DNA from: Candidatus Gastranaerophilales bacterium
Lineage (GTDB): Bacteria; Cyanobacteriota; Vampirovibrionia; Gastranaerophilales; Gastranaerophilaceae
Reading direction: 5' to 3'
Length of the DNA: 64,000 bases
Assembly: GCA_947624645.1 (NCBI GenBank)
Contig: CANQLG010000004.1
Coordinates: forward strand, 7,006 to 71,005
A program made the position numbers and the translations under genes. Below are positions 1-64,000 of this stretch, one piece after another. The notes beneath the pieces were generated by a model. The model saw only the letters and a list, made by a program, of their open reading frames with translations. It was not told the origin of the DNA and ran no database searches. The first letter of the stretch is position 1, and each line of letters opens with the position of its first letter.

Positions 1-1027
1 CCGAATAATTACCGTCACGACCCGACGGAGCAGCTGATGCCATATAATACCTGAACGCATCCGGTTTTTCCAAGTTAAATGCTTTTAATACATCTTTCGG
101 TGCTATTACATTACCTAAAGATTTGCTCATTTTTGATTGGTCAATCGTTATCCAACCGTGAGAAAATATAGTTTTAGGTAAAGGTAACCCTAAAGACATT
201 AATATTGCTATCCAATAGATTGAATGGAATTTTATTATATCTTTACCGATTACATGCACATCTGCCGGCCATAATTCTTTAAATTGTTCCGTAGGATTAT
301 TAATATCATAGCCTATTGCTGTTATATAGTTAGATAATGCATCAATCCATACATAAATAGTCTGGCTGTTGTCACCATCTACTTCTATTCCCCATTGAAC
401 TGAAGCCCTTGTTCTTGAAACGGATATATCTTCTATGTTTTCCAATTGATTTAACAATTCATTTACACGAAAAGAAGGTTGAATAAATTCTTCATGAGTT
501 TTAATATAATCAGCTATTTTATCTTTATATTTAGTAAGTCTGAAGAAGTAGTTTTCTTCGGTTATTTCTTCAGGTTTTTTCAAGTGATTGGGACAAAGCC
601 CGTCTTCAGTCAAATCCTTAGGACTTAAAAATGATTCACAACCCGCACAGTATAATCCCGTATATGAGTGTTTATAAATATCACCATTTTCAAGTAATTT
701 GTTAAAAATCTGTTTGACGGTTTTTTTATGCTGTTCATCAGTAGTTCTGATAATTTTATCATAACTTATTTCAAGTTCTTTCCATGCCGATTCAAATTTG
801 GAAAAATTTTCATCACATAGTTCTTTTGGGCTGATACCTCTTTGAGCAGCGGTTTTTTGAATTTTTATCCCGTGTTCATCAGTACCCGTAAGCATAAATG
901 CTTTATCAGTCAATTGTCTTTTGTGTCTTATGATAACATCGGATAATATTTTTTCATAAGCGTGACCGATATGCGGAGCACCGTTAACATAATCTATTGC
1001 CGTTGTAAGATAAAATTTTTCCTGCAT
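1..1027 (-). CDS. metG: Methionyl-tRNA synthetase, N-terminal part (3' end runs off the window)
   Basis: Minus-strand translation from the ATG at 1027-1025 reads MQEKFYLTTAIDYVNGAPHIGHAYEKILSDVIIRHKR..LTGTDEHGIKIQ..YCAGCESF..CPNH..SKMSKSLGNVI. It carries the class I HIGH and KMSKS motifs plus the MetRS zinc knuckle. It is absent from the ORF track because it is open at the window edge. Confidence 0.85.
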   Translation of the reverse strand, partial: MQEKFYLTTAIDYVNGAPHIGHAYEKILSDVIIRHKRQLTDKAFMLTGTDEHGIKIQKTAAQRGISPKELCDENFSKFESAWKELEISYDKIIRTTDEQHKKTVKQIFNKLLENGDIYKHSYTGLYCAGCESFLSPKDLTEDGLCPNHLKKPEEITEENYFFRLTKYKDKIADYIKTHEEFIQPSFRVNELLNQLENIEDISVSRTRASVQWGIEVDGDNSQTIYVWIDALSNYITAIGYDINNPTEQFKELWPADVHVIGKDIIKFHSIYWIAILMSLGLPLPKTIFSHGWITIDQSKMSKSLGNVIAPKDVLKAFNLEKPDAFRYYMASAAPSGRDGNYS

Positions 1028-1098
1028 TTTACTCACCTTTTAACTTATATGATAGAATTAATTTAACACAAAGGCATTTTTTAAAAAAGGGTTTTAAA

Positions 1099-1803
1099 AT
1101 GAGTGAAAGATTTAACAGAAGAAAAAACAATGAATTAAGGAATATAAAAATAACCAAAAATTATACAAATCATGCTCCCGGCTCTGTTTTAATGGAGTTT
1201 GGAGATACAAAAGTTATAGTAACGGCAAGCGTAGAAGAGGGCAAACCAAAATGGATGGAAAAAGAAGATAAACGAGGCTGGTTAACGGCAGAATATTCTT
1301 TGCTTCCTTCTGCAACTCATACCCGTTGTCAAAGAGAAAGAACAAAAATATCAGGCAGGACACAGGAAATTCAAAGACTTATAGGCAGAAGTTTAAGAGC
1401 CTGTATTGATTTAGAAAAACTGGGCGATAGAACAATAACCATTGATGCGGATGTAATTCAAGCTGACGGAGGAACCAGATGTGCATCAATATGCGGAGGG
1501 TTTGTTGCTTTAGATATTGCCATAAGAAAGCTTATTGAGCAGGGTTTATTAACTGAAAATCCGATTATTGAACCGATTGGAGCTGTTTCTGTCGGTATTA
1601 TCGACGGAGAAATCAAATTGGATTTAGATTATTCCGAAGACTCGCACGCTCAAGTTGACAGTAACGTTGTTATGACAAAATCAGGGAAAATTATTGAATT
1701 TCAAACAACGGCAGAAGGTGCCCCTTTTGACAAAAATCAATTGGATGAAATTTATAATATTGCACATTCGGCTATAAATCAAATAATCGGCTGGTATTGT
1801 TAA
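1099..1803 (+). CDS. rph: Ribonuclease PH
   Basis: 234 aa with the RNase PH pattern (GSVLMEFGDTKV.., LTAEYSLLPSAT, ISGRTQEIQRLIGRSLR, DADVIQADGGTR). Confidence 0.93.
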   Translation: MSERFNRRKNNELRNIKITKNYTNHAPGSVLMEFGDTKVIVTASVEEGKPKWMEKEDKRGWLTAEYSLLPSATHTRCQRERTKISGRTQEIQRLIGRSLRACIDLEKLGDRTITIDADVIQADGGTRCASICGGFVALDIAIRKLIEQGLLTENPIIEPIGAVSVGIIDGEIKLDLDYSEDSHAQVDSNVVMTKSGKIIEFQTTAEGAPFDKNQLDEIYNIAHSAINQIIGWYC

Positions 1804-1808
1804 AAATA

Positions 1809-2735
1809 TTATTTAACTATTAATACGGTCAAATAAGCAAAGTATAATATTAAAAATGAAATACCTTGCCATCTTTTAAGTATTTTTGATTTAAATGTGT
1901 ATATAAACAATAAAACGACCGCAAATATTGCGACAATACTGTCGAAATAAAATGCTTTGCTGAATTCAACAGGTTGAATCATACCCGTAATCCCGAGTAC
2001 AAAAAGTATATTAAATATATTAGAACCTATAATATTACCGACGGCCAAATCCGTTTGTTTCTTATATGCAGCAACAATGCAGGTAATTAATTCGGGCAAA
2101 CTTGTACCGAATGCTATAACGGTTAAACCTATTATTCTGTCAGAAACATTCAATCGATGGGCAATATCAACGGCACTGTTAACTGTCATATCGCTTCCAT
2201 ATACAAGCGCTATAAGTCCGCCCGTAATATAAAGAAGAATTTTAATAATTCCGATTTGTTTTTCTTCAACATCAAACTCATTATTATTTTTAGATGCTTT
2301 AAATAAATATATAAAAAATAAACCGAATAAAACCAATAGAACTAAAGCCCCAATCCTGTCCACAGCCCCGAAGAAATGTCCCGTTACAAGTAAAATAACG
2401 GTAATGAAGCCGACAAAAGGAATTTCATATTTTATAGTATTATTTTTTATCGGTAAAGCGCATATAGCGGCAGTTACGCCGAGTATTAAAAATATATTGG
2501 CAATATTACTGCCGATAATATTTCCTATTGCAACACCGTTTACCCCTTTTAAAGCAGAATTAATACTGACAAAAGCTTCAGGTGCACTTGTTCCCATGGC
2601 AACAACTGTTAATCCTACAATAATTTGCGGAATTTTAAATTTTAAAGCAAGATTACTCGCACCGTCGATAAAAAAATCAGCACCCTTAGATAAAAGCACT
2701 AACCCGATAATTAAAAGCACTATACTTAATAACAT
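1809..2735 (-). CDS. Ca2+/Na+ (CaCA/YrbG-type) antiporter
   Basis: 308 aa polytopic membrane protein with two alpha-repeat motifs (GTSAPE.., GTSLPEL..) typical of the CaCA family. Confidence 0.8.
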   Translation of the reverse strand: MLLSIVLLIIGLVLLSKGADFFIDGASNLALKFKIPQIIVGLTVVAMGTSAPEAFVSINSALKGVNGVAIGNIIGSNIANIFLILGVTAAICALPIKNNTIKYEIPFVGFITVILLVTGHFFGAVDRIGALVLLVLFGLFFIYLFKASKNNNEFDVEEKQIGIIKILLYITGGLIALVYGSDMTVNSAVDIAHRLNVSDRIIGLTVIAFGTSLPELITCIVAAYKKQTDLAVGNIIGSNIFNILFVLGITGMIQPVEFSKAFYFDSIVAIFAVVLLFIYTFKSKILKRWQGISFLILYFAYLTVLIVK

Positions 2736-2784
2736 AAAATCCTCTGATATAATAATTTTTTCAAGCTTATTATATCACAAGTGT

Positions 2785-3441
2785 TTATAATAAAGAAATT
2801 ACGGCTTCTGCCACAAGCAATGCCGAATTTTGATTTTGCCCCGTTATTATATTGCAATTAATTTCCACATGTTCGCTCCAAGGTTTATCTTCAACAAAAA
2901 TTGCACCCAGTTTTTTTATCCGTTCTTCCAAAGAAAACGGCATAAATTCAGCCATTTTAACGATTTTTTCTTCTTTATTTGTAAAAGAGGTAATATGTTT
3001 ATTTTTTAATATTGAGTTTCCCTCACAATCCGTTGCACTGACAAACCCTGCTACACCATGGCAAACGGCGGCAAGAATTTTATCATTCTTATACATATAT
3101 TCCAATATAGTTTTTAACTCTTGACACTCGGGCAAATCAAACATAGGACCATGCCCGCCGGGGATAAATATTGCATCAAATTGTGTATAATCAATTTCGG
3201 ATAATTTAGCAGTATTTCTTAAAAGTTTTGCAGGTTCATCCCATTCTATGGGATTTGAGCAGGATAAACCGTTTTCATCCAACGGCGAATTACCTCCCAA
3301 AGGACTTGCAACAGTTATATCGTATCCTGTTGATTCAAAAACTATATACGGCTGTGCAAATTCTCCCAGCCAAACACCTGTTAATATATCATCGTTTATC
3401 TTTGAAAAATTAGTTACGACAAATAATATTTTTTTAGACAT
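2785..3441 (-). CDS. DJ-1/PfpI family (class I glutamine amidotransferase-like) protein
   Basis: 218 aa; nucleophile elbow AAVCHGVAG, IFIPGGHG, and C-terminal ITGQNQNS as in the Hsp31/DJ-1 family. Confidence 0.75.
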   Translation of the reverse strand: MSKKILFVVTNFSKINDDILTGVWLGEFAQPYIVFESTGYDITVASPLGGNSPLDENGLSCSNPIEWDEPAKLLRNTAKLSEIDYTQFDAIFIPGGHGPMFDLPECQELKTILEYMYKNDKILAAVCHGVAGFVSATDCEGNSILKNKHITSFTNKEEKIVKMAEFMPFSLEERIKKLGAIFVEDKPWSEHVEINCNIITGQNQNSALLVAEAVISLL

Positions 3442-3523
3442 ATTTTCTCCTTTTTTTAGAAAATATATCTTCCGAAAAAAATTTTTAACCCTCTAACAGC
3501 TAATAAAAAATATAATAAATTTT

Positions 3524-4036
3524 TTAAGAAGCCTCAAAATATTCAAGCCAATGACGGATTACACTATAAGGATATTTTTTTAATTCAAAAGTAAGATAAT
3601 CCTTAGGTCTATATGGACGCCTTAAAAGTTTCATTCTTGCCTCTTTTGGCGTTCTATCAGCTTTTTTTTGATTACAATCTTTACAGCATGCAACAATATT
3701 TTCCCATATATCGGGTCCTAAGCGTGATTTTGGATAAACATGGTCTAAAGTTAACTCAGTTGCGGGAAATTTTTCACCGCAATACTGACAAACAAATTCA
3801 TCCCTAACTAATATATTTTCACGACAAAAAGGCAGCTCCTTGTAAGGAACTGCCAAATCATACGTTAGTTTTATAACTCTCGGAATTAATATATTTTCAA
3901 TTTTTATCATACTTTCAATATCATTTAACAATCGGGCATTTTCGGCTTTCCCTTTCATTAGCATAACCAATGCCCGTTTCCAAGTACAGATATTTATCGG
4001 ATGATTGTGTTTATCAAGCAATAATACCTTTTGCAT
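3524..4036 (-). CDS. HNH endonuclease family protein
   Basis: CQYCG..LTLDHVYPKSRLG..WENIVACCKDCNQKKADRTP forms a CxxC..DH..N..CxxCN HNH core. The start is moved to the ATG at 4036 (MQKVLLL), which is preceded by GGAG. Confidence 0.75.
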   Translation of the reverse strand: MQKVLLLDKHNHPINICTWKRALVMLMKGKAENARLLNDIESMIKIENILIPRVIKLTYDLAVPYKELPFCRENILVRDEFVCQYCGEKFPATELTLDHVYPKSRLGPDIWENIVACCKDCNQKKADRTPKEARMKLLRRPYRPKDYLTFELKKYPYSVIRHWLEYFEAS

Positions 4037-4105
4037 ATTAACTCCTACAATTGTAGTATTCCCGTTTTTAGCGAAAATTAAACTTTTTATGCAATAATAA
4101 AGAGT

Positions 4106-4654
4106 ATGCAAACATCTTTATTTGAAATTTTTAAAATATTTTTTATAATCGGACTTCAACTATTAGGCGGCGGATATGTTATTGTTCCATTATTAAAAAA
4201 ATATATTGTGGACGAAAAAAAATGGATGAGCGAAGAAGAACTTGTGGACTACTTTGCAATGAGCCAGTGTTTACCCGGTATAATCGCTTGTAATATTTCA
4301 ACAGCAGCAGGATATAAAGCCAAAGGAATATCAGGTGCATTTTGTGCAACATTAGGAATTATATTGCCTCCGTTTTTATGTATTTTGTTGTTGGCTAAAA
4401 TATTAACAGGGATTGTAAATTATGAAACTATAAAAAATGCATTTTGGGGAATCAGAATTTCGGTTATTATCCTTATATTTATTACAATTAAAGAACTGTG
4501 GTCAAAAAGCGTTAATTCCGTATTCACCTATATATTATTTTTTGCAGTATTGGCAACATTTATATTAATGCCCGTATCTCCCGCCATAATAATCATTCTT
4601 TCGGCTGTAACATCAATCATCTATGCAAAAGTACAAAGGAGAAAAAATGGTTAA
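4106..4654 (+). CDS. Chromate transporter (CHR) family protein, first of a short-chain pair
   Basis: 182 aa; LQLLGGGYVIVPLL and PGIIA motifs of the CHR family; adjacent to a paralogous half. Confidence 0.75.
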   Translation: MQTSLFEIFKIFFIIGLQLLGGGYVIVPLLKKYIVDEKKWMSEEELVDYFAMSQCLPGIIACNISTAAGYKAKGISGAFCATLGIILPPFLCILLLAKILTGIVNYETIKNAFWGIRISVIILIFITIKELWSKSVNSVFTYILFFAVLATFILMPVSPAIIIILSAVTSIIYAKVQRRKNG

Positions 4655-5210
4655 AATATATTTTCTTCTTTTTATAGAATTTTTAAAAATAGGTGTATTT
4701 GCACTTGGTGGCGGTTATGCCACTTTACCGTTTTTATATTATTTACAAAGCCAATATAACTGGTTCAGTACAGATGAACTAACAAATATGATAGCTGTTT
4801 CAAATATAACCCCGGGACCAGTCGGTATAAATATGGCGACATATACAGGCTACACAACGGCAGGATTTTGGGGCGCCCTAATTGCATCCGTTGCTATAAT
4901 TCTCATTCCTTTTTTTATAGTAATTACAGTTGTTAAGTTGTTTAATAAACTTAGTAATTGCAACAATATAAATTATATTTTTACAGGGTTAAGACCTGCA
5001 TCTTGCGCACTTTTAACCTCCATAGGATTTAAACTTTTATTTCAAGCTGTCGTATATAATAAACCTGAATGGTCATTTCCCTTGCAGATTGATTTAAAAG
5101 CAATAATTTTATTTATAATACTAATTATTCCTTTTTCTTTCATTAAAAAAAATCCGATATTAATAATATTAGCAGGTGCTTTGGGCGGAATATTCATACA
5201 AAATTTTTAA
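4647..5210 (+). CDS. Chromate transporter (CHR) family protein, second of the pair
   Basis: ALGGGYATLPFL and TPGPVGIN motifs. The start is chosen at the ATG at 4647, after AGGAG; it overlaps the upstream stop by 8 nt. Confidence 0.75.
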   Translation: MVKIYFLLFIEFLKIGVFALGGGYATLPFLYYLQSQYNWFSTDELTNMIAVSNITPGPVGINMATYTGYTTAGFWGALIASVAIILIPFFIVITVVKLFNKLSNCNNINYIFTGLRPASCALLTSIGFKLLFQAVVYNKPEWSFPLQIDLKAIILFIILIIPFSFIKKNPILIILAGALGGIFIQNF

Positions 5211-5326
5211 TAATTTGTTAAGATATATTAAGAAAATTAGAATTGAAAGTAAATTTCAATTCTCAAATTGTTTTTATATATATGTGGTTAGTTTAGGTTA
5301 ATAAAATTTTATAGTGGAGGTTAGTT

Positions 5327-5950
5327 ATGACAGTATCATTTCAAAATGGAAGTTTCTTTGGAGGCAGCGCAACAGCGAATACTCATACTACATACGGTGG
5401 GGTTTCTGTATCAAGTTTATATAACGAAGAAAATCTTGACAGAAGATATAGTTATCAAGATACAAAAGAATCTTATGAAATTTCATACAATGGCAGAGAT
5501 GCTGTTATAACAAACTGTATATCAAATATAAAATCATTGTTATCTCAAGGTCGAGAAGATGCAGCATTAGAAGCTTATAATGAATTACTTACAGAAATGA
5601 AATCACAAGACAGATATTCACAATTAGTAGACGAAAATGGAAATGATTCTCAATTAAGAGCCGTTGCAAGACAATTAATTGAAGCAGAACTTGAAGACGG
5701 TGATTTAGAAAAATTCATTAAGGACAATGCAGTAAGTGCTTCAGGAAGAAGCTGGCAGAAAACATTCTTCAATAATGATAAAATTGATGATTGTACCGAA
5801 GAAGATTTATTAAATGCTATGTGTAATATGGATGAAGAAAAGAATGTTTCAGTAGGTCAATATATTTTAGAAGGTATATGTCACGCTTTAATACTTCCAA
5901 GATTATTTACAGAAGCAGGCGATGCATTGTTCGGAGGAAAATATCACTAA
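5327..5950 (+). CDS. Hypothetical protein (207 aa, acidic, no signal peptide)
   Basis: Clean ORF preceded by GGAGG 7 nt upstream; no recognisable motif. Confidence 0.5.
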   Translation: MTVSFQNGSFFGGSATANTHTTYGGVSVSSLYNEENLDRRYSYQDTKESYEISYNGRDAVITNCISNIKSLLSQGREDAALEAYNELLTEMKSQDRYSQLVDENGNDSQLRAVARQLIEAELEDGDLEKFIKDNAVSASGRSWQKTFFNNDKIDDCTEEDLLNAMCNMDEEKNVSVGQYILEGICHALILPRLFTEAGDALFGGKYH

Positions 5951-5970
5951 TCAATCTGATAAAAATATTA

Positions 5971-5998
5971 AAAGGCGGATAATTAATCCGCCTTTTTT
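5971..5998. terminator. Bidirectional rho-independent terminator candidate
   Basis: aaaggcggat-aatta-atccgcctttttt: a 7-bp GC-rich stem flanked by A- and T-runs. It lies between the convergent 207-aa ORF and cysE, and the cysE stop sits in the loop. Confidence 0.6.
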
Positions 5999-6639
5999 AA
6001 TTCTTCCATTTGTTCTTTTAAATCTTGAAGTTCATACTTCAATCGGTTTAATTGACAAGTAATAGGGTCAGGGATTCTATTATGCATCAATTGACCCTGA
6101 ATTAACAGTTTTTGCTTAACAATTCTACCGGGTACTCCAACAACCGTTGAATTTTCAGGAACATTGTCCACAACTACGGATCCTGCTCCAATTCTTGAGT
6201 TAGAGCCTATTTCTATATTGCCTAAAATTTTTGCTCCTGAACCGACTACAATATTATCATGCAAAGTAGGGTGACGTTTGCCATGTTCATTACCCGTTCC
6301 TCCGAGAGTAACACCCTGATACAATAGTACATCATCACCTATTATAGTCGTAGCACCAATAACAACACCCATTCCATGATCTATAAAAAATCGACGGCCT
6401 ATTCTGGCTGCGGGATGTATCTCTATTCCGGTAAAGAATCTTGATATATTTGATATCATTCTCGGAATTAAAGGTATTTTCCAATAATTAAGTTTATGTG
6501 CAATTCTATGCAAAATCAATGCATGCAGCCCCGGATAACATAACAGTACCTCAAGCAAATTTTCGGCAGCCGGGTCTTTTTCATATATTGTTTTTATATC
6601 TTCTTTTATTTGCGAAAATACTTTTTTTATTAAACGCAT
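5983..6639 (-). CDS. cysE: Serine O-acetyltransferase
   Basis: 218 aa; left-handed beta-helix hexapeptide repeats ([39 protein letters not shown]) plus an N-terminal SATase helix region. Confidence 0.9.
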
Positions 6640-7862
6640 TATACACCTTTTATGTATTTTCTTTTACCGTATTGAACTATAACAGGAACCATTGATGTTG
6701 TAATTATATAATTCGGGTTAGCCTGTTTTTCCGAATTAACTTTTAAAGCACCTGATTGAGCCAGGCGTTTTATTTCTCCTCTGCTTAATGATTTATCAAA
6801 GTTTGAAATGAAGTCAATTAAAGAAATATCATCTTTTACTTTAACTTCAGGAATATCATCGGGAATTTCTTTATTTTGAACAACCTTAACAAAATTAGCC
6901 TGCGCTTCATCAGCAGCCGTTTTGCCGTTATACATTTGTGTTATTGTATAAGCAAGCTTCATTTTTATATCACGAGGATTAGATGTTTTAAGCTGTTCTT
7001 CTATTTGTTTTAATTCTTCATTAGATATTTCCGTTAAAAGTGCAAAATATTTTACAATCAAGTTATCCGAAATAGACATTAATTTACCGTACATATCATT
7101 GGGAGTATCGGTTAAACTTATACAATGCTGCGGGAATGATTTTGACATTTTAACAATACCGTCAGTTCCTTCAAGCAAAGGCAATAGCATTACCATTTGA
7201 GGATGTTCCTTACCGTATGCGGTTTGGATTTCTCTGCCTAAAAGATTATTAAATCTTTGGTCTGTACCGCCAAGTTCTATATCAGCATCCACTACTACGC
7301 TATCATAAGCCTGCATGAGCGGATAGAAAAATTCATGTACGGAGATGGGTCTATTTTCGGCATAACGTTTTGCAAAATCGTCCCTTGTCATTATCTGAGC
7401 AACCGTAACTTTTGAAGCAAGTTTTAACATGTCAGCAAAATTAAGATTAAACAGCCAATCAGAATTATTTCTTATTTCGGCTTTATTTACATCAATTACT
7501 TTTGAAATTTGTTCAAAATACGTTTTTGCATTTTCTTCTACTTGCTCTTTTGTAAGACTTGGACGAGTATCGGATTTTCCCGACGGATCACCTATCATTG
7601 CTGTTCCTCCGCCGACAATCAAGATTATTTGATGTCCCAAATCCTGAAATTGTTTTATTTTCCTCATTACAACGGTATGTCCCAAATGTAAATCGGGGCG
7701 AGATGGATCCATCCCAAGTTTTACCCTTAAAGGTTTATTTTCTTCTTTTGATTTTTGAAGTTTAAATGCAAGTTCTTCAACCCCACCGGGTAATACTTCG
7801 GCACCTCTTGCCAGTAATGCCGCTTGTTCTAAATATTCAGCTTTTATTTTTACAGTTTCCAT
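6639..7862 (-). CDS. tyrS: Tyrosyl-tRNA synthetase
   Basis: 407 aa; HLGH (DLHLGHTV) and KMSKS (VKMSKSF) motifs and a C-terminal S4-like domain. Its stop overlaps the cysE start (TAATG). Confidence 0.93.
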
Positions 7863-7906
7863 TTTTTCACCTTTTCTTCAAAAATATTATTACAAAAACA
7901 TTGCAA

Positions 7907-7938
7907 TAAAAAAAGTCCGCTTAAATATGCGGACTTTT
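7907..7938 (-). terminator. Rho-independent terminator of the 65-aa wHTH gene
   Basis: The minus strand reads aaaagtccgc-atatttaa-gcggacttttt, a stem followed by a T-run. Confidence 0.6.
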
Positions 7939-7957
7939 GTAAATATCTTAGTATTAA

Positions 7958-8155
7958 TTATACTAATCTAACGTTAGTAGAAGTACCTTTTTTGGATAAT
8001 TCAACTTTACCTTCTCTTGCTAACCAGCCTAAACCTAATTCAGCAAAATTAGCCTTTAAATCTAAATCTTTTTTCATTTTAGCAATAGTAGTTTCGCCGT
8101 TTTCATTCAAATAATTCCAAATTTGTCCTGCTGTTTCGCCTATCATTTCCATCAT
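7958..8155 (-). CDS. Small winged-helix protein (DUF2582-like)
   Basis: 65 aa; the pattern GETAGQIWNYLNENGE..LGLGWLAREGKV matches small wHTH proteins of that family as I remember it. Confidence 0.55.
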   Translation of the reverse strand: MMEMIGETAGQIWNYLNENGETTIAKMKKDLDLKANFAELGLGWLAREGKVELSKKGTSTNVRLV

Positions 8156-8250
8156 CTATTTCTCCTTTTAATTTGTAAAGTTATTAACATTCCAAACATG
8201 TAATGTATAATTTAATTATAATACAGAAAATAAAGGAAGTAAAGAAAAAA

Positions 8251-8742
8251 ATGGCAACGGGAAAAGTTTGGAAATATGCTGATAATATAGATACAGATGT
8301 AATAATTCCGGCAAGATATCTTAACACATCATCAGCAGATGAACTTGCAAAACATTGCATGGAAGATATTGATAAGACTTTTGCAAAGGAAGTAAAAGCA
8401 ACCGATATAATCGTTGCGGGAGAAAATTTCGGGTGCGGATCATCTCGAGAACATGCCCCGATAGCAATAAAAGCCTCCGGAATCAGCCTTGTTATCGCTA
8501 AAAGTTTTGCAAGAATTTTTTATCGTAACTCAATAAATATAGGGCTTGCAATTCTTGAACATAATACTTTAAGCGATGAATGCACTAAAGGTGACATTCT
8601 TGAATACGATTTAACTTCAGGCACAATCATAAATAAAACAACAGGGAAATCATATACATGCACAAAATTTCCGCCTGAAATTCAAAAACTTATCAACTCA
8701 GGCGGACTTATCAACTATACAAAAGAAAAATTAAATATTTAA
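8251..8742 (+). CDS. leuD: 3-isopropylmalate dehydratase small subunit (aconitase swivel-domain, LeuD type)
   Basis: [24 protein letters not shown] and [14 protein letters not shown] motifs. The start is moved to the ATG at 8251. Confidence 0.8.
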
Positions 8743-8763
8743 AAAGCCCCCTAAGGGGCTTTA
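8741..8763. terminator. Bidirectional terminator between leuD and hpf
   Basis: aaaaagcccc-ctaa-ggggcttt hairpin flanked by A- and T-runs. Confidence 0.65.
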
Positions 8764-8765
8764 AT

Positions 8766-9131
8766 TTATTCCGAAACAGTTTCTGCTTCATCCTCAGGAA
8801 TTTTATCCGTCCTTATTGATGCGGTTTTAGAACCGGTTATTTGCTTTTCTTTAAATTTTTGTACCTGTCTTGTTAAAATATCAGCAACTAAATCAATACT
8901 GGCATACATAGATTCAGCTTTTTCCTCTGCTTTAACAGAGCCTGAAACAAATTTACAAATAACTTCTGCCGTATGACTTTGTGCTACTGATGGATTCTTG
9001 ATTACGCTGAGAACAACATCAATAGATTGGATTTGGTCATAGTAATTCCAAACTTTTCCGATTTTTTCTTCCGCATAATTGCGAATAGCATCAGTAATTT
9101 CAATATTACGCCCTTTAACAGTAATGCGCAT
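8766..9131 (-). CDS. hpf: Ribosome hibernation promoting factor (short HPF/YfiA type)
   Basis: MRITVKGRNIEITDAIRNYAEEKIGKV start and length typical of the sigma-54 modulation/HPF family. Confidence 0.85.
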   Translation of the reverse strand: MRITVKGRNIEITDAIRNYAEEKIGKVWNYYDQIQSIDVVLSVIKNPSVAQSHTAEVICKFVSGSVKAEEKAESMYASIDLVADILTRQVQKFKEKQITGSKTASIRTDKIPEDEAETVSE

Positions 9132-9254
9132 TTATTTTGCCTCCATAAAATGTATACTTTGATATTATACCCTATTTTTAGCAAGTTTTAAACCCATTAT
9201 TTTATAAAAATAAAAAATAATGTTATAATTGCATGGAATAAGGAAAAATTATAT

Positions 9255-10217
9255 ATGGGTCAATATTCAATAGGAATTGATTTGGGCGGAACAAAAATTT
9301 TAACCGCTATTGTAGATAAATCTAAAGGTGAAGTTATCTCTTTCATTAAAAAGAAAACAAAAAAAGATAAAGGCATTGATAAAATACTTCAAAAAATAAT
9401 AAATTCAGTAAATGAAGTACTTTTGGAATCCGGAATTGATATTAATAATATAGATGATATAGGTATAGGTGCAGCAGGACAAATAAACAGAGAAAAAGGT
9501 ATAATAATCAATGCGCCTAATATTGAATGTTCTGACTTGAATATAAAAGAACGATTGGAAACGGAATTTAATAAACCCGTAATTTTGGGCAACGATGTTG
9601 AAATAGCAACAATAGGCGAAATGTACTATGGAGCTGGCAAGGGCGAAAAAGACTTTGTCTGTATATTTGTAGGTACAGGAATAGGGTCAGGTATAGTGCA
9701 AAACGGAAGATTAAGATATGGAACTACCGGTACGGCAGGCGAAATCGGGCATATAGTTGTAGATATAGGCGGACGTTCCTGCGGATGCGGAGGATGCGGA
9801 TGTCTTGAAGCTTATGCTTCTAGACTTGCAATTGAAAAAAGGATTATCGGAGCGCTTAAAAAAGGCAGACATTCGGATATTGAAAATTATATTGTTGAAG
9901 ATAAACCTATCAAAACAAGCATGATTAGAAAAGCTCTAGAGAATAAAGATGAGTTGGTTACGCAAATTCTAACCGAGGCGTCCGATTATCTGGCATCCGG
10001 TTTAGCAAGTATCATTAACTTCTATAACCCTGCTTTAATAATACTTGGCGGTGGATTGATGAATGCCATTGATTATTTTTATGAACATTCCATACAAATA
10101 GCTAAAATTAAATCTCTTCCGACTCCTGCCGAAAAAATAAGGTTTGAAAAAGCTAAACTCGGAGATTTTTCGGGTGTTATAGGTGCTGCGCTACTTGCTG
10201 ATTATCGAAATATATAA
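9255..10217 (+). CDS. ROK family glucokinase
   Basis: N-terminal GIDLGGTK, GAGQ, GTGIGSGIV, GEIGH, and the ROK zinc motif CGCGGCGCLE. Confidence 0.85.
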   Translation: MGQYSIGIDLGGTKILTAIVDKSKGEVISFIKKKTKKDKGIDKILQKIINSVNEVLLESGIDINNIDDIGIGAAGQINREKGIIINAPNIECSDLNIKERLETEFNKPVILGNDVEIATIGEMYYGAGKGEKDFVCIFVGTGIGSGIVQNGRLRYGTTGTAGEIGHIVVDIGGRSCGCGGCGCLEAYASRLAIEKRIIGALKKGRHSDIENYIVEDKPIKTSMIRKALENKDELVTQILTEASDYLASGLASIINFYNPALIILGGGLMNAIDYFYEHSIQIAKIKSLPTPAEKIRFEKAKLGDFSGVIGAALLADYRNI

Positions 10218-10219
10218 AT

Positions 10220-11656
10220 TTATTCATCTTTTTTCAGTTTAAATTTTATAAAATATATCGAGAATACAACCGTTACAAATAAAGCAATAATAAATGATAT
10301 TATATAATCCAGTTTTAAAGCATTTTTAGCATTTAATATAAAAAATGTATTAATAAAGACATAAAATAATCCCGGTAAAAACGTTATAAGCCAATTTTTT
10401 TTAGTTTTATACAGATATACCGTAGAAAATAAAAGAACAGGAATTGCTATCAATTGGTTGAAGAAATTAAAATACTGCCAAATAAAAGAGAAACTGTCAC
10501 TGTTTAGTTTTGCCCATAAAATAACAGCCACCATAACAAATACAATGGGGAACATAATAATTAATCTGTTTTTAATTTGTTTTTGTTCTAAATTAAATGT
10601 ATCTGCAATTATCATCCTCAAACCGCGCAGAGCAGTATCTCCAGACGTAATCGGTAAAATAACAACCGCAACGGAAACTAAAAAAGCAAACATAGGAAAA
10701 ACAAAAACATCAGCAACTTTTCCGATAACATGAACGCTTCCGACAAGATTATAAGGTAATATTCCCATATTATATACATGCATAGCGGCAGCTGCCCAAA
10801 CCATTGCAATTAATGATTCAACTGCCATCATTCCAAAAAATACATGTCTTGCATCTTTTTCCGATTTAAGTGTTCTGGAAACTATTGTACATTGAGTTGA
10901 ATGAAATCCTGATAATAATCCGCAACTAACCGTTAAAAAGAACATCGGTATAAGATGAAGATGCATAGGATGTTCATTAATTTTTGAAAAATTAATATTT
11001 TCAACAGAAATTCCCATTGTAAAAAATCCCGCAAAAACAAAAAGAGTTCCCAATATCAATATTATGGCGAAAAACGGGTAAAATTTTCCTATTATTTTGT
11101 CAATAGGAAATAAAGATGCAATTATATAGTATAAACCAATTAATAAATATATACTGACAATAATAGGATTACTAAGTGAAAAATCATCCTGATTTAGAAG
11201 ATTTTCAGCTATAATATCACCTGACGAATAAACAAAAACTGCAGCCAATAAAATTAAAAGTACTGATACAACAATTATAAAAAATTTATAATAATTATTA
11301 CCCAAATATTTTTTAATAAGTCCGGTTACCTGAACACCGCCATTTTTAACTGATAACATCCCGCAGCAATAGTCATGAACACATCCCATAAAAATACATC
11401 CTAATGGAATTAATAAAAAAGCAACAGGACCGAATAATATTCCCTGAATTGCTCCCAATATTGGTCCCAAACCTGCTATATTCAAAAGATGAATAAGCAT
11501 ATTTTTATTTTCATTTAACGGAACATAATCCACTTTGTCAGATTTAATTATGGCTGGAGTATCCTCTTGAGAAACACCGACCTGTTTTTCCACATACTTT
11601 GAGTATATCAAATACCCAAATAATAATATTAATATACCAACTATAAACGTAACCAT
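10220..11656 (-). CDS. cstA: Carbon starvation protein A family transporter
   Basis: 478-aa polytopic membrane protein. The N-terminus and motifs (NIAGLGPI.GAIQG, HDY..GMLS, CGLLSGFHSTQ) fit the CstA family. Confidence 0.75.
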   Translation of the reverse strand: MVTFIVGILILLFGYLIYSKYVEKQVGVSQEDTPAIIKSDKVDYVPLNENKNMLIHLLNIAGLGPILGAIQGILFGPVAFLLIPLGCIFMGCVHDYCCGMLSVKNGGVQVTGLIKKYLGNNYYKFFIIVVSVLLILLAAVFVYSSGDIIAENLLNQDDFSLSNPIIVSIYLLIGLYYIIASLFPIDKIIGKFYPFFAIILILGTLFVFAGFFTMGISVENINFSKINEHPMHLHLIPMFFLTVSCGLLSGFHSTQCTIVSRTLKSEKDARHVFFGMMAVESLIAMVWAAAAMHVYNMGILPYNLVGSVHVIGKVADVFVFPMFAFLVSVAVVILPITSGDTALRGLRMIIADTFNLEQKQIKNRLIIMFPIVFVMVAVILWAKLNSDSFSFIWQYFNFFNQLIAIPVLLFSTVYLYKTKKNWLITFLPGLFYVFINTFFILNAKNALKLDYIISFIIALFVTVVFSIYFIKFKLKKDE

Positions 11657-11776
11657 TACTAAATTATATCATAATTTTGAAAAGATAATTTTTGTAAATA
11701 TTTGTAAAAAATACTCAAGTTTTACAATAAATATACCGACAGAAATAGCAATAACCTTAAATAGGAGTTTCTTGCT

Positions 11777-14689
11777 ATGGAAATTGATCAATTAAAATTA
11801 AGTTTTTTTAATTACTTGAAAGAAAATCAAACTGAACAAGACAACAAAATCGGAGAATTTTCTGATTTTAGTATATTTAGTTATGTAAAAGAATTTAAGG
11901 AATTTTTAACTGATGAATTTCATGCAACAACAGACGATTTATCAATGGATGTTTCAGATCTGTTAAATTTGGAAATAGAAAACGGAAAAATTATAACAGA
12001 CGAAAATGATAATACAAACGACGGCAAAAATGATGATTTGATGGTAGATGTATTAAATTTAATGTTTGAAGATGAAGAATTTAAAGATAAATTTGATACG
12101 GATTCTAATGGAGAGATAAATAAGGAGGAATTTGAATCATTTTTAGAAAAAGTAAAAGATATAGATAAAAATGAAAATAATTTTTCAATAGATGATTTAG
12201 TAGGTTCGGCAGAAATAGAAGATGAAGCAACAGAAGCGACAGAGCCGACAGCACCTGCCGAAGATCCGTCAATAGATTCTCCTGGCGGAGGTGGCGGTGG
12301 AGGTGGCGGAATTGATGGCGCCGGAAATGTTGACGGCCCGGCAAGTTCATCCAATACAAACCTCAGTAATGATACTTCAAGCGCAGATTCTGCTTTAAGT
12401 TTAGGAGATGAATCTTCTAGCAAAGACTATGAAAATATGAGTGTTGAAGAATTAACTCAAGCATTGAGTCAGGCAAATGCTGACCTTCAAACAAAGGAAA
12501 GTGAATTAAGTGCAATTCAAAACGGAACCGATTCTAATATTGCAGCGGCAAAAGGTGCAATGGATGATGCTTTAGAAGCATATACAGGAGCTCTTGAAGA
12601 ATTAGAAGATGAAGATGCGGACAAACTTGCTGAAGCTGTTGAAAAAGTTGAAGAATATAATAACCAAAAAACTGAAAATGAAGATAGAAAAAATGCTGCA
12701 ATTGATGCAAGAGATCAAGCCAATACTGATGTTGACACATATGCATCAGAAATAGAAACTTGCGAAGGACAAATCAGCAGCCTGCAAGCACAAATATCAA
12801 CCTGGCAAGCATCTATGAACTTAAATGAAGATGAAGAAGATGCAGGTTTACAAGAACTGATACAAAACGCCGAAGCACAAATAGAAGCACTTGAAGCACA
12901 AAAGGAGGAAGCGGAAGCAAATAAAGCGGAGGCTGAAGAAAGAGTTGTTCAAGCAGAAGCAGAGATAGCTGAAGCTGAAGAAGCAATTGCTAATAGCGAA
13001 CAAGACATTACCAGCTACGAAGAGACAAGAGAAGAACTTGAAGACAAAATCTTAGAAGATCATGAAGATATTGCGGAATTAAAAACTGCATATGATACGG
13101 CAAAAACCGAATATGAAACTGCAAAAGAAACTGCCATAACTGAAGCTCAACAAGCTGTTGATGATGTAAGAGATAGAATTGCAGAAATTCAAGCAGCTCT
13201 TGATACTGCCATTGCTAATGAACAAAAAGCAATTGAAGACAAATATCCTGAAGATGAAATAAAAGTTGATGAAGAAATTGGTTCTGACTTCATTGATGAA
13301 ATTCTTGCAAATGATCCTGAAAAAACTGAAGAAACTGAAGATTCTGAAGAACCTGAAAAACCAGAAGGGGCTGAAGGTGCTGAAGAAGAATCGGAAGAAA
13401 CAAAAAAAGAAGATAAAATCGATGAACTTTGTGAATTATTAGATATGGATAGAGATCAAGTCGGCATATATTTGAAAAATATAAGTAATGAATCCGGTCT
13501 ATCAGCTAAAGATTTATATGAAAAAATTTCCGATTACATAGAATTTTGTAAAGAAGAAAAAGATCAAGTTAATCCTGATGTTCTGAAATACTACCACATT
13601 GATGAAGATAAGGCAAATGAATATATTGAAGATTATAATACCAGATTCGGCACAAGTTATGACCTTGAATCCTTGAAAGATAATCCTGCAAAAATGTTTG
13701 AATTATTATCTTTATACGGAGAAAAGAAAAATGACACTGAAATTGAATCCGTACGTATACAAAACGGTATTGATAAACGTATAAATGAAGAAAAAGAAGC
13801 TCTTAAAGAAGATTTAAAAGCGGATGACAGCCCATACAAAGATATATTTGATCCTAAAGCAAGTGAAGAAGATGCAAAAAAAGCTATTGATAGTTATCTC
13901 ACAGAGATTAAAGACGATCCGCATGCCCAATTCCTCTTTTATAGTTTATTAGCGGATGACGAAAAAACTTTAGGCTTATTAAAAGATTATTTTAATGATC
14001 ATCCTGATAAAAAAGATTCATTTAAATCAGTATTTACTGATGAAATCAGACGAATCAACAGTTCACAAATGTATGCACCTAATACATTTGCAGATGTTAT
14101 TTATATCTATGGAGAAATGAATGACATAGCTATTAAATCAGGTGTTATTGATGAAAATACCAATTTGTTAACAGTTATAATGGAAAATGATTCTAATCTC
14201 GAATTTTATGAAGATATTAAAGCTTTATTTGATAAGGCATTAACAATGGAAGAAATTAATCTGCTTAATGACAACGGCTTTAATGTTGAAGATATTATTA
14301 AAGCATACAATTCAAACGGTTCCGACAAAGGTAATGAATTCTTTAGAACATTATTAGATAAAATGAAAAGAATAGGAGATAACAAATATTATTTCGATGG
14401 AACTCATTCCAGCTTTGATGAAGTGAAAGATAACGAAGGTGAAATTAAATCTTTACAAGAAAAATACGGTAATGACCCTGAAAAAATTATAAATGCATTT
14501 AAAAATAATGATATCCAAGATCCTACCGTTGCTATGTATTTACTGGCACAATGCGATAATTTGAATGATTTTCTTGAAAATGCCTCAGAAGATCAAGCAA
14601 TCATTTTATTTGAAATATACCGCACGATGGAAGGAGCACCATACTTAGAACTACTAAGACCGGAAAACCCAGCTGTGCCGGTGTCTTAA
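11777..14689 (+). CDS. Hypothetical 970-aa hyper-acidic protein with one EF-hand loop, a poly-Gly hinge and a long E/A-rich coiled coil
   Basis: GGAG precedes the ATG. DTDSNGEINKEE (12095-12130) fits the canonical 12-residue EF-hand loop. No signal peptide is present. Confidence 0.6.
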   Translation: MEIDQLKLSFFNYLKENQTEQDNKIGEFSDFSIFSYVKEFKEFLTDEFHATTDDLSMDVSDLLNLEIENGKIITDENDNTNDGKNDDLMVDVLNLMFEDEEFKDKFDTDSNGEINKEEFESFLEKVKDIDKNENNFSIDDLVGSAEIEDEATEATEPTAPAEDPSIDSPGGGGGGGGGIDGAGNVDGPASSSNTNLSNDTSSADSALSLGDESSSKDYENMSVEELTQALSQANADLQTKESELSAIQNGTDSNIAAAKGAMDDALEAYTGALEELEDEDADKLAEAVEKVEEYNNQKTENEDRKNAAIDARDQANTDVDTYASEIETCEGQISSLQAQISTWQASMNLNEDEEDAGLQELIQNAEAQIEALEAQKEEAEANKAEAEERVVQAEAEIAEAEEAIANSEQDITSYEETREELEDKILEDHEDIAELKTAYDTAKTEYETAKETAITEAQQAVDDVRDRIAEIQAALDTAIANEQKAIEDKYPEDEIKVDEEIGSDFIDEILANDPEKTEETEDSEEPEKPEGAEGAEEESEETKKEDKIDELCELLDMDRDQVGIYLKNISNESGLSAKDLYEKISDYIEFCKEEKDQVNPDVLKYYHIDEDKANEYIEDYNTRFGTSYDLESLKDNPAKMFELLSLYGEKKNDTEIESVRIQNGIDKRINEEKEALKEDLKADDSPYKDIFDPKASEEDAKKAIDSYLTEIKDDPHAQFLFYSLLADDEKTLGLLKDYFNDHPDKKDSFKSVFTDEIRRINSSQMYAPNTFADVIYIYGEMNDIAIKSGVIDENTNLLTVIMENDSNLEFYEDIKALFDKALTMEEINLLNDNGFNVEDIIKAYNSNGSDKGNEFFRTLLDKMKRIGDNKYYFDGTHSSFDEVKDNEGEIKSLQEKYGNDPEKIINAFKNNDIQDPTVAMYLLAQCDNLNDFLENASEDQAIILFEIYRTMEGAPYLELLRPENPAVPVS

Positions 14690-14738
14690 GACAATAAATT
14701 TTTAAATCAACATAATAAAAATATACCGTTTAAAAATG

Positions 14739-14769
14739 TTTAAATGTGGAATATTAATTTATGTATAAT
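14739..14769 (+). promoter_or_regulatory. Candidate sigma-70 promoter of the 1434-aa autotransporter gene
   Basis: TTAAAT (14740-14745), an 18-nt spacer, then TATAAT (14764-14769) with TG immediately upstream. AT-rich context makes this weak evidence. Confidence 0.3.
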
Positions 14770-14855
14770 TTTTTGTGTTACTTTTTAAGTTTTGGTATAG
14801 GAAGATGAGAAAAAATAATAATAAACACGTTGAAGATAAGAAAATGTATTTTGTA

Positions 14856-17800
14856 ATGGGGGGGGGTAAAAAGAGAGTACTGGCAGCTGCTGTTTTTATT
14901 GTTTTCATTTACGGCAGTAATACATGTATTGCCGAAGAAAGCAAATTAGACCCGACACTGGGAGATAATAGCGGATATACATTAAATCCAGTAACAAGTG
15001 AAGAAAGCAATGTAAAAGCCTTTACTTATGATTCTGAAAGTCAAAAATTAACAACTCAATACTATCAAATTGATATTAAAAGAGACTCCCAAGGAACAGG
15101 TAATAAAATACAGTATTATGAATGGAGCAAAAGTGCCGAGGGCGGAGACCTTTTGGAACCTGTTAGTTATCCGACAGCATATATGGTTTATTATGATGAA
15201 AAAGATCATTATAATAATACGGAGCCATACAAAGTTACAGGTACCGGACATATAATAGAAAAGGATTTTATCGGAAACCATATAACCTCCGGCAACCATA
15301 ACGGTAACGGTATTTATAATGAAGGCGGTATAACAAGTATAGTTGGCGCTTTTATTCATAATTACAGCAAAATAGAATCAGGAGCAGGTTCTAATAACGG
15401 CGGAGCTGTTAATAATACAACTAAAGGCGATATAGGATCTATAAAAGGAAATTTTATCGGTAATTTTATCAGTGCTGTTAGTGATTCAAACGGCGGGGCT
15501 ATTCTTAACAACGGTCATATAGGCAATATAGAAGGAAATTTCATATCAAATTATTCAAGGACAATAGGTGAACATAACGGTTATGGCGGGGCTATATATA
15601 ATGTTAACGGTGTTATAGATTCAATTACCGGAGATTTTATTGATAATCAAGCCTATGCAAACAGATATGCAGATGGCGGAGCTATATTTAACAGCAGTGG
15701 TACTACAAAAATTACAAAAATTAAAGGTGATTTTGTCGGTAATAATGCAAGAGGCTATCAAGGTTTAGGCGGTGCTATATTTGATATCGGGGGTATTTCT
15801 AATATAGAAGGGAACTTTATTCACAATTATACTTATACAGAGGGTGATTTGCACGATGATGATAACAGTAATAAAACACCTGATGTACCTGTAAGTTCTC
15901 AAGGCGGAGCTATAATTGAATACGCTCAAAACAGAGACGTTACAATAACCGGTGATTTTTACGGAAACTATGCTCAATCAATACAACATGAAGGTCAAGG
16001 CGGCGCCGTATATGCAAATTCTAAAAAAGGGTACTCTTTTACTCTTAATAGTGATTTTTATCATAATTATATTATTGGTAATAAAGGTGCAAAAGGCGGA
16101 GCTATATACAATGCAGCAGACGCTACCGTATATTTAAACGGAAAAGAATATTTTCTTAACCATACAAATACAGAATCAGACGAATCAAAAGGCGGTGCAA
16201 TATATAATGAAGGTATTATTAATAATCTAAGCAATGTTACATTTGTTCAAAACTATGCAGAATCAAAGACAGGTTCAGCTCAAGGCGGGGCAATTTGGAC
16301 AAATCAAGATTTAACAATATCTGCTAATGCAGGAACTTCCGAATTTACTAATAACTATGTAAATGCGGCAGGTGTTCAATCTCAAGAAGCCATATATGTT
16401 GATAACGCAAAAACTTTAACGTTAAGCTCAACAAATAAAGGAAAAATCCTTTTTAATGACATCATAAACGGTTCAAATTATAATTTAAATTTAACAGGTG
16501 ATAATACGGATTCGGTAATTATTTTTAATAACAAAGTAGTTAACGCTAATGCTACATTAGAGAATGTAACTTTAAAATTAGGCGCAAATGATAATATATT
16601 TAATGAATCTGTGTTAAACATTAACAGCGGTTTCGTAGATACCGCCGACAATGAATATATAGACTATAATTTTAACGAATTAAATTCTAAAGGTTCAGGG
16701 AAATACACCATTGACATAAATTTAAGCAAAGACACAACCGAAGATAAAGCAGACACATTCAATATAAGTAAAAGTGAAAACGGAAGTTATATTGACTTAT
16801 CCAATGTTGCAGTTAATACTTTAAGCAATTATAAAGACAATGCAGACAATGAAGAAGTTCATATTATACAAATAATTAAATCTGCTGACGGAAATATTCA
16901 ACTAAAATTAAACGGCGAGATACAAACAGTTACTGAAGCAGCTGCTGAAATGACAAGTCAATATATATTAGCAAAAGAATTTGGTCTATATACAAAAGAA
17001 ACAACAAATGACAGTATCAAATTGGTCGGCTGGAGAGATAATCTTGCTGCTTGGAGTGAACTGGAAGTTAATGACGGAACTGAAAAAATATTTACTATTA
17101 AATCCGGTGATACTCAAAATCTTACAAGAAATATTGAAAAATTTGCAGGTAAAGATATTAAAATTATCGGCGAAGGTTCTAACACTTTAAATGTAAATAA
17201 TAAAAATTTATTTGATGATATTAAAGAAGACCAAAATGTTTATTTATCAAACTTTTCTCTTAAAAATGCTGATAAAATAAATAACCATGGTTCTATGACT
17301 TTTGAAAATATCATTTTGGAAGATTCTTCAAAGGTTTCAAATAATAAAGACTTAATAATCAAAGGTAATACAGATATCAACGGAACAATTACAGCCGATA
17401 GTAAAGGAAATTTAACCTTTGATAATTCCGCTATAAAAATAACAGGTAAAGTTGAAAATCAACAAATAAACAATAACAATAGTGAAACTACGCTTGTAAA
17501 TATTAAAGATTTCGCTAATAACGGACTGACTATGAACGGTGGAAATTTTAATATAACAAATTTAGGGTTAAACAATTTGAGTTTAAATAATTTAAATTTA
17601 AAGGACGGAAACATTAATATTGATAGAGTTGATGTTGACCTTAAAAATTCCATAATGGGAAGAATTACTGCTGATAAGTACAATATTGGAAAAGATTTCA
17701 AAGGTGAAATCAATATTAAAGATATGAACATCACAAGTGATTCCGAACATATGCAGACCGTTGTAGATTTTGCGGATGAAGCTATAAAAAATTACGTAAA

Positions 17801-19079
17801 TACACAAATAACTGAAGCTCCGACAGCAGGGCAGCAATGGAATGTTTATTCACCTATATACAAATATACGGTTGAATATTCGGCAGATGGAACACACGGG
17901 AATAATGGATATTTTGTATTTTCACGAGGAAATACTCCGACCGGAAATGATTATGACGGATTTAACCCTGCTGTACTTCCTTCAGCCGTTGCTTCACAAG
18001 CAGGCGGTTATGCTGCCGTTAACGAATCATTTAATTACGCATTTGAACACGCTGATACATTTTCGGCTCTGCCTTCATACGAAAAATATGCAATGCTTAA
18101 TGCAAATAAATATGCAATAACAGAAGGTCAAGAATTAAAAGGCTATGTAAATGAAATAAATCATAACAGCACTTGGGTAAAACCTTATGCCACATTTGAA
18201 AATATACCTTTAAAGAACGGCCCTGATGTAGATACTATTACTTATGGTACGTTAGTTGGTACTGACGGCGACATCAAAGAATTAAAACACGGATGGAGTA
18301 CGGTATCAACCGCATATATAGGATATAACGGTTCAAGTCAACACTACCGGGGCGTTGATACAACTCAAAACGGCGGATTGCTCGGTTTAACACAAACTTT
18401 TTACAAAAATAACTTTTACAGTGCAATCACTGCTTCTGTTGGTGCTGCTGTTGGCGAATCTTCCACAATGTACGGGAATGAAGACTTTACAATGTTATTA
18501 TCGGGTGTAGCTTCTAAAAGCGGTTACAGCTTTGAATTTAACAACGGTAAATTCATAATACAACCCACGTTATTACTGGCATATACATTTGTAAATACAT
18601 TTGATTACACTAATGCAGCAGGAGTCAGAATAGACTCTGACCCGCTACATTCAATCCAAGTACGTCCGAATATAAAATTTGTAGCGAATACCGAAAACGG
18701 CTGGCAGCCATATATTTCCGCTGGTGTTGTATATAACATAATGGATAAAACGGAAGTAAATGCCATTAACGGTACAACTGATGTAAGATTACCCAATATG
18801 AGTGTTAAACCTTATGCTGAATATGGAATAGGCATACAAAAACGTTGGAATGATAAATATACGGGATATGCTCAAGCAATGGCTCGTTCCGGCGGCAGAA
18901 ACGGCGTCGCTTTAACTTTCGGGTTCCGCTGGACATTAGGTGATGACAAAAAAATTGAAAAAGTAGAATATAAGAAAGAAAATAAAAATATAACTTTTAT
19001 AGCTAAACTCATAAATAAAATTAAAAACATTCAATTTTCTGCAAATTGCAACGTACCATATACAGCTAATAAATTGTAA
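14856..19079 (+). CDS. Type Va autotransporter with Pmp-type (GGA[IV] / FxxN) passenger repeats
   Basis: Signal peptide MGGGKKRVLAAAVFIVFIYGSNTCIA; about 10 alternating FxxN..GGAI(Y/F)N repeats; C-terminal beta-barrel region (..AYIGYNGSSQHY.., ..ALTFGFRW). Alternative in-frame starts lie at 14805 and 14844, and the ORF is open from 14775. Confidence 0.85.
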   Translation: MGGGKKRVLAAAVFIVFIYGSNTCIAEESKLDPTLGDNSGYTLNPVTSEESNVKAFTYDSESQKLTTQYYQIDIKRDSQGTGNKIQYYEWSKSAEGGDLLEPVSYPTAYMVYYDEKDHYNNTEPYKVTGTGHIIEKDFIGNHITSGNHNGNGIYNEGGITSIVGAFIHNYSKIESGAGSNNGGAVNNTTKGDIGSIKGNFIGNFISAVSDSNGGAILNNGHIGNIEGNFISNYSRTIGEHNGYGGAIYNVNGVIDSITGDFIDNQAYANRYADGGAIFNSSGTTKITKIKGDFVGNNARGYQGLGGAIFDIGGISNIEGNFIHNYTYTEGDLHDDDNSNKTPDVPVSSQGGAIIEYAQNRDVTITGDFYGNYAQSIQHEGQGGAVYANSKKGYSFTLNSDFYHNYIIGNKGAKGGAIYNAADATVYLNGKEYFLNHTNTESDESKGGAIYNEGIINNLSNVTFVQNYAESKTGSAQGGAIWTNQDLTISANAGTSEFTNNYVNAAGVQSQEAIYVDNAKTLTLSSTNKGKILFNDIINGSNYNLNLTGDNTDSVIIFNNKVVNANATLENVTLKLGANDNIFNESVLNINSGFVDTADNEYIDYNFNELNSKGSGKYTIDINLSKDTTEDKADTFNISKSENGSYIDLSNVAVNTLSNYKDNADNEEVHIIQIIKSADGNIQLKLNGEIQTVTEAAAEMTSQYILAKEFGLYTKETTNDSIKLVGWRDNLAAWSELEVNDGTEKIFTIKSGDTQNLTRNIEKFAGKDIKIIGEGSNTLNVNNKNLFDDIKEDQNVYLSNFSLKNADKINNHGSMTFENIILEDSSKVSNNKDLIIKGNTDINGTITADSKGNLTFDNSAIKITGKVENQQINNNNSETTLVNIKDFANNGLTMNGGNFNITNLGLNNLSLNNLNLKDGNINIDRVDVDLKNSIMGRITADKYNIGKDFKGEINIKDMNITSDSEHMQTVVDFADEAIKNYVNTQITEAPTAGQQWNVYSPIYKYTVEYSADGTHGNNGYFVFSRGNTPTGNDYDGFNPAVLPSAVASQAGGYAAVNESFNYAFEHADTFSALPSYEKYAMLNANKYAITEGQELKGYVNEINHNSTWVKPYATFENIPLKNGPDVDTITYGTLVGTDGDIKELKHGWSTVSTAYIGYNGSSQHYRGVDTTQNGGLLGLTQTFYKNNFYSAITASVGAAVGESSTMYGNEDFTMLLSGVASKSGYSFEFNNGKFIIQPTLLLAYTFVNTFDYTNAAGVRIDSDPLHSIQVRPNIKFVANTENGWQPYISAGVVYNIMDKTEVNAINGTTDVRLPNMSVKPYAEYGIGIQKRWNDKYTGYAQAMARSGGRNGVALTFGFRWTLGDDKKIEKVEYKKENKNITFIAKLINKIKNIQFSANCNVPYTANKL
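14858..14866 (+). repeat. G9 homopolymeric tract overlapping the start codon (ATGGGGGGGGGT)
   Basis: Counted directly: nine consecutive G at 14858-14866. Confidence 0.95.
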
Positions 19080-19105
19080 TATTAAAGAGTTTTATTTATG
19101 AAAAA

Positions 19106-19192
19106 CGGAGAAGGGGGGATTCGAACCCCCGGCAGAGTTGCCCCTGCACAAACGTTCCAGGTTTGCACCTTAAACCACTCGGACACCTCTCC
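19106..19192 (-). tRNA. tRNA-Ser (anticodon GGA), class II with a long variable arm
   Basis: The minus strand reads GGAGAGG-TG-TCC-GAGTGGTTTAA-GGT-G-CAAAC-CTGGAAC-GTTTG-(18-nt variable arm)-GGGGG-TTCGAAT-CCCCC-CTTCTCC-G. The cloverleaf folds by hand with one U-U in the D stem. No CCA is encoded. Confidence 0.85.
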
Positions 19193-19321
19193 GTACTTTT
19201 TATTTTTATCTGATTGCTATCGTTCTATTTATAGCAAATACATAATTTCCAGTCAAATATTTTATTTATTCTTTTAACTCAACATTACTATATTTTTTTT
19301 ATTTTATGTATAATAATTTTT

Positions 19322-21067
19322 ATGAAAAAAATCTTTTTACTTCTTTTATCTGTTATTTTAGTTTTTCTTATTCTGTACAAAAAACAAACATCTGCTTCAT
19401 ATAAAGTATTAAAAATAGTTTCTCCGATTGAAATATTTATTGACACTAATAATAATTTTATTTTTGATGAACAAACTCCCGTAAAAATAAAAGATATAGA
19501 CTATATCGATGAAGCCGGAAACGATTATAAATACCCATTTTTAAAAGACTTATCCGAAGATGAAATATTTTTTATATCTTATAAAACAAAGCATTTTTCT
19601 GAAAAAATTTTGAATAATCAATTTATACAGCTTAAAAACAACGAAATCTATATTAAAAATAAAAAATATTCAGATATACTACTTGATTCACACCTCGTTT
19701 TTGATAAAACAAAAGAATCCCAAGATAATTTTATAAAAAAAGTCAAATCCTATAATCTTGATGACTACGTTATATATAATATACGAAGCAAAAGATACCA
19801 TAAACTTAATTGTGAAAAAGCCAAAAGCATAAAAAATTATAAGATTATAAAACGCTCGGAATTAAACAATTCCGCAACTCCATGCCCGTATTGCCATTTA
19901 AATAACGATTCAACGCCAAAAGATACGAAATGTATAAAAAAACCAAATCCTATTTATAAAGCTGATAAAATACAAGTCTTTTTTATTGACCTAAATACAG
20001 TATATAAACCTATGAGCACTTGCAAAACAGATGCTTGTAAAACACTGAAGAATGAAATAAATAATGCAAAAGATACTATAAATTTTGCCGTATACGGAAT
20101 TAATAACCAGCCTGAAATATTTAATGCTTTAGTAAATGCGAAAAAAAGAGGGGTCAAAATTAGATGGGTATGTGATTTTGATTATAAAAATAATAATTAT
20201 TACCCTGATACTATAAAACTGCAACAATATTTAACGGATTTTAAATCCGATAAAGAATATGATATACATTCTCCGCATGCGATTATGCATAATAAGTTTT
20301 TCATATTTGATAACCAAAAAGTGTGGACAGGTTCAAGCAATATAACAGGAACCGACTTAACGGGATTCAACGCTAATTATTCGGTATTAATTGACTCAAA
20401 AGAAACAGCTCAAGCATATACAAAAGAATTTAACCAAATGTATGAAGGAAAATTTCACACAGATAAAATATCTAATCCGATAAATCCTATAAAACTGGAT
20501 GAATCAACCAAAATTCTGCCTTTATTTTCACCCAATGATAACATTATTTATAATTCAATAATTCCGATTATTAACAAGGCTGAAAAATATATTTATATAC
20601 CTATATTTTTTCTGACCCATAAAGGTATAGCAGAAGCACTTATTAATGCACATAAAAGAGGAGTTGAAATTAAAATTATTAATGACGCAACAAATTCACA
20701 CTCAAAACATTCCATACATAAACAGCTCAGAAAAGAAGGCATAAAAGTAAAAACAGAAAACTATGCGGGCAAAATGCACGCAAAATCTATTTTTGTTGAC
20801 GATAAAATTTCAATAATCGGGTCTATGAATTATACAAAAAGTGCCAACAATAAAAATGATGAAAATATAGTTATTATTTATAATCAGGAAATTACAAAAT
20901 ACCTTAAACAAACCTTTTTATATTTATGGAACAAAATACCCAATAAATATGAAACTTTTGACCCCAGAGCCGAATCATTTGAATCAACAGGCTCTTGTTA
21001 TGACGGAATAGATAATAACTTTGACGGAAAAATTGACAGTCAGGATGAAGGTTGCTTTATCCGTTAG
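19322..21067 (+). CDS. Membrane-anchored phospholipase D-family protein (two HKD motifs) with an Ada-like zinc ribbon and a C-terminal Cys/Asp-rich motif
   Basis: HNKFFIFDNQKVWTGSSNIT and HAKSIFVDDKISIIGSMNYT form two HxK(x4)D(x6)GSxN motifs. There is an N-terminal TM helix, a YHKLNCEKA..PCPYCH element, and a C-terminal CYDGIDNNFDGKIDSQDEGC segment. Confidence 0.8.
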   Translation: MKKIFLLLLSVILVFLILYKKQTSASYKVLKIVSPIEIFIDTNNNFIFDEQTPVKIKDIDYIDEAGNDYKYPFLKDLSEDEIFFISYKTKHFSEKILNNQFIQLKNNEIYIKNKKYSDILLDSHLVFDKTKESQDNFIKKVKSYNLDDYVIYNIRSKRYHKLNCEKAKSIKNYKIIKRSELNNSATPCPYCHLNNDSTPKDTKCIKKPNPIYKADKIQVFFIDLNTVYKPMSTCKTDACKTLKNEINNAKDTINFAVYGINNQPEIFNALVNAKKRGVKIRWVCDFDYKNNNYYPDTIKLQQYLTDFKSDKEYDIHSPHAIMHNKFFIFDNQKVWTGSSNITGTDLTGFNANYSVLIDSKETAQAYTKEFNQMYEGKFHTDKISNPINPIKLDESTKILPLFSPNDNIIYNSIIPIINKAEKYIYIPIFFLTHKGIAEALINAHKRGVEIKIINDATNSHSKHSIHKQLRKEGIKVKTENYAGKMHAKSIFVDDKISIIGSMNYTKSANNKNDENIVIIYNQEITKYLKQTFLYLWNKIPNKYETFDPRAESFESTGSCYDGIDNNFDGKIDSQDEGCFIR

Positions 21068-23369
21068 GCATAATATCTTGTTTCAAATATTTTTTATATG
21101 ATTTCTTTTTTGTTTTCTTTTGCTTAGATTTTTCTTTGCCAAATTTATTAGGATTATTCAACACTGATTTTTTAAACTCAATATCAGAATCTTTAGTACC
21201 AACCATCATAGCTATTTGGAACATAGTATTTCTTCTGTATGCATCATACCCGATAGTCAATTTTACATACTCAGGTCCTATACTAACAAGGATTCTGCTT
21301 TCCTGAAATAATTTGTCATCTTTGTAATCATTATCCATTGCAAGAGAAGCTAAATAACCCAACGTTAAATATTTACATACTCTCAAACTCTCAAGAAAAA
21401 CAAGATTTGAACGGCCGTATCTGTATCGGTCAAAGCCGAAAGGTGATCTGCCATCAGACGCAGTTTGATAATAAATAACGGATTGACGCCAAGGACCGAC
21501 CATTGTAGATAAAGCAGGACCTACTCTAAACAGCCCTACTCTTTCTCCCGAAGTATATACAGATGCGGATGTTTGAGCTATCAGCCCCAAGTTAACATTA
21601 ACATTTCCCTCTTCATTATCGTATGAATATATTGGTTTAAATGTTTGTGTCATCCATCTGAATCTGCCCTCTGCATCTTTTGTATGATCCCTTGGTGCAT
21701 ATCTGTCAACAAATACACCTGCTGAATATAATTGTGAAAAATTCAATTTTAAATCTTTTACATAGTCTGACCTTGCATAATCCAAATGTGCAGAATATTT
21801 TGGCATTCTGTACCCTAAGAACCATTCATTTTGATTAGTAAATCTGGAATATTGTAACGTTAATCCTTTTGCAATTTTATGCTTACCTCGTAATAATATT
21901 TCATCAACCGATGACCCATAGGCAAGTTCTGTCATATTATGTTCACTACGATATCTAGCAATAGCACCTAAACCAAATTCATCATTTTTGTATGTCAATA
22001 TCGGAGCTAATTTCAACGTAGAACCGCCGGGCACATTTAATACAACAGCAGGGCCTACATGCATACCAAGCATATTTTGTGAACCGAATTCAGGTATATT
22101 TGATTCAGCATTCGTTCGCTGTTTATTTGTAACAATCTTTAATGACGGAATAGCACCAATGCGATGATTTTTTAAATACACATCGGCATTTTTTACCGTA
22201 ATTACTTCATGGTCATCTTCCGAATCTATTACAATCGTATCTGCCTTTAATTTATATATTCCCTTAGTTCCCGAATAATCCTTTGTTTTACCGGCTGTCA
22301 TATATCCGCTTTGATCAACATAAGATGCAAAGGATCTTGCACCTATACTCATAACTTCGTCTTTTAATATTTTAGCAACACCGTCATATTCTTCTATTTT
22401 ATCCGAGTATATATAAGCCTCTTTTGCATTTAATATGATATCATCAGTGGTGCTGACCGGATTTTCTATCCAACCTTCAGGCTTTTTTAAATCCAATCTG
22501 ATAAAATCTCCCTCTGTTACAGCATCTGAAGACTTTAATACAACATCTTCACTCGCCGTTAAAATATTCATATCATAATTATAAACAATTTTATTTGCCT
22601 CTAATGTTGTATTTTGCTGAATAAAATTAACTTTTGCATTTCCAATTGCCTCTACTTCATAACGTTCAGGGAAATATTCCATATAATCCGCAGACAGTTC
22701 TATTTTAGGCTCTGACTGTTTTTGAGGTGTTGTTTGGTTATTTTTTTTCTTCTTAAAAAAGAAAATTTTATCTTTCAAAGAAAAATTATTTCCTTTTTGC
22801 GCATTTAATCTTGCTTCTTCCTCTCTTTGTCTTTCACGCTCTTCTTTACGCAGTTCACGTTCAAGCTCAATTTTAGTTAAATGCTTTTTTGGTGCAGGAC
22901 TGACAAAAGTTTCATCATTTACTTCTTTTATGTTATCGTCGTTATCAGATGTCTTATTCTGTTTTAGTATAGCTAAACCGTTTTCTTCATTTATATCATT
23001 TTCATCTTTTTCTTCATTTATTTCGGTTATTTCTGTTACTTCGTTTACTTCATTTTCATTATCTACTTTTTCTACTTCTGATACTTCAGTTACTTCATTT
23101 TTAACAGAATCCTCCGGTTTTATATTTTGTTTTTGAACTGTTATATCTTTAGATTGATTTTTATCCTGCTTTGATTTTTTCTGCTTGAATTTCTTAAAAT
23201 AATCAAATACACTGTCTGTATCAGATGGTTTATCCTCCTGAACAATGTTAAACGGATTTAACGAAGAATAAAAAGGATCCATTCCCATTTCAGGATAAAA
23301 GTCAGCTGCTTTAATTTCAGTAGCCGTGAACATTATTATTATAAGTATTATCAGATATTTTTTTAACAA
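21057..23369 (-). CDS. LptD/OstA-like outer-membrane protein with a long K/E/N-rich N-terminal low-complexity region
   Basis: 770 aa; signal peptide; OstA-like segment (ELSADYMEYFPERYEVEAIGNAKVNF..ANKIVYNYD..); large C-terminal beta-rich region; Lys-rich tail. Confidence 0.55.
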   Translation of the reverse strand: MLKKYLIILIIIMFTATEIKAADFYPEMGMDPFYSSLNPFNIVQEDKPSDTDSVFDYFKKFKQKKSKQDKNQSKDITVQKQNIKPEDSVKNEVTEVSEVEKVDNENEVNEVTEITEINEEKDENDINEENGLAILKQNKTSDNDDNIKEVNDETFVSPAPKKHLTKIELERELRKEERERQREEEARLNAQKGNNFSLKDKIFFFKKKKNNQTTPQKQSEPKIELSADYMEYFPERYEVEAIGNAKVNFIQQNTTLEANKIVYNYDMNILTASEDVVLKSSDAVTEGDFIRLDLKKPEGWIENPVSTTDDIILNAKEAYIYSDKIEEYDGVAKILKDEVMSIGARSFASYVDQSGYMTAGKTKDYSGTKGIYKLKADTIVIDSEDDHEVITVKNADVYLKNHRIGAIPSLKIVTNKQRTNAESNIPEFGSQNMLGMHVGPAVVLNVPGGSTLKLAPILTYKNDEFGLGAIARYRSEHNMTELAYGSSVDEILLRGKHKIAKGLTLQYSRFTNQNEWFLGYRMPKYSAHLDYARSDYVKDLKLNFSQLYSAGVFVDRYAPRDHTKDAEGRFRWMTQTFKPIYSYDNEEGNVNVNLGLIAQTSASVYTSGERVGLFRVGPALSTMVGPWRQSVIYYQTASDGRSPFGFDRYRYGRSNLVFLESLRVCKYLTLGYLASLAMDNDYKDDKLFQESRILVSIGPEYVKLTIGYDAYRRNTMFQIAMMVGTKDSDIEFKKSVLNNPNKFGKEKSKQKKTKKKSYKKYLKQDIMPNG

Positions 23370-23383
23370 ATCATATCACCTTT

Positions 23384-24499
23384 TTATATATAATTTACTG
23401 GGTTTTGTGGTTTTCCGTTAATACGAACCTCAAAATGGAGATGAGGACCGGTTGCATAACCTGTCGTACCAACAAGCCCTATAACCTGACCTCTTGTAAT
23501 ATTATCTCCTTTATTTGCCTTAATTTGCGACATATGAGCATATAATGTTGTGGTCGGAGCTCCGGTACAATTACCATGGTCAATAATTACCACTTTTCCA
23601 TAACCTCCGTACCATCCTGAATATATAACTCTGCCTCCGTTAGCTGCTTTTATCGGAGTTCCGTATGGAACACCTATATCTATTCCGGTATGAAATATTC
23701 TCGATTTAAATATAGGATGTACTCTCCATCCGAAGGGCGATGTAATCCTGCCATAGACTGGCTTTGAAAATCCTCCGTTTACAACTACTCCGCTATTTCG
23801 TGTAGTTCTTGCTATCATTGCTGCCAAACGATCAGATTGTTTCTTTAATTCACGCTCTGATTTTTCATAAGCTTTTTTATCTTTTTGAATTTTTTCTATC
23901 ATGGACTTATTTTGATTTATGGTGGCTTTGATATTTCTATTTTCTCTATCCATGTCATTAATTATGCGTGAAAGCTTGCGTTTTTCCAGTTCCATTTTCT
24001 TTTTCAATGCCGATATCTGCATTGAATGCTGTCTTAATGCCATCATCTTTTTTCTGTCAGCATCTATTATCAAATTTTGATAATAAATTCTGTCCAAAAA
24101 TTGGCTTATACTGTTTGTTGATAATAATAAGTCCAAAATCATAGTATGTTTGGTCTTGTATATAGCTCTGATTCTCTCTGCCGAAACATTTCTGCTTGTA
24201 CTGTACTTTGCCATATATGCATCAAGTTCTTTTTGCAATGAATTTATATTTGATTGTTTATTGTTATATTGAACTTGCGATTTTTTTAATGCTTTTTGAT
24301 TTTTTTCTAATTTTTGTTGATTTCTGCTTAATTTATTAGTTTCTTGCCGTTCCAGTTTTTTCAAGGTATTAATTTTTAATTTTATAGCATGTCTTTGTTG
24401 CTCGACTTTTTTAATTTGCTGCGCTTCAGTAGCATATGCTCCCGTGCATACACTCATTATAATCAATATTATAATTGTTATTAATTTCTTTCCCGACAA
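23384..24499 (-). CDS. M23 family metallopeptidase with an N-terminal coiled coil (EnvC-like)
   Basis: Signal peptide, about 230 aa of coiled coil, then the HTGIDI and HLHFEV LytM/M23 motifs. Confidence 0.85.
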   Translation of the reverse strand: MSGKKLITIIILIIMSVCTGAYATEAQQIKKVEQQRHAIKLKINTLKKLERQETNKLSRNQQKLEKNQKALKKSQVQYNNKQSNINSLQKELDAYMAKYSTSRNVSAERIRAIYKTKHTMILDLLLSTNSISQFLDRIYYQNLIIDADRKKMMALRQHSMQISALKKKMELEKRKLSRIINDMDRENRNIKATINQNKSMIEKIQKDKKAYEKSERELKKQSDRLAAMIARTTRNSGVVVNGGFSKPVYGRITSPFGWRVHPIFKSRIFHTGIDIGVPYGTPIKAANGGRVIYSGWYGGYGKVVIIDHGNCTGAPTTTLYAHMSQIKANKGDNITRGQVIGLVGTTGYATGPHLHFEVRINGKPQNPVNYI

Positions 24500-24517
24500 A
24501 ATTTTTACCTGATTACA

Positions 24518-24619
24518 TTATTTTAAAACTAAAAATAACATTGAACCGAAGGTCCACAACAAGAAGCATAACGTGATTGTTAATATTATTACTTTTTTAT
24601 TATTTCTGAAAAATTCCAT
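24518..24619 (-). CDS. Possible 33-aa hydrophobic micro-protein
   Basis: Hand-translated as MEFFRNNKKVIILTITLCFLLWTFGSMLFLVLK (one TM helix). It is below the ORF-track size cutoff and has no clear RBS. Confidence 0.2.
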   Translation of the reverse strand: MEFFRNNKKVIILTITLCFLLWTFGSMLFLVLK

Positions 24620-24697
24620 ATTATATCCCCATAGTAAAATTCCATACATTAATATTTTACTCCAAATATGACATGAAACAAAATTATTAAGGGGTTT

Positions 24698-25234
24698 TTA
24701 ACATTCAATTCTCAATATTTCTTTATCTGAAACAATAATATGGCATTTTTCATCGTGGTATTGAGGAAATACATTATCATATAACAAAGCCGAATATACT
24801 AATACAATCCTTTTACAGGAAACATCAAGCTCTGATAAAAATCTGTCATAATACCCTTTTCCCCAACCCAATCTATAACCGTTTCTATCTGCAGCAACAG
24901 CAGGAATTATCACAGTATCTATAATATCAAGCTTAGTTATTGGGCTATTTTGAGGTTCCATTATACCATAGCTGCCTTTAGCAAGTTTTTTTTCATTATA
25001 AAGACATACTTCAAGTTCATCATTTTTTACTCTCGGCAAAAACCATTTTTTTTCTTTATTTAAAAACAATTCCAGCGTATTTACTTCATTTTTTATAGGA
25101 TAATAACAAAGAATATTTGTACTCTTTTTATATTCATCAATAGAGATAAGATTTTTTATAATTTTTTTGCTTAAATCTTCTGTATTTAAAGTTTTTCTCA
25201 ATTCAAGCGATTTTTGTCTTAAAATATTTTTCAT
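24698..25234 (-). CDS. 5-formyltetrahydrofolate cyclo-ligase
   Basis: MKNILRQKSLELRK.. start, GWGKGYYDRFL motif and a length of about 178 aa are typical of MTHFS. The start is moved to 25234. Confidence 0.8.
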   Translation of the reverse strand: MKNILRQKSLELRKTLNTEDLSKKIIKNLISIDEYKKSTNILCYYPIKNEVNTLELFLNKEKKWFLPRVKNDELEVCLYNEKKLAKGSYGIMEPQNSPITKLDIIDTVIIPAVAADRNGYRLGWGKGYYDRFLSELDVSCKRIVLVYSALLYDNVFPQYHDEKCHIIVSDKEILRIEC

Positions 25235-25295
25235 AATAAAATTAAACAAAAAAAAGGACTTTATTAAAAGTCCTTTTTTAAATTGATACAAAATT

Positions 25296-26984
25296 TTATT
25301 TTATATTTGAAAACGTCCAAGCATCTTTCACGGGAGCAGTAGCTGCCTGATAATCGGTATTGGATACTCCGCCCTCATCAGAACCGTGTGCTATCGGTTT
25401 ATATAATCTGTTATAATACTCGATAACCATTCTGTCGGAATTGAAATAAGACTCTGCTGTTCTTATTGCCTGACGCATCATTATAGCCCATTTTGTTTTA
25501 TCATTGTAGTATGTAGGAATAATTTGATTTTCAATAATATCCATCATACATTCATAGTCTTTCTTATGACGTTCTTCCCAAGGAATATTGTCATCTAATC
25601 CCGGATATTCGATTGTAAATCCGTTAATTCCCGGGAATGTTCCTTCAACAGTCCATCCGTCGAATGTTGATAAGTGCAATGCACCGTTAGCATTGGCACT
25701 CATGCCTGATGTACCTGATGCTTCAAACGGTCTTAACGGTGTATTTAACCATATATCGGAAGCTCTTTTCAATTTACCGCTCAAATCTAGTTCATAACCT
25801 GTCAATACTACAACGTTCTTCATAGAATATGAACTTCTGAGTATTTTATTGAACATTTCTTTTCCGATAACATCATCAGGGTGGAATTTTCCTGCAAAAA
25901 TCAATTGAACTTTATTTTCGTTTAACAGTTTTAATATTCTGTTTTCATCCATAAATATTAACCAAGCACGTTTATAATCAGCAAATCTTCTTGCCCAAGT
26001 GATGGTTAATACATTAGGATCCAACCTTTTACCGACAGTATTTGCAATATATTCAAATACTTCTTTTTTCATTTCTTTTTTAGACTCGATTAAAGATTCA
26101 AGATTATCTGTTTTCATTCTTTCATCTTGCCAATAGTGAAGATTGACGGCATTGGTAATAGCTCTAATCGGGCATCTGCCTTCTACCCAGCTCCACATTT
26201 TATTGGACACCAAACCATGTAATTGTGAAACTGCATTAGCAAGTCTTGACATTCTAAGAGCAGCGACAGTCAAAGAGAATTGTTCACCGCCGAGTTGAAC
26301 AGCTTCTTCTCTTGAACGGCCTGCAAAGAAACCGCCTTTTAATAAATTATCAACCCAATGAACTTCGTTGCCTGCTGCAACAGGTGTATGTGTTGTAAAT
26401 ACAACTTTTTCTCTTACCTTTGCCAAATCACCGTTGTATTGGCTTAATAACTCAAATGCGGCAGGAAGAGCATGTCCTTCATTTAAGTGAACACAATCAT
26501 ATTTATAACCTATTTTATCAAGTAATCTGATACCTGCGATACCTAAAACCGTTTCTTGAGCAATTCTGATTTTTTCGTTACCGTCATATAGTTTATGAGA
26601 TATTGATCTTGCCCACTCTGAGTTTTCATCAATATCAGTTGTTAAATAATATACGGGACAAGTATCAAATATACCCGGTTCAAGCTTATATGCTTTAACT
26701 TTAACATTTTCACCATATATTTCCACATCAACAGTTTGATTGATATCTGTAAGGAAATCATAGTGTTTTCTGATATATGCTACTTCAACATTTCCTTCGT
26801 GGTCTATTCTTTGGTTATAATAACCGTAAGTCCATAACATTGTAACGCCAACCATAGGCATTTGGAGATAGCCGGCTGATAACATATGCGAACCTGCTAA
26901 AAATCCTAAACCGCCTGAATATGTTGCAATTGATTGATCTATTGCTATTTCCATTGAGAAATATGCTACATTTGGTAATCCCAT
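25296..26984 (-). CDS. Alpha-glucan phosphorylase family (GT35) homologue lacking the PLP-attachment lysine
   Basis: YSGGLGFLAGSH N-terminal motif. The C-terminal EASGTSGMSANANG aligns with the phosphorylase PLP signature E-A-S-G-x-[GS]-x-M-K, but has Ser at the Lys position. Confidence 0.8.
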   Translation of the reverse strand: MGLPNVAYFSMEIAIDQSIATYSGGLGFLAGSHMLSAGYLQMPMVGVTMLWTYGYYNQRIDHEGNVEVAYIRKHYDFLTDINQTVDVEIYGENVKVKAYKLEPGIFDTCPVYYLTTDIDENSEWARSISHKLYDGNEKIRIAQETVLGIAGIRLLDKIGYKYDCVHLNEGHALPAAFELLSQYNGDLAKVREKVVFTTHTPVAAGNEVHWVDNLLKGGFFAGRSREEAVQLGGEQFSLTVAALRMSRLANAVSQLHGLVSNKMWSWVEGRCPIRAITNAVNLHYWQDERMKTDNLESLIESKKEMKKEVFEYIANTVGKRLDPNVLTITWARRFADYKRAWLIFMDENRILKLLNENKVQLIFAGKFHPDDVIGKEMFNKILRSSYSMKNVVVLTGYELDLSGKLKRASDIWLNTPLRPFEASGTSGMSANANGALHLSTFDGWTVEGTFPGINGFTIEYPGLDDNIPWEERHKKDYECMMDIIENQIIPTYYNDKTKWAIMMRQAIRTAESYFNSDRMVIEYYNRLYKPIAHGSDEGGVSNTDYQAATAPVKDAWTFSNIK

Positions 26985-27173
26985 CGGGTTCTCCTTTTAT
27001 AATCTGAACATTATTTACCATTTAGTATCTTATACCAACAAGATAACAAAAAAGCAACTTTTTCTCTACTATTTTTTTTATGTTAAGATTTACATTTCAG
27101 TTAAAACGGTTGTTATTACTCAATTTTTATATATAATAAATAATAAAAAATTTACAATTAAGTGAGGATAAAA

Positions 27174-27794
27174 ATGAAATTAGCGGTTTTTGATTTCGAT
27201 TCAACTTTAATGGAGGGTGAAACTTTAGAATTTTTGGCAAGAGAATATAATATAGAACCGTTAATGAAACAAATAACAACAGAAGCTATGGAAGGTAAAA
27301 TTGACTTTTTTGAAAGTTTAATCAAACGTGTTGCATTGTTAAAAGGAGCTAAAGAAGAAAAGATAAAACAAATTTGCGAAAATCTTCCCTTTACAAAAGG
27401 AGCAAAAGAAACTGTATCCGAATTAAAAAAAATGGGATATAAAGTTGTATGTTTTTCGGGAGGTTATGAAACAGCTACAATTCCCGCTCAAAAAATATTA
27501 GGTTATGATGCGCAATTTGCAAATATTTTGCATTTTAAAGAAGGAATTATGACCGGAATGTTAGGCGGAGAAATGATGTTTTCGGACAGTAAAGGAAAAA
27601 TGCTCAAAAAAATTCAAAATCTTTTAAATATTGACAGCACCGCCACAATAGCAGTAGGTGACGGTGCTAACGATTTAAGTATGTTTCCTTTTGCAGATAA
27701 ACGTGTTGCTTTTTGCGCAAAACCAATATTAAAAAGTCAAGCCAATATTATCATTAATAATAAAGATTTAACTGAGATTTTAAATTATATTTAA
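27174..27794 (+). CDS. serB: Phosphoserine phosphatase (HAD superfamily, SerB type)
   Basis: FDFDSTL (DxDxT) motif, GDGANDL, and cap-domain pattern. The start ATG at 27174 follows GAGG. Confidence 0.8.
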
Positions 27795-28330
27795 TAATTT
27801 TTAGATTTTTCAAAGAAATAACTTTGCGGATGAGCGCATACCGGGCACTTTTCAATTGCAGATGTTCCTTTGTATGAATATCCGCAATTTGCGCATTCCC
27901 AAACGATTTCTTGTTCTTTTTCAAATACTTTGCCGTTTTTAATATTTTGCAACAGTTTTCTATATCTTTCTTCGTGGTCTTTTTCTATTTGAGCTACTTT
28001 TTCAAACAAAAACGCAATATCATTAAATCCCTCTTCACGTGCTTCTTTTGCGAAATCGGCATACATTTTTGTCCATTCATAGTTTTCACCGTTTGACGCA
28101 TCTTCTAAATTCTCAATTGTAGACGGAACTTTACCACCGTGTAAAAGTTTAAACCATATTTTAGCATGCTCTTTTTCATTATTTGCTGTTTCTTCAAACA
28201 GTCTGCTAACCTGAACATACCCGTCTTTTTTAGCTTGAGAAGCATAATATGTATACTTATTTCTCGCTTGTGATTCACCTGAAAATGCTTCCATTAAATT
28301 CTTTTCCGTCTTTGAACCTTTTAATTCCAT
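27791..28330 (-). CDS. rbr: Rubrerythrin
   Basis: Four-helix diiron ExxH motifs ([18 protein letters not shown]) plus a C-terminal rubredoxin-like CANCGY..CPVC. The start at 28330 follows AAGGAG. Confidence 0.88.
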
Positions 28331-28493
28331 ATAATTCTCCTTATCTTCCAAAAATCTTAATACAAATTATAGGAATAATAATATATCATGCTTATTTATT
28401 GCAAGTATAATTTTAATAAATTTTTATAAAATCCCCTTTATGTTTAAAACAAATTATAACGTGGAATTAATTAATTTATATAAGGAGATTATT

Positions 28494-28877
28494 ATGGCAA
28501 TTTTTTCTTTTAAATATTACTTTATTATTTTAACTTCAATTATTATTTTATTATCCAATACTCAATATGCATATGCAACTCCGTCAAATGAAATGTATGA
28601 CTATATTATAGATAGTTATTTCTTCGGAGTGAAATTAGGACTAAATAACTTAGCAACAAGCAAAAATGAGGATGCAAAAACAAAATTCGTAAATAAAATA
28701 AAACAAAATTTTAACAAACAAGACTTTAAAAATAAAACTTATGATTGTTTTTCAAAATATAATGATAAAGATATTCTGACAAATAACAAAATAGTCGGTA
28801 CTTGTTCCAATAATTATTTTCAAAATTACATTCTTTCTCAGCAAGCAGCATTCAAAGAACTATATATGGCGCAATAA
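28494..28877 (+). CDS. Hypothetical secreted protein
   Basis: The ATG at 28494 follows AAGGAG. Signal peptide MAIFSFKYYFIILTSIIILLSNTQYAYA. Confidence 0.5.
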   Translation: MAIFSFKYYFIILTSIIILLSNTQYAYATPSNEMYDYIIDSYFFGVKLGLNNLATSKNEDAKTKFVNKIKQNFNKQDFKNKTYDCFSKYNDKDILTNNKIVGTCSNNYFQNYILSQQAAFKELYMAQ

Positions 28878-28878
28878 T

Positions 28879-29037
28879 TTAAATAACCACAGATATATTC
28901 AACGTATAATATTCTTCATCATAACCGGTTATTGCCCATTTCAGTACATCATACCCCATGATTGAGAGGTTTGATTCTATATATTCACTTGTAAAATCAT
29001 TTGGGATTTTTATTTTAACTTCTTTTGTCGTTATCAT
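28879..29037 (-). CDS. Possible 52-aa ORF starting 1 nt after the stop of the SGNH-like gene
   Basis: Hand-translated as MITTKEVKIKIPNDFTSEYIESNLSIMGYDVLKWAITGYDEEYYTLNISVVI. It is below the ORF-track cutoff and has no clear SD. Confidence 0.25.
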   Translation of the reverse strand: MITTKEVKIKIPNDFTSEYIESNLSIMGYDVLKWAITGYDEEYYTLNISVVI

Positions 29038-29038
29038 A

Positions 29039-30073
29039 TTATCTGCCATTTATCCGTAAATCTGTCTTTTTTACAAAAGCAGGAGTAATTAAATCCCATG
29101 CTGCTTCTGTCGGATGGTCATTTTCCTGCAAATATTTAGGAGAATTTAAATATTCCTTCGTAATTTCCGTAGTATCAATTACTATAAAACCGTTTTGCTT
29201 TAATTTTTCTTTCATTAAATCATTAAAAGCTATATTTTGTCTATCATTTTTATCGGTATAATCACCATAATTATACATCAATATAATAAATTTAAGTTTA
29301 TTATTACTATTTACCCCCCCCCAGAACCAATTTCTTTCAAGCTCTTTTCTTGTTTCAATAAAATACTTAAGCGCATAATCGGTCACTTTATCTTCAATTG
29401 TGTGATAAGGAAATAGCCAAGGCTCTGGATAAGAATAATATTCAGCTATATTTTCATTTATATATTTAAATGTATAAGATGATTTTAATAAATTTAAAAA
29501 TATATTTTTATAATTGTCCGCTACAAGGCGTTTATCCTTGTATTTATAATGTATGTAAAATGAGTCATCAAGTCTGTCATAACTGCCTTTAATAAGCATT
29601 CGGTAGTAATGATCATGCATTAATATATATATAACAGTATCAGAATATGGTATTTGTTTATAAAAATCAGTTTTGTCCTTTTCTTTAGCTTGAAAATACA
29701 TATGTTGCAGTCCCCACCCGGGGTATGATCGGTTAAAAACAGAACGACCTGTTAATTTTGATAACTTATAACTAAATATTTGCCAAGGTTCAAGGTATTG
29801 ACCATAGGCAAATGAACAACCAAAAACTACTATAGGATTTTTCCCTTTGTCATATTTTGAAATTATCGGGTCACGATAGTCTATACTAAATCTATCAATA
29901 AAATGTCCTATCGGTTTTTTTAATATATAATGAAATTTAGGTATTTCTCTACGTATACAATATTCTTTATAATTGTATTTAAATATTATTACATCTAAAA
30001 TAAATATTAATACCAAAATAAACAGTATATTTATAAGCAAAATCCCTACAATTTTAAATATTTTCTTTCTCAT
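29039..30073 (-). CDS. Membrane-anchored SGNH/GDSL-like hydrolase or acyl-esterase (putative surface-glycan modifier)
   Basis: N-terminal TM helix; VVFGCSFAYGQ (block I G-x-S); C-terminal ENDHPTEAAW (block V DxxH). It lies 4 nt downstream of glmS on the same strand. Confidence 0.5.
   Translation of the reverse strand: MRKKIFKIVGILLINILFILVLIFILDVIIFKYNYKEYCIRREIPKFHYILKKPIGHFIDRFSIDYRDPIISKYDKGKNPIVVFGCSFAYGQYLEPWQIFSYKLSKLTGRSVFNRSYPGWGLQHMYFQAKEKDKTDFYKQIPYSDTVIYILMHDHYYRMLIKGSYDRLDDSFYIHYKYKDKRLVADNYKNIFLNLLKSSYTFKYINENIAEYYSYPEPWLFPYHTIEDKVTDYALKYFIETRKELERNWFWGGVNSNNKLKFIILMYNYGDYTDKNDRQNIAFNDLMKEKLKQNGFIVIDTTEITKEYLNSPKYLQENDHPTEAAWDLITPAFVKKTDLRINGR
29314..29322 (-). repeat. C9 (G9 on the coding strand) homopolymeric tract inside the SGNH-like gene
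   Basis: Counted directly: ttaCCCCCCCCCagaacc. The coding strand reads TGG GGG GGG GTA (W-G-G-V). Confidence 0.95.
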
Positions 30074-30077
30074 ACAC

Positions 30078-31925
30078 TTATTCCACCGTAACTGATTTAG
30101 CCAAGTTTCTGGGCTGATCTACATCTTTACCTAAAAATTCCGCAATATAATAAGCAAGAAGCTGCAATGGCACGCAGGTTATTGCAGGCGAAAGTATTTC
30201 CAAAACTTCCGGTATTCTTATAACTATATCAAACAGGTTATTTAAGGATTCATCTTTAGAAGAAGTCAGTGCTATAAGTTTTGCATTACGAGCTTTAGCC
30301 TCTTCACTGTTTGAAAGTACTTTTTCATAGGTTATGCCTCCGGGGATTAATATTGATAAAACGGGCATAGTTTCATCAAGCATTGCAATAGGCCCGTGTT
30401 TTAATTCGCCTGCCGCATATCCGGTCGCATTAATATAGCTTATTTCTTTTAACTTCAAAGCTCCTTCCAAGGCTGTTGCAAGATTAACCCCTCTGGCAAT
30501 ATATATAAAGTTTTTATATGAAGAAAATTTTCTTGCACATTCTTGAATATCTGAAGTATTGGACAAGATTTCTTCTATTTTGGTCGGGAGCTGAATTAAT
30601 TCGTGTTTAATACTCTTTAAATAATTTTTATCAAGTGATTCTTTAATTTCGGCAAGATGTATCGCAAACAAATAAAACGAAATTAATTGTGCGGTATAAG
30701 ATTTTGTTGCTGCGACACTTACTTCTATACCTGCATTAACGGGGATTAAGCTGTCTGCTAATCGAGCCATATTAGAGTCCGGACGATTAGTTATAATTAA
30801 TACATGAGCATTTTTTTCTTTTGCCTGTTTTATTGCAGTAATTGTATCAGCGGTTTCTCCTGATTGAGATACTCCTATTACGAGAGTAGATGAGTCTGTT
30901 GTTGTTTTTCTGTATATATATTCGCTTGAAGCTTCAACTTCAACAGAAATACCAGCAAAATCTTCTATAATATACTTACCGACAAGAGCGGCATGCAGTG
31001 ATGTTCCGCATGCTATAATTTGTATTTTATTGAGTTTTTTCAATATATTTTTATCTAATTTCACTTCGCTTAAATTAACGGGGGCATCAATGTCGTAGAG
31101 TTTTCCGTTAAGCACATTTCTGATAACGTCGGGCTGTTCATGAATTTCTTTAAGCATAAAATGTTTATAGCCCATTTTACTTAGAGCCATAGGTTCCCAA
31201 GGAAGCATTTCTATTTTTTTGTTAACTATATTACCGTTTATATCGGTAATTTTTACGGAATCTTTTGTAATAACGGCTATTTCATTATCATCAAGATAAA
31301 TAGTTTTCTTTGTATATTGAACAATAGCAGGGGTATCACTTGCGATAAAATTTTCACCATCACCCAAGCCAACCAGCATTGGTGCGTGTTTACGTGCGCC
31401 TACTATTAAATCAGGAACATCTTTATGCATAACACAAATAGCATAAGCTCCCTGAAGTTTTTTTACCGAATTTCGGACTGCAATTTCTAAATTTTTAGCT
31501 TTTGCATATTCATCTGCAACGAGGTGTGCTATTGTTTCGGTATCTGTTTGAGAACGGAAAGTGCAGCCTTTTTTAATCAATTCTTCTCTTAGTTCTTTGT
31601 AGTTTTCAATAATACCGTTATGTACGACAACAAGTTTACCGCAAGAGCAGGTATGAGGATGGGCGTTAATCAAAGAAGGCGAACCGTGTGTAGCCCATCT
31701 TATATGACCTATACCGCTTGTAGGATGATTTAATTCTGATTTTCTTGAATTTAGCTCATTTTTAAGATTAATCAATTTGCCAAGAGTCTTATATATTCTG
31801 AGTTCTCCGCAATCATGAAGCGCCATGCCCGCAGAGTCATATCCTCTATATTCTAAATTGGTTAAAGCGTTAAAAATAACGTCTACAACATCTTTATTGC
31901 CTGCATATCCGATAATTCCGCACAT
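30078..31925 (-). CDS. glmS: Glutamine--fructose-6-phosphate aminotransferase
   Basis: MCGIIGY N-terminal nucleophile, two SIS domains, and the C-terminal ..NLAKSVTVE. The start is moved to 31925 so that Cys is residue 2. Confidence 0.95.
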   Translation of the reverse strand: MCGIIGYAGNKDVVDVIFNALTNLEYRGYDSAGMALHDCGELRIYKTLGKLINLKNELNSRKSELNHPTSGIGHIRWATHGSPSLINAHPHTCSCGKLVVVHNGIIENYKELREELIKKGCTFRSQTDTETIAHLVADEYAKAKNLEIAVRNSVKKLQGAYAICVMHKDVPDLIVGARKHAPMLVGLGDGENFIASDTPAIVQYTKKTIYLDDNEIAVITKDSVKITDINGNIVNKKIEMLPWEPMALSKMGYKHFMLKEIHEQPDVIRNVLNGKLYDIDAPVNLSEVKLDKNILKKLNKIQIIACGTSLHAALVGKYIIEDFAGISVEVEASSEYIYRKTTTDSSTLVIGVSQSGETADTITAIKQAKEKNAHVLIITNRPDSNMARLADSLIPVNAGIEVSVAATKSYTAQLISFYLFAIHLAEIKESLDKNYLKSIKHELIQLPTKIEEILSNTSDIQECARKFSSYKNFIYIARGVNLATALEGALKLKEISYINATGYAAGELKHGPIAMLDETMPVLSILIPGGITYEKVLSNSEEAKARNAKLIALTSSKDESLNNLFDIVIRIPEVLEILSPAITCVPLQLLAYYIAEFLGKDVDQPRNLAKSVTVE

Positions 31926-31995
31926 GAAACACACCCTTATATAACTGATATCTTAGTATATAATACCTTATAAAAATATAAAAGATATTAAGATA

Positions 31996-33351
31996 TTATA
32001 AAGTTTTAGAATAGAGCTTATTATTTTTGGATAAATATAATAAATAGAGCAGTGCGCTGATTGTTGTAACAATTGAAGCACAAGGAGGTGCTATACCGAG
32101 ATTAAATAGAGTAGCACCCGGTATAAGAGTACACAGAATAAAAGCTAACGGAATTCTGACGGCGAAAGCCGAGAAAACGGCATTAGATGCGGCAAATACC
32201 GTACGTCCGCAGCCAAAGAAGAATCCGTTAAGACAGAATACAAAAGGAACAATAAGATAATCGAAACTGAAAGACCTCAAATACCTTGCACCTTCCTGTA
32301 AAACCGTATCTTCCGTGGAAAATATTGCAATAGCACTGTATGGAGCAAGCTGCTGCCATATAAAGAATACAAGTCCGAAGCAAAAAGCAAATAGAATAGA
32401 TAGTTTTAGAGCTTTTACTGCTCTTTGCATATTACCCGCACCAAGATTTTGAGCAGTTAAAGCTGTTAATGCCATTGCAAAAGAACCCGCAGGCAGCATC
32501 ATAAATGCATTTAATCTTATAACAGAGCCATATGCCGCAGATGCAGCAACTCCCATTGAATTTGCAAGCGAAAACAAAAATAGGAAAGACAATGGTATCA
32601 ATGTATCTTGCAAAGACAGAGGCAAACCAATTTTAAAAAGTTCTTTAGCCGTTTCAATATCAAATTTAATGGCAGATAATTTCAGCTTGAAAACGAAGTT
32701 TCCGTTTCTAAGGTACACTATCCCAGCTATAACACTTGCAGCTTGAGATAGAACCGTTGCAATGGCTGCACCTTCAGCACCCATGTGTAATTTTCCGACT
32801 AAATATATATCAAGCATTATATTCATACAACACGATACCGCAACAAAATACATCGGGACTATTGAATTTCCGACTCCTCTAAGTACTGCGCTTATGGCAT
32901 TATATCCAAATACAAAAACAAGCCCGATTGCACAAACAATTATATATTCTTTAGCTGAAGTAAATGCTTCAGGAGGAGTTTGTAATAAAAAAAGTAATTC
33001 ATTATCAAAAAGGATAATAATAATGCTTAAAAATACGGCAGCAGAAATAAAGCAAATTGTCATAGTGTTAATTATTTTTGCTATATTATCATATTGTTTT
33101 GCACCAAATGCCTTACCAATTAAAACAGTAGCACTAACTGTTAATCCGGTAATAAAGAATATAAGCGTTTGCAACAACTGAGAACCCGTTGCAACAGCTG
33201 ATACAACACTGCTATCGCAGAATTTACCAACAATAATAAGGTCTGCCGCACCATAAAGCGCCTGAAGAAAATTAGCACCGACATACGGCAGGGCAAAAGT
33301 TAAGAGTGTAGCTATTAAATTTCCTTGTGTTAAGTCTTTTTGGTTTGCCAT
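31996..33351 (-). CDS. MATE family efflux transporter
   Basis: 12-TM protein with MATE-type N-terminus (..LTQGNLIATLLTFALPYVGANFLQALYGAADLIIVG). The start could also be 33387. Confidence 0.8.
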   Translation of the reverse strand: MANQKDLTQGNLIATLLTFALPYVGANFLQALYGAADLIIVGKFCDSSVVSAVATGSQLLQTLIFFITGLTVSATVLIGKAFGAKQYDNIAKIINTMTICFISAAVFLSIIIILFDNELLFLLQTPPEAFTSAKEYIIVCAIGLVFVFGYNAISAVLRGVGNSIVPMYFVAVSCCMNIMLDIYLVGKLHMGAEGAAIATVLSQAASVIAGIVYLRNGNFVFKLKLSAIKFDIETAKELFKIGLPLSLQDTLIPLSFLFLFSLANSMGVAASAAYGSVIRLNAFMMLPAGSFAMALTALTAQNLGAGNMQRAVKALKLSILFAFCFGLVFFIWQQLAPYSAIAIFSTEDTVLQEGARYLRSFSFDYLIVPFVFCLNGFFFGCGRTVFAASNAVFSAFAVRIPLAFILCTLIPGATLFNLGIAPPCASIVTTISALLYLLYLSKNNKLYSKTL

Positions 33352-33431
33352 AAGAAAAATATTAATACGGAAAAATGTTTTTTTCAATTATAATAACTTA
33401 AAATAAATATTTATAGTATAATTAAGAAAAT

Positions 33432-33505
33432 GCCTCTGTAGCTCAGCTGGATAGAGCGCTTCCGTCCTAAGGAAGGCGTCGCACGTTCGAATCGTGTCAG
33501 GGGTA
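33432..33505 (+). tRNA. tRNA-Arg (anticodon CCU)
   Basis: GCCTCTG-TA-GCTC-AGCTGGATA-GAGC-G-CTTCC-GTCCTAA-GGAAG-GCGTC-GCACG-TTCGAAT-CGTGT-CAGGGGT-A. It is 74 nt and the cloverleaf folds by hand with a few G-U pairs. Confidence 0.85.
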
Positions 33506-33517
33506 TTTTTTTATTGC
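33490..33517 (+). repeat. att core copy 1 (3' end of tRNA-Arg plus 12 nt downstream)
   Basis: aatcgtgtcaggggtatttttttattgc, identical to 33651-33678. Confidence 0.85.
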
Positions 33518-33650
33518 GGATAATTTTTTACACGATGAGAACGTAAAAAACAAAGTTTTGTTTTAGTTCGAGCGTGAACGAGCTGAGGCTGAAGTGGCGG
33601 ATGCGTTGAGCATTCGACACGTAACGCCGTTAATTGCGAGTGAACAAGAC

Positions 33651-33678
33651 AATCGTGTCAGGGGTATTTTTTTATTGC
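33651..33678 (+). repeat. att core copy 2 (direct repeat of the tRNA-Arg 3' end)
   Basis: A 28/28 identical direct repeat lying 161 bp downstream of copy 1 and overlapping the stop of the integrase pseudogene. Confidence 0.85.
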
Positions 33679-34125
33679 CGTCTATTTGCAAGCCTTTTAG
33701 CCATGCTAATTATTTTTTTATTCGGCGGATTTTCATTTATTCTCACATTATTCTCACATTTTTCAGAAAAAATATTATTTATCTTATTCCGAGCTTTAAT
33801 TATCATATCGTTATTGTTCTTAGCGTATATTTTTAAAGTCGTTTCCGCTTTTGAATGACCTACTTGATTTTAAACAAATTTTACACTTAAACCGTTTGCC
33901 AAGCCCAAATCAATATATGAGCCTCTTAAATCGTGCATCCTCACTCGTTTTTCAATTCCGCAAAGCTCAAGCAGTTTATACCAAAATCTTATGCAGAAAT
34001 TACTGTCATTATGGCAATTGCCTGCTCGATTCGAAATAACAAAGAATTATCTTTATCAAGAGTTTTTATATGCTCTTTTAGAACTTCTGCAAAGAACGCA
34101 ACGGGAACAAGTTTTAATGACGCAT
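33672..34125 (-). pseudogene. Tyrosine recombinase (phage integrase) remnant: C-terminal catalytic half with an in-frame stop and a frameshift
   Basis: The minus strand reads ..VPVAFFAEVLKEHIKTLDKDNSLLF.. then, in another frame, ..FCIRFWYKLLELCGIEKRVRMHDLRGSYIDLGLANGLSVKFV*NQVGHSKAETTLKIYAKNN... The HxLR and GH..T..Y boxes are present, there is a TAA between them, and the N-terminal half is absent. Confidence 0.75.
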
Positions 34126-35138
34126 TCAGATTAATTCGCACCGAAACGAGCCATATTGACGGGCAAGTAACACTCGAGGGCTACAAACAGGCAAAAGAGG
34201 AATTAGGGCTTGAATATTATGATTATGACGCTTTTTTAGATTCGAAAACGTCGACAATTTGTGAAGAATTAAACGGTAAAAGATTTAGAATAGATGAAGC
34301 CGAAGTCGGGGTGAATTATCCCCCAATGCACCCGAACTGCCGAAGTACAACACAACTTGTTTTAGATGAGAATTATAAAAAGGAAGAAAAAGAAACCGTA
34401 AAAGTAGGTGCAAACGAAAATAAAAACAACGAAGCAAAAGAAACAAATAAAAATTCTGCTCAAAAAAGCTCTGATGATAAACCCGTCTTAATTGAAAAAG
34501 GAACACAGAAAAAAGGCTCTGAAATACCGAAAGAAGAAAAAATTACTTATAAACCATTTGATAATGGAGAAGCAGCTAATGAATTCTTTTATAAAAATAA
34601 AGAATATCAAAAATGGGTTAATAGCCTGAATAAAGACGAGACTGAAGCAATACAAGAATATACAGAAGATTTATATTCAGTTATTAATGACAAATTGCGT
34701 GGATTTTATGATACTGATGATAAACTTATTAATGATGCAATAAATAAATTAAGCAATTCTATTGATAATTTTAAATTAACTGATAATATTCAAGTTTATA
34801 GAGGTGTAGATGTAAATGCTCTTGACGGCTTTATGCGACAAAATAATATAAATAAATATACTGAAGCTATCGGTAAAATTTATAATGATAAAGCCTTTAT
34901 GAGTACATCCTTATTAAAATCAGGTGCAGGCTTAGAAAAATTTAATGAACAAGATATTCAATTTATAATAAATATTCCTAAAGGAAAAGGTCGAGGTGCA
35001 TATATAAATGAATTGTCTTTAAAAAAAGACAAAGAATATGAGTTTTTACTTCAAAAGAACTCAAAACTAAGAATAACAGATGTAAAACCAATAGAAAATA
35101 CTAACCAAACAATTATTTTTGCTGATTTAGAAATTTAG
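33933..35138 (+). CDS. N-terminally truncated MuF/SPP1 gp7-family head-morphogenesis protein fused to a C-terminal R-S-E ADP-ribosyltransferase toxin domain
   Basis: MuF core from about 34090 (FRLIRTETSH.., DSKTSTICEELNGKRF, PPMHPNCRSTT). ART motifs are EYTEDLYSVINDKLRG, VYRG (Arg codon 34800-34802), FMSTS (34902-34910) and EYE (35034-35042). The first ~55 codons of the ORF overlap the integrase remnant and are probably not native. Confidence 0.8.
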   Translation: MHPHSFFNSAKLKQFIPKSYAEITVIMAIACSIRNNKELSLSRVFICSFRTSAKNATGTSFNDAFRLIRTETSHIDGQVTLEGYKQAKEELGLEYYDYDAFLDSKTSTICEELNGKRFRIDEAEVGVNYPPMHPNCRSTTQLVLDENYKKEEKETVKVGANENKNNEAKETNKNSAQKSSDDKPVLIEKGTQKKGSEIPKEEKITYKPFDNGEAANEFFYKNKEYQKWVNSLNKDETEAIQEYTEDLYSVINDKLRGFYDTDDKLINDAINKLSNSIDNFKLTDNIQVYRGVDVNALDGFMRQNNINKYTEAIGKIYNDKAFMSTSLLKSGAGLEKFNEQDIQFIINIPKGKGRGAYINELSLKKDKEYEFLLQKNSKLRITDVKPIENTNQTIIFADLEI

Positions 35139-35400
35139 GCTTGTTATTTTCTAAAAAATCAAGTGCTTCTTTCCATTCATTTATTTTTTTATGATTAGGC
35201 ATTTTTTCTATAAAGCAAGAAAGTATAATATATAGTGGTGTCCAATGGTTTCTACCGCCGGGGTTAAAATCATATTTTTTAGATGCTTTGCATTGTTCTA
35301 ACGGTGTAGTTAATAAACGAACATAATATGAATAAAAAAAGTGTTCTTCCAGTCCTTTTGTTATGCAATAATTTTTTACTTTTTCAAGTTCTTGGTTCAT
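35113..35400 (-). CDS. Hypothetical 95-aa protein (downstream partner of the HTH gene; its 3' end overlaps the toxin 3' end by 26 bp)
   Basis: The ORF is open from TTG 35430; ATG 35400 (MNQELEKVKNY..) is the more likely start. No recognisable motif. Confidence 0.45.
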   Translation of the reverse strand: MNQELEKVKNYCITKGLEEHFFYSYYVRLLTTPLEQCKASKKYDFNPGGRNHWTPLYIILSCFIEKMPNHKKINEWKEALDFLENNKPKFLNQQK

Positions 35401-35414
35401 ATTTATATTATACC

Positions 35415-35612
35415 CTATTTCTTTTCCCAAGTTATTTTATAACCTAACAAGTCAGCTATATCGCAAACTTCCAAATAGTCAAAAGTTCCCATTTTTAGCC
35501 TTTTACTTATATTTTGCGGGGTTACGTCCAATCGTTCCGCAAGTTTAGTAATATTTAGCCCTTGCTCTGCCAATTTACTTTTAATTAAAAATTCTAATTC
35601 AACTTTATTCAT
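35415..35612 (-). CDS. XRE-family helix-turn-helix protein
   Basis: 65 aa; GLNITKLAERLDVTPQNISKRL is a typical HTH_XRE helix2-turn-helix3. Confidence 0.7.
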   Translation of the reverse strand: MNKVELEFLIKSKLAEQGLNITKLAERLDVTPQNISKRLKMGTFDYLEVCDIADLLGYKITWEKK

Positions 35613-35751
35613 ATTTACATTTTAAACTATACATTTTAATATTTCAACCCTAATATTACAAATTGTAAATAGATATTTAAAACAGATATTGACATTTTAA
35701 AATACATGGTTTAAAATTAAAATATAGAGTTAATTCAAAGGAGATAAACAA
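35613..35751. promoter_or_regulatory. Divergent promoter/operator region of the remnant (possible switch region)
   Basis: Palindrome TTACAA-A-TTGTAA at 35656-35668. Three copies of ACATTTTAA start near 35617, 35631 and 35692. The context is AT-rich, so support is weak. Confidence 0.3.
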
Positions 35752-35964
35752 ATGGAAAAATTATTAAAAGCAATTAACAAAGAATTGAAAATTTACAATG
35801 ATGAAATTGAAGGTTTAAAAATTGATGATGTATTAAAAAACGGAATTATTTATTTAAGCGATAAAAAAGGTAATTCCTATGCAGCAAGAAAGACAGCAAC
35901 AGGAAGATATAAAAAAGATAGTTTTCATTTAATGAGGAGTTTTATCAATATTTGTTATTGTTAA
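35752..35964 (+). CDS. Hypothetical 70-aa protein
   Basis: Strong RBS (AAAGGAG, 8 nt upstream of the ATG). A hairpin plus T8 follows at about 35966-35992. Confidence 0.45.
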   Translation: MEKLLKAINKELKIYNDEIEGLKIDDVLKNGIIYLSDKKGNSYAARKTATGRYKKDSFHLMRSFINICYC

Positions 35965-36035
35965 GGGGCATAAAGCCTCTTTTTTTTAATCTTTTTAATT
36001 TTTTTGCCCGATTTTCAATCTGTCATAATTCTTTT

Positions 36036-36101
36036 ATGCGTTACTCACGCAGTAAAAACAGGGGTAATATGCGTAACTCACGCAGTAAAAATAGAGGAAA
36101 T
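36036..36101 (+). repeat. Two tandem 33-bp repeats, each with a tgcgt-N5-acgca dyad
   Basis: atgcgttactcacgcagtaaaaacaggggtaat / atgcgtaactcacgcagtaaaaatagaggaaat (29/33 identical), located immediately upstream of the RBS of the scaffold-like ORF. Confidence 0.85.
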
Positions 36102-36118
36102 TATAAGGAGAAAACATT

Positions 36119-36394
36119 ATGGCAGACGAAAAAAACACACCACAAGAAAAGACATTTACGCAAGCTGATGTAGACAAACTTATTGAAGAAAACAACGCAA
36201 AACATCAAAATGAAATGGATGCACTTGCAAGTAAAATGAGAGCGGAATTTAAGGAAAAAGAGCAAAAGGCAAAAGAAGCCGCAGAAAAAGCCGCAAAACA
36301 AGCAAATATGTCAGAACTTGAAAAGGCAACGGCAGAGCTTGACGAGTACAAATCAAAGTATGCAATTTATAAAACATTAAAAAATGAGGGTTAA
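36119..36394 (+). CDS. Phage scaffold-like protein fragment (DUF4355-like N-terminus), probably truncated
   Basis: AAGGAG RBS. ..KTFTQADVDKLIEENNAKHQNE.. followed by a K/E/A-rich helix resembles the N-termini of capsid scaffolding proteins. It is only 91 aa and ends at the host terminator. Confidence 0.4.
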   Translation: MADEKNTPQEKTFTQADVDKLIEENNAKHQNEMDALASKMRAEFKEKEQKAKEAAEKAAKQANMSELEKATAELDEYKSKYAIYKTLKNEG

Positions 36395-36407
36395 TAACCC
36401 TCATTTT
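36381..36407. terminator. Bidirectional terminator (perfect 11-1-11 palindrome)
   Basis: aaaatgagggtta-a-taaccctcatttt lies between the scaffold fragment and the convergent 2399-aa gene. Confidence 0.65.
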
Positions 36408-36413
36408 CAGAAT

Positions 36414-39400
36414 CTATGATTTTACCTCTTTCTTTACTAAATACATTAGCCTTATTGGAGAATCATATGATTTTGTTTGAGGAGGTCTTGTTATATACTT
36501 TTTGACAGGTTGTTCGGGTTCAATTGGGTTTTGTAATTGAGATTCAGATGCATTCGCTTTTTTATTGCGATGATTATCTAACAAATATTGAAGCCCAAAC
36601 TGGAAGCCCACACCGGTAATACCTGCATTACGGATATTAATTTGACCGTATGTTGCCAATTTATCTTTAAATGTTTTAGTAGCACCAAAACCATATTGGA
36701 ACACACCGTGGTCAAGTTTCATATCAGGAAGTTTAATATTTGCAGCATTTCCTTTTACTTTATCATTAATAAAGAACATATACTGGAATGCGGCATATAG
36801 GCTCCAAGTTTCTTTAGCGAAAATGAAGTTTACACCAGGTGCAACATTAACACCGTTTAACATACCCGTACTCATATCTACATCACCATAATTACTGTGC
36901 CATTTTTGTTTTCCAATAGCATTATATGCAACAAATACATTTGGCTGTATAGTGAAACTCTTTGAAGCATGCAAGTTATATGCTGATTTAATAGCACTAC
37001 CTGCAAACCAGTTACCCGTATTATCATTATAGCTTGAGTAGCTCATTTCATTTGTATAACCGCCGCCATATGCCAAAATTGAAGTAATAAAATCGTTATT
37101 TTTAATAAATGATCCCATAAAGCCTAATTGACCTGCATTTTGATATGCACCTGCGCCTTGGAAATATTGATGAGCGCCTGTGTATCCCACATAACCTGTT
37201 GGTACAAACGTCCAATCTTTTTTAAGTTCTATGGCGGGCATATCAAACCCTGCTATTGTGCCATAAATATTATTACCTATTCTCAAATTTTGTTTCATAT
37301 CAAGCTTATCAAAAGAAACATAAGTTTTTGACCACAAACCGCCTTCTTTATATGTTTTTTGATACGGGGCAAACAATGGAGATACGGCAGAATATTTGTT
37401 AGCATTCACTGCTTTATTAATCATAGTTTGATCATGTAAAACAAAATGATTGGTAATCATATCTTCTACTTGCAACTGATTAGAATACATAGCGGTTGTT
37501 GCAACCTGACCTCTGAATTCTTCAGGAACGTATTTTGCAAGATATAAATCAAACATTTTCGGATCACCGTCAACACCCTTTAAGCCATAATATCCGACAG
37601 GAGTTCTGATAAGTTTATCCGTTGTACTGGTATTAACATTTTCCTGTACACTTTCAAACAATTGATACCTTATCGTTCTGTCTAGCGGACATTTACCTTG
37701 GAGTGAAAAATCATCGATATAAAGATTTGCATCTTCAAGCGCACCTTCTTTTTGTGTGACATTTTTAAAATCGAATTTATCACTGCGTTTATCTCTGGGG
37801 CTAAAATCAACCGTAAATTTTCCGGTTCCGTCAAGTTCTACGTTATCAGCCTCAGCACTATCAATCTTGCCGTTCATCAGTCCAAATTTGGAGTTACCCT
37901 CCATTGTTAGTTTATCGGCTTTAAAATTTCCTTCTTCATTATCCGAACCTGCATAATTAAGCGTTGAATTATTAAGTAAAACTTCTCCGCCTCTAATAGA
38001 ACTGTCTTGTCCGTTAAGCGTAATATTAGAATCAGTAAAATTAGATTTACCGCCCGTTTGAAGTAAACCGCCTCCGCTAGCTGTATTATCAACTCCCGTT
38101 GCATTAAGCGTTCCGCCTTTTCCTTCTTCTTTTTCAATTGTAATAGTGCCTGCCCAGATATCTTCTTGATCCAAATTAAAGGTAGCATCATCTTCTATAT
38201 TAAATTTAGCTCCTTTTTCAAGTTCTACTTGGACCTCATCTTTAATTATACTTCCGGAACCGCCTTCGTTTCCTTTGAAATCAAATTCTGAACCGTTTTT
38301 AAATTTTAATTTACCCAGTTCCGCATTAAGTCCGCCTGACTGTCTGCTAACACCTTCTTCATCTTTCGACATACCATATTCAAGAATACCACCGCTTAAT
38401 TTAACATCGCCTGCCCATTTATCATCGTTTCCGAAGGTAACGGCACTATTTTCCTGTACTTCCAGTTTTCCGCCTTGTTCTAAATTAAGGGTTACTTCAT
38501 CGGAGATAATACTTTCGCCTTTAAGTGTCAAATTCAGACCGTCTTCGCCTCCATCTTCACCGATTTGAAGTGTACCGCCTGACATTTTAAGATTTTTAGC
38601 TTCGCCTTCTATTTGCCAGTTTAATTTACCGTTAGTAATATTTGTATCACCGCCAAAAAATTTAGCTTCACCCGTTACATTTGTTGTTCCGCCGGTTTGA
38701 GAATAACTGCCTGTATATCCGCTTGCATCACCCGTCAAATCAATAATACCCTCTTCACTATTGATAATTGCACCTTTTGAAGCGCTTTCGCCGCTAGTTA
38801 ACTTGCCGTTTAATTCCAAGTGACCTTTACCGCTGTTTGTAATACTTCCATCATTTTCTACTTCGTTAAGGGTCATTTCACCTGAATTTTTTATACCGTT
38901 ATCTCCGTTTGCAGTATTTGTAACTTTGCCTTCAACAGAAAGAGAGGCACTTTCACCTGTATTATTAAAGGTGCCTGTGTTTTCCATATTACCTGTAATA
39001 TCATAGGTACCCTTATTATCAACTTTTCCGTTGTTCGTATCATTACCTTGATTTGTAATTGTACCTTCATTTGAGATAGTACCATTATTTGCACTTGATG
39101 TTTGTATTGTTATATTACTGTCTGACGCATTTTTAATATTTCCGTTTTTGGCAGAATTTTCTAATGACCCTAAGGCTAAAGAACCTGCTAAAGTGTCAGA
39201 TCCGTTATTTAATGTGCCGTTATTTGTAAATGTATATCCTTCATTTGTTATTGTACCTGTATTATTTACAGTATCACCGTTTATAATATTTCCGTTAGCA
39301 GTAATTTCAGCTCCGTTTGTATTATCTATGGTACCTTTTGTATTATTCAAGGCATCATTAACAGTTAAATGAGAATCTGCACCATCATTGGTAATAGTTC

Positions 39401-42400
39401 CGCCATTATTTGTAAGTTCACCTGTTATGTTAAATTGTCCGCCTTCTTTATTTTCTAATATACCATTTTGACCGTTTGTTACTGCATTTTCTGCTGTAAA
39501 TTGTGCATTTTCGCCTGAGTTTGTTATTGTCCCGTCATTAGTTACAGCACCTTTTGCATCAAAAGTACCGTTATTTGTTATTTTACCTTGTTCCGATGTC
39601 GATGTTGTACCTTGAACTTCGGTAGTGGAACCATCTTCATTTATATATTCGCCACTATTGTAGTCTAAATTTTCTTCAACAATAACTTTACCTTCATCTG
39701 TTGCATTATTTCTAAAAATACCGCCTTTTCCGAATAGATTTTTAACAGTAAATTTACCGTTATTAGAGTTTAATGCATTACCCGAGTTATTAAATGTTGA
39801 ATTTTCAGCTAAGAATGTTCCCTCATTCGTAAATGTTCCCGAGTTTGTCGCCGTGTCACCCGTTACGGTTACACTTCCTTTATTTGTAAATCCTTTATCT
39901 TCACCTGTTCCGCTATTTTCAAAGGTTTGAGCTGTCAGAGAACTATCTTCGGTTTCATTAGCATATTTACCCGAGTTCGTAAATTTGCCGTTTTCTGCCT
40001 TGAATGTTCCGCTGTTGGAAATATCACCGGCATTTACGGCATCGCCGTTTGATGTAAATTCGCTTGATTCCGAGTTTGTAATTGAAGCGCCGTCTTGGTT
40101 ATTTAATGAATCGACGTTCATTGAATTTTCATTGATTATATTTCCGCCTGATTTATTGTCAAATGCACCTTTAACCGTAATATTTCCTTCACCTGAATTT
40201 TTAACGGAACCTGAATTATCCATTGAACCTGCACTCAGAGTGCCTGTATTTTCTATACCTTTTTTTTCATCAGAACCCGAACTTGAATTGGTCAGTTTTC
40301 CGTCTGTTTTAAAAGTTCCGCTGTTTTCAATAGTACCGTTATTGTTGTTTGTAACATCTCCCGTTATTGTAAATCCGCCTTTACCCTCAGTCTCGGTACT
40401 GCTGTTATTTATACTACCGCCGTCATTTGTTAAATTCCCTTGACCTTTAAAAGTACCTTCATTTACTATATTTCCGCCTGTTTGGTTTTTTATTTCGCCA
40501 TTAACGGTAAAATCAGCATCGGCATTATTTGTTATATTGCCTGTATTACTTCCTATTGAGCCTGCAGTAAGTGAACCCGATTCATTGGTAACCGTTCCTT
40601 TTGTATTTGTTAAAGTACCTGTTATTTCAACATTACTGCCTTTATTTGTAAAACTGTTTTGTTCAGTTGCAAGGGTAAGATTACCCATTGTTAATGAGGA
40701 TTCTTCTGCATCTTCGCCGGTAACTAAATCACTATCACCATTAAGTGTAACGTCTGTAATATTTGCGGTACCTTTATTAGCGAAAGTACCTGTTTCCATA
40801 GTCAAACTTTTAAGGTTAAAAGTATCACCATTATTAGTAAGAGTACCTTTATCAGAATTTGTAAATGAACTCAAAGCTGCATCAAATATACCGCCATTAA
40901 CAAAACTGCCAGAGTTTGTTATTGAATGTTCACCTTGTACGGTAAATTTTCCAGAATTATCAAATTTGCTTGAATTATCAATAGAGCCTGATCCCTCTAC
41001 TAAAACGGTACCTTCATTTGTAAAGCCCTTATCATCACCCGTAGCGTTATTGGTAAAATCACCAGTTATAGTTAAGTTACCCGTTTCGGCTTTATTATCA
41101 AATTTACCGGAGTTTGTAAAGTCACCTGATGAAAATGAACCGCTGTTATCTATTGTACCTTTATTTTGTGTTGAACTTTTTGATGTAAATGAGCTTGAAG
41201 CAGAATTTGTCAGTGTTGCATTTTCTTCATTAGTAAAAGAACCTGCACTCATAGTTTTTTCGTTGGTTATTTGGGCATCACTTTTATTTTCTAATGCCCC
41301 TGAAATATCAATATTACCGTTGCCGCTATTTTTCACAGTACCTTGATTTTCCATCGAGTTAGCCTTTAAGGTACCTGTATTATCTATTCCTGCATCGGTT
41401 GAACCCTTACTTGAGTTTGTAATTTTTCCGTTTGAAGAAAGCGTACCTTGATTTTTTATTGAACCGTCGGTTTGATTTTGAATATCTCCCGTAATTGTTA
41501 TATCACTGGAATTGTTATTAGTTAAAGCACCTGAATTATCAAGTGAACCACCGGTCATTGTGCCAGAGTTAGTTATATTGGCATCACTTTTATTTTGTAT
41601 TTGCCCGGATACCGAGAAATTTGATGAATTTTCTACTGTGCCTGAATTATCTAAAGAATCTGCACTAAATGTACCTGATTGATTATCGATTTTTCCGCTT
41701 TGTTCGTTTGTAACGGCACCTGATGCGGTCGAAGTCCCTTTATTTGTATAATCACCAGAATTCGTCATTGATTCAAAGGTCATTTCACCCGAATTGGTTA
41801 TACCTTTACTGTTATCGCTGTTTTTTCCGGAATTAGTAAACTCACCTGTAATATTCAGTTCTGCGTCGTTTGTAACTTTTCCGCTGTTATTAAATCCCGC
41901 ATTAAATTTTACATTACCCTCATTTTTATTTTCTAAATTTCCGCTATTATTAAAATTTCCGTTTTCAACGCTAAAAGTTCCTCCGTCATTGGTTAAGTTA
42001 GAGCTGTTTGTACTTTCGCCTACACCGTTAACCGTAACTGAGCCTTTATTTGTAAAATTAGCATCAACGCCTTCATTTTTTTCATTTTTGAATGCACCAC
42101 CTACTGTAACTGAACCTGATTCATTGTTAAAAGTACCTTTGTTTGTTAAATCATTATCAGATTGGACTTTACCGCCATTATTAGAAAAAGTTCCCGAATT
42201 AGTAACTGTATCTCCTGATATTGAACTTCCTTCTCCCGTATTATTGAAAGTTCCCTCATTGATTACACCTCCTGTTGCGGTGATGGAACCTGAATTCTCA
42301 TATTGAGAAGTTCCTTCGTTTCTAAAATCGCCTTCTACGTCAAAATCCGCATTTGCAAGGTTCTCTGCTGTTGAACCGTTTGAGTTAGTAAATGCATTTG

Positions 42401-43613
42401 CACTTACGTGTCCTGCATTAGAAAAACCTTTATTATCATTTTTTCCTGAGCTTGAGTTAGTAATTGAGCCTGCTTTTAAATAGGCATTCGCTTCATTTTT
42501 TATGATACCATTTGAGTTATTAGTAATATTTCCTTCTATTGAAAACCCATCTTCTTGAGTACTTGAGTTTGTTATTTCTCCTGTATTTGTTAACGAGTTA
42601 GCAGAAAATTTAGCACTGTTTGAAAGTTGGGCTTGGTTGTCAACTGAATTTGCACTAAATGTACCCGATTGATTGTCAATTTTACCGCTTTCTTCGTTTG
42701 TAACTGCACCTGTTATATCCGTTTGACCTTTATTTGTATATTCGCCTTTGTTGTTCATTGACCCCGCATTCAAATTACCCGAGTTGGATATTATACCGTT
42801 AGGTTCCTCTTCATCCTCTTTTTTTGCGTTTTCTAAGGCAGAAGTTCCAAGGTCTAAAGTCGAATTTTCATAATTTGTTACACTACCCGTATTGGATAAG
42901 CCTTTTGATAAATTCAATTGTCCTTTATTTTTGTTATCCATTTGACCATCGTTAGTCATTTTATCGCTTACACTGAAGCTTCCGCCATCATTAGTGATAC
43001 TGCCTTTATTCTCGCCGGTTCCCGATACAGAGAATGTGCCCTGATTAGTCAATCCTGCACTTTTGTTTTCGTCCGAACCGTTTGTCAGATTACCTGTGAT
43101 AGTTGCCGTACCTGTTGCATCATCAGTCTTTGAATTTGTTATTTGACCATCATTTCTTAAATCAACACCATTCATCTTTCCTTTATTTTCTATGGTGCCT
43201 TGGCTTTTATTTTTAAATTCTCCTTTTGAAGTTAATGTACCTGCACTTTCAATGGTAACATCACCCTCATTATCAATGGTACCTCTTTCTTGATTATCAG
43301 TTATTGAGGTTTCTCCTGTAATTTTGCCGTCATCATCTATGTTTATTTTTGATATACCGTAATCGTCATTCATTACCAGCAAAGTATTGCTTTGTTTTGA
43401 ATCGTCTAAATGTATAATATCATCTTGTTTTATATTATCGTTTGTTATTGTTATTCGCTTTATATCAGGGTTAACACTTGCTTGTGATATTGACATACTT
43501 CCTGTCCCAATCAACGCCGCCAATAATGCAGCCATTTTCAATTTATTTTCGTTATTCAAAAATACCCCCCCCCGAACCTTTTTCAGAACGGGAGCTACTA
43601 TTCTATTCCACAC
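36414..43613 (-). CDS. Giant type Va autotransporter (2399 aa) with an N/G/T/S-rich solenoid-type passenger
   Basis: Signal peptide ..KLKMAALLAALIGTGSMSISQA; about 2000 aa of degenerate ~20-aa xNxGxxxN repeats with large internal duplications; C-terminal barrel region (..YVGYTGAHQYF.., ..GVGFQFGLQYLL). The true start is uncertain (GTG 43613, TTG 43559 or ATG 43535). Confidence 0.85.
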   Translation of the reverse strand: MWNRIVAPVLKKVRGGVFLNNENKLKMAALLAALIGTGSMSISQASVNPDIKRITITNDNIKQDDIIHLDDSKQSNTLLVMNDDYGISKINIDDDGKITGETSITDNQERGTIDNEGDVTIESAGTLTSKGEFKNKSQGTIENKGKMNGVDLRNDGQITNSKTDDATGTATITGNLTNGSDENKSAGLTNQGTFSVSGTGENKGSITNDGGSFSVSDKMTNDGQMDNKNKGQLNLSKGLSNTGSVTNYENSTLDLGTSALENAKKEDEEEPNGIISNSGNLNAGSMNNKGEYTNKGQTDITGAVTNEESGKIDNQSGTFSANSVDNQAQLSNSAKFSANSLTNTGEITNSSTQEDGFSIEGNITNNSNGIIKNEANAYLKAGSITNSSSGKNDNKGFSNAGHVSANAFTNSNGSTAENLANADFDVEGDFRNEGTSQYENSGSITATGGVINEGTFNNTGEGSSISGDTVTNSGTFSNNGGKVQSDNDLTNKGTFNNESGSVTVGGAFKNEKNEGVDANFTNKGSVTVNGVGESTNSSNLTNDGGTFSVENGNFNNSGNLENKNEGNVKFNAGFNNSGKVTNDAELNITGEFTNSGKNSDNSKGITNSGEMTFESMTNSGDYTNKGTSTASGAVTNEQSGKIDNQSGTFSADSLDNSGTVENSSNFSVSGQIQNKSDANITNSGTMTGGSLDNSGALTNNNSSDITITGDIQNQTDGSIKNQGTLSSNGKITNSSKGSTDAGIDNTGTLKANSMENQGTVKNSGNGNIDISGALENKSDAQITNEKTMSAGSFTNEENATLTNSASSSFTSKSSTQNKGTIDNSGSFSSGDFTNSGKFDNKAETGNLTITGDFTNNATGDDKGFTNEGTVLVEGSGSIDNSSKFDNSGKFTVQGEHSITNSGSFVNGGIFDAALSSFTNSDKGTLTNNGDTFNLKSLTMETGTFANKGTANITDVTLNGDSDLVTGEDAEESSLTMGNLTLATEQNSFTNKGSNVEITGTLTNTKGTVTNESGSLTAGSIGSNTGNITNNADADFTVNGEIKNQTGGNIVNEGTFKGQGNLTNDGGSINNSSTETEGKGGFTITGDVTNNNNGTIENSGTFKTDGKLTNSSSGSDEKKGIENTGTLSAGSMDNSGSVKNSGEGNITVKGAFDNKSGGNIINENSMNVDSLNNQDGASITNSESSEFTSNGDAVNAGDISNSGTFKAENGKFTNSGKYANETEDSSLTAQTFENSGTGEDKGFTNKGSVTVTGDTATNSGTFTNEGTFLAENSTFNNSGNALNSNNGKFTVKNLFGKGGIFRNNATDEGKVIVEENLDYNSGEYINEDGSTTEVQGTTSTSEQGKITNNGTFDAKGAVTNDGTITNSGENAQFTAENAVTNGQNGILENKEGGQFNITGELTNNGGTITNDGADSHLTVNDALNNTKGTIDNTNGAEITANGNIINGDTVNNTGTITNEGYTFTNNGTLNNGSDTLAGSLALGSLENSAKNGNIKNASDSNITIQTSSANNGTISNEGTITNQGNDTNNGKVDNKGTYDITGNMENTGTFNNTGESASLSVEGKVTNTANGDNGIKNSGEMTLNEVENDGSITNSGKGHLELNGKLTSGESASKGAIINSEEGIIDLTGDASGYTGSYSQTGGTTNVTGEAKFFGGDTNITNGKLNWQIEGEAKNLKMSGGTLQIGEDGGEDGLNLTLKGESIISDEVTLNLEQGGKLEVQENSAVTFGNDDKWAGDVKLSGGILEYGMSKDEEGVSRQSGGLNAELGKLKFKNGSEFDFKGNEGGSGSIIKDEVQVELEKGAKFNIEDDATFNLDQEDIWAGTITIEKEEGKGGTLNATGVDNTASGGGLLQTGGKSNFTDSNITLNGQDSSIRGGEVLLNNSTLNYAGSDNEEGNFKADKLTMEGNSKFGLMNGKIDSAEADNVELDGTGKFTVDFSPRDKRSDKFDFKNVTQKEGALEDANLYIDDFSLQGKCPLDRTIRYQLFESVQENVNTSTTDKLIRTPVGYYGLKGVDGDPKMFDLYLAKYVPEEFRGQVATTAMYSNQLQVEDMITNHFVLHDQTMINKAVNANKYSAVSPLFAPYQKTYKEGGLWSKTYVSFDKLDMKQNLRIGNNIYGTIAGFDMPAIELKKDWTFVPTGYVGYTGAHQYFQGAGAYQNAGQLGFMGSFIKNNDFITSILAYGGGYTNEMSYSSYNDNTGNWFAGSAIKSAYNLHASKSFTIQPNVFVAYNAIGKQKWHSNYGDVDMSTGMLNGVNVAPGVNFIFAKETWSLYAAFQYMFFINDKVKGNAANIKLPDMKLDHGVFQYGFGATKTFKDKLATYGQINIRNAGITGVGFQFGLQYLLDNHRNKKANASESQLQNPIEPEQPVKKYITRPPQTKSYDSPIRLMYLVKKEVKS
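43565..43573 (-). repeat. C9 (G9 on the coding strand) homopolymeric tract at the 5' end of the giant autotransporter gene
   Basis: Counted directly: aataCCCCCCCCCgaacc. The coding strand reads GTT CGG GGG GGG GTA TTT TTG. Confidence 0.95.
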
Positions 43614-43711
43614 GCAAATGTTATTATAAACATACTTTCAATACAATATTAATAAACATTTATTGTCTTTTTTGTTATAATTTTTAAAATTAGTTTTTTA
43701 AAGGATTTGTC

Positions 43712-44917
43712 ATGCTAACCATTGAAAAAGTAAAAGATGCACAAAAAGTGCTTTCAGATATTGTCAGAAAAACTGATCTTATTCACGCTCAAAATTTTTT
43801 TAATAATGCGGAAATATATCTTAAAGTTGAAAATCTTCAAAAAACAGGCTCTTTTAAAATAAGAGGGGCAGGCTATAAAATTGCAAACTTATCCGAAGCT
43901 GAAAAACAAAAAGGTGTTATTGCTTGTTCTGCCGGAAACCACGCACAAGGTGTTGCTCTTGCTTCTCAAAGAAACAATATTAAATCAACCATATTTATTC
44001 CTGCTACCGCACCAATATCTAAGGTTGAAGCAACAAGAAAACTTGGTGCCGAGATTAAACTTATTGACGGTGTTTATGATGATGCATATAATGCTTGTGT
44101 TCAATACCAAAAACAAACAGGCTCAACTTTTGTACACCCCTTTGATGATGAAGATGTTATTGCGGGGCAGGGTACTATCGGATTGGAAATTCTCGAACAA
44201 CTTCCTGATGTTGATGCCGTTATTGTTCCTATCGGGGGCGGCGGGCTTATATCAGGTGTTGCTTATACTATAAAGCAATTAAACCCGAAATGTAAAGTAT
44301 ACGGAGTTCAGGCTCAAGGTGCAGGAAGTATGTATCAATCCTTTATTAATAAAAAGATTCTTGAATTACCGGTAGTTCATACTTTTGCTGATGGGACTGC
44401 CGTCAAAAAACCGGGGCAGCTGACTTTCGATTTATGTTCCAAATACGTTGATGATATAGTTACTGTTACTGATGATGAGATAGCATCCGCTATCCTTGCT
44501 TTGATGGAAAAACAAAAGCTTGTTGCAGAAGGAGCGGGTGCTCTAAGTGTTGCTGCCGCTATGTTTGATAAACTGCCTATAAAGGGGCTTAAAACCGTAT
44601 GTCTTATTTCTGGCGGGAATATTGATGTTAATATATTATCACGAGTTATTAACAGAGGACTTTTAAAATCAGGCAGATTATCTCATTTAACTATTGAATT
44701 GCTTGATAAACCAGGACAATTAAAAGAGGTTTCTTCTATTATTGCCGAACATGGTGCTAATGTTATCAGGGTAAGACACAATCAGGGCGGTGAAAATACC
44801 GATATTAACGATTGTTTCTTAAAAATTTCAATGGAAACTAAAAATGCACAGCACTTTGAAGAAATTCAAAAAGCTTTAACCGCTAAAGGGTATAAAATCA
44901 CTTCCAACGTTCAATAA
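43712..44917 (+). CDS. ilvA: Threonine ammonia-lyase (threonine dehydratase) with a C-terminal ACT-like domain
   Basis: PLP-lysine motif TGSFKIRGA, SAGNHAQGVA and GGGGLISG; 401 aa. Confidence 0.88.
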   Translation: MLTIEKVKDAQKVLSDIVRKTDLIHAQNFFNNAEIYLKVENLQKTGSFKIRGAGYKIANLSEAEKQKGVIACSAGNHAQGVALASQRNNIKSTIFIPATAPISKVEATRKLGAEIKLIDGVYDDAYNACVQYQKQTGSTFVHPFDDEDVIAGQGTIGLEILEQLPDVDAVIVPIGGGGLISGVAYTIKQLNPKCKVYGVQAQGAGSMYQSFINKKILELPVVHTFADGTAVKKPGQLTFDLCSKYVDDIVTVTDDEIASAILALMEKQKLVAEGAGALSVAAAMFDKLPIKGLKTVCLISGGNIDVNILSRVINRGLLKSGRLSHLTIELLDKPGQLKEVSSIIAEHGANVIRVRHNQGGENTDINDCFLKISMETKNAQHFEEIQKALTAKGYKITSNVQ

Positions 44918-44934
44918 AAAAATTTTAAACCCAA

Positions 44935-45395
44935 AGACATTGGTAAAATTACCGTTATAACCATATACAAAGTTTCGTTATTTTAGTTGCCTAAACAACA
45001 TCACAGCTTCGTCTGTTCGAAGTGCGAAAGCACAAGTTACGAAGCTTTTAGTTTAGGCTAATAAAATAGAAACGGAGTATCGGTTATAACGGTAATTACA
45101 CCAATGTCTATATATTTTTGTTATTTTAGTTGCCTAAACAACGTCACAGCTTCGTCTGTTCGAAGTGCGAAAGCTCAAGTTACTAAGCCTTTAGTTTAGG
45201 CTAATAAAATAGAAACGGAGTATCGGTTATAACGGTAATTTTACCAAGGTTTATATGTTTTTGTTATTTTAGTTGCCTAATCAACGTTGCGGCTTCGTTT
45301 GTTCGAAGTGCGAAAGCACAAGTTACGAAGCCTTTAGTTTAGGCTAATAAAATAGAAACGAAGTATCAGTTATAACGGTAATTTTACCAATGTCT
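44935..45395. repeat. 143-bp x3 tandem, internally hairpinned repeat block bounded by 28-bp inverted repeats
   Basis: Units start at 44977, 45120 and 45263. The left arm 44935-44962 is the reverse complement of the unit tails (26/28 with 45082-45109, 27/28 with 45368-45395). There are nested dyads and a GAAA-tetraloop hairpin. Confidence 0.9.
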
Positions 45396-45414
45396 ATATA
45401 TTACGGAATCTATA

Positions 45415-47376
45415 TCACTCGATTACCCAATGTTCAATTATATCTTGACTTATGTCATCTAAAAATCTCGACGGTTTTGACAAAACCATATTTGTTCCGT
45501 AATCATACATATCTATCGGATAAGTTATGGTTAAATACGTTTTTGCTCTTGTTATGGCTACATACATTAATCTTAATTCTTCTTCCAACTCTTCCATAGT
45601 ATTAAATGAATATAAAGAGGGAAATCTTCCGTCGACTGCGCCGATAATAAATACAGCTTTATATTCCAAACCTTTGGCACTGTGTATAGTTGATAGTGTT
45701 AAATATTCATCATCTTTTGAACCCCCTTCGACATCAACTGCCGATGTATCAGGCGGTTCCAATGCCAAGTCGCTTAAAAAATCTTCTAAGCTTGTATAGC
45801 CTTCACTTAAAGCTATAAAATGTTCCAAATCCTTTTCCCGTTTGTCCGAGTCATCATATCTGTCTTTCAAAATGGGTTCATAATATTCTATGACGTTTTG
45901 AACTGCCTTTTTGGGATTATATATATCCTTTTGGCTTATATCTATTAATTTTGAAAGCCTTATTATAGCATCAGGATTTTTAACATTAAGCTTAGTCTCT
46001 GTATTTATTCCGTCTTTTAAAACGGGTAAAAGTTTATTTGCGCTTTGAATACCAACTCCATCCAGTAATAAAAGTATCCTTATATAACTTATTATATCAT
46101 CGGGATTTAATATTACTCTTAAATGTGCTATAACATCCTTAATATGCGCTGACTCTATAAATTTCATTCCGCCGAATTTTTTAAACGGTATATTACGTTT
46201 AGATAATTCCAGCTCTATATTGTATGTCATCCTTGCACTGCGAGCTAAAACACATATATCATTAAGCGTTAATCCGTCCTCTTCACACAGTTCCAAAACT
46301 CTTTGCACTACAAATGCCGCTTCCGTACTCATATCCTTTGCACATACAAGTGCCGGTTTTATCGGGCTTTCTGTCTCGGAGTACAGTGTCTTTGTGTATT
46401 TTTCTTTTGCTTTTTTTAATACTTCGTTGGCTAATGCCAATATGTTTTGTGTACTCCTGTAATTACGCTCCAATTTAATTATTTTTGTATCGTCATACAT
46501 TTTGGGAAATTCAAGTATATTTCTATAATTTGCTCCTCTAAAAGAGTATATACTTTGAGAATCATCACCGACAGCCATTACGTTATTGTGCTCTGATGCA
46601 AGTAATTTAACTATTTGCGCTTGTATAGTATTAGTATCCTGATATTCATCAACCATTATATATTTATATCTGTTTGATAAATCCTTTCTTACCTTGGGAT
46701 TACTTTCCAACAATGTCCTTAAATATAACAAAAGATCATCATAATCCAATATTGAATTTTTATGCTTATATATATTGTATTCATGTATAATTTCGTTTAT
46801 TTTTTCGGTATTGGATTCAAATTGTTTATATTCCGTTAATATAACTTCTTCTGAGGGAATATTTTTGTTTACAGCCTTGGAATATATATCAAGGATAGTA
46901 CCTTTTCTCGGGAATCTTTTTTCCTGCTTTCCTATCAAATTCGACCTTATATGGTTTATAATATCCTCACTGTCTGCTCTGTCCGTTATCGTAAAATTAT
47001 TGTTTAACTCCAATAAATTTGAGTACTTTCTCAATATTATGTTTGCAAAAGAATGAAATGTACCGCCGGATATTTTATCACATCTTGAATCTAATACAAT
47101 TGATGCACGTGTCATCATCTCTCGTGCCGCTTTACGGGTAAATGTCAATAATAATATATTTTCGGGATTAACCCCGTCCTCTATTAATCTGGCTACACGA
47201 TATGTTAACGTTTTGGTTTTTCCGGAACCCGCTCCTGCTATTACCAACACTGCACCATCTTTTTGTTTCACAGCTTCCAGTTGCTCGGGATTCAATTCCT
47301 TTGCATAATCAACCTTATATGATGTTTGAGTTTCCACTCTCTTAAGTTTGTATTTTTTTACCGTTATTTCTTCCAT
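45415..47376 (-). CDS. UvrD/PcrA/Rep-family superfamily 1 DNA helicase
   Basis: AGAGSGKT (Walker A), DEYQDTN, GDDSQSIYSFRGA, NYRS, TIHSAKGLEY and YVAITRAK motifs; 653 aa. Confidence 0.88.
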   Translation of the reverse strand: MEEITVKKYKLKRVETQTSYKVDYAKELNPEQLEAVKQKDGAVLVIAGAGSGKTKTLTYRVARLIEDGVNPENILLLTFTRKAAREMMTRASIVLDSRCDKISGGTFHSFANIILRKYSNLLELNNNFTITDRADSEDIINHIRSNLIGKQEKRFPRKGTILDIYSKAVNKNIPSEEVILTEYKQFESNTEKINEIIHEYNIYKHKNSILDYDDLLLYLRTLLESNPKVRKDLSNRYKYIMVDEYQDTNTIQAQIVKLLASEHNNVMAVGDDSQSIYSFRGANYRNILEFPKMYDDTKIIKLERNYRSTQNILALANEVLKKAKEKYTKTLYSETESPIKPALVCAKDMSTEAAFVVQRVLELCEEDGLTLNDICVLARSARMTYNIELELSKRNIPFKKFGGMKFIESAHIKDVIAHLRVILNPDDIISYIRILLLLDGVGIQSANKLLPVLKDGINTETKLNVKNPDAIIRLSKLIDISQKDIYNPKKAVQNVIEYYEPILKDRYDDSDKREKDLEHFIALSEGYTSLEDFLSDLALEPPDTSAVDVEGGSKDDEYLTLSTIHSAKGLEYKAVFIIGAVDGRFPSLYSFNTMEELEEELRLMYVAITRAKTYLTITYPIDMYDYGTNMVLSKPSRFLDDISQDIIEHWVIE

Positions 47377-47397
47377 ATATTTTATTCTGTTATCGTT

Positions 47398-48636
47398 TTA
47401 TAGAGGCAGAACTATCTCGAATACAGTTTCTTTTTCATCAGATATTACTAAATTTATTTTTCCGCCCGCTTCTTTCAATTGTTTATTACAAAAATATAAC
47501 CCTAAACCGTTTCCTTGGTCTTTTGTTGTGTAGTTTTCTTCAAAAATCTTTTCAATATTTTCTTCCGGTATTTTTGCCCCGTCATTTTTAATTCTGATTT
47601 TTAATTGTTTTTCCGTTTTATTTACCGATATATTTATCTTACAACCATCACTGCAAGCTTCTATTCCGTTATATATTATGTTTATTAATGCACATTCAAG
47701 CCGTGATTTATCAGTATTTATTATTAAATCTTCAAGATTATCAGACTTTATTAATATACCTGCACCTTGCGCTTTTTGTGTACACATCAATATAACATTT
47801 TCTATAAGCGGTTTTATATTTACTTCTGTTATATATAGAGATGATAAGCAACGCAAACTGCCTATCAGACTTGATATATTCTCAGATGCATTTTCTATAC
47901 ATTTTATCGCATTTTGTATTGATAATGTTGTTTCTTTATCAGCCTCAACCGTTTCTATACGTTTATCCAATATTCTTGAATATAAGTTTATTACAGATAA
48001 ACTGTTTTTTATTTCGTGAGAAATAAATTTTGCCTTTTCATTTACCGTTTGAGCAGTCTTTTGAATTTCATCCTGCTGAATTAACGAAGATTTTTCATTT
48101 GAACTAAATAATAATTCTTCAGTTTTATCATCAAAACATTTAATAAGTTCATTTATTGATTGATTTAAACTGCTGTTTTCACGTCTTTCCGACACACATT
48201 TTTGTATTTGGGCATTTGAATTATTCGCAATTAAACTCAATATATCATTTATTCGTTTTGAATTATAAATTATACAATACTTTGCAAAAGTACCGGAGTT
48301 TCTATCTGATGAAGAATAATCCCATATTAGTGCGCAGGAATATCTTTCATCTAAAACCGTTACAAATTCTATTTCCTCCCAAATGTTACTCTTTTGGTTG
48401 GATATTCCGCTAAAATCAACCAACTTTGAACCTGTATATTCGATTCGTTTTATTAACGTATCTTTCAAGTCTTTTGAAGAAGTATTTAACCTGTATAAAA
48501 TTTGTGATTTTGAATTAATATTCATATATATCGGGGCTAAAATCACGCGAAAGAGACCTGATATGGTCTCCTTCGTACATTCTCTCTCCGAATTATTATA
48601 TAAGTACTGCTTCAATGTATTAAAGTTATTTTTCAT
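47398..48636 (-). CDS. Soluble sensor histidine kinase
   Basis: H-box FISHEIKNSL, N-box NIIYNGIEA, G-boxes NDG and GNGLGL. There is no TM segment, and the ~190-aa N-terminal domain is of unrecognised type. Confidence 0.8.
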   Translation of the reverse strand: MKNNFNTLKQYLYNNSERECTKETISGLFRVILAPIYMNINSKSQILYRLNTSSKDLKDTLIKRIEYTGSKLVDFSGISNQKSNIWEEIEFVTVLDERYSCALIWDYSSSDRNSGTFAKYCIIYNSKRINDILSLIANNSNAQIQKCVSERRENSSLNQSINELIKCFDDKTEELLFSSNEKSSLIQQDEIQKTAQTVNEKAKFISHEIKNSLSVINLYSRILDKRIETVEADKETTLSIQNAIKCIENASENISSLIGSLRCLSSLYITEVNIKPLIENVILMCTQKAQGAGILIKSDNLEDLIINTDKSRLECALINIIYNGIEACSDGCKINISVNKTEKQLKIRIKNDGAKIPEENIEKIFEENYTTKDQGNGLGLYFCNKQLKEAGGKINLVISDEKETVFEIVLPL

Positions 48637-48643
48637 AAACTAA

Positions 48644-49342
48644 TTATACAGCAAGCTTTAATTTTTTTCTATTTTTAAATCCGTTATTTATTGCATATAA
48701 AACTGCTTGTGTTCTGTCGTTTACCTGAAGTTTTTGGAAAATATTATTTACGTGTGTTTTTACGGTTGTTTCACTTATGAATAATTGTTGTGCAACTCCT
48801 TTATATGTTACGCCGCAAGTTAATAATTCCAGTACTTCTTCTTCTCTTTGCGTTAAATATTGCAATAAATTTTCTTCATTTGTTTGTGCGTTATGTTCAT
48901 CTTTAAATGTTTTTTGAAAATATTCAAAGAATCTTGAAGATAGGCCTGAGGGTAAATATATTTTTCCTTGGAGTACTTCTTCTATCGCATATATGAGCTG
49001 AGCCGATGCCATCGTTTTCAGTATATAACCCTTAGCGCCTATCTTCATTGCTCTGAATATTAAGTCAGGATCATCATATCCCGTTAATGCGATGATTTTT
49101 GTCCCTAAATTCAATCTTTCTATCTCACTTATTGCCGTTAAGCCGTCTTTTTCCGGCATATTTATATCCATTAATACTATATCGGGCTGGTATTTTTTTA
49201 CTAAGTTTATTGCAATATTGGCATTTGTTGCCGTCGCTATTACTTCAAAATTTGTTTCCATATTTATAAGTTCACGAATCCCCAGCAAATGATCAAAATT
49301 ATCATCTGTTAATAATACTTTTATTTTTTTGTTAAATTCCAT
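48644..49342 (-). CDS. NarL/FixJ (LuxR-type HTH) response regulator
   Basis: Receiver with LLTDD, VLMDINMP and a K in KGYILK. C-terminal LTQREEEVLELL..ISETTVKTHVNNIFQKL. The start is moved to ATG 49342. Confidence 0.88.
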   Translation of the reverse strand: MEFNKKIKVLLTDDNFDHLLGIRELINMETNFEVIATATNANIAINLVKKYQPDIVLMDINMPEKDGLTAISEIERLNLGTKIIALTGYDDPDLIFRAMKIGAKGYILKTMASAQLIYAIEEVLQGKIYLPSGLSSRFFEYFQKTFKDEHNAQTNEENLLQYLTQREEEVLELLTCGVTYKGVAQQLFISETTVKTHVNNIFQKLQVNDRTQAVLYAINNGFKNRKKLKLAV

Positions 49343-49471
49343 TGGTCTTCTCATATACACACTCACGCCCCTTCGTAAATACCTCGCTTACACTATTCAT
49401 ATTACCTGTATAAGCATGGGCGCTCATCCATATTTGGATTGATTTATCTATGTAAAAAGATTTATTTAATT

Positions 49472-49487
49472 ATCTAAATCTTTAGAT
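49472..49487. promoter_or_regulatory. 7-2-7 palindrome upstream of the response-regulator gene (possible operator)
   Basis: atctaaa-tc-tttagat within the 224-bp gap between gene B and the regulator. AT-rich, so support is weak. Confidence 0.2.
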
Positions 49488-49590
49488 TAATATATACCCC
49501 GAAACTCTTTTCTTTATTGTATTTATAGAATCTTACTTTTATTTTTTTACAACTAATACAAGTTTAGTAATCCGTAAACCTAATATATGA

Positions 49591-50433
49591 TTATTCTGCT
49601 TCTTTTTTTCTTTTTATCTTATCTTTTAGCAGTTTATATTTATTTATTTTTTTAGGTTTTGTATTATTAACCGTAATTAAAGGAAGATTTTGATAACTTT
49701 CTTCATTAGATTTAACCTCTACAATTATTTCATTTCCCTCTAATGAATTATCATTATTTGGTAATGATTCATTATTCGATTGATTTATATTCGTTTCTTC
49801 TTTAGTGTTTGATCGCTCATCAGTCAATATATAAGAAGTTTCTCTGTCAAATACACGTTCCGGTATAATACTTGCATTATCGGTTGTTAATTCTTCAATA
49901 CCGGTTATAACATATAAACCGTCTTCATTTCTTCCGAAATACACCACTACTAAATTGGATGAAGAGAATAATATATTAATATCCGTTTCATTTAAATTCG
50001 GATAATTTATCAAAATCAATGCCCTTAATTTATCCAATATATTATTTGTTTCACGCAAAGATAACCCAAAAATATATGATTTTTCCGTCGTAATTATTTC
50101 TTCTAATATCCTGACTATTTCTATTATAGTAGGAGAAGTTACAACATTTATTTTACTTTCTTCTTTATTGTCAATTAAATGATTTGCTATTTTGACTTTT
50201 ATCGTCTTATTTATAAAAAATTTTATATACTGCCCAATTAATGCAGAATCCATATTATTTTCCATTACATAAATAATATTCTTACGGTTTTTACAATAAT
50301 TTTTTATAAGATTTTGTACGTATTTTTCATCACCGAACAACTCAGTAATATTTTCGTTTTTATTGGTCGATTTTTGTTCCTTCACCCGTTCGGGAACCTT
50401 TTTACCATCTTTTAATCTTTCTTTTATATTCAT
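49591..50433 (-). CDS. Hypothetical protein resembling a degenerate CpaF/TadA (VirB11-type) secretion ATPase core without a Walker A
   Basis: ..NIIYVMENNMDSALIGQYIKFF.. sits where the family has GGTGSGKTT. The C-terminal ..LDKLRALIL..NLNETDINILFSSSNLVVVYFGRNEDGLYVITGIEELT.. mirrors the family pattern R..DG.R.V..I.E. This is recognised by eye only. Confidence 0.35.
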   Translation of the reverse strand: MNIKERLKDGKKVPERVKEQKSTNKNENITELFGDEKYVQNLIKNYCKNRKNIIYVMENNMDSALIGQYIKFFINKTIKVKIANHLIDNKEESKINVVTSPTIIEIVRILEEIITTEKSYIFGLSLRETNNILDKLRALILINYPNLNETDINILFSSSNLVVVYFGRNEDGLYVITGIEELTTDNASIIPERVFDRETSYILTDERSNTKEETNINQSNNESLPNNDNSLEGNEIIVEVKSNEESYQNLPLITVNNTKPKKINKYKLLKDKIKRKKEAE

Positions 50434-50435
50434 AT

Positions 50436-51545
50436 CTAATCTTTATTTACTATATCCTGAGCTATTGATTCAAAGATTTTAACTATATCTATATCTGGAT
50501 TTATCTCTTTTAAGGTTTTGCCGTTCTGCATAGAAACTGATGCACTCATTGCCGATTGCGGAATCTTTTTATATGCTTGTTTTTCCAATACAGTTTCTAT
50601 TTCTTTTATCCTATCTATATCCCGCTGGCGATATTTATTTATTATAAATTTTACTTTTCCATATAAATTATTGCTTAAGAACTCATTTTTAATTTTTTCT
50701 GCATAATTTAATTTAGTATCTAATAGACAGTAGATATAATCGGATGATTTTAAGACTAACTCATTTATAGGTGTCAATTCCGGATCCAAATCAAAAAAGA
50801 TATATTTATATGTCTTTTTTGCTTCAGATAGGAATAATTTAAGTTTATTCTCTTGTATATGTACCGAATTCGTGTACATTCCGTTTGCCATTATATACAA
50901 GGATGAATTTTTATATTTTTGTATATTTTCCATATAGCTTTGTGCAGTAGATTCTGTTATATTACCTAAAATAAATGACGTATTATATTTTGAATTTATA
51001 TCTAACATAATGGAAATGTCATTTATATTATTATTAAAATCAACTATTAGCACCTTTTCTTTAGTAACGTCTGCAACTTCTTTTGCCACATTTACCAGAA
51101 AAAAAGTCTTTCCTATTCCGCTTTCGGGAGAAATTATCGTATAAACCTTAGTCATATTTTCACCTGCTTTATTTTGTACCTCTTTATTATAGAAACTATT
51201 TACGACTTTTAAAAATTCACTTTTTACAGGAGGACTAGAAATAAATTCCTTTGCACCTGCACGCAGTGACTTAACATGTATATCCGTTGAAGTATCATTT
51301 GAAATTACCACAAACAAATTCTCTTGTTTTGACGATAATTTTGATATTGTGTTTAAATCTTCGGCATTAGATTGACCTATATTTACAAATATAAAGTTTA
51401 TAAAGCCATTATCCGGAATCAGTTTTTCATCAAATTTGTCATACTTATATAATTTATAGACAAAAGTTGTTTCCTTTAAATAGCTCTCAATTACAGTTCT
51501 AGTCAGTTCATCATTGTCAAATAATATTATATTTATATTTTCCAT
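50436..51545 (-). CDS. TadZ/CpaE-like protein: pseudo-receiver domain plus MinD/ParA-type P-loop domain
   Basis: The receiver-like N-terminus has Asn at the phospho-acceptor position (FIFVNIG) and no conserved Lys (GAKEFISSP). The P-loop is SPESGIGKT. The MinD-like remainder includes LIVDFNN and IFFDLD. Confidence 0.6.
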   Translation of the reverse strand: MENINIILFDNDELTRTVIESYLKETTFVYKLYKYDKFDEKLIPDNGFINFIFVNIGQSNAEDLNTISKLSSKQENLFVVISNDTSTDIHVKSLRAGAKEFISSPPVKSEFLKVVNSFYNKEVQNKAGENMTKVYTIISPESGIGKTFFLVNVAKEVADVTKEKVLIVDFNNNINDISIMLDINSKYNTSFILGNITESTAQSYMENIQKYKNSSLYIMANGMYTNSVHIQENKLKLFLSEAKKTYKYIFFDLDPELTPINELVLKSSDYIYCLLDTKLNYAEKIKNEFLSNNLYGKVKFIINKYRQRDIDRIKEIETVLEKQAYKKIPQSAMSASVSMQNGKTLKEINPDIDIVKIFESIAQDIVNKD

Positions 51546-51607
51546 AATTACATTTTACAACATTCTGTCAAAATATGAAATAATAATTTTATGAGATAAT
51601 AAAAATT

Positions 51608-52933
51608 ATGAAAGAAAAAAAGAAAATAATAATAATAGGAGCAGGCTTAGCCGGTTCTGAAGCGGCATTACAGGCAGCAAAACGTGGAATTAATGTCGAT
51701 TTATATGAAATGCGTCCTGAGAAAATGACCCCTGCTCATAAAACCGGAGATTTTGCGGAATTTGTTTGTTCCAACAGTCTTGGCAGTTATGATACTTGTA
51801 ATGCATCAGGATTGTTAAAACATGAAATGGAGATGTTGGGTTCGCAATTAATGCCCATTATTCATGAAGTCGCAGTTCCCGCAGGTAATGCACTTTCTAT
51901 TGACAGAAATCTTTTTTCTTCAAAGGTTACTCAGATTATTTCCAATAATCCGAATATTAAAGTTATCAGAAAAGAACTAAAAGATGTTCCGACTGATATT
52001 CCCGTTATTATAGCCTCAGGGCCCCTCACTTCGGATGCACTTTCAACTTCAATAAAAAATATGCTGGGACAAGACTATTTGCATTTTTTTGATGCAATTG
52101 CACCAATAATAGAAAAAGATTCCATTGATTTTAATAAAGCTTTTTTCCTTAATCGATACAATAAAGGAAGTGCCGATTATATAAATTGCCCTATGAATAA
52201 ACAAGAATATGAAAATTTTTATAATATTCTTATTAATTCACCAAAAATAGAATTAAAATCTTTTGAAAAAGATGCTAAGTTTTTTGAGTCATGCCTGCCT
52301 ATTGAAGTAATAGCATCAAGGGGGATAGACACTCTTAGATTTGGGCCGCTTAAACCAGTCGGACTTATTGATCCAAGAACAGGCACGGAAAACTATGCGG
52401 TAGTCCAGCTAAGACAGGATAATAAATCCGCAAGCTTATATAATCTTGTCGGTTTCCAAACAAACCTTAAGTGGGGCGCTCAAAAAGAATTGATTCAAGC
52501 CATCCCCGGACTTGAAAATGCCAATATTGTCAGATTTGGAGTTATGCACCGTAATACATTTATTAACAGTCCTAAAGTGTTGATACCGACTTTGCAGGTT
52601 AAAAATATTCCCCATATATTTTTTGCAGGTCAAATTACGGGTACGGAAGGTTATACGGAATCAATAGCATCAGGGCTATTAGCAGGCATTAATATTTCTA
52701 AATATATTTTAGGTCAAGAATTAGTTGAGTTATCAAGAGAAACTGTGCTCGGGGCTTTAACTCATTATATTTCAGGTGATGTTCAATCTGATTTTCAGCC
52801 TATTAACTCTAATTGGGGTATACTTGCTCCTATTGATGCGGATAAAAAAATACGAAAAAATAAAAAACTAAAAAATGAATTGCTAGCAAAAAGAGCACTT
52901 GACCTGTTACAATCTATTTCAAAAAATGTTTAA
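51608..52933 (+). CDS. trmFO: Methylenetetrahydrofolate--tRNA-(uracil54-C5)-methyltransferase
   Basis: IIIIGAGLAGSEAA FAD-binding fold, ..CSNSL.., ..FFAGQITGTEGYTES..; 441 aa, typical of TrmFO/Gid. Confidence 0.9.
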   Translation: MKEKKKIIIIGAGLAGSEAALQAAKRGINVDLYEMRPEKMTPAHKTGDFAEFVCSNSLGSYDTCNASGLLKHEMEMLGSQLMPIIHEVAVPAGNALSIDRNLFSSKVTQIISNNPNIKVIRKELKDVPTDIPVIIASGPLTSDALSTSIKNMLGQDYLHFFDAIAPIIEKDSIDFNKAFFLNRYNKGSADYINCPMNKQEYENFYNILINSPKIELKSFEKDAKFFESCLPIEVIASRGIDTLRFGPLKPVGLIDPRTGTENYAVVQLRQDNKSASLYNLVGFQTNLKWGAQKELIQAIPGLENANIVRFGVMHRNTFINSPKVLIPTLQVKNIPHIFFAGQITGTEGYTESIASGLLAGINISKYILGQELVELSRETVLGALTHYISGDVQSDFQPINSNWGILAPIDADKKIRKNKKLKNELLAKRALDLLQSISKNV

Positions 52934-53309
52934 ATTCTTTATCAGCTTCAAAATAATATCCGCACCCGTCTAAGGGTTTACCGCCGTTTATCAGAAATTT
53001 TTTATTGACCTTAGGATACATTCGGCAGCCTAATCCTCTAAAAAAATAAACTTTACATCTGTTATTATCATCCAGTTCTTTGCAGGTAAATAATAATGCA
53101 CCCGTTTCGCTTTTTCCTGATATATAAAAATTATAATAGTGTTTTTCCCATTCTTTTACCTTCTCAAACTGTTCTTCAGTCTTTATTGGGTCATCTTCAA
53201 CATATAATAATATATTTCGGCAGCAATTGCCACAGCCTCGGCACTTTCCCCGCCTTACATATTTTGATGACATTATTTTCTGCATATAAAATTTTACGTA
53301 CTTCAGCAT
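52914..53309 (-). CDS. YkgJ-family zinc/iron-cluster (CxxCxxCC) protein
   Basis: CRGCGNCCRN motif plus the later C..C..GC pattern. Its start overlaps the stop of the upstream gene. Confidence 0.6.
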   Translation of the reverse strand: MLKYVKFYMQKIMSSKYVRRGKCRGCGNCCRNILLYVEDDPIKTEEQFEKVKEWEKHYYNFYISGKSETGALLFTCKELDDNNRCKVYFFRGLGCRMYPKVNKKFLINGGKPLDGCGYYFEADKEFKHFLK

Positions 53310-53716
53310 TACTTCACCAAAAATTCTTTATGGGCAAACGGATAATTCTTTTTATTTAAGTAAAAGAACTGTATTATATAATGCCCGGGTTTTTGAATAT
53401 ATATATAATCGGTATAATATTTTTCATACATATCTATATATAAATCTTTTGTTGCAATTACGGAAAAGCCCCAATTTGATGTTTTATCGTCCTGCTTGGA
53501 TATCTGCATCCTGACACCCGAATATTTTATACCCTCAGGAATAATTAATGCATAATTTATTCTTTGTTTTACAACAAATATACGTTCTATTCTTTGTAGA
53601 GTTTCCGCTGTTATCGTGCCTGATGATAATACAATATAAGGTTTACTTGATTTTTTAAAACCGCAGCATATTACTATCAATACCGTTATGATAAATACAG
53701 ATAATATTTTTTTCAT
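53309..53716 (-). CDS. Hypothetical lipoprotein
   Basis: MKKILSVFIITVLIVICCG is a signal peptide with a lipobox-like Cys. It is translationally coupled to the TPR gene (1-nt overlap). Confidence 0.5.
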   Translation of the reverse strand: MKKILSVFIITVLIVICCGFKKSSKPYIVLSSGTITAETLQRIERIFVVKQRINYALIIPEGIKYSGVRMQISKQDDKTSNWGFSVIATKDLYIDMYEKYYTDYIYIQKPGHYIIQFFYLNKKNYPFAHKEFLVK

Positions 53717-55749
53717 TATTCTTCCGGTTTTTGAGGCATATTCTTTCTTAAATTATTTATTTTATTTTGTATATTACGACCTAAATTTTTATCTTCCGTA
53801 TATTTTACAAAATATTCATAATTTTCTATTGCTTTTTCAGTATTATTTTCTTTTTCATAAGCTAAACCCAATGCGTAATATGCATAAGCATAATCGGATT
53901 GTAATTCAATAACTTTTTCAAAATCCTTTTTTGCACTATCCAATTTATTTAACTCGGCTAAACATAGACCTCTGTTAAAATAAGCATCATAATTTTCGGG
54001 ATTTATATTTATTGAATTTTCATAATATTCAATAGCTCCGTCTAAATTGCCAAGACCCTTATATGTATTTCCTATTTTCAAATTCAAATACTCATCTTTG
54101 GAATCTATTGCAAAAGCTTTCATATACTCACTTAATGCCTGATTATAATTCTTTTCCCTGTAATAAGTATCCCCCAAATTAGTATAATAAGCCATCTTTT
54201 CTTCATTTGAAGTATCATTTACTTCCATAGCTTTTTCATAAACAATTTTAGCTTCATCGGTTTTGTCATACTTAGTCAGTGTCTTTGCGTATGAAGATAA
54301 GACCTCGGCATTTTCAGGTTCTATTTCTAAAGCCTTTTCGTAATACTCTATAACCTTGGATTTGGAGCCTAATTTTTCATAAGCATTCGCAATATTCATA
54401 TATAATGCAGGGTTATACGGATTCATGTCCAAAGCTGATTCATAAGAATTTATTGATTTTCTGTAATTACCGTCATTATAGAAACTTTCCGCCTGAGAAA
54501 TATATGCTTTTGATAAGTAATCTTTAGCTGATTCATTATCAGGTTCTTTTTGCAAAACTGATTTATATAAATCGACAGCATCCTGATACTTTTTTAATGC
54601 ATGATATGCAATACCCTTGTTTAACAGCCAATCAGTATTATTAGGCTCTGATATAAGTAAATCATTATATACTGCAATAGCATCTTCATATTTTTTATCA
54701 AGATGATAAGCTTTTGCAAGCTCTTTTTTTAATTCTATATCTTTTGGTGCGATAGTAGTTCCTTCTTTAAGAATTTTTATTGCATTTTCATAATCGCCTT
54801 TTTTTGAATAAATAATTCCGGCATTTAAATATGCGACAGGGTTATCTTTATTTGTTTTTAAATACTCCTCATACTGTTTAAGAGCCTCATCATATTTATC
54901 AGAGTCAGCAAGCAGGTTTGCATAATCAAATCTTATAGAAGAAAGTTCCGGCTGAGCTTCCAGTACTTTTGAAAATTCAGTTATTGCCTTATCATTCAAA
55001 TTTTTTGCCATATATACGTATGCAAGATTTGCTCTGGCTATATAGTCATTAACATCTTTTTTTAATGCCTTTAACAGTATTTTTTCCGCATTTTCAAAAT
55101 CGGATATACGGTATAGAGCAAGTCCGTAGCTGGAATAATCTTTAAATGAGTTCGGGTCTTTTAAATATATGTCATTATATATTTCAACCGCTTCTTTTGG
55201 TTTATCCATCCTTAAATATATTGATGCCATATTTTCTCTGGCATCCAATGCATCAGGATAGTATGTTAAAAACATCTGATAATATTTTATGGCTTCTTCA
55301 TCTTCTTTTAGATGAGTTTTAACACTGGCTAAATTTAAATAATTATATTTATATTCGGGAAATATTTTCATAGCCTGTTCATAAGCATTATTGGCATTTT
55401 TATAATCTTGGGTCTGTTCATAGATATTGCCTAAACTTATATATATAAATGCATCATTGGGTCTGAATTTAAGCGCTTTTTTATAAGCATCAACAGCATT
55501 GCCCCATTGCCCGAGTTCCGAATACATGCCTGCAAGTTTTGTATATAAAAGAGCATCATCGGGAGATAATTCAACCGCCTTATTTAATTGTTCGACAGCC
55601 TCTGCATACTTTGATTCATCGGCAAGTTTACAAGCATTATGATAATATTGATTTGCTTCTGGATTCATTGCTAATGCAGAAGAAAACAGTGAAAAAGACA
55701 CAACTGCACCAATTATTATATTCTTAATTTTTATGATACCATCCTCCAT
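53716..55749 (-). CDS. Secreted tetratricopeptide-repeat (TPR) protein
   Basis: 677 aa; signal peptide; about 18 consecutive 34-aa TPR units (recurrent A..Y..AL...P....A...LG..Y pattern). Confidence 0.85.
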   Translation of the reverse strand: MEDGIIKIKNIIIGAVVSFSLFSSALAMNPEANQYYHNACKLADESKYAEAVEQLNKAVELSPDDALLYTKLAGMYSELGQWGNAVDAYKKALKFRPNDAFIYISLGNIYEQTQDYKNANNAYEQAMKIFPEYKYNYLNLASVKTHLKEDEEAIKYYQMFLTYYPDALDARENMASIYLRMDKPKEAVEIYNDIYLKDPNSFKDYSSYGLALYRISDFENAEKILLKALKKDVNDYIARANLAYVYMAKNLNDKAITEFSKVLEAQPELSSIRFDYANLLADSDKYDEALKQYEEYLKTNKDNPVAYLNAGIIYSKKGDYENAIKILKEGTTIAPKDIELKKELAKAYHLDKKYEDAIAVYNDLLISEPNNTDWLLNKGIAYHALKKYQDAVDLYKSVLQKEPDNESAKDYLSKAYISQAESFYNDGNYRKSINSYESALDMNPYNPALYMNIANAYEKLGSKSKVIEYYEKALEIEPENAEVLSSYAKTLTKYDKTDEAKIVYEKAMEVNDTSNEEKMAYYTNLGDTYYREKNYNQALSEYMKAFAIDSKDEYLNLKIGNTYKGLGNLDGAIEYYENSININPENYDAYFNRGLCLAELNKLDSAKKDFEKVIELQSDYAYAYYALGLAYEKENNTEKAIENYEYFVKYTEDKNLGRNIQNKINNLRKNMPQKPEE

Positions 55750-55907
55750 ATTTTAGATAATTAAATTATCTTATTTACATCATAAAAAATCAATTAATTA
55801 ATATAAAAGAATTTGTAACGAATTTTTAATATATGAATAAATTTTATCATTTTTTTCATTTCATTCAACTTAAGAGTAATAAATAAGTAAGTAAAAGGAG
55901 TTTTGGT

Positions 55908-56807
55908 ATGGATCAAGTTAATTACAACAATACAACAATTCAAAATAAACAGCCATCAACCGGTAAAAAAATAGGAGCAGTAGTAGCCGGTCTTGCAATT
56001 AAGGGAGCTGCAAAACAAGGAGTAGATCTAGTCTCTCAAGGCGTTTTACTACCAAATATGCAAAAAATAGGAAAAAGTCTTTCCGAAGAAGAATATGCTC
56101 AACTAAAAGATGCAATTAAAAATCTCACAACAAAAGCTAACTTAGCTAAAAGCGGTGTTGATATAATAACCATTAATAGTGAAAATGCAAAACAAATTGA
56201 AGAAATGGTAAAAGACACTTTATCGAAAAAAATGAAATTTATTCCGAAAGAAACATTTTCTATATCGGCAAATATTATAACAGATATGATAAAAGACGGA
56301 AGAAATGCCCTTTTTGAAAATGGTGCAAATAAAATATTCATAGGAGACAGTAAAGAATTAGCAGCAAGCGTATTCCATGAAGCAGGACACGCTATGAACT
56401 ACAATTTAAATAAATTTACTAAATTATTACAAAATTGTCGAAATTTAAAATTATTAGCTTTACCGATTGCACTTATAGCATTGATACACACAGATAAAAC
56501 AAATGAAAACGGAGAACAAAGCAAATTAAATAAAGCCGGAGACTTTGTTAAAAAACACGCTGCCGGTTTAACCTTATTAAGCTTTTTACCCACGGTTGCA
56601 GAAGAAGGATTAGCATCTCTAAGAGGAGCAAAGCTGGCAAAACAAATGCTTGATCCTAACCTTGTTAAGAAAATCAATAAAACAAATTTATTAGGTTTTG
56701 CAAGTTATGTACTTATGGCAGTTGCAGCATCAGCAGGTATTCATCTTGCAGTTAAAGTTGCGGATAAATTTCGTGCACCGAAAGAAAATAACAAAACTCA
56801 AGCTTAA
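55908..56807 (+). CDS. Membrane protein with an HExxH zinc-metallopeptidase motif
   Basis: VFHEAGHAMN is followed by predicted TM helices (LLALPIALIALI, LLGFASYVLMAVAASAGIHLAV). The family was not recognised. Confidence 0.45.
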   Translation: MDQVNYNNTTIQNKQPSTGKKIGAVVAGLAIKGAAKQGVDLVSQGVLLPNMQKIGKSLSEEEYAQLKDAIKNLTTKANLAKSGVDIITINSENAKQIEEMVKDTLSKKMKFIPKETFSISANIITDMIKDGRNALFENGANKIFIGDSKELAASVFHEAGHAMNYNLNKFTKLLQNCRNLKLLALPIALIALIHTDKTNENGEQSKLNKAGDFVKKHAAGLTLLSFLPTVAEEGLASLRGAKLAKQMLDPNLVKKINKTNLLGFASYVLMAVAASAGIHLAVKVADKFRAPKENNKTQA

Positions 56808-56821
56808 TTATATATGATAAT

Positions 56822-56854
56822 AAAAAAGAACCTCTTTATAAGAGGTTCTTTTCA
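56822..56854. terminator. Bidirectional terminator
   Basis: aaaaagaacctct-ttata-agaggttctttt. The stop of the minus-strand fusion gene lies inside the hairpin. Confidence 0.65.
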
Positions 56855-59800
56855 TTTAATTTATCATACCATTCAAGTAAATCTTTTCTTTTTACTTTTC
56901 TTGTAGAAGTCTTTGGAAGTTCTTCCTTTCTCACAACTACAAGAGTGGGCGTTTTATATGCGGCAAGGTTTTGTGATGATAATTGTTTTACTTCTTCTTC
57001 AATAATCTGTTTAATATTTTCAAGATTAACAATATCATCGGTCGGTACAATTATAGCCCCTACTTCCTCAGTACCCGCTTTATTTCCTGATTTTATTTTT
57101 AAAGACAGTACACATACTTCTTTAATCTTATCCGATTTTTCAAGTACAGCTTCGACTTCTTCGGGGAAAATTTTCTTACCGCCGCCTAATACTATCATAT
57201 TCTTAATTCTTCCGGTAATTTTGATAAAACCATCCTTATCAATTTCACCGATATCTCCCGTATGGAACCAGCCGTTTTCGTCTATAACTTCAGAGGTCAT
57301 TTCAGGTTTACCCCAATATCCTTGCATTACATTCTGCCCCGTAACCAAAAGTTCGCCTTTTTCAGAAATTTTAACGGTAACAGACGGAAGTGCTTTTCCT
57401 ACCGTTCCTATTTTATTTTTTCCATAATAATTTGTTGATATTGTAGGGCTTGTTTCAGTTAAACCATAGCCCTGAAATACAGGGATTCCTATTCTGTCAA
57501 AAAATTCTGCAACATTTGTTTCTAACGGAGCTCCTCCCGATATAAAACATTCAAGTTTGCCTCCAAGTTCATCTGTTATTGGCTTGAACATTATTCTTCT
57601 TATTCGTCTCGGACAATATTTGGCAATTTTATACATAATTTCAAAAAGTTTTTTAACCTTTTCAGGTTGTTTATTTATCTGTTTTTCAATACTGTTTTTA
57701 AGCATTTTAGCAACAAGCGGAACAACTATCATATTTGTAATCTGTTTTTCTTTCATTGTTTCGGTAAGTTCCTTAGGACTTAAACTTTTTATATATGTTA
57801 TTTTGGCTCCCATATACAGCATTGTGAAAAATCCGTCTGTCAGTTCCAAAAGATGATTTATGGGTAATATTGATAACAAAGAATTTTCGGATGTTAATTT
57901 AAATATTTTTTCAAAGTCTTTAAACTGAGAATAAATGTTGCCAAAGCTTATCATTACACCTTTAGGATTGCCTGTTGTTCCCGAAGTATATACAATTAAT
58001 GCTGTTTCATCAAGAGTTCTGGGGCGTCCGAGATTCTTTTCAACATCCGATTCCAAATCCGATACATTAGGATAATCACTAGGTGTTTCCTTATCCAAAA
58101 CAAAAATATGCTCTATTGAAGCTACATTATTTTTTACCTCTAAAGCGTGTTCCAGATAATGTGATGAACACATCAATATTTTAGGATTACAATCCGATAA
58201 AATATTTGTATGCTCATTTACGGTTAATTTAATATCTAAAGGCACAGTTATTGCACCAGTTTGAATTGAAGCAAACATTCCTATCGCAAATTCGGGACGT
58301 GATTCAGAAATTATGGCAATTCTGTCTCCTCTTTTTATTGAAGTATTTTCTATCAAATAGTTGGCAAATCTTTTAGCATTACGTGAAAGTTCAATATATG
58401 TTATATCCTGATAACCGTCTTTTGTCTTTAAAGAAAGTGCTTTAACAGGTCCGTATATATCACTTTTTTCTCTCATTAAATCCAAAAAGTTAGAATACAT
58501 TTCTTTGGAAATTTGATAGAATGCCCTTCTTTCAAGTGACTTTTTCATAAAATTAACTCTTAATTGAAGTTCATTCGCTATATCTTTATCATCTTTGGAT
58601 AAATCATTAACACTTTGACCGAATTGGATAATAATTGTATTAAAGAATTTGGGTAATAATCTTTGTTTATTCCAAGTTTCAAAACCACCCTTGATAGCAA
58701 AGGGAACAATAGGGCAATTTGCTTGTTTTGCCATAATTGATACACCCCTGTGAAATTTACATAAATTCCCGTCAGGAGTAAACTTACCCTCGGGAAATAT
58801 AATAACAGCTTCTCCTTTATTTAATTTGGTTACGGCTAAATCGATAGCTTCCATACCCTGTCCGAAGTTTAGCGGCAATACATTATAATATTTCAATAAA
58901 TGGCGTATAACGGGGACTTTAAAAGCGGCAGGTCCCGTTACAAACCACAGCGGTCTTTTGGTTGCCATCTGCAATATAAATGGATCCAAATGCCCCGTAT
59001 GATTACCTGCTAATATTACCTTGCCTTTTTTGGGTATATTTTCTATCCCCTCAACTTTATATCTGAACAGCATTACAAATATTTGCCCCAGTGTCGCTTT
59101 AAGCAGAAAATATCTGAATGATTTATCAAATAACAATATGCAAAGAGCAAGTATAAAAGAAGCCCCCGCAATAATTTTAAATGTAGTCAAAGGCTGCATA
59201 TAGTTAGTCGAATATATAACGGCTAAAGTACCTATCAAAAAGCTGAGAGTATTTAATGTTAAATTTAAACCGAAAATTTTACCGCGAACTCTGTCGGGAG
59301 TTACCTTTTGTAAAATCGTATCCAGCATAACAACAACCATTGCATCTGCAATACCGATAGGAATTAACCACTTCCAAGCAATTGATAATGAATTACAAAA
59401 ATTAGCAGTAAATAAAGTAATACATAATATTATAAAGCCCAGTGCAAACATGTGTATAAGTTTTAATTTTCTTGATAAATATATGGTTACAAACATACCG
59501 ATTATAATGCCCGCTCCTAAAATGGTTCTAAGATATGTTAAATCACTAAACTCAAGCTTGTAATAATCTGTTATAAGAGTATTTAAGTTGTTTGAAAATG
59601 CAGCTACTATAAATTGTATACAAATAGAGAGAATTACTAAATATAAAGCCCTTTTATGCCCTTTTATATATTTTACGGCTACTTTCATATCCTCTATAAT
59701 TTTATTTGACATTTTTGCCGCATTTTGGCTGTATTTCGGTCTTATACTTAAACAAAATAAAGAAGAAATAAAGTAAAATGCCGCAATAACATATAAAGCA

Positions 59801-60327
59801 GTCAGATTATTTGTTTGCTTAATTATAAAATCAGCAATAAAAGCACCGAATAATATAGCAATTGCACCGATAGAAGAATTAAGAGCATTTGCAAATTTTA
59901 ACTGCGAGCCCTCAACAACATTAGGGAGTATCGACATTTTTGCGGGGTAGAAAAACGTACTTCCGCATCCGAGCATAAATGCCGTTATATAGACGGTATT
60001 TAAAGATAATGCCCCTTGCTTATGATATACATATATAAATAAACATAACACAAAACACCTGTATAATGTACTTGCGAAAAGAATTATTTTTCTTGAAAAT
60101 TTATCGCAAAATGCCCCCGTAAAAGGACTGAATAAAAATTGGGGCAGCAAAAATACAAAAAAAGTCATCGCAATTGCTTTACCTGCACTGGGCAATGATA
60201 CCATCAATATTGATATGAGAATAAACTGTAATATTGCATCAGAAAAATGCGAAAATAACTGACCGATAAATAATTTATCAAATTCTATATTTGCAACAGG
60301 CCCCAGCTTTTTTATAAAACTATTCAT
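56836..60327 (-). CDS. Triple fusion: MFS lysophospholipid-transporter-like domain + PlsC-type acyltransferase + AMP-dependent acyl ligase (LplT-Aas-like)
   Basis: About 400 aa with 12 TM helices; acyltransferase NHTGHLDP (HX4D) and FPEGK; adenylation motifs YTSGTTGNPKGV, GYGLTE and TGDIGEIDKDGFIKITGR. Confidence 0.8.
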   Translation of the reverse strand: MNSFIKKLGPVANIEFDKLFIGQLFSHFSDAILQFILISILMVSLPSAGKAIAMTFFVFLLPQFLFSPFTGAFCDKFSRKIILFASTLYRCFVLCLFIYVYHKQGALSLNTVYITAFMLGCGSTFFYPAKMSILPNVVEGSQLKFANALNSSIGAIAILFGAFIADFIIKQTNNLTALYVIAAFYFISSLFCLSIRPKYSQNAAKMSNKIIEDMKVAVKYIKGHKRALYLVILSICIQFIVAAFSNNLNTLITDYYKLEFSDLTYLRTILGAGIIIGMFVTIYLSRKLKLIHMFALGFIILCITLFTANFCNSLSIAWKWLIPIGIADAMVVVMLDTILQKVTPDRVRGKIFGLNLTLNTLSFLIGTLAVIYSTNYMQPLTTFKIIAGASFILALCILLFDKSFRYFLLKATLGQIFVMLFRYKVEGIENIPKKGKVILAGNHTGHLDPFILQMATKRPLWFVTGPAAFKVPVIRHLLKYYNVLPLNFGQGMEAIDLAVTKLNKGEAVIIFPEGKFTPDGNLCKFHRGVSIMAKQANCPIVPFAIKGGFETWNKQRLLPKFFNTIIIQFGQSVNDLSKDDKDIANELQLRVNFMKKSLERRAFYQISKEMYSNFLDLMREKSDIYGPVKALSLKTKDGYQDITYIELSRNAKRFANYLIENTSIKRGDRIAIISESRPEFAIGMFASIQTGAITVPLDIKLTVNEHTNILSDCNPKILMCSSHYLEHALEVKNNVASIEHIFVLDKETPSDYPNVSDLESDVEKNLGRPRTLDETALIVYTSGTTGNPKGVMISFGNIYSQFKDFEKIFKLTSENSLLSILPINHLLELTDGFFTMLYMGAKITYIKSLSPKELTETMKEKQITNMIVVPLVAKMLKNSIEKQINKQPEKVKKLFEIMYKIAKYCPRRIRRIMFKPITDELGGKLECFISGGAPLETNVAEFFDRIGIPVFQGYGLTETSPTISTNYYGKNKIGTVGKALPSVTVKISEKGELLVTGQNVMQGYWGKPEMTSEVIDENGWFHTGDIGEIDKDGFIKITGRIKNMIVLGGGKKIFPEEVEAVLEKSDKIKEVCVLSLKIKSGNKAGTEEVGAIIVPTDDIVNLENIKQIIEEEVKQLSSQNLAAYKTPTLVVVRKEELPKTSTRKVKRKDLLEWYDKLNEKNLL

Positions 60328-60454
60328 AATTCCACCTCAAATTCTATAAACAGTATACTATTGTTTAAATTTTTAATGAACTTTTTTACAAATTAATTTA
60401 AATATAAATTGTATTTATATTCCCTTTAACAAAAATATCAGTATAATGTTAAAT

Positions 60455-61066
60455 ATGAAAAAGATATTATCCGTAATTTGCATAATGATTTCATCAATCT
60501 TAACGATTGGGGCAGGATATAACGGTACTTTACCCGATATTGAGTCAGAATTTATTCACCTGCAAAAACAGCACAGTGAAAATGCTTCAACCCCATATAC
60601 AATTGAAGAACTTGACAAACAAAATGAAGAAAAATTAAAACCGATTCCCCGTGACAATGACTCTTATGTTGATATCATTATAAAAAAAGAAAGCTCATCT
60701 CAATATTTAAATGATGTTAATGACGTTATCGTAATCTTGGAAAAACTGAGAAAATGTATTAACACCGATAATGATATTCAAAAATTTAACGCAATAGTAA
60801 GCAATCTCATTGATAACGTTGAATATATAAAAACAGAATATAAAGATAAACCTGAAAGTAACTATATTTCATACAACAGATTAATACAAATGTCATATAT
60901 TGCAAGAGATGTGGCAAATTTCAGAACTCAAGAGCTTATCAATGAAAAATATATCCCATATACATCGACAAATAATACTTACACAAATGAAAACTATAAT
61001 TCAAAGATGGATAACCTTTTTACATTCCTTAATGACACTATTTTTATTTTAAAAAACTTAGAATAA
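60455..61066 (+). CDS. Hypothetical secreted protein
   Basis: MKKILSVICIMISSILTIGAG signal peptide; no recognised domain. Confidence 0.5.
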   Translation: MKKILSVICIMISSILTIGAGYNGTLPDIESEFIHLQKQHSENASTPYTIEELDKQNEEKLKPIPRDNDSYVDIIIKKESSSQYLNDVNDVIVILEKLRKCINTDNDIQKFNAIVSNLIDNVEYIKTEYKDKPESNYISYNRLIQMSYIARDVANFRTQELINEKYIPYTSTNNTYTNENYNSKMDNLFTFLNDTIFILKNLE

Positions 61067-61144
61067 TTAAACTAAAATATAGCTTCATGACTATTTTTAA
61101 AAAGTAAAATTTGCTCCTATATATATACAGAGGGGAGCAAAATA

Positions 61145-61831
61145 ATGATAAAAAAATTTATTTTAGCAATTATAGGAATTTTTTATTTCGCAATTCCCGT
61201 AATGAGTTTTTCAGACGATGAATTGGCAAGAATGGAATATACAAGATACGGACAGGCATTTGAAAATGAAAGTTTATCAACAAGATTAAACAGGCTTGAA
61301 AGTGACGTTTTTGGGATGGCACAAAGCGGAAGTGTAGATGACAGAATTAATATGCTTGCCAAATTATCACAAGATTCAATAAAATCTCCTATTTCTCCAA
61401 TATATGAAAACTATTATCCGGGAGATAAACCAAGTAAATTAAAAAGTATGTGGAATACAATAAGTGCCCCATTTTCAACAACATCAACAATGACAGGATT
61501 CACACCTTCTTGGGATTCTTATTACGGTACAACAGGTTCAGGATACGCTAATAATATGTACAGAAACGAATTTTTAAACTTTATGAATAATCCGGGGAAT
61601 TACTGCCCATATCACAACAGATACCATAATAATAACAGATTTTTCAACCGTCCTTATTACCAAAATAAAGGTTTTTTAAATTCGGGAATAAAAAGACCTT
61701 ACTACCATAACAATTTACATAATCACAACTACAACGGAAACTATTACAATTATTACAGAAATTTCAACAACAATCCTTATTTCACACCCGATATAACAAC
61801 AAGATCCTCGGTACATATAATACGGGATTAA
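61145..61831 (+). CDS. Hypothetical secreted protein with an Asn/Tyr/His-rich low-complexity C-terminus
   Basis: GGGGAG RBS and a signal peptide. C-terminal ..YHNRYHNNNRFFNRPYYQNKG..YYHNNLHNHNYNGNYYNYYRNFNNNPYF. Confidence 0.55.
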   Translation: MIKKFILAIIGIFYFAIPVMSFSDDELARMEYTRYGQAFENESLSTRLNRLESDVFGMAQSGSVDDRINMLAKLSQDSIKSPISPIYENYYPGDKPSKLKSMWNTISAPFSTTSTMTGFTPSWDSYYGTTGSGYANNMYRNEFLNFMNNPGNYCPYHNRYHNNNRFFNRPYYQNKGFLNSGIKRPYYHNNLHNHNYNGNYYNYYRNFNNNPYFTPDITTRSSVHIIRD

Positions 61832-61845
61832 TTTTATACAATATA

Positions 61846-61872
61846 AAAAGAGGACAAAATTGTCCTCTTTTC
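61846..61872 (+). terminator. Rho-independent terminator
   Basis: gaggaca-aaat-tgtcctc followed by tttt. Confidence 0.6.
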
Positions 61873-61898
61873 ACTTTTAAAATTTTTAAAAAATTAAA

Positions 61899-62132
61899 CT
61901 ATGACTCAAATACATAGCACAACAGAGAAGTTTCTCTTGCTTTTTTAACTGCTTTAGCAAGCATTCTCTGATGTTCAGCACAAGTACCCGTTATTCTTCT
62001 GGGTAATATTTTACCTGCTTCCGTTAAGTATTTTCTTAATTTTTGAGCATCTTTGTAATCAATGGTTTCTACCTTATCTGCGCAGAAACTGCAATTTTTA
62101 CGTTTTTTCTTGTCTAATTGTTCTTTTGCCAT
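61899..62132 (-). CDS. rpsR: 30S ribosomal protein S18
   Basis: [29 protein letters not shown] pattern; 77 aa; located in the rpsF-ssb-rpsR cluster. Confidence 0.93.
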
Positions 62133-62158
62133 TATATTTATCCTCTATATTCTAATCA

Positions 62159-62560
62159 TTAAAACGGAATTTCTTCCTCACCTATTAACACATCATCCAT
62201 CTCAACTTCTGAGAATTTAACCACTTCATCAGAAGTTTTGTTCTGCTGTACGGATGTATTTGAAGTTCCAGAGATAAGCTCAAAACTTGATAAATCAAGC
62301 TCCATAACTTTCTTTTCGGTACCGTCTTCAGCCTGAACGGATGATACTTGAAGTCTGCCCTCTATAACAATTTTGTCACCTTTTGAAACAGACTGTTCAA
62401 CAGCCTCGGCATTATTGCCCCGAGCAATAACTCTGATTAAAGATTGTTCTTTTTCATCTATATTCAATGTAAAAGAAGTAACGGGAATATTATTCCCCGT
62501 AAATCTTTTTTCGGGAGCTCTGTAAACTATACCTGATAACACCGCTTTTGCTATTGACAT
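62159..62560 (-). CDS. ssb: Single-stranded DNA-binding protein
   Basis: OB-fold N-terminus and an acidic C-terminal tip ending EEIPF; conserved position between rpsF and rpsR. Confidence 0.9.
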   Translation of the reverse strand: MSIAKAVLSGIVYRAPEKRFTGNNIPVTSFTLNIDEKEQSLIRVIARGNNAEAVEQSVSKGDKIVIEGRLQVSSVQAEDGTEKKVMELDLSSFELISGTSNTSVQQNKTSDEVVKFSEVEMDDVLIGEEEIPF

Positions 62561-62573
62561 AATTCTCTCCGTA

Positions 62574-62870
62574 TTACGCTTTTACTTCTGAAGTTTCAAT
62601 AAGCATAATTCTAAGTATATTTTCATTTAACCTTAATTGTCTGTTAAATTTACCTGCTTGTTTAGGCTCCATTTCAAAGTTATGTACAACAAAATATCCG
62701 TCTCTAAAGTCTTTAATGTCATAAGACAATTTTTTACGGCCCATTTTATCCGTAGAAGTAACCTTTCCATCCAAAGAAGTAATTGTTTCTTCAATTTTTG
62801 CACAAACTTTATCAAATTCTTCTGAATCAATATTCGGTTTAATTATTGATAATAATTCGTATGTTCTCAA
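62574..62870 (-). CDS. rpsF: 30S ribosomal protein S6
   Basis: (M)RTYELLSIIKPNIDSEE.. The start is reassigned to TTG 62870, which follows AAGGAG by 7 nt. The ORF-track start at 62900 would add 10 non-conserved residues. Confidence 0.88.
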   Translation of the reverse strand: MRTYELLSIIKPNIDSEEFDKVCAKIEETITSLDGKVTSTDKMGRKKLSYDIKDFRDGYFVVHNFEMEPKQAGKFNRQLRLNENILRIMLIETSEVKA

Positions 62871-62958
62871 TTTAGTTCTCCTTGACTTAATATATTTCAA
62901 GTATCATGTTAGCACGAATATTTTTAAATACAAATTTTATGTTAAAATTAATTGCGAT

Positions 62959-63999
62959 ATGGATACAAAAGTTATACTCGCAGGAAAAAATTTGGAAGAA
63001 CTTGAAAAATTTATGATTGATAATAATCAATCAAAATTTCGTGCGAAGCAATTATATAATTGGATTTACTTAAAATCCGTAAAAGAAATCAATGATATGA
63101 CTGATTTACCAATAAGCACAAGAGAACTGCTTATTGAAAAAACACAATTTTGTTCAATCTCAATAAAAGACAAACAAATCAGTAAAGACGGAACAATAAA
63201 ATATTTATTTGAACTAAAAGACGGGAATTACGTTGAAGCAGTACTGATGAGGTTTGATAACAGAGCAAATTTAACTGCCTGTATAAGTACACAAGTCGGC
63301 TGTGCAATGGGTTGTGATTTTTGTGCGACAGCAAAACTCGGGTTTAAACGTAATCTTGAAACTGAAGAAATTATTCAACAAATATATCTTATACAAGCAG
63401 ATACGGGATTAAAAATTACAAATATAGTATATATGGGGCAAGGAGAACCTCTGTTAAACTTTAATAATTTAATAGGTTCAATAAAAATTTTGCGTGAACA
63501 ATTTCAAATTGGAGCAAGGAGAATAACCGTTTCAACCTGCGGAATCATCCCCAAAATTAAAGAACTTGCCGAGCTTGATTTTCAATCAACACTGGCGATA
63601 TCTCTCCATGCGCCGAATCAGGCAATACGTGAGAAAATAATGCCGGTGGCTAAGGAATATAAATTTGATGATTTAATAAAAGAATTAAAATCCTATACAC
63701 AAAAAACGGGCAGGAGAGTGACAATAGAATATGTTTTGATGAAAGACATTAATGATTCAGTTAATGATGCGAAACAGCTTGCAACTGCAATAGCTAAACT
63801 AAAAAGTAACGTAAATTTAATTTTATACAATCAAAACGAAAAAAGTAATTATAAAAAGCCGTTAAAGGAAACCGTTCAAAAGTTTAAATATATATTGGAA
63901 GCTTCAGGGAAAAAAGTTACGATAAGACTTGAACGAGGTGCTGATATAGATGCAGCATGCGGGCAGCTGAGTTCAAAAAAATCATGCCGTAATAGTTAA
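62959..63999 (+). CDS. rlmN: 23S rRNA (adenine2503-C2)/tRNA methyltransferase RlmN (radical SAM)
   Basis: FRAKQLYNWIY N-terminus, CAMGCDFCAT radical-SAM cluster motif, and C-terminal ..DIDAACGQL. Confidence 0.92.
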   Translation: MDTKVILAGKNLEELEKFMIDNNQSKFRAKQLYNWIYLKSVKEINDMTDLPISTRELLIEKTQFCSISIKDKQISKDGTIKYLFELKDGNYVEAVLMRFDNRANLTACISTQVGCAMGCDFCATAKLGFKRNLETEEIIQQIYLIQADTGLKITNIVYMGQGEPLLNFNNLIGSIKILREQFQIGARRITVSTCGIIPKIKELAELDFQSTLAISLHAPNQAIREKIMPVAKEYKFDDLIKELKSYTQKTGRRVTIEYVLMKDINDSVNDAKQLATAIAKLKSNVNLILYNQNEKSNYKKPLKETVQKFKYILEASGKKVTIRLERGADIDAACGQLSSKKSCRNS

Positions 64000-64000
64000 G

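Follow-up and report, generated by a model that had tools for sequence, protein, structure and literature searches.

Poly-G loci in surface-protein genes

Contingency loci built on poly-G or poly-C tracts of 8-13 nt occur in surface-structure genes of Campylobacter jejuni, Helicobacter pylori and Neisseria/Haemophilus, where a translational frameshift acts as the switch. The genomes concerned are low in GC and otherwise without long G/C runs, and the targets are mostly glycosyltransferase, flagellar-modification and restriction-modification genes. Gastranaerophilales, gut bacteria of humans and animals, are uncultured, non-photosynthetic relatives of the cyanobacteria, and to our knowledge almost nothing is known about their interaction with the host. 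The locus analyzed here lies in a 64,000 nt stretch of Gastranaerophilales DNA (the window). It resembles the Campylobacter and Helicobacter loci in its low-GC genome, in the placing of a G/C tract in a surface gene and in a frameshift as the putative switch. It differs from these and from the Neisseria/Haemophilus loci in belonging to another phylum and in having a large autotransporter family as the main target.

Chlamydial pmp genes carry poly-G tracts that are associated with frameshifts and variable expression (PMC3323650, PMC3504296, PMC4488443). Within the Chlamydiaceae, examples are the C. pneumoniae pmp10/pmpG family, C. abortus pmp16G, the C. psittaci pmps and C. trachomatis pmpG (G9/G8) (PMC3323650, PMC3504296, PMC4488443, PMC2997323). 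The window gene shares with these a passenger with repeated GGA[ILV]/FxxN motifs, those of the PF02415 family, on a C-terminal autotransporter barrel, membership of a multi-copy paralogous family, and a coding-strand poly-G tract inside the ORF, with frameshifted copies that are otherwise intact. The host is a free-living or commensal gut Melainabacterium, whereas chlamydiae are obligate intracellular bacteria. The tract of C. abortus pmp16G is ‘centrally located’ (PMC3504296), whereas here the position is fixed at the junction of leader and signal peptide in many paralogues.

In Bartonella badE an A9 tract stands right after the start codon and a G9 tract within the first 6% of the gene (PMC11466379). 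Bartonella SSRs are most frequent within the first 5% of genes, ON and OFF alleles of badE are found among strains, and badE switching was shown experimentally during rodent passage (PMC11466379). The window gene, which encodes a probable adhesin, is like badE in that the ORF of an autotransporter adhesin carries a 9-nt mononucleotide repeat at its very 5′ end. The two differ in that badE encodes a type Vc trimeric autotransporter and that the evidence for switching of the window gene is comparative. Literature searches combining Melainabacteria/Gastranaerophilales with phase variation, autotransporter or adhesin returned nothing relevant; on/off poly-G switching is a well-known bacterial device that apparently has not yet been described in Gastranaerophilales/Melainabacteria.

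The G9 tract at 14858-14866 and the encoded protein

The local sequence gtaATGGGGGGGGGTAAAAAG was read directly and contains a nine-G homopolymer at 14858-14866 of the plus strand, as given in a preliminary description of this DNA. The proposed slippage tract is read as (AT)G GGG GGG GG(T) and encodes Gly-Gly-Gly. The start codons that precede or overlap the tract in frame are GTG 14775, ATG 14805, ATG 14844 and ATG 14856; the three ATG codons had been listed before and the GTG was added here. The in-frame codons from the tract to the hydrophobic core of the signal peptide are GGT AAA AAG AGA GTA CTG GCA GCT GCT GTT TTT ATT GTT, which include no ATG, GTG or TTG, in agreement with the earlier statement that no start lies between the two.

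The tract had also been described as fused to the start codon. ATG 14856 does adjoin the tract in frame, but ATG 14805 is better supported as the start on sequence grounds: its context, AAGTTTTGGTAT(A/T)GGAA(G/A)ATGA, is common to the window gene and the orthologue L001, and the public annotation (P0001, 1,424 aa) begins at this codon. The probable product of ATG 14805 thus opens with a short hydrophilic leader (MRKNNNKHVEDKKMYFV-M) at 14805-14857 (+), within which ATG 14844 and ATG 14856 share the frame. With this start the tract covers codons 18-21 and not codons 1-4, and because the likely start sits 51 nt upstream, the contact between the tract and ATG 14856 is probably an incidental detail. 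ATG 14805 and ATG 14856 are in one frame, and the frame logic is therefore unaffected by the choice of start.

At G9, or at any length that is a multiple of three, the leader starts are in frame with the signal peptide, passenger and beta-barrel. Simulation of other tract lengths gave a 47-aa product with G8, a 21-aa product with G10 and a 1,425-aa product with G12. G8 and G10 yield these short peptides because no canonical start lies 3′ of the tract, and with no alternative canonical start the exported protein cannot be made, as had been claimed for any change of ±1. As at contingency loci, a homopolymer of at least ~8 nt lies within an ORF whose product is altered by ±1. A role for the tract as a Shine-Dalgarno element of a later start in this gene was rejected, as a canonical start is absent 3′ of it. 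A scan for promoter and terminator consensus sequences around the start performed no better than on shuffled sequence.

The whole gene (14805-19079, +) was translated at G9 to a 1,424-aa precursor (P0001) of a putative Pmp-like type Va autotransporter. A Sec-type signal peptide, assigned by inspection of the translation, is predicted at 14867-14933 (+) with a KKR n-region, the h-region VLAAAVFIVFIY and the c-region GSNTCIA followed by EE, the boundary being CIA/EE; the N terminus thus appears to carry the Sec signal peptide expected of a type Va autotransporter. The Pmp-type repeat region of the passenger spans 15267-16356 (+). Pmp repeats are defined by the tetrapeptides GGA[ILV] and FxxN (PMC2997323), of which this region has 10 and 12 respectively (17 FxxN were counted in the passenger), alternating with a period of ~31 aa; all 10 GGA[ILV] motifs among the window ORFs are in this protein.

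The Chlam_PMP profile PF02415 was matched by 17 of 26 family members that are 39-68% identical to the window protein (best E 1e-25). The window protein itself gave no match to this profile even at E ≤ 5, no match in Pfam and NCBIfam with lax thresholds included, and nothing relevant with phmmer against the PDB. In a further difference from the Chlamydiaceae Pmps, it was unmatched by the Pfam models for the autotransporter beta-domain and the Pmp middle domain, the latter being unmatched by the 26 family members also. Membership of the type Va autotransporters is assigned from predicted fold only. The translocator at 17979-18935 (+) was modeled with AlphaFold2 as a 12-strand beta-barrel, with GFRW at its end, that is preceded by a linker helix (helix 70-109 and 12 long strands; pLDDT 81, pTM 0.75), and the best Foldseek matches to this model were AIDA-I, EspP, BrkA, Hbp, EstA and NalP, with E values of 1e-14 to 1e-9.

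Homopolymer runs in the window

Exactly three G/C runs of at least 7 nt are present in the window, at 14858-14866 (+), 29314-29322 (-) and 43565-43573 (-). Each is of 9 nt, as previously reported, and the next longest G/C run is a single G6. In each case the coding strand has G, TA comes next, and the tract is in frame with a long ORF. Dinucleotide-preserving shuffles gave an expectation of 0.04 G9/C9 runs against the 3 observed, with 0 of 100 shuffles reaching 3; the earlier expectation of ~0.005 runs per 64 kb is lower, and the conclusion of an excess is the same. Across a pooled 1.57 Mb, G/C runs of up to 8 nt matched the iid expectation (4 G7 runs against 5.9 expected, 1 G8 run against 1.05), and 33 runs of 9-17 nt were found against ~0.4 expected. 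The length spectrum is bimodal with the second mode at 9-17 nt, and G9 is both the modal and the shortest length of the long-run class. The tracts are over-represented relative to composition, as at contingency loci, and the excess of runs of at least 9 nt favors, for the gene family, the earlier suggestion that surface genes are enriched in long G/C runs.

Glycine is encoded by GGG less often than by any other Gly codon (9.1%), and of the ~107 Gly-Gly pairs in the window the three tracts alone use GGG-GGG, which points to selection on the nucleotides and not on glycine. A nine-glycine run in a neighboring gene is spelled GGC GGA GGT etc. Selection for glycine, as a Gly3 linker or a double-glycine leader motif, was rejected because GGG is rarest and the other Gly-Gly pairs avoid G runs. 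It is also ruled out by tract lengths that are not multiples of 3 and by the differing frames among relatives.

The second tract (29314-29322, -) lies mid-ORF, at codons 251-254 of 344, in a gene at 29039-30073 for a membrane-anchored SGNH/GDSL-like protein. In simulation, the G8 form stopped at TAA with 253 aa translated, and the G10 form at TAG with 255 aa. The tract sits in a 7-aa insertion, FWGGVNS, that is missing from 38 aligned homologues. This insertion of 21 nt, or 7 codons, in the SGNH-like gene at 29314 would be a candidate for the transfer of a small portable cassette, TTC-Gn-TA(A/G), through which one OFF frame would meet a stop codon at once. That the window tract belongs to such a cassette, copied among paralogue leaders and inserted in unrelated genes, is doubtful; if true, it would indicate dedicated switch seeding or strong convergent design, not just chance point mutation.

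A 2,399-aa ORF (36414-43613) has the third tract (43565-43573, -) at its 5′ end. Near the C terminus of its product, residues 2069-2362 align with the Pmp-like protein's beta-domain at 30.6% identity (E 2e-32), by which it is assigned as a second autotransporter; no homologue was found when its N-terminal 600 aa were used as query. The tract is in frame with GTG 43613 only. A TTG 5 nt 3′ of the tract and an ATG further on both precede the hydrophobic core, so that the tract could lie in the 5′ UTR with the true start downstream. All three tracts had been placed in envelope-related genes and in the ON frame. The first statement stands for the two autotransporters, the membrane-anchored SGNH/GDSL-like protein having no assigned role; the second stands in that all three are in frame with a long ORF, with the reservation that the true start at the third may be downstream.

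Tract lengths in related loci and switching

The orthologues L001 and L002 (67% and 57% identity) keep ATG+G9 despite diverged flanks, and the tract reads G9 in all three genes. This uniformity could mean that the tract is fairly stable at the window locus. Taken further, it would make the tract an inherited and stable element, either a relic or a Gly3 linker that became fixed, with no switching at a biologically meaningful rate, and in keeping with this there is no variant allele among the three orthologues, although the proteins are only 57-67% identical. The reading is nevertheless distinctly improbable. Two GGG codons and the flanking G residues are kept in three lineages against a GGG usage of 9%, which argues for selection on the homopolymer itself; paralogues and strains of a related species have G7-G17 at the same position, OFF alleles included; and the G9 length is that at which the long-run class both begins and peaks.

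A tract of G7-G17 stands directly before the signal-peptide core in 22 of 79 related Gastranaerophilales loci, and ATG-led leaders of 15-30 codons precede it in all family members examined. With the window gene and L001 included, 12 tracts are ON, 11 are OFF and 2 are ambiguous, about half being OFF. In the 11 frame-OFF members the reading frame 3′ of the tract remains open for 955-1,663 aa; as judged from sequence, these alleles are otherwise intact and would be reversible contingency states rather than decaying pseudogenes. Near-identical pairs differ in state, L042 (G9) being ON and L038 (G10) OFF, and L051 (G12) ON and L052 (G10) OFF. At the family locus of Ca. Spyradomonas excrementavium, eight assemblies have G10, G11, G12, G13 and G12AG. 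The assemblies L085 (G10) and L087 (G12) have 0 mismatches over 1,400 + 5,400 flanking nt and differ in the tract alone. Protein calls at this locus track the tract length, at 1,840/1,841 aa for ON and 1,813 aa for OFF. Tract-length polymorphism between close strains with unchanged flanks is thus indicated for a family member in a related species, not for the window locus, and the proposed comparison of G8/G9/G10 alleles in relatives was favorable at the level of the gene family, with both frames represented.

These lengths are assembled consensus, mostly from short-read MAGs, in which homopolymers can be miscalled, a problem flagged in chlamydial work (PMC10384503, PMC4488443); one contig, L060, ends exactly in a G12 run. 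It is highly improbable, however, that the tracts exist while their length differences are sequencing or assembly errors and the ON/OFF states artefacts. Independent assemblies with the same flank haplotype give the same length (L084 and L086, G13; L088-L090, G11), a HiFi chromosome (OZ006972.1) carries six tract-bearing paralogues of G7-G14 in both frames, and differences of 2-8 nt (G9 against G11; G12, G17 and ~G21 in the P0091 cluster) exceed typical consensus errors.

The Spyradomonas locus has an in-frame ATG 4 codons after the tract, before a complete signal peptide (MCIKRYAGYKNF...), at which gene callers start the G10, G12 and G13 alleles; L002 and L008 have the fused ATG, but not the upstream leader ORF, in frame; and 5 nt after the third window tract stands a TTG at which a good signal peptide starts. 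Such starts would suit a tract that tunes expression in a graded manner, through RNA-polymerase slippage or alternative starts by which out-of-frame alleles would still yield some protein, its length setting the expression level or the form of the N terminus. This is unlikely for the window gene, which has no ATG, GTG or TTG from tract to hydrophobic core, and whose upstream ATGs share one frame, so that at any length other than a multiple of three the product ends at 21 or 47 aa. Considered as a sign of a special start, an ATG immediately 5′ of the tract was counted in 8 of 32 flank clusters (~5 independent ones), with ~3 expected; after collapsing of orthologues this is no clear excess over chance. 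A three-state switch, in which the leader ATG, fused ATG and tract would give a long-leader form, a short form and OFF, is a reading of low probability, related to that of the cassette.

Exact-protein look-ups of P0001 and of its upstream neighbor found no record. A search with the downstream PLD gene recovered two low-coverage same-species contigs, both ending before the tract; the species is present in ENA samples ERZ27249276 and ERZ27249512. Metagenome scans with the window flank GGGGGGTAAAAAGAGAGTACTGGCAG and with the degenerate family pattern GGGGGGGTAACCN{1,3}TAAGGCNYT gave no match.

We assign a probability of about 0.8 to the reading of the window G9 as a simple-sequence contingency tract that switches the Pmp-like autotransporter on and off. 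The slipped-strand ON/OFF switch first proposed draws its support from the gene family, through recurrence of the tract, the mixture of ON and OFF states, the G10-G13 series in Spyradomonas and the bimodal spectrum. Slipped-strand mispairing at replication would change the length of the G tract. If these changes occur often and can be reversed in the organism, the selection of Pmp-like surface proteins expressed, out of several, would shift within each cell lineage, which may help the lineage to evade host antibodies or phages, or to vary adhesion. The binary picture may not hold across the whole family, because the in-frame Met after the tract or the fused ATG of some relatives could allow expression in the OFF frame.

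Pmp-like autotransporters form a large family in these genomes, with many members poly-G-gated and about half OFF per genome. Annotation will wrongly call tract-bearing genes truncated or pseudogenes, and contigs will break at the tracts; metagenomic reads could be mined directly for switching. The chlamydial pmp parallel raises the question whether the design of repeat adhesin and poly-G tract is ancient or convergent. Poly-G gating of the family points to the likely adhesins of Gastranaerophilales and indicates strong fluctuating selection on the cell surface, by antibodies, phages or changing attachment sites.

G homopolymers in the window

Nine G's at 14858-14866 were confirmed within gtaATGGGGGGGGGTAAAAAG, at the 5' end of the Pmp-like autotransporter gene 14805..19079 (+). 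The window has a G+C content of 32% and contains only three G/C runs of at least 7 nt, this G9, C9 at 29314-29322 and C9 at 43565-43573, the next-longest being one G6. The chance rarity claimed in the preliminary description was borne out by dinucleotide-preserving shuffles (0.04 G9/C9 runs expected; three reached in 0 of 100 shuffles). On the coding strand all three runs read G9 followed by TA, and a long ORF is in frame with each.

GGG is the rarest glycine codon of the window's genes (9.1%), and among ~107 Gly-Gly pairs GGG-GGG occurs at the three tracts only. Most Gly-Gly pairs begin with GGC, and nine glycines in the neighbouring gene 11777-14689 (+), codons ~170-178, are spelled GGC GGA GGT GGC etc with no homopolymer, which suggests that outside the three tracts the genome avoids runs of G. 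The neighbouring gene encodes a 970-aa coiled-coil (SMC-like) protein with no assigned function and a weak EF-hand match. ATG+G9 is kept in the two closest orthologues, L001 (GCA_947632315.1) and L002 (Logan assembly), though their flanks have diverged. The presence of G9 in the window and both orthologues would also suit a stable tract, a minor alternative against which the use of GGG-GGG at the tracts argues. Across 1.57 Mb, comprising the window and related loci, runs of up to 8 nt fitted an iid expectation (observed/expected: G5 187/187, G6 29/33, G7 4/5.9, G8 1/1.05), and a separate mode of 9-17 nt held 33 G/C runs against ~0.4 expected.

The second tract (29314-29322, minus strand) lies mid-ORF in gene 29039-30073, whose 344-aa product begins with a membrane helix and weakly resembles SGNH/GDSL proteins. 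The tract falls inside a 7-residue insertion, FWGGVNS, found in 0 of 38 aligned homologues; the impression is of a conserved loop that has gained a 21-nt segment carrying the tract. Simulated changes of -1 and +1 gave TAA and TAG respectively, both within two codons.

The third tract (43565-43573, minus strand) occupies the 5' end of ORF 36414-43613 (2,399 aa), whose C-terminus is 30.6% identical to the Pmp-like beta-domain (E 2e-32), which marks it as a second autotransporter. The homologue search found no homologues of its N-terminal 600 aa. The tract precedes the signal peptide; the only upstream in-frame start is GTG 43613, and a good signal peptide begins with a TTG 5 nt 3' of the tract. 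The role of this tract may thus lie in the 5' UTR or ribosome-binding region, not in the reading frame.

TTC-Gn-TA(A/G) flanks recur at window 14855-14869, 29311-29326 and 43562-43577 and in loci L003, L006, L020, L033, L036, L038/42, L041, L044/50, L048 and L054. Of 32 flank clusters, 16 have TA after the run (~3 expected) and 12 have TAA/TAG there (~1.5 expected). The TA flank persists despite a differing frame across TA among ON alleles, and is present at the window's two non-family tracts. ORF 33933-35138 (+), among housekeeping genes, carries a phage Mu F-like domain (PF04233) and an ADP-ribosyltransferase exoenzyme toxin domain (PF03496) and is a putative MuF-ART type polymorphic toxin or prophage remnant.

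The autotransporter and its start codon

The tract-bearing ORF ends at 19079. Its translation 3' of the tract contains KKR, the hydrophobic core VLAAAVFIVFIY and ...CIA|EE, by inspection a probable Sec-type signal peptide. The passenger has 10 GGA[ILV] and 17 FxxN motifs, alternating at a spacing of ~31 residues; among the window's ORFs all GGA[ILV] motifs are in this protein. Pfam and NCBIfam gave no match to it, but the Chlam_PMP repeat PF02415 was matched by 17 of 26 homologues (39-68% identical to it; best E 1e-25). AlphaFold2 modelled the C-terminal 435 residues (pLDDT 81) as a long helix and then a 12-strand barrel ending in GFRW, with the translocators of AIDA-I, EspP, BrkA, Hbp, EstA and NalP as best PDB matches (E 1e-14 to 1e-9). 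Together, motifs, homologues and barrel model predict a type Va autotransporter with a Pmp-type passenger. The last strand is the usual C-terminal end of classical autotransporters; here ~45 residues (TLGDDKKIEKVEYKKENKN..., window 18936-19076 (+)), disordered in the model (pLDDT <50), follow it, and short basic tails beyond GFRW are common in the family.

In-frame starts are GTG 14775 and ATG 14805, 14844 and 14856, all at or 5' of the tract as previously described, and no ATG, GTG or TTG lies between tract and core. The public annotation (P0001, 100% identical, 1,424 aa) begins at ATG 14805, whose context AAGTTTTGGTAT(A/T)GGAA(G/A)ATGA is kept in L001 (67% identical), a 3-nt indel separating the two leaders. 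An ATG-led leader of ~15-30 codons runs into the tract throughout the family in the survey of related loci. The precursor is therefore likely to be ordered leader (17 aa), M-GGG, signal peptide. ATG 14805 is thus a likelier start than the fused ATG favoured in the preliminary description, whose frame logic holds because the three ATGs share one frame. The fused ATG is probably incidental; an ATG directly 5' of the tract was found in 8 of 32 flank clusters (~5 independent), against ~3 expected. A motif, GTGGAATA, lies near a TATAAT-like box 5' of both window autotransporter genes (~14746-14753; ~43604-43611, minus strand) and of L001 (~2600-2610), and is a possible shared promoter or regulatory element.

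Simulation bore out loss of the protein on a +/-1 change: G8 gave 47 aa and G10 21 aa, with TAA right behind the tract. G7 and G11 gave 20 and 48 aa, and G12 restored 1,425 aa.

Tract length in related loci and strains

Homologues and related loci were almost all from gut MAGs labelled 'Candidatus Gastranaerophilales', Melainabacteria or 'Cyanobacteria bacterium'. GTDB species representatives were scanned with a family alignment, giving 79 related loci, of which 22 carry G7-G17 directly 5' of the signal-peptide core. With the window and the orthologues L001 and L002 included, tract lengths, throughout assembly consensus values, were 7 (x2), 9 (x10), 10 (x3), 11 (x4), 12 (x4), 14 (x1) and 17 (x1). 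Tract-length alleles in relatives, suggested earlier as a check, were thus found. ON and OFF were assigned from the frame of the ATG-led leader relative to the long ORF. Twelve were ON (window, L001, L003, L006, L020, L027, L033, L036, L042, L043, L051, L072), 11 OFF (L031, L038, L044, L048, L050, L052, L054, L056, L057, L069, L076) and two ambiguous (L002, L008). In all 11 OFF copies 955-1,663 codons remain open 3' of the tract, a pattern that fits reversible switching, not gene decay. The tract is the main difference within the near-identical pairs L042 (G9, ON) and L038 (G10, OFF), L051 (G12, ON) and L052 (G10, OFF), and L044 (G9) and L050 (G11). In two family members, L014 (9711-9719, C9) and L019 (2517-2527, C11), the coding strand of the autotransporter ORF has poly-C in place of poly-G at its 5' end.

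Strain-level variation was followed in the 90% cluster of P0029, a protein of Ca. Spyradomonas excrementavium (110 members; lengths include 1,840, 1,841 and 1,813 aa). DNA of eight assemblies had G10, G11 (x3), G12, G13 (x2) and G12AG. The long ON proteins came from G11 and G12AG; with G10, G12 or G13 the leader falls outside the frame, and the gene call begins at an internal Met. L085 (G10) and L087 (G12), from separate samples, had 0 mismatches in 1,400 nt upstream and 5,400 nt downstream. The interrupted tract of L091 (1560-1573, G12AG) is an in-frame +3 allele and may be less mutable. In the P0091 protein cluster the same position holds GGGG, GGGGGGG or a G17 OFF allele. Look-ups and metagenome scans found no conspecific sequence spanning the window's own tract, where length variation is inferred.

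Graded tuning of expression, a minor alternative, would accommodate these internal-Met calls and the two ambiguous loci, where the fused ATG is in frame and the leader is not; the window gene, however, has no start codon between tract and core. Assembly artefact is likewise minor. It would draw on the consensus nature of the lengths and on the breaking of short-read assemblies at tracts, seen where a contig terminates exactly in a G12 run (L060, 1-12) and a scaffold gap follows a tract (L041, 17802-17810). Against it, the HiFi chromosome OZ006972.1 has six tract-bearing paralogues, G7-G14, three ON and three OFF, and the same length recurs with identical flanks (L084 and L086, G13; L088 and L090, G11; L089 is also G11, with slightly different flanks).

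Known systems and the proposed switch

A literature search combining Melainabacteria/Gastranaerophilales with phase variation, autotransporters or adhesins found no linking paper. Chlamydial pmp genes, which have the repeat family and autotransporter design in common with the window gene, 'harbour long poly-G tracts', and frameshifts distinguish one sequencing effort from another (PMC3323650). In C. abortus pmp16G a polyguanine tract causes frameshifts, and variable lengths of it were met in assembly (PMC3504296); in C. trachomatis pmpG the tract is G9 or G8 and in frame (PMC4488443). The Bartonella trimeric autotransporter gene badE has A9 directly behind its start codon and G9 nearby, both mutated repeatedly in host passage (PMC11466379). 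Given these precedents, the proposed mechanism is of an already known kind.

The ON/OFF interpretation of the preliminary description is supported by the family and strain-level tract lengths. The best-supported model for the window tract, to which we assign a probability of roughly 0.8, is a binary switch of translation, in which slippage would alter the length of the G tract, bring the leader in or out of frame and so turn translation ON or OFF.

Follow-up and report, generated by a model that had tools for sequence, protein, structure and literature searches.

A G9 homopolymer very probably occupies the Shine-Dalgarno position in the mRNA leader of a Gastranaerophilales autotransporter gene

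The nine-guanine (G9) homopolymer at 43573-43565 on the minus strand of the window, the 64,000-nucleotide stretch of Candidatus Gastranaerophilales DNA analysed here, is very probably non-coding. It lies in the mRNA leader of an autotransporter gene, ends 5 nt before the true start codon TTG 43559 and takes the place of the Shine-Dalgarno (SD) sequence. The conserved leader design is common to a sub-clade of Gastranaerophilales autotransporter genes. Because the tract length differs between relatives (8-10 G), a mutable dial on translation is suggested. We take the host to belong to the Melainabacteria/Vampirovibrionia, the non-photosynthetic relatives of cyanobacteria. The features discussed below are collected in Table 1.

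Table 1. Coordinates of the autotransporter gene, its leader elements and its modelled domains in the window.
Feature	Coordinates	Strand	Basis
Predicted sigma-70-type promoter: TTAATA, 18 nt, TATAAT (-10 at 43628-43623)	43623..43652	-	Consensus scan
Conserved leader motif GTG-TGGAATA, includes GTG 43613	43604..43613	-	Orthologue alignment
C/U-rich arm CTCCCG, anti-SD-like; can pair with C43574 and the first five G of the tract	43589..43594	-	Folding, conservation
Hairpin loop containing conserved CTGAAA(A) (43581-43586)	43575..43588	-	Orthologue alignment
G9 homopolymer, 5' leader, SD position	43565..43573	-	Direct reading, run counts, anti-SD duplex, G8-G10 homologues
A/T spacer TATTT between tract and start codon	43560..43564	-	Sequence; 3-5 nt in relatives
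TTG start codon (most likely translation start)	43557..43559	-	Aligns with relatives' ATG/TTG; codon-like substitutions downstream
Signal peptide MNNENKLKMAALLAALIGTGSMSISQA, cleavage predicted after SQA	43479..43559	-	Translation, conservation, by eye
Autotransporter coding sequence, 2381 aa from TTG (2399 codons from GTG 43613)	36414..43559	-	ORF, homologues
Long alpha-helix before barrel (autotransporter linker)	37407..37526	-	Model residues 110-149
C-terminal beta-barrel translocator domain	36585..37340	-	AlphaFold2 model, Foldseek

On the minus strand the sequence around the tract reads AAA AAG GTT CGG GGG GGG GTA TTT TTG AAT AAC, and the tract appears as C9 on the plus strand. Direct reading bears out the layout described in the first-pass annotation, in which nine G are followed by TATTT and TTG 43559. 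The tract, which that annotation had placed in codons 14-16, spans codons 14-17 when counted in the GTG 43613 frame. Long G/C runs are rare in this DNA (window GC, 32.1%). The window contains exactly three runs longer than 6, each of 9 (14858-14866, 29314-29322 and 43565-43573), followed by one G6 and some C5, with no run of 7 or 8. Analytic extrapolation from the run-length statistics gives about 0.02-0.04 expected runs of at least 9 per window, compared with the 3 observed. The genomes of the relatives have a GC content of about 31-39%, and G/C runs of at least 7 are otherwise almost absent from them. The G9 tract is, as in contingency loci, a slippable homopolymer that is over-represented relative to base composition. 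It had also been proposed to mirror the tract in the window's other autotransporter gene. The likeness holds for the length (G9) and the protein family and fails for the position: the tract at 14858-14866 is coding because an ATG precedes it and no start codon comes after it, whereas the tract at 43565-43573 is in the leader. Both other G9 tracts of the window occupy typical contingency-gene positions.

The placement of the translation start decides whether the tract is coding. The codon aligned with TTG 43559 is ATG in two loci (L001 and L087) and TTG in four (L088, L089, L090 and L091). At their N-termini, the window protein and the orthologous proteins can be aligned starting with the codon directly after the spacer, and substitutions downstream of this TTG/ATG are codon-like, falling at third positions. 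ATG 43535, also considered, is not conserved as a start among the orthologues. TTG serves as the start at five of the seven loci where the tract adjoins the start codon (the adjacent loci). GTG 43613 is in frame with TTG 43559 and 18 codons upstream, but comparable codons are lacking in the relatives: no in-frame ATG, GTG or TTG lies upstream of the tract at four of the seven adjacent loci (L087, L088/L096, L090 and L091-94), and L087, L088 and L090 have no upstream start in any of the three frames. The tract is therefore assigned to the 5'-UTR. The three adjacent loci with an in-frame upstream start (the window, L001 and L089) are what a chance rate of 0.34-0.45 would give, and the 'peptides' encoded upstream at these loci are unrelated to one another. 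In the alignment, GTG 43613 belongs to a conserved leader motif, and it is most likely not a start codon.

Given its untranslated leader position five bases before TTG, the tract is most likely the ribosome-binding site. The G-run is the sole purine-rich element at the SD position, and the duplex predicted between it and the anti-SD (-10.2 kcal/mol) ranks with the strongest of the window. The other genes of the window carry canonical SDs such as AAAGGAG and GGAGG, with no G-runs, so a CCUCC-type anti-SD is expected. In L002, a paralogue lacking the tract, a canonical GAGAGG stands at the aligned place, followed by 7 nt and TTG. Between the two starts offered by the first-pass annotation, the orthologue alignment and the SD of L002 thus give good support to the TTG with the G-run as ribosome-binding element, whereas the GTG start with a coding tract and a frameshift switch is contradicted by the four adjacent loci without an in-frame upstream start. 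Slippage cannot frameshift the autotransporter since the tract is outside the ORF. The further suggestion that tract length sets the SD-to-start spacing does not hold either, because slippage leaves the 3' edge of the G-run, and hence the 5-nt spacer, fixed. Slippage instead alters how many G's remain outside the predicted pairing with the upstream C-rich arm, as well as the distance from upstream elements.

The gene product is a true but sequence-divergent autotransporter, as judged from its structural model. The ORF at 36414-43613 is real, with 2399 codons counted from GTG. The signal peptide MNNENKLKMAALLAALIGTGSMSISQA shows n-, h- and c-regions and an SQA cleavage motif when judged by eye, and it is conserved in P0066 (MNNGSKLRLAAILAALIGTGSFTISEA) and L001. 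In the AlphaFold2 model of the C-terminus (mean pLDDT of 72.8), strands are placed at fragment residues 172-423. The top Foldseek matches of the barrel are EspP, Hbp, BrkA, AIDA-I and NalP, with E-values of 1e-9 to 3e-12 and target-normalised TM scores (TMt) of 0.64-0.80. The predicted architecture agrees with type Va autotransporters in having a C-terminal 12-stranded beta-barrel after a pore-spanning linker helix. The signal peptide and the very long repetitive passenger are likewise shared with these type Va members and with Pmp-like passengers. Unlike type Va members, the window protein escapes sequence profiles: Pfam, including PF03797 (Autotransporter beta-domain), gave no match even at E up to 10, and a PDB sequence-profile search returned nothing. 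It also differs in its end: the last barrel strand is followed by about 55 residues modelled at low confidence, in place of the terminal aromatic residue of type Va. Some homologues carry PF02415 or PF03797, the latter matching one of 17 aligned homologues (2.5e-13). The label 'autotransporter' given earlier to this protein is thus backed by the predicted EspP/NalP-like barrel, though Pfam is blank.

Relatives came to light when cluster representatives were searched exhaustively with HMMER; the search led to P0062 and sequences related to it, and to the contigs carrying them. A G8-G10 tract is present in the same leader in nine distinct related sequences from eight loci, all in Gastranaerophilales assemblies. 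At seven of the eight loci, 3-5 nt separate the end of the tract from the TTG or ATG with which the conserved signal peptide begins. The exception, L095, has G10 in the leader, but its tract cannot be an SD because it is 30 nt from the start. The tract has 8 G in L088 and L001, 9 in the window, L096, L089, L090 and L091-94, and 10 in L087 and L095. Tract and spacer together amount to 13 or 14 nt at all seven adjacent loci, though each varies separately. The tract is kept at G8-10 across proteins that are only about 40-65% identical. L088 and L096, from an orthologous species, share 99.92% identity across 9.2 kb. They differ by 6 substitutions and a single indel, G8 versus G9 in the tract; these assemblies have 3.4-3.8x coverage, at which a homopolymer consensus error is possible. 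In another species, G9 is read in each of four assemblies, which represent two strain variants, one of them seen in three assemblies. A second genome of the same strain as the window did not emerge from a DNA pattern spanning the tract (0 matches in metagenome contigs), from exact look-up of the neighbouring PALP protein (no record) or from the use of PALP as an anchor in metagenomes (80 loci, the best 78% identical and non-syntenic). An N-terminal protein search of a 5.8-billion-sequence set likewise gave no matches.

The leader of these genes has a fixed order. A -10 box is followed by (G)TGGAATA, the C/U-rich arm CUCCCG(A), a loop of 7-14 nt, (U)C, the G8-10 tract, an A/T spacer of 3-5 nt and the TTG or ATG of the signal peptide. 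The predicted promoter implies a leader of about 55-60 nt in the window, and the TATAAT-like box is conserved in orthologues. The second motif reads GT[C/G]TGGAATA in the window, L001, L087 and L090, GTGGAATT in L091 and GTGGTAG in L089. The motif does not keep one frame with respect to the main start across the loci; in L001, for example, it is in another frame than in the window. A sigma-54 reading of TGGAATA...GC was rejected for its wrong spacing and the unconserved GC. An intrinsic terminator or attenuator (hairpin with U-run) was also rejected; the stretch after the tract is not U-rich in all loci (L001 reads UAAAAAUG), and a terminator scan was negative.

The C/U-rich arm and the tract are predicted to form a hairpin. 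CUCCCG(A) or CCCCGA is located 9-15 nt upstream of the tract in the window, L088/L096, L001, L087, L090 and L091, and L089 has CUCCU instead, 19 nt upstream. The upstream arm pairs with the tract in the minimum-energy (MFE) and alifold structures. All five consensus pairs are invariant, with no covariation, which is impossible here because the partner arm is a homopolymer. The folding z-scores of the hairpin are modest, at -1.3 to -2.2. Opening the SD and start region is predicted to become cheaper as the tract lengthens: the cost in six of seven leaders is about 9-13 kcal/mol at G5-6 but about 3-6 kcal/mol at G10 or more, and in the window leader it is about 8-10 kcal/mol at G10 or more. The drop is steepest at G7-G10, the range of the observed tract lengths. 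The SD is more sequestered in the native leader than with shuffled upstream sequence at five of seven loci; the exceptions are L087 and L089, whose native leaders are no more closed than the shuffles. The tract-less L002 has CUCUC upstream of its GAGAGG SD, but compensatory pairing between them is unfavoured in the fold (z of +0.35).

We hypothesized that the tract is a hypermutable SD acting as a graded translational rheostat and not as an ON/OFF frameshift, a mechanism to which we give nearly even credence. In this model, the slippage-prone G-repeat would vary heritably in length, and the upstream C/U-rich arm, resembling the 16S anti-SD, would base-pair with the 5' portion of the tract. Only the G's outside the stem (3-5) would be free to recruit the 30S subunit. 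Gain or loss of a G would change SD exposure, because only the G's beyond the stem are free, and would also change the hairpin-to-start distance, while the SD-to-start spacing would stay constant whatever the tract length. The outcome would be graded translation initiation of an adhesin-like protein. Against this, ribosomes can pair with the G-run in many registers, and a change of one G may then matter little. A broader proposal is that the giant-autotransporter family uses the SD itself as a hypermutable repeat, locked by a cis arm, with each slippage heritably resetting the translation level; we hold this more tentatively, as plausible but rather doubtful. If true, these would be the first contingency loci described in Gastranaerophilales, alongside classical coding-tract switches in the same genome.

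Most known cases of surface proteins switched by repeats come from a few pathogens (Neisseria, Haemophilus, Campylobacter, Helicobacter and Chlamydia), where frameshifts or promoter spacing are the usual mechanisms. A full-text literature search found no paper tying Gastranaerophilales to phase variation. The loci described here would place the same genetic device in an uncultured gut commensal lineage, with the repeat at the ribosome-binding place and able to pair with an anti-SD-like arm. If its length tunes translation, the leader would be a compact means of setting the level of an adhesin-like protein in a heritable, graded way. Such tuning would also have consequences for annotation, as assemblies may break or miscount at such tracts. 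If the length is without effect, there is still a clean correction, namely that the tract is not in the ORF and that the protein has 2381 aa from TTG 43559.

Several known systems share parts of this arrangement. Promoter-spacer homopolymers occur at Neisseria porA and opc, at Bordetella fim and, as poly-G, at Treponema tpr. These are also non-coding homopolymers of outer-membrane protein genes, with graded expression, but they are located between or upstream of promoter hexamers, whereas the present tract, only 3-5 nt from the start codon, must be transcribed. The 5'-UTR poly(G) of Moraxella catarrhalis uspA1 has a reported effect on transcript level or stability. RNA thermometers and riboswitch expression platforms use SD-sequestering leader hairpins with temperature or a ligand as the input. 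As predicted for the present leader, an anti-SD-like stretch lying upstream pairs with the SD; the difference is that the proposed input here is a heritable change in SD length.

The Helicobacter pylori tlpB-hp0102 leader contains a length-variable G-repeat that is targeted by the sRNA RepG, giving gradual control (PMC8295292). Here too, a length-variable G-repeat is located in the 5'-UTR with a C/U-rich pairing segment, and tlpB has a surface-related function. Unlike in tlpB, the candidate C/U-rich partner is in cis within the same leader, 9-15 nt upstream (19 nt in L089), and the G-repeat itself takes the SD position, 3-5 nt from the start. In the 5'-UTR of Haemophilus influenzae hmw1A, heptanucleotide repeats form a hairpin that is processed by RNase III (PMC12721329). 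Both are simple-sequence repeats in an adhesin-gene leader that act, or would act, through leader RNA structure with one G-rich arm; the hmw1A repeat has a 7-nt unit in many copies far from the SD with RNase III cleavage, whereas in the present leader the SD position is taken by one mononucleotide run. Poly-G contingency tracts inside coding regions are found in Chlamydia pmpG (PMC4488443) and in the poly-G phasomes of Campylobacter, Neisseria and Helicobacter surface genes (PMC6321876, PMC5084427). The present locus shares with these the G8-10 length, the 5' end of a surface-protein gene, a low-GC host-associated bacterium and over-represented runs. It differs in that the tract at 43565-43573 is outside the ORF, while the window's autotransporter tract at 14858-14866 fits the coding class.

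The G-run may instead be a static strong SD, a multi-register site that offsets the weak TTG start, with length differences as near-neutral slippage of no regulatory use. We judge this unlikely, but it keeps appreciable weight. The prevalence of TTG starts (five of the seven adjacent loci), the strong duplex with the anti-SD, the spacing untouched by slippage, the uniform G9 of the two strain variants and the weak hairpin statistics are all consistent with it. It does not account well for the AAAGGAG/GGAGG sites on which other window genes rely in place of G-runs, nor for the conserved C-rich arm or the contingency-gene positions of the other two G9 tracts. Unselected long G-runs should also decay, yet G8-10 is kept across the divergent proteins.

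Tract length could also act through another partner or level, such as a C/U-rich sRNA in trans, a G-repeat-binding protein, or transcript level or stability, which we consider quite unlikely. The repeat's location within a 5' leader recalls tlpB (PMC8295292), a non-SD role is possible given the retention of G10 at 30 nt from the start in L095, and the conserved TGGAATA and CTGAAA motifs are otherwise unexplained. The cis C-rich arm, however, already provides a pairing partner, and the 64-kb window contains no candidate sRNA or known RNA family (no Rfam match at the gathering threshold or at E up to 10).

A role as promoter spacer is very unlikely. CTGAAA (43586-43581) would be the -35 element and the TAnnnT hexamer TATTTT directly after the tract the -10 element, with the tract setting a spacer of 15-17 nt. 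CTGAAA or CCGAAA does occur 15-17 nt before a -10-like hexamer in six loci (TATTTT, TAATAT, TAAAAA, AATTTT and AATATG), and the constant length of tract plus flank would be accounted for. But these hexamers match the consensus poorly, and conservation follows a coding pattern right after the TTG/ATG. Transcription would moreover begin past the start codon, and the tract must be transcribed since that codon comes 3-5 nt later. The spacer reading (CTGAAA, 16 nt and TATTTT in the window) was dropped because the start codon would be untranscribed in L001 and L087, which have no other in-frame start for the signal peptide.

The least probable reading is a coding frameshift switch, in which translation from a near-leaderless GTG 43613, 9 nt after TATAAT, would be truncated at G8 or G10. 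It was attractive initially, with a GTG in frame at G9 and close to the -10 box and predicted transcription start, leaderless-looking genes common in the window, upstream in-frame starts also at L001 and L089, and a coding G9 in the other autotransporter gene, but further orthologues led to its rejection: the start codon follows the tract, four of seven adjacent loci lack the upstream start, the GTG-containing DNA motif stands in varying frames, and a strong SD and start directly after the tract would leave the OFF state leaky. The N-terminal peptide of the GTG 43613 reading is MWNRIVAPVLKK.... Among the relatives, the start was called at the in-frame upstream codon in L089 and, in L091, at an ATG lying six codons further downstream.

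The leader of the giant autotransporter gene contains a G9 tract whose reading by the first-pass annotation was confirmed; re-reading of the minus strand (...GTG TGG AAT AGA ATA GTA GCT CCC GTT CTG AAA AAG GTT CGG GGG GGG GTA TTT TTG AAT AAC GAA AAT AAA TTG AAA ATG GCT...) also showed the annotated TTG, GTG and ATG positions to be accurate. The GC content of the window is 32.1%, and G/C runs of more than 6 nt occur exactly three times, each 9 nt long (14858-14866, 29314-29322 and 43565-43573), the next in length being one G6 and some C5. Because run-length statistics predict only about 0.02-0.04 runs of 9 or more in the window, against three observed, the G9 tract is no chance feature. It is best filed as a candidate variant of repeat-mediated contingency control, namely a conserved, length-polymorphic poly-G Shine-Dalgarno (SD) tract with a putative anti-SD arm in cis. 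Tract and arm belong to the leaders of genes that encode a divergent family of autotransporters.

Features at the 5' end of the autotransporter gene
Feature	Position	Strand	Basis
G9 tract	43573-43565	-	direct reading
Spacer TATTT	43564-43560	-	direct reading
TTG codon	43559-43557	-	direct reading
GTG codon	43613	-	direct reading
ATG codon	43535	-	direct reading
Autotransporter ORF, 2399 codons, counted from the first start that follows a stop	36414-43613	-	

The first relative to include a 5' end, locus L001, is syntenic, with a divergent threonine-dehydratase-like PALP gene upstream. Its leader reads ...CCCCGAAATGCTGTC G8 TAAAA ATG AAT AAT..., and the window and L001 proteins align from MNN onward in BLASTP. 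An exhaustive N-terminus search found the related protein P0062, whose relatives and their contigs gave further loci. In every locus where the tract adjoins the start, the conserved signal peptide begins at the codon after the spacer. Between the window and its closest orthologue, L088, substitutions downstream of TTG are mostly third-position or conservative; the leader shows indels. The tract-less paralogue L002 has GAGAGG, 7 nt and then TTG at the aligned position. The orthologue starts, the signal peptide and the SD of L002 thus uphold the proposed anatomy of a TTG start with the G-run at the SD position; the mechanism attached to it, in which tract length sets the SD-start spacing, fails. 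Since the run keeps its 3' end at a constant distance from the start codon, slippage leaves the spacing unchanged and alters the portion of the run closest to the upstream leader.

Leader tracts and starts in the window and related loci
Locus	Tract	Spacer	Start	Remark
Window	G9	TATTT	TTG	
L088	G8	TAATA	TTG	closest orthologue, syntenic
L096	G9	TAATA	TTG	near-identical to L088
L001	G8	TAAAA	ATG	
L087	G10	AAT	ATG	
L089	G9	TAAAA	TTG	
L090	G9	TATT	TTG	
L091-94	G9	AATT	TTG	two strain variants, four assemblies
L095	G10		ATG	30 nt downstream of tract, stop codon in between

The SDs of genes in the window are canonical (AAAGGAG, GGAGG, GAGGTG), and the predicted duplex of the G-run with a CCUCC anti-SD (-10.2 kcal/mol) is among the strongest there. 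A static strong SD that makes up for the TTG starts is the main rival, and we consider it rather unlikely. A conserved C/U-rich arm, CUCCCG(A), lies 9-15 nt upstream of the tract in the window, L088/L096, L087, L090 and L091; the arm of L001 is CCCCGA within the same distance, and that of L089 is CUCCU at a distance of 19 nt. Minimum-energy and consensus folds pair the arm with (U)C and the first 4-5 G, leaving 3-5 G and the spacer predicted unpaired. Tract and spacer together measure 13 nt at five loci and 14 nt at the other three (L088 and L096 counted separately), a near-constant sum despite tract lengths of 8 to 10 and spacer lengths of 3 to 5. To expose the last five G, the spacer and the start region, the leader is computed to need about 9-13 kcal/mol at G5-6; at G10 and above the figure is about 3-6 kcal/mol in six of seven leaders and about 8-10 in the window. 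The fall is steepest at G7-G10, and all observed alleles lie there. Leaders are more closed than their shuffles in five of seven loci, the exceptions being L087 (G10) and L089, and folding z-scores are modest. With a homopolymer as one of its arms, the hairpin shows no covariation. From the anatomy and the thermodynamic prediction we infer that tract length may act as a rheostat of translation.

Tract lengths over the loci are 8, 8, 9, 9, 9, 9, 9, 10 and 10 G. The most direct evidence for a variable tract is the pair L088 and L096, from two samples, with 99.92% identity over 9,233 bp. They differ by six substitutions and one indel, which is G8 versus G9 in the leader tract; both contigs have only 3.4-3.8x coverage and an assembly error is possible. 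Two strain variants of another species, one of them in three assemblies, are all G9. Metagenome-contig and protein-sequence searches did not turn up another genome of the strain from which the window comes. In the related contig L084 (1-73, minus strand) the assembly stops in a run of at least 9 G that lies 24 codons inside a gene divergent from an autotransporter paralogue; assemblies in this clade may break at such tracts. In L087 (7096-7111) G8 is directly followed by A8, about 75 nt past the point where the autotransporter orthologue has its stop codon. In an unrelated organism from the human gut, with a GC content of about 44%, a single site some 480 nt past the PALP gene is polymorphic, reading G8 or G7(A), across some 30 contigs (L033-L077, e.g. 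L033 5672-5679).

Functionally, the nearest parallel is the leader of H. pylori tlpB, whose G-repeat is paired by the C/U-rich loop of RepG with gradual control (PMC8295292), whereas in the present leader the repeat itself forms the SD and its C/U-rich partner lies in cis. In the H. influenzae hmw1A leader, the repeats work by way of a hairpin and RNase III (PMC12721329). The poly-G tracts of Chlamydia pmpG and of many genes in Campylobacter and Neisseria lie within coding sequence. Quick literature searches gave no described case of a repeat serving as the SD itself, a search for Gastranaerophilales with phase variation found no paper, and a broader repeat search had no Melainabacteria paper among its top-ranked results; such absence is weak evidence of novelty.

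An action through a trans partner or at the transcript level is improbable, with room left for it by the L095 paralogue, which retains its leader tract though the tract cannot be an SD there, and by two unexplained short leader motifs. These motifs, TGGAATA (43604-43610, minus strand) and CTGAAA (43581-43586, minus strand), are conserved among orthologues. The L095 tract (1420-1432) is directly preceded by CCC, with CCUC just downstream. A promoter-spacer model (CTGAAA, 15-17 nt, TAnnnT) is very improbable, since it would leave L001 and L087 without transcription of their sole possible start codons. The predicted sigma-70-like promoter is TTAATA, 18 nt and TATAAT (-10 at 43628-43623, minus strand), with TATAAT-like boxes conserved in orthologues, and would start transcription near 43616. 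At starts 19322, 11656, 48636, 51545 and 60455, TATAAT/TAAAAT lies 6-7 nt before the first ATG without an SD; leaderless mRNAs seem common in this genome, beside genes with strong AAAGGAG-type SDs.

A coding tract read from the upstream GTG, with slippage as a frameshift, had also been proposed. An in-frame upstream ATG/GTG/TTG without an intervening stop is present in the window, L001 and L089 and absent from L087, L088, L090 and L091; L087, L088 and L090 have no upstream start in any of the three frames. Because such a start arises by chance in 34-45% of shuffled upstream sequences, the observed 3/7 is what a non-coding region predicts. Peptides read upstream of the tract are unrelated between loci, and the GTG lies within a conserved DNA motif, GT(G/C)TGGAATA, which is in a different frame in L001. 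Orthologues without an upstream start, unrelated peptides and the motif's frame change count against this switch, leaving the coding reading scarcely any probability.

The C-terminal third of the window protein matches relatives in MAGs labelled Candidatus Gastranaerophilales; among further relatives are proteins listed by NCBI under Gastranaerophilales HUM_10 and HUM_11. Pfam gave zero matches for this ORF or the other large ORF (14775-19079), even at E up to 10, and a profile search of PDB sequences with the window protein found nothing. Among 17 aligned homologues, one matches the Autotransporter beta-domain (2.5e-13), and several contain Chlamydia-PMP repeats. AlphaFold2 predicts a 40-residue helix and then a barrel for the last 479 residues (mean pLDDT 72.8), with best Foldseek matches to the translocators of EspP, Hbp, BrkA, AIDA-I and NalP (E 3e-12 to 5e-9; target-normalised TM up to 0.80). 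The modelled structure thus supports an autotransporter, but sequence profiles do not. Autotransporters normally end at the barrel, so the tail of about 55 residues here is atypical; it comprises low-confidence residues past the last predicted strand, with a short helix at the end (36414-36584, minus strand), and orthologues have a similar lysine-rich tail. About 1.3 kb from the gene's 3' end, a 401-aa ORF (33933-35138, plus strand) has Phage Mu F-like and ADP-ribosyltransferase exotoxin domains.

The second G9 (14858-14866, plus strand) directly follows ATG 14855-14857, ahead of the signal peptide KKRVLAAAVFIVFIYGSNTCIA, in a 1434-aa paralogue (ORF 14775-19079) whose C-terminus falls in one autotransporter family with that of the window protein (hhalign E 2e-40). 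This tract is coding, because no start codon follows it, and judging from the sequence would be a classical ON/OFF frameshift tract. The ORF's promoter (TGnTATAAT, 5 nt, GTG) looks leaderless. The third G9 (29314-29322, minus strand) lies in frame halfway through a 344-aa ORF (29039-30073), immediately downstream of glmS (30078-31934); with a weak GDSL/SGNH-hydrolase match (E 0.034), its product is a possible phase-variable surface-modification enzyme.

Follow-up and report, generated by a model that had tools for sequence, protein, structure and literature searches.

In the 64-kb stretch of DNA that was analysed (the window), a gene for an IlvA-like threonine ammonia-lyase (ilvA) and a gene for a UvrD/PcrA-type helicase converge on a spacer of 497 nt between their stop codons, which contains a 461-bp block of repeated sequence at 44935-45395. 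Both genes were assigned by Pfam matches, the first also by homologues named threonine ammonia-lyase, and their identity and convergent orientation agree with the preliminary description of this DNA. A distance of 17 nt separates the ilvA stop codon from the left repeat of the block, and 19 nt separate the last right repeat from the helicase stop codon. The parts of the locus are as follows, with the units given in the register of Tandem Repeats Finder.

43712-44917, plus strand: threonine ammonia-lyase (IlvA-like, PALP and ACT domains)
44935-44961, no strand: left terminal inverted repeat, AGACATTGGTAAAATTACCGTTATAAC, complementary to 45369-45395 at 27 of 27 positions
44935-45109, no strand: basic 175-bp palindromic element, made of left repeat, linker, nested-hairpin core and first right repeat
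44973-45115, plus strand: tandem unit 1, with core hairpin 44973-45077, GNRA-tipped apical hairpin 45022-45033 and right repeat 45083-45109 (2 mismatches)
45116-45258, plus strand: tandem unit 2, with core 45116-45220, apical hairpin 45165-45176 and right repeat 45226-45252 (2 mismatches)
45259-45402, plus strand: tandem unit 3, with core 45259-45363, apical hairpin 45308-45319 and perfect right repeat 45369-45395
45415-47376, minus strand: UvrD/PcrA-type helicase, convergent with ilvA

The array was recovered by Tandem Repeats Finder at 44973-45402, with a period of 143, 3.0 copies, 92% matches, 0% indels and a score of 741, which makes it the strongest in the window by far; a repeat search gave the three copies identities of 100, 93 and 92%. 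This bears out the earlier count of three head-to-tail 143-bp units between the two stop codons, as well as the earlier estimate of roughly 90% identity. Pairwise, the units are 88-91% identical over 147 columns, or 92-94% without the first 14 columns. Variation is found in 22 of the 147 columns, any two units differ at 13-18 positions, and the longest identical run is 51 nt.

The inverted repeats that had been described as framing the block, 44935-44961 and 45369-45395, are fully complementary (27/27, 100%), and the right-repeat orientation of this 27-mer is also found at 45083 and 45226, with 2 mismatches each. There are therefore four copies of the 27-mer in the window, against 0 expected by chance (100 shuffles). 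The layout reads left repeat, 11-nt linker, and then three times core hairpin, 5 nt, right repeat and 6 nt, so that a single left end is followed by three right ends. The left repeat, AGACATTGGTAAAATTACCGTTATAAC, holds two small palindromes, GGTAAaaTTACC and GTTATAAC. Also within the terminal repeat are a 5-2-5 dyad, GGTAAnnTTACC, and TGGTAAAAT, an extended -10-like motif that faces inward from both ends (44941-44949, 45238-45246 and 45381-45389). Inside the units, the coordinates previously given for the helices of a nested hairpin are all exact (45005-45012/45039-45046, 45022-45033 and 45291-45298/45325-45332); in unit 2, one substitution breaks the apical hairpin at 45165-45176 and another breaks the inner helix.

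The block is non-coding, as had been proposed, with stop codons in all six frames and a longest ORF of 31 aa. It is not, as had also been claimed, noticeably richer in G+C than its surroundings: its G+C content of 34.5% compares with 34.8% and 34.4% in the 500 nt on either side, and exceeds only that of other intergenic DNA (27%). Elsewhere in the window convergent genes abut or overlap, and this block is the only long inverted-repeat element there. A 19/20-nt match to the 3' arm of the unit's second helix (GTTAGTTTAGGTTAATAAAA) was seen at 5288-5307, in the 5' untranslated region of an ORF starting at 5327 (BLAST E = 0.002 within the window); it has no partner arm and is probably due to chance in A+T-rich DNA.

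The region around the block is housekeeping in character, and a scan of ORFs of at least 120 aa in the window revealed no transposase, integrase, reverse transcriptase or RAYT. The helicase is the last gene in a string of response regulator, histidine kinase and helicase, an order shared with the related contig L018. The array sits just past the 3' end of this operon, whose response regulator (48644-49366) is of the NarL/LuxR type and whose histidine kinase lies at 47398-48636.

Several other features of the window were recorded in passing. The ~10 kb upstream of ilvA (33388-43711) resemble a variable island, with a tRNA-Arg(CCT) at 33431-33506, a 401-aa protein with a phage Mu F-like domain and an ADP-ribosyltransferase exoenzyme domain (33933-35138), a 1275-nt gap without any ORF of at least 120 aa (35139-36413), and a 2399-aa Asn/Gly/Ser/Thr-rich repeat protein without a Pfam match (36414-43613). 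A giant homologue of this last protein, 33% identical, occupies the same position in L013, and in L017 a MatE gene lies directly upstream of ilvA. Other large ORFs without a Pfam match are found at 11777-14689 (970 aa, with in-frame tandem repeats of 21 and 36 nt at 12750-13387), 14775-19079 (1434 aa) and 21057-23369 (770 aa), and a stand-alone gene for a 195-aa HNH endonuclease (3524-4111) stands amid housekeeping genes.

The first 175 bp of the block (44935-45109) form a nearly complete palindrome, with a 72% match to their own reverse complement over 186 aligned columns, and the register of the duplication relative to this element is informative. The similarity among the units extends to 45402, which is 7 nt past the last right repeat, and the duplicated 143-bp segment includes 6-10 nt that lie outside the inverted repeat; each passage from a right repeat to the next core reads ATAT(A/G)T followed by TTTT. 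The amplification did not use the ends of the element, because the unit carries these 6-10 nt beyond the right repeat.

Our preferred reading is that the block is a lineage-specific, MITE-like extragenic palindromic element, in which a 143-bp segment was later duplicated twice in tandem, and we give it a probability of about 0.45. It starts from what is directly observed, namely the anatomy, the non-coding status, the register of the duplication and the absence from orthologous junctions (see below). The element would have comprised 175 bp, with a nested, imperfect hairpin core flanked by perfect terminal inverted repeats of 27 bp, and would have arrived where the 3' ends of ilvA and the helicase gene meet, presumably by transposition in trans. 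After its arrival, the segment formed by the core, the right repeat and the 6-10 nt beyond would have been duplicated twice in tandem, by replication slippage or unequal crossover rather than by transposition, leaving a left repeat followed by three copies of core plus right repeat.

The number of copies rests on one short-read MAG contig, and it might be asked whether one or two true units were chained into three from strain variants. The exact ilvA and helicase proteins are found only on the window's own 101-kb NCBI contig, and contigs of the same species from other samples are 2-5 kb long, have ~2.5x coverage and end short of the array. Against such an assembly artefact, the units differ from each other at 13-18 of 147 positions with a longest identical run of 51 nt, so that an assembler with a k of at least 55 can thread them uniquely; moreover, the two unit junctions are unlike each other and unlike both outer flanks, which means that junction-spanning sequence must exist in the reads. 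We regard an artefact as unlikely, and as the least probable of all the explanations considered here.

In terms of the properties by which MITEs are recognized, the block is short and non-coding (175 bp for the element and 461 bp for the whole, with stops in six frames) and has terminal inverted repeats (27/27). No target-site duplication of 2-10 nt was found, and for both the whole block and the first element none of 3-9 nt was found when the ends were shifted by up to 3 nt. Terminal repeats common to an autonomous IS or transposase were seen neither in the window nor in an exact-match scan of GTDB genomes, and as to dispersion, no other copy was found in the window or in public collections, and the site is empty in four species with a nucleotide divergence of ~20%. 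We therefore stop short of strict membership in the MITE class, since a target-site duplication, multiple copies and an IS partner were all looked for and not found.

The search for further copies was broad. Within the window, pattern search, blastn, nhmmer and a covariance model gave no second copy. The terminal-repeat pattern had 8 matches in 185,579 GTDB species genomes, all of them chance matches of ~20 nt without further similarity, while in the JGI metagenomes the core tip and the terminal repeat had 0 matches each, and in IMG/VR the repeat, core tip and outer stem had 0 or chance matches. Plasmids and phages gave none with blastn in 'distant' mode, nor did a comparison of the six-frame pseudo-protein of the array with 5.8 billion predicted proteins, in which other copies might have been called as spurious ORFs. 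In ~100 kb of related contigs, nhmmer, blastn and the core covariance model recovered only the array itself and a weak match to a palindrome in L018. No parent IS with these terminal repeats was found in the window or in the GTDB, JGI, IMG/VR, plasmid and phage searches. Since an exact match of 18-22 bases was needed in the collection scans, and those DNA collections do not include the source genome, the absence of other copies is weakly established. The preliminary description had named a unit occurring nowhere else as one of the outcomes that would reduce the block to a local duplication, and this is in part what these searches returned.

The closest named homologue of ilvA, at 81% identity, is from 'Cyanobacteria bacterium SIG29', which places the window in the gut Melainabacteria. 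The closest fragments of the helicase C-terminus are only 81% identical, and the ilvA 'cluster members', peptides of 42-52 aa, proved unrelated. All of the nearest relatives available belong to other species; their ilvA genes are ~80% identical in nucleotides, and four-fold sites differ by 0.53-0.56.

In four of these related species (L017, L025, L028 and L029) the ilvA and helicase stop codons abut without any spacer, which indicates that the block is a lineage-specific gain. L013 and L030 have a different neighbourhood, with only a small ordinary terminator hairpin. In L026, a more distant relative, a short segment is present in four diverged tandem copies (71-84% identical) within the ~800 nt that follow ilvA (4207-5003), with two ORFs of 41 and 44 aa called on the minus strand; this may be an array of small-peptide paralogues and is unrelated to the repeat of the window. 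The L018 junction has a 215-nt spacer (7012-7226) with a different, near-perfect palindrome of ~176 nt (about 7031-7206), which folds at -59 kcal/mol (z = -8.0) and has the outer stem AAAGATAATAAAAAATCT.../...AGATTTTTTATTATCTTT, with an A-run and a T-run at its flanks. Among the junctions sampled, only those of the window and L018 carry a long palindrome between ilvA and the helicase gene.

This second palindrome bears on a different origin, in which the block was never mobile: a hairpin at the junction would have lengthened in place and then been duplicated locally, its palindromy being kept either through hairpin-templated (quasi-palindrome) correction or because a barrier to transcripts from both directions was selected for, and the L018 palindrome would be a diverged homologue of the same ancestral hairpin. 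Such an origin would account for our not finding a target-site duplication, a second copy or a transposase, and for the occurrence of the only other long palindrome, of ~176 nt, at exactly the same junction. The two palindromes are alike in design, each with an A+T-rich perfect outer stem and a G+C-richer tip; L018 is marginally the nearest relative on the helicase C-terminus (a distance of 0.216, versus 0.24-0.26 for the others); and the L018 palindrome is the sole outside match of the core covariance model, at 24 bits and a rough E of about 0.003. With four-fold sites diverged by ~0.53-0.56, loss of similarity would be expected even if the hairpins were homologous.

The same comparisons also tell against an origin in place. 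The window element and the L018 palindrome have no significant sequence similarity, their local alignment score of 21 being no better than that of shuffled sequences (21.1 ± 2.5). Any long A+T-rich hairpin should score with a covariance model built on another one, and the 24-bit match is within that range, since the window's own units reach 26-32 bits with the core model when read on the reverse strand. The gene trees are essentially star-like, and the weak pairing of the window with L018 on the helicase C-terminus is not seen with ilvA. In addition, ends that match perfectly over 27 bp while the interior is much less perfect are typical of repeats recognized by a transposase. The L018 palindrome is in itself equally compatible with a hairpin evolving in place and with an insertion hotspot, and we judge the in-place origin to be unlikely overall, while still the most serious of the alternatives. 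It would be a further and improbable step to take the junction hairpins of the window and L018 as homologues in which the fold and not the sequence was kept across ~50% neutral divergence; they would then form a selected insulator at the DNA or RNA level, a bidirectional terminator, or an undescribed structured RNA of gut Melainabacteria, amplified here to three modules.

RNAfold reproduced the nested hairpin with its GTGC-GAAA-GCAC tip on both strands, in keeping with the preliminary description, with -28 to -35 kcal/mol per unit on either strand. Compared with shuffles, the z-scores of the units are -0.8 to -2.6 on the plus strand and -2.1 to -3.8 on the minus strand; the lowest plus-strand significance is that of unit 2 (z = -0.8), which has z = -3.1 on the minus strand. 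The whole block folds at -146 kcal/mol (z = -8.3), and in its minimum-free-energy fold the left repeat pairs with the last right repeat, enclosing everything between them.

The preliminary description had gone further and argued, from a compensatory change in the inner helix, that pairing is selected. Units 1 and 3 do differ by this A:T to G:C double change, but the change has no statistical weight. RNAalifold gave 38 pairs with one compensatory pair (A-U in unit 1, A.C in unit 2 and G-C in unit 3), five broken pair-cells and a covariation term of +1. The observed covariation was equalled or exceeded in 332 of 500 shuffles, in a comparison of three closely related units that has very little power. 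Neither are the helices depleted in substitutions, 5 of 61 paired columns of the 98-nt core being variable versus 4 of 37 unpaired ones (Fisher p = 0.73). The covariation argument fails because there are only three recent tandem copies, and a lone compensatory change among three such copies should not count as selection on pairing. On the minus strand the unit-2 intermediate is a G.U pair, and two unit-2 substitutions form an alternative helix there; the better folding of this strand is a weak, post hoc hint.

These data bear on the proposal that the block consists of three structured small-RNA genes, or of a single structured RNA made of three modules, with selection acting on the fold. In its favour, the units fold better than shuffles on both strands (z = -3.8, -3.1 and -2.1 on the minus strand), the tip is a GNRA tetraloop hairpin, the A:U to G:C double change passes through a G.U pair on the minus strand, and each repeat copy carries an inward-facing TGnTAAAAT extended -10-like motif. 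This motif, however, is common in such A+T-rich DNA, with 25 occurrences in the window (15 expected), of which 3 are the repeat copies themselves; promoter-like sites are not above chance (5 versus 5.4 expected), and no terminator-like site was found on either strand in 44500-45800. Folding that is equal on both strands through palindromic symmetry is what a DNA-level palindrome would give as well, covariation does not exceed that of the shuffled controls, and broken pairs outnumber the compensated one. The Rfam check gave no family for the block, with only two tRNAs passing the gathering thresholds in the window; at permissive E-values, the best matches in the block are plant miRNA-precursor models with 29-31 bits, versus thresholds of 140-171, which is generic long-hairpin noise. 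No homologue was found in any collection. The RNA reading is without positive support, and we consider it improbable.

For the MITE-like element that we favour, the position between two 3' ends limits what it could do at the RNA level. Both neighbouring genes point into the block and no gene lies downstream on either strand, which excludes roles as a leader, a riboswitch or an antitoxin array. Since there is no downstream gene and no convincing promoter or terminator of its own, the block would exist as RNA only as the 3' tail of read-through from ilvA (plus strand) or from the helicase operon (minus strand). No canonical intrinsic terminator, with a short G+C-rich stem followed by a U tract, was detected; U-rich runs are present 5-6 nt past the long stems. 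In read-through transcripts from either strand each unit could form a stable stem-loop, and the effect, most likely passive, would be to hinder 3' exonucleases and transcription that runs on from one convergent gene into the other. Effects of this kind on exonucleases and read-through have been proposed for REP/BIME, ERIC, Correia, BOX and SPRITE elements. The block most likely has no function, or else acts as a passive hairpin barrier where the two convergent transcription units end.

The matching of the outer repeats could also suggest an inverton, in which the 27-bp repeats are crossover sites and a recombinase encoded elsewhere flips the 407-bp interior. The outer repeats agree at 27/27 positions while the two internal copies have 2 mismatches each, the repeat is made of two small dyad-symmetric sub-sites, and the size and the gut-bacterial host are consistent with known invertons. 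No recombinase gene was found in the 64 kb, though, and the segment lies between two 3' ends, where a flipped promoter would drive no gene. Furthermore, we estimate that, at ~8% divergence among the units, 27 nt would match without a mismatch by chance with a probability of about 0.1. We consider an inverton very unlikely, only slightly less so than an assembly artefact.

Several established classes were tried and rejected. The block is not a CRISPR array, as the preliminary description had already held: the units are head-to-tail, the sequences that separate the 27-nt repeat copies share 92-94% identity, and there are no cas genes in the window. The attC sites of integrons have R'' and R' boxes with the consensus RYYYAAC and GTTRRRY. 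The corresponding GCCTAAAC / GTTTAGGC have one extra base relative to this consensus, the would-be R and L boxes are separated by 8 and 4 nt instead of about 5 and 5, and the window contains neither cassettes nor a tyrosine recombinase, so that attC sites or a CALIN are discarded. A type III toxin-antitoxin RNA array (ToxI-like) is rejected since nothing lies downstream on either strand and the neighbours converge on the array, and a riboswitch or leader since there is no downstream gene. For guide RNAs of retron, IS110 or IS605 type, no reverse transcriptase, transposase or TnpB is found nearby and there is no Rfam match. A dif/Xer site is also discarded, as the block bears no resemblance to the dif consensus sequences with which it was compared.

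The closest parallels are found among the palindromic intergenic repeats of other bacteria. BOX elements of Streptococcus pneumoniae have the organization boxA-boxB(n)-boxC, and slippage or unequal crossover has been invoked for changes in their copy number (PMC3049150). Like the present block, they are short, non-coding and intergenic, with inverted-repeat ends, a stem-loop formed by the whole element, and one module that is tandemly amplified (PMC3049150). In contrast, BOX elements have more than 100 dispersed copies per genome, whereas here one locus is known, without sequence similarity to them, and the amplified BOX module, boxB (45 bp), is internal, whereas the 143-bp module includes the right terminal repeat and a few flanking bases. 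We do not assign the block to the BOX-type modular repeats, since its repeated module takes in the right end and neither a dispersed family nor sequence similarity was found.

Correia/NEMIS, RUP, ERIC and RPE elements (PMC10969869) resemble it in being intergenic, 100-200 bp long, A+T-rich and highly base-paired, with terminal inverted repeats of ~26 bp, and such near-palindromic bacterial MITEs have been proposed to affect termination and mRNA stability (PMC10969869). They differ in having target-site duplications (TA for Correia), many dispersed copies and often an IS partner, none of which was found here. BrickBuilt elements of Porphyromonas gingivalis (PMC4596501) are likewise intergenic and MITE-like, with small inverted repeats as bounds and a spacer-less tandem array. 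Their unit is of 23 nt, with 19 elements per genome and promoter activity, whereas the unit described here is a 143-nt hairpin at one locus with a promoter signal at chance level.

The REP/BIME sequences (PMC3733652) are extragenic palindromes that often lie at convergent 3' ends and sometimes form tandem clusters, and those of enterobacteria and pseudomonads are thought to stabilise mRNA and pause transcription (PMC3733652). REPs are, however, 20-40 nt long, with GTAG/CGTC heads, hundreds of copies and a link to RAYT, none of which applies here; a unit of 143 nt at a single locus, with no Y1/HUH transposase encoded in the window, led us to reject a REP/BIME identity.

Thus, of the three identities put forward in the preliminary description, the MITE-like or extragenic-palindrome one is the best fit to the anatomy and is partly supported, its proofs of mobility having not been found, while neither the structured RNA nor the REP/BIME identity stood up to the comparisons above. 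The block is of a known kind, joining the MITE-like, BOX, BIME, Correia and BrickBuilt repeats, and is so far an orphan among them.

Our literature search found nothing on such elements in the non-photosynthetic gut Melainabacteria. If the MITE-like reading is true, the block adds one more sequence family to the palindromic intergenic repeats of bacteria, and it provides an example of a tandem amplification that takes in one terminal repeat. If it proves to belong to a dispersed family in the full genome, it could serve as a strain-typing marker and may reveal its IS partner. The finding would carry greater weight if the palindromes at the same junction in sister species were one structure conserved without conservation of sequence.
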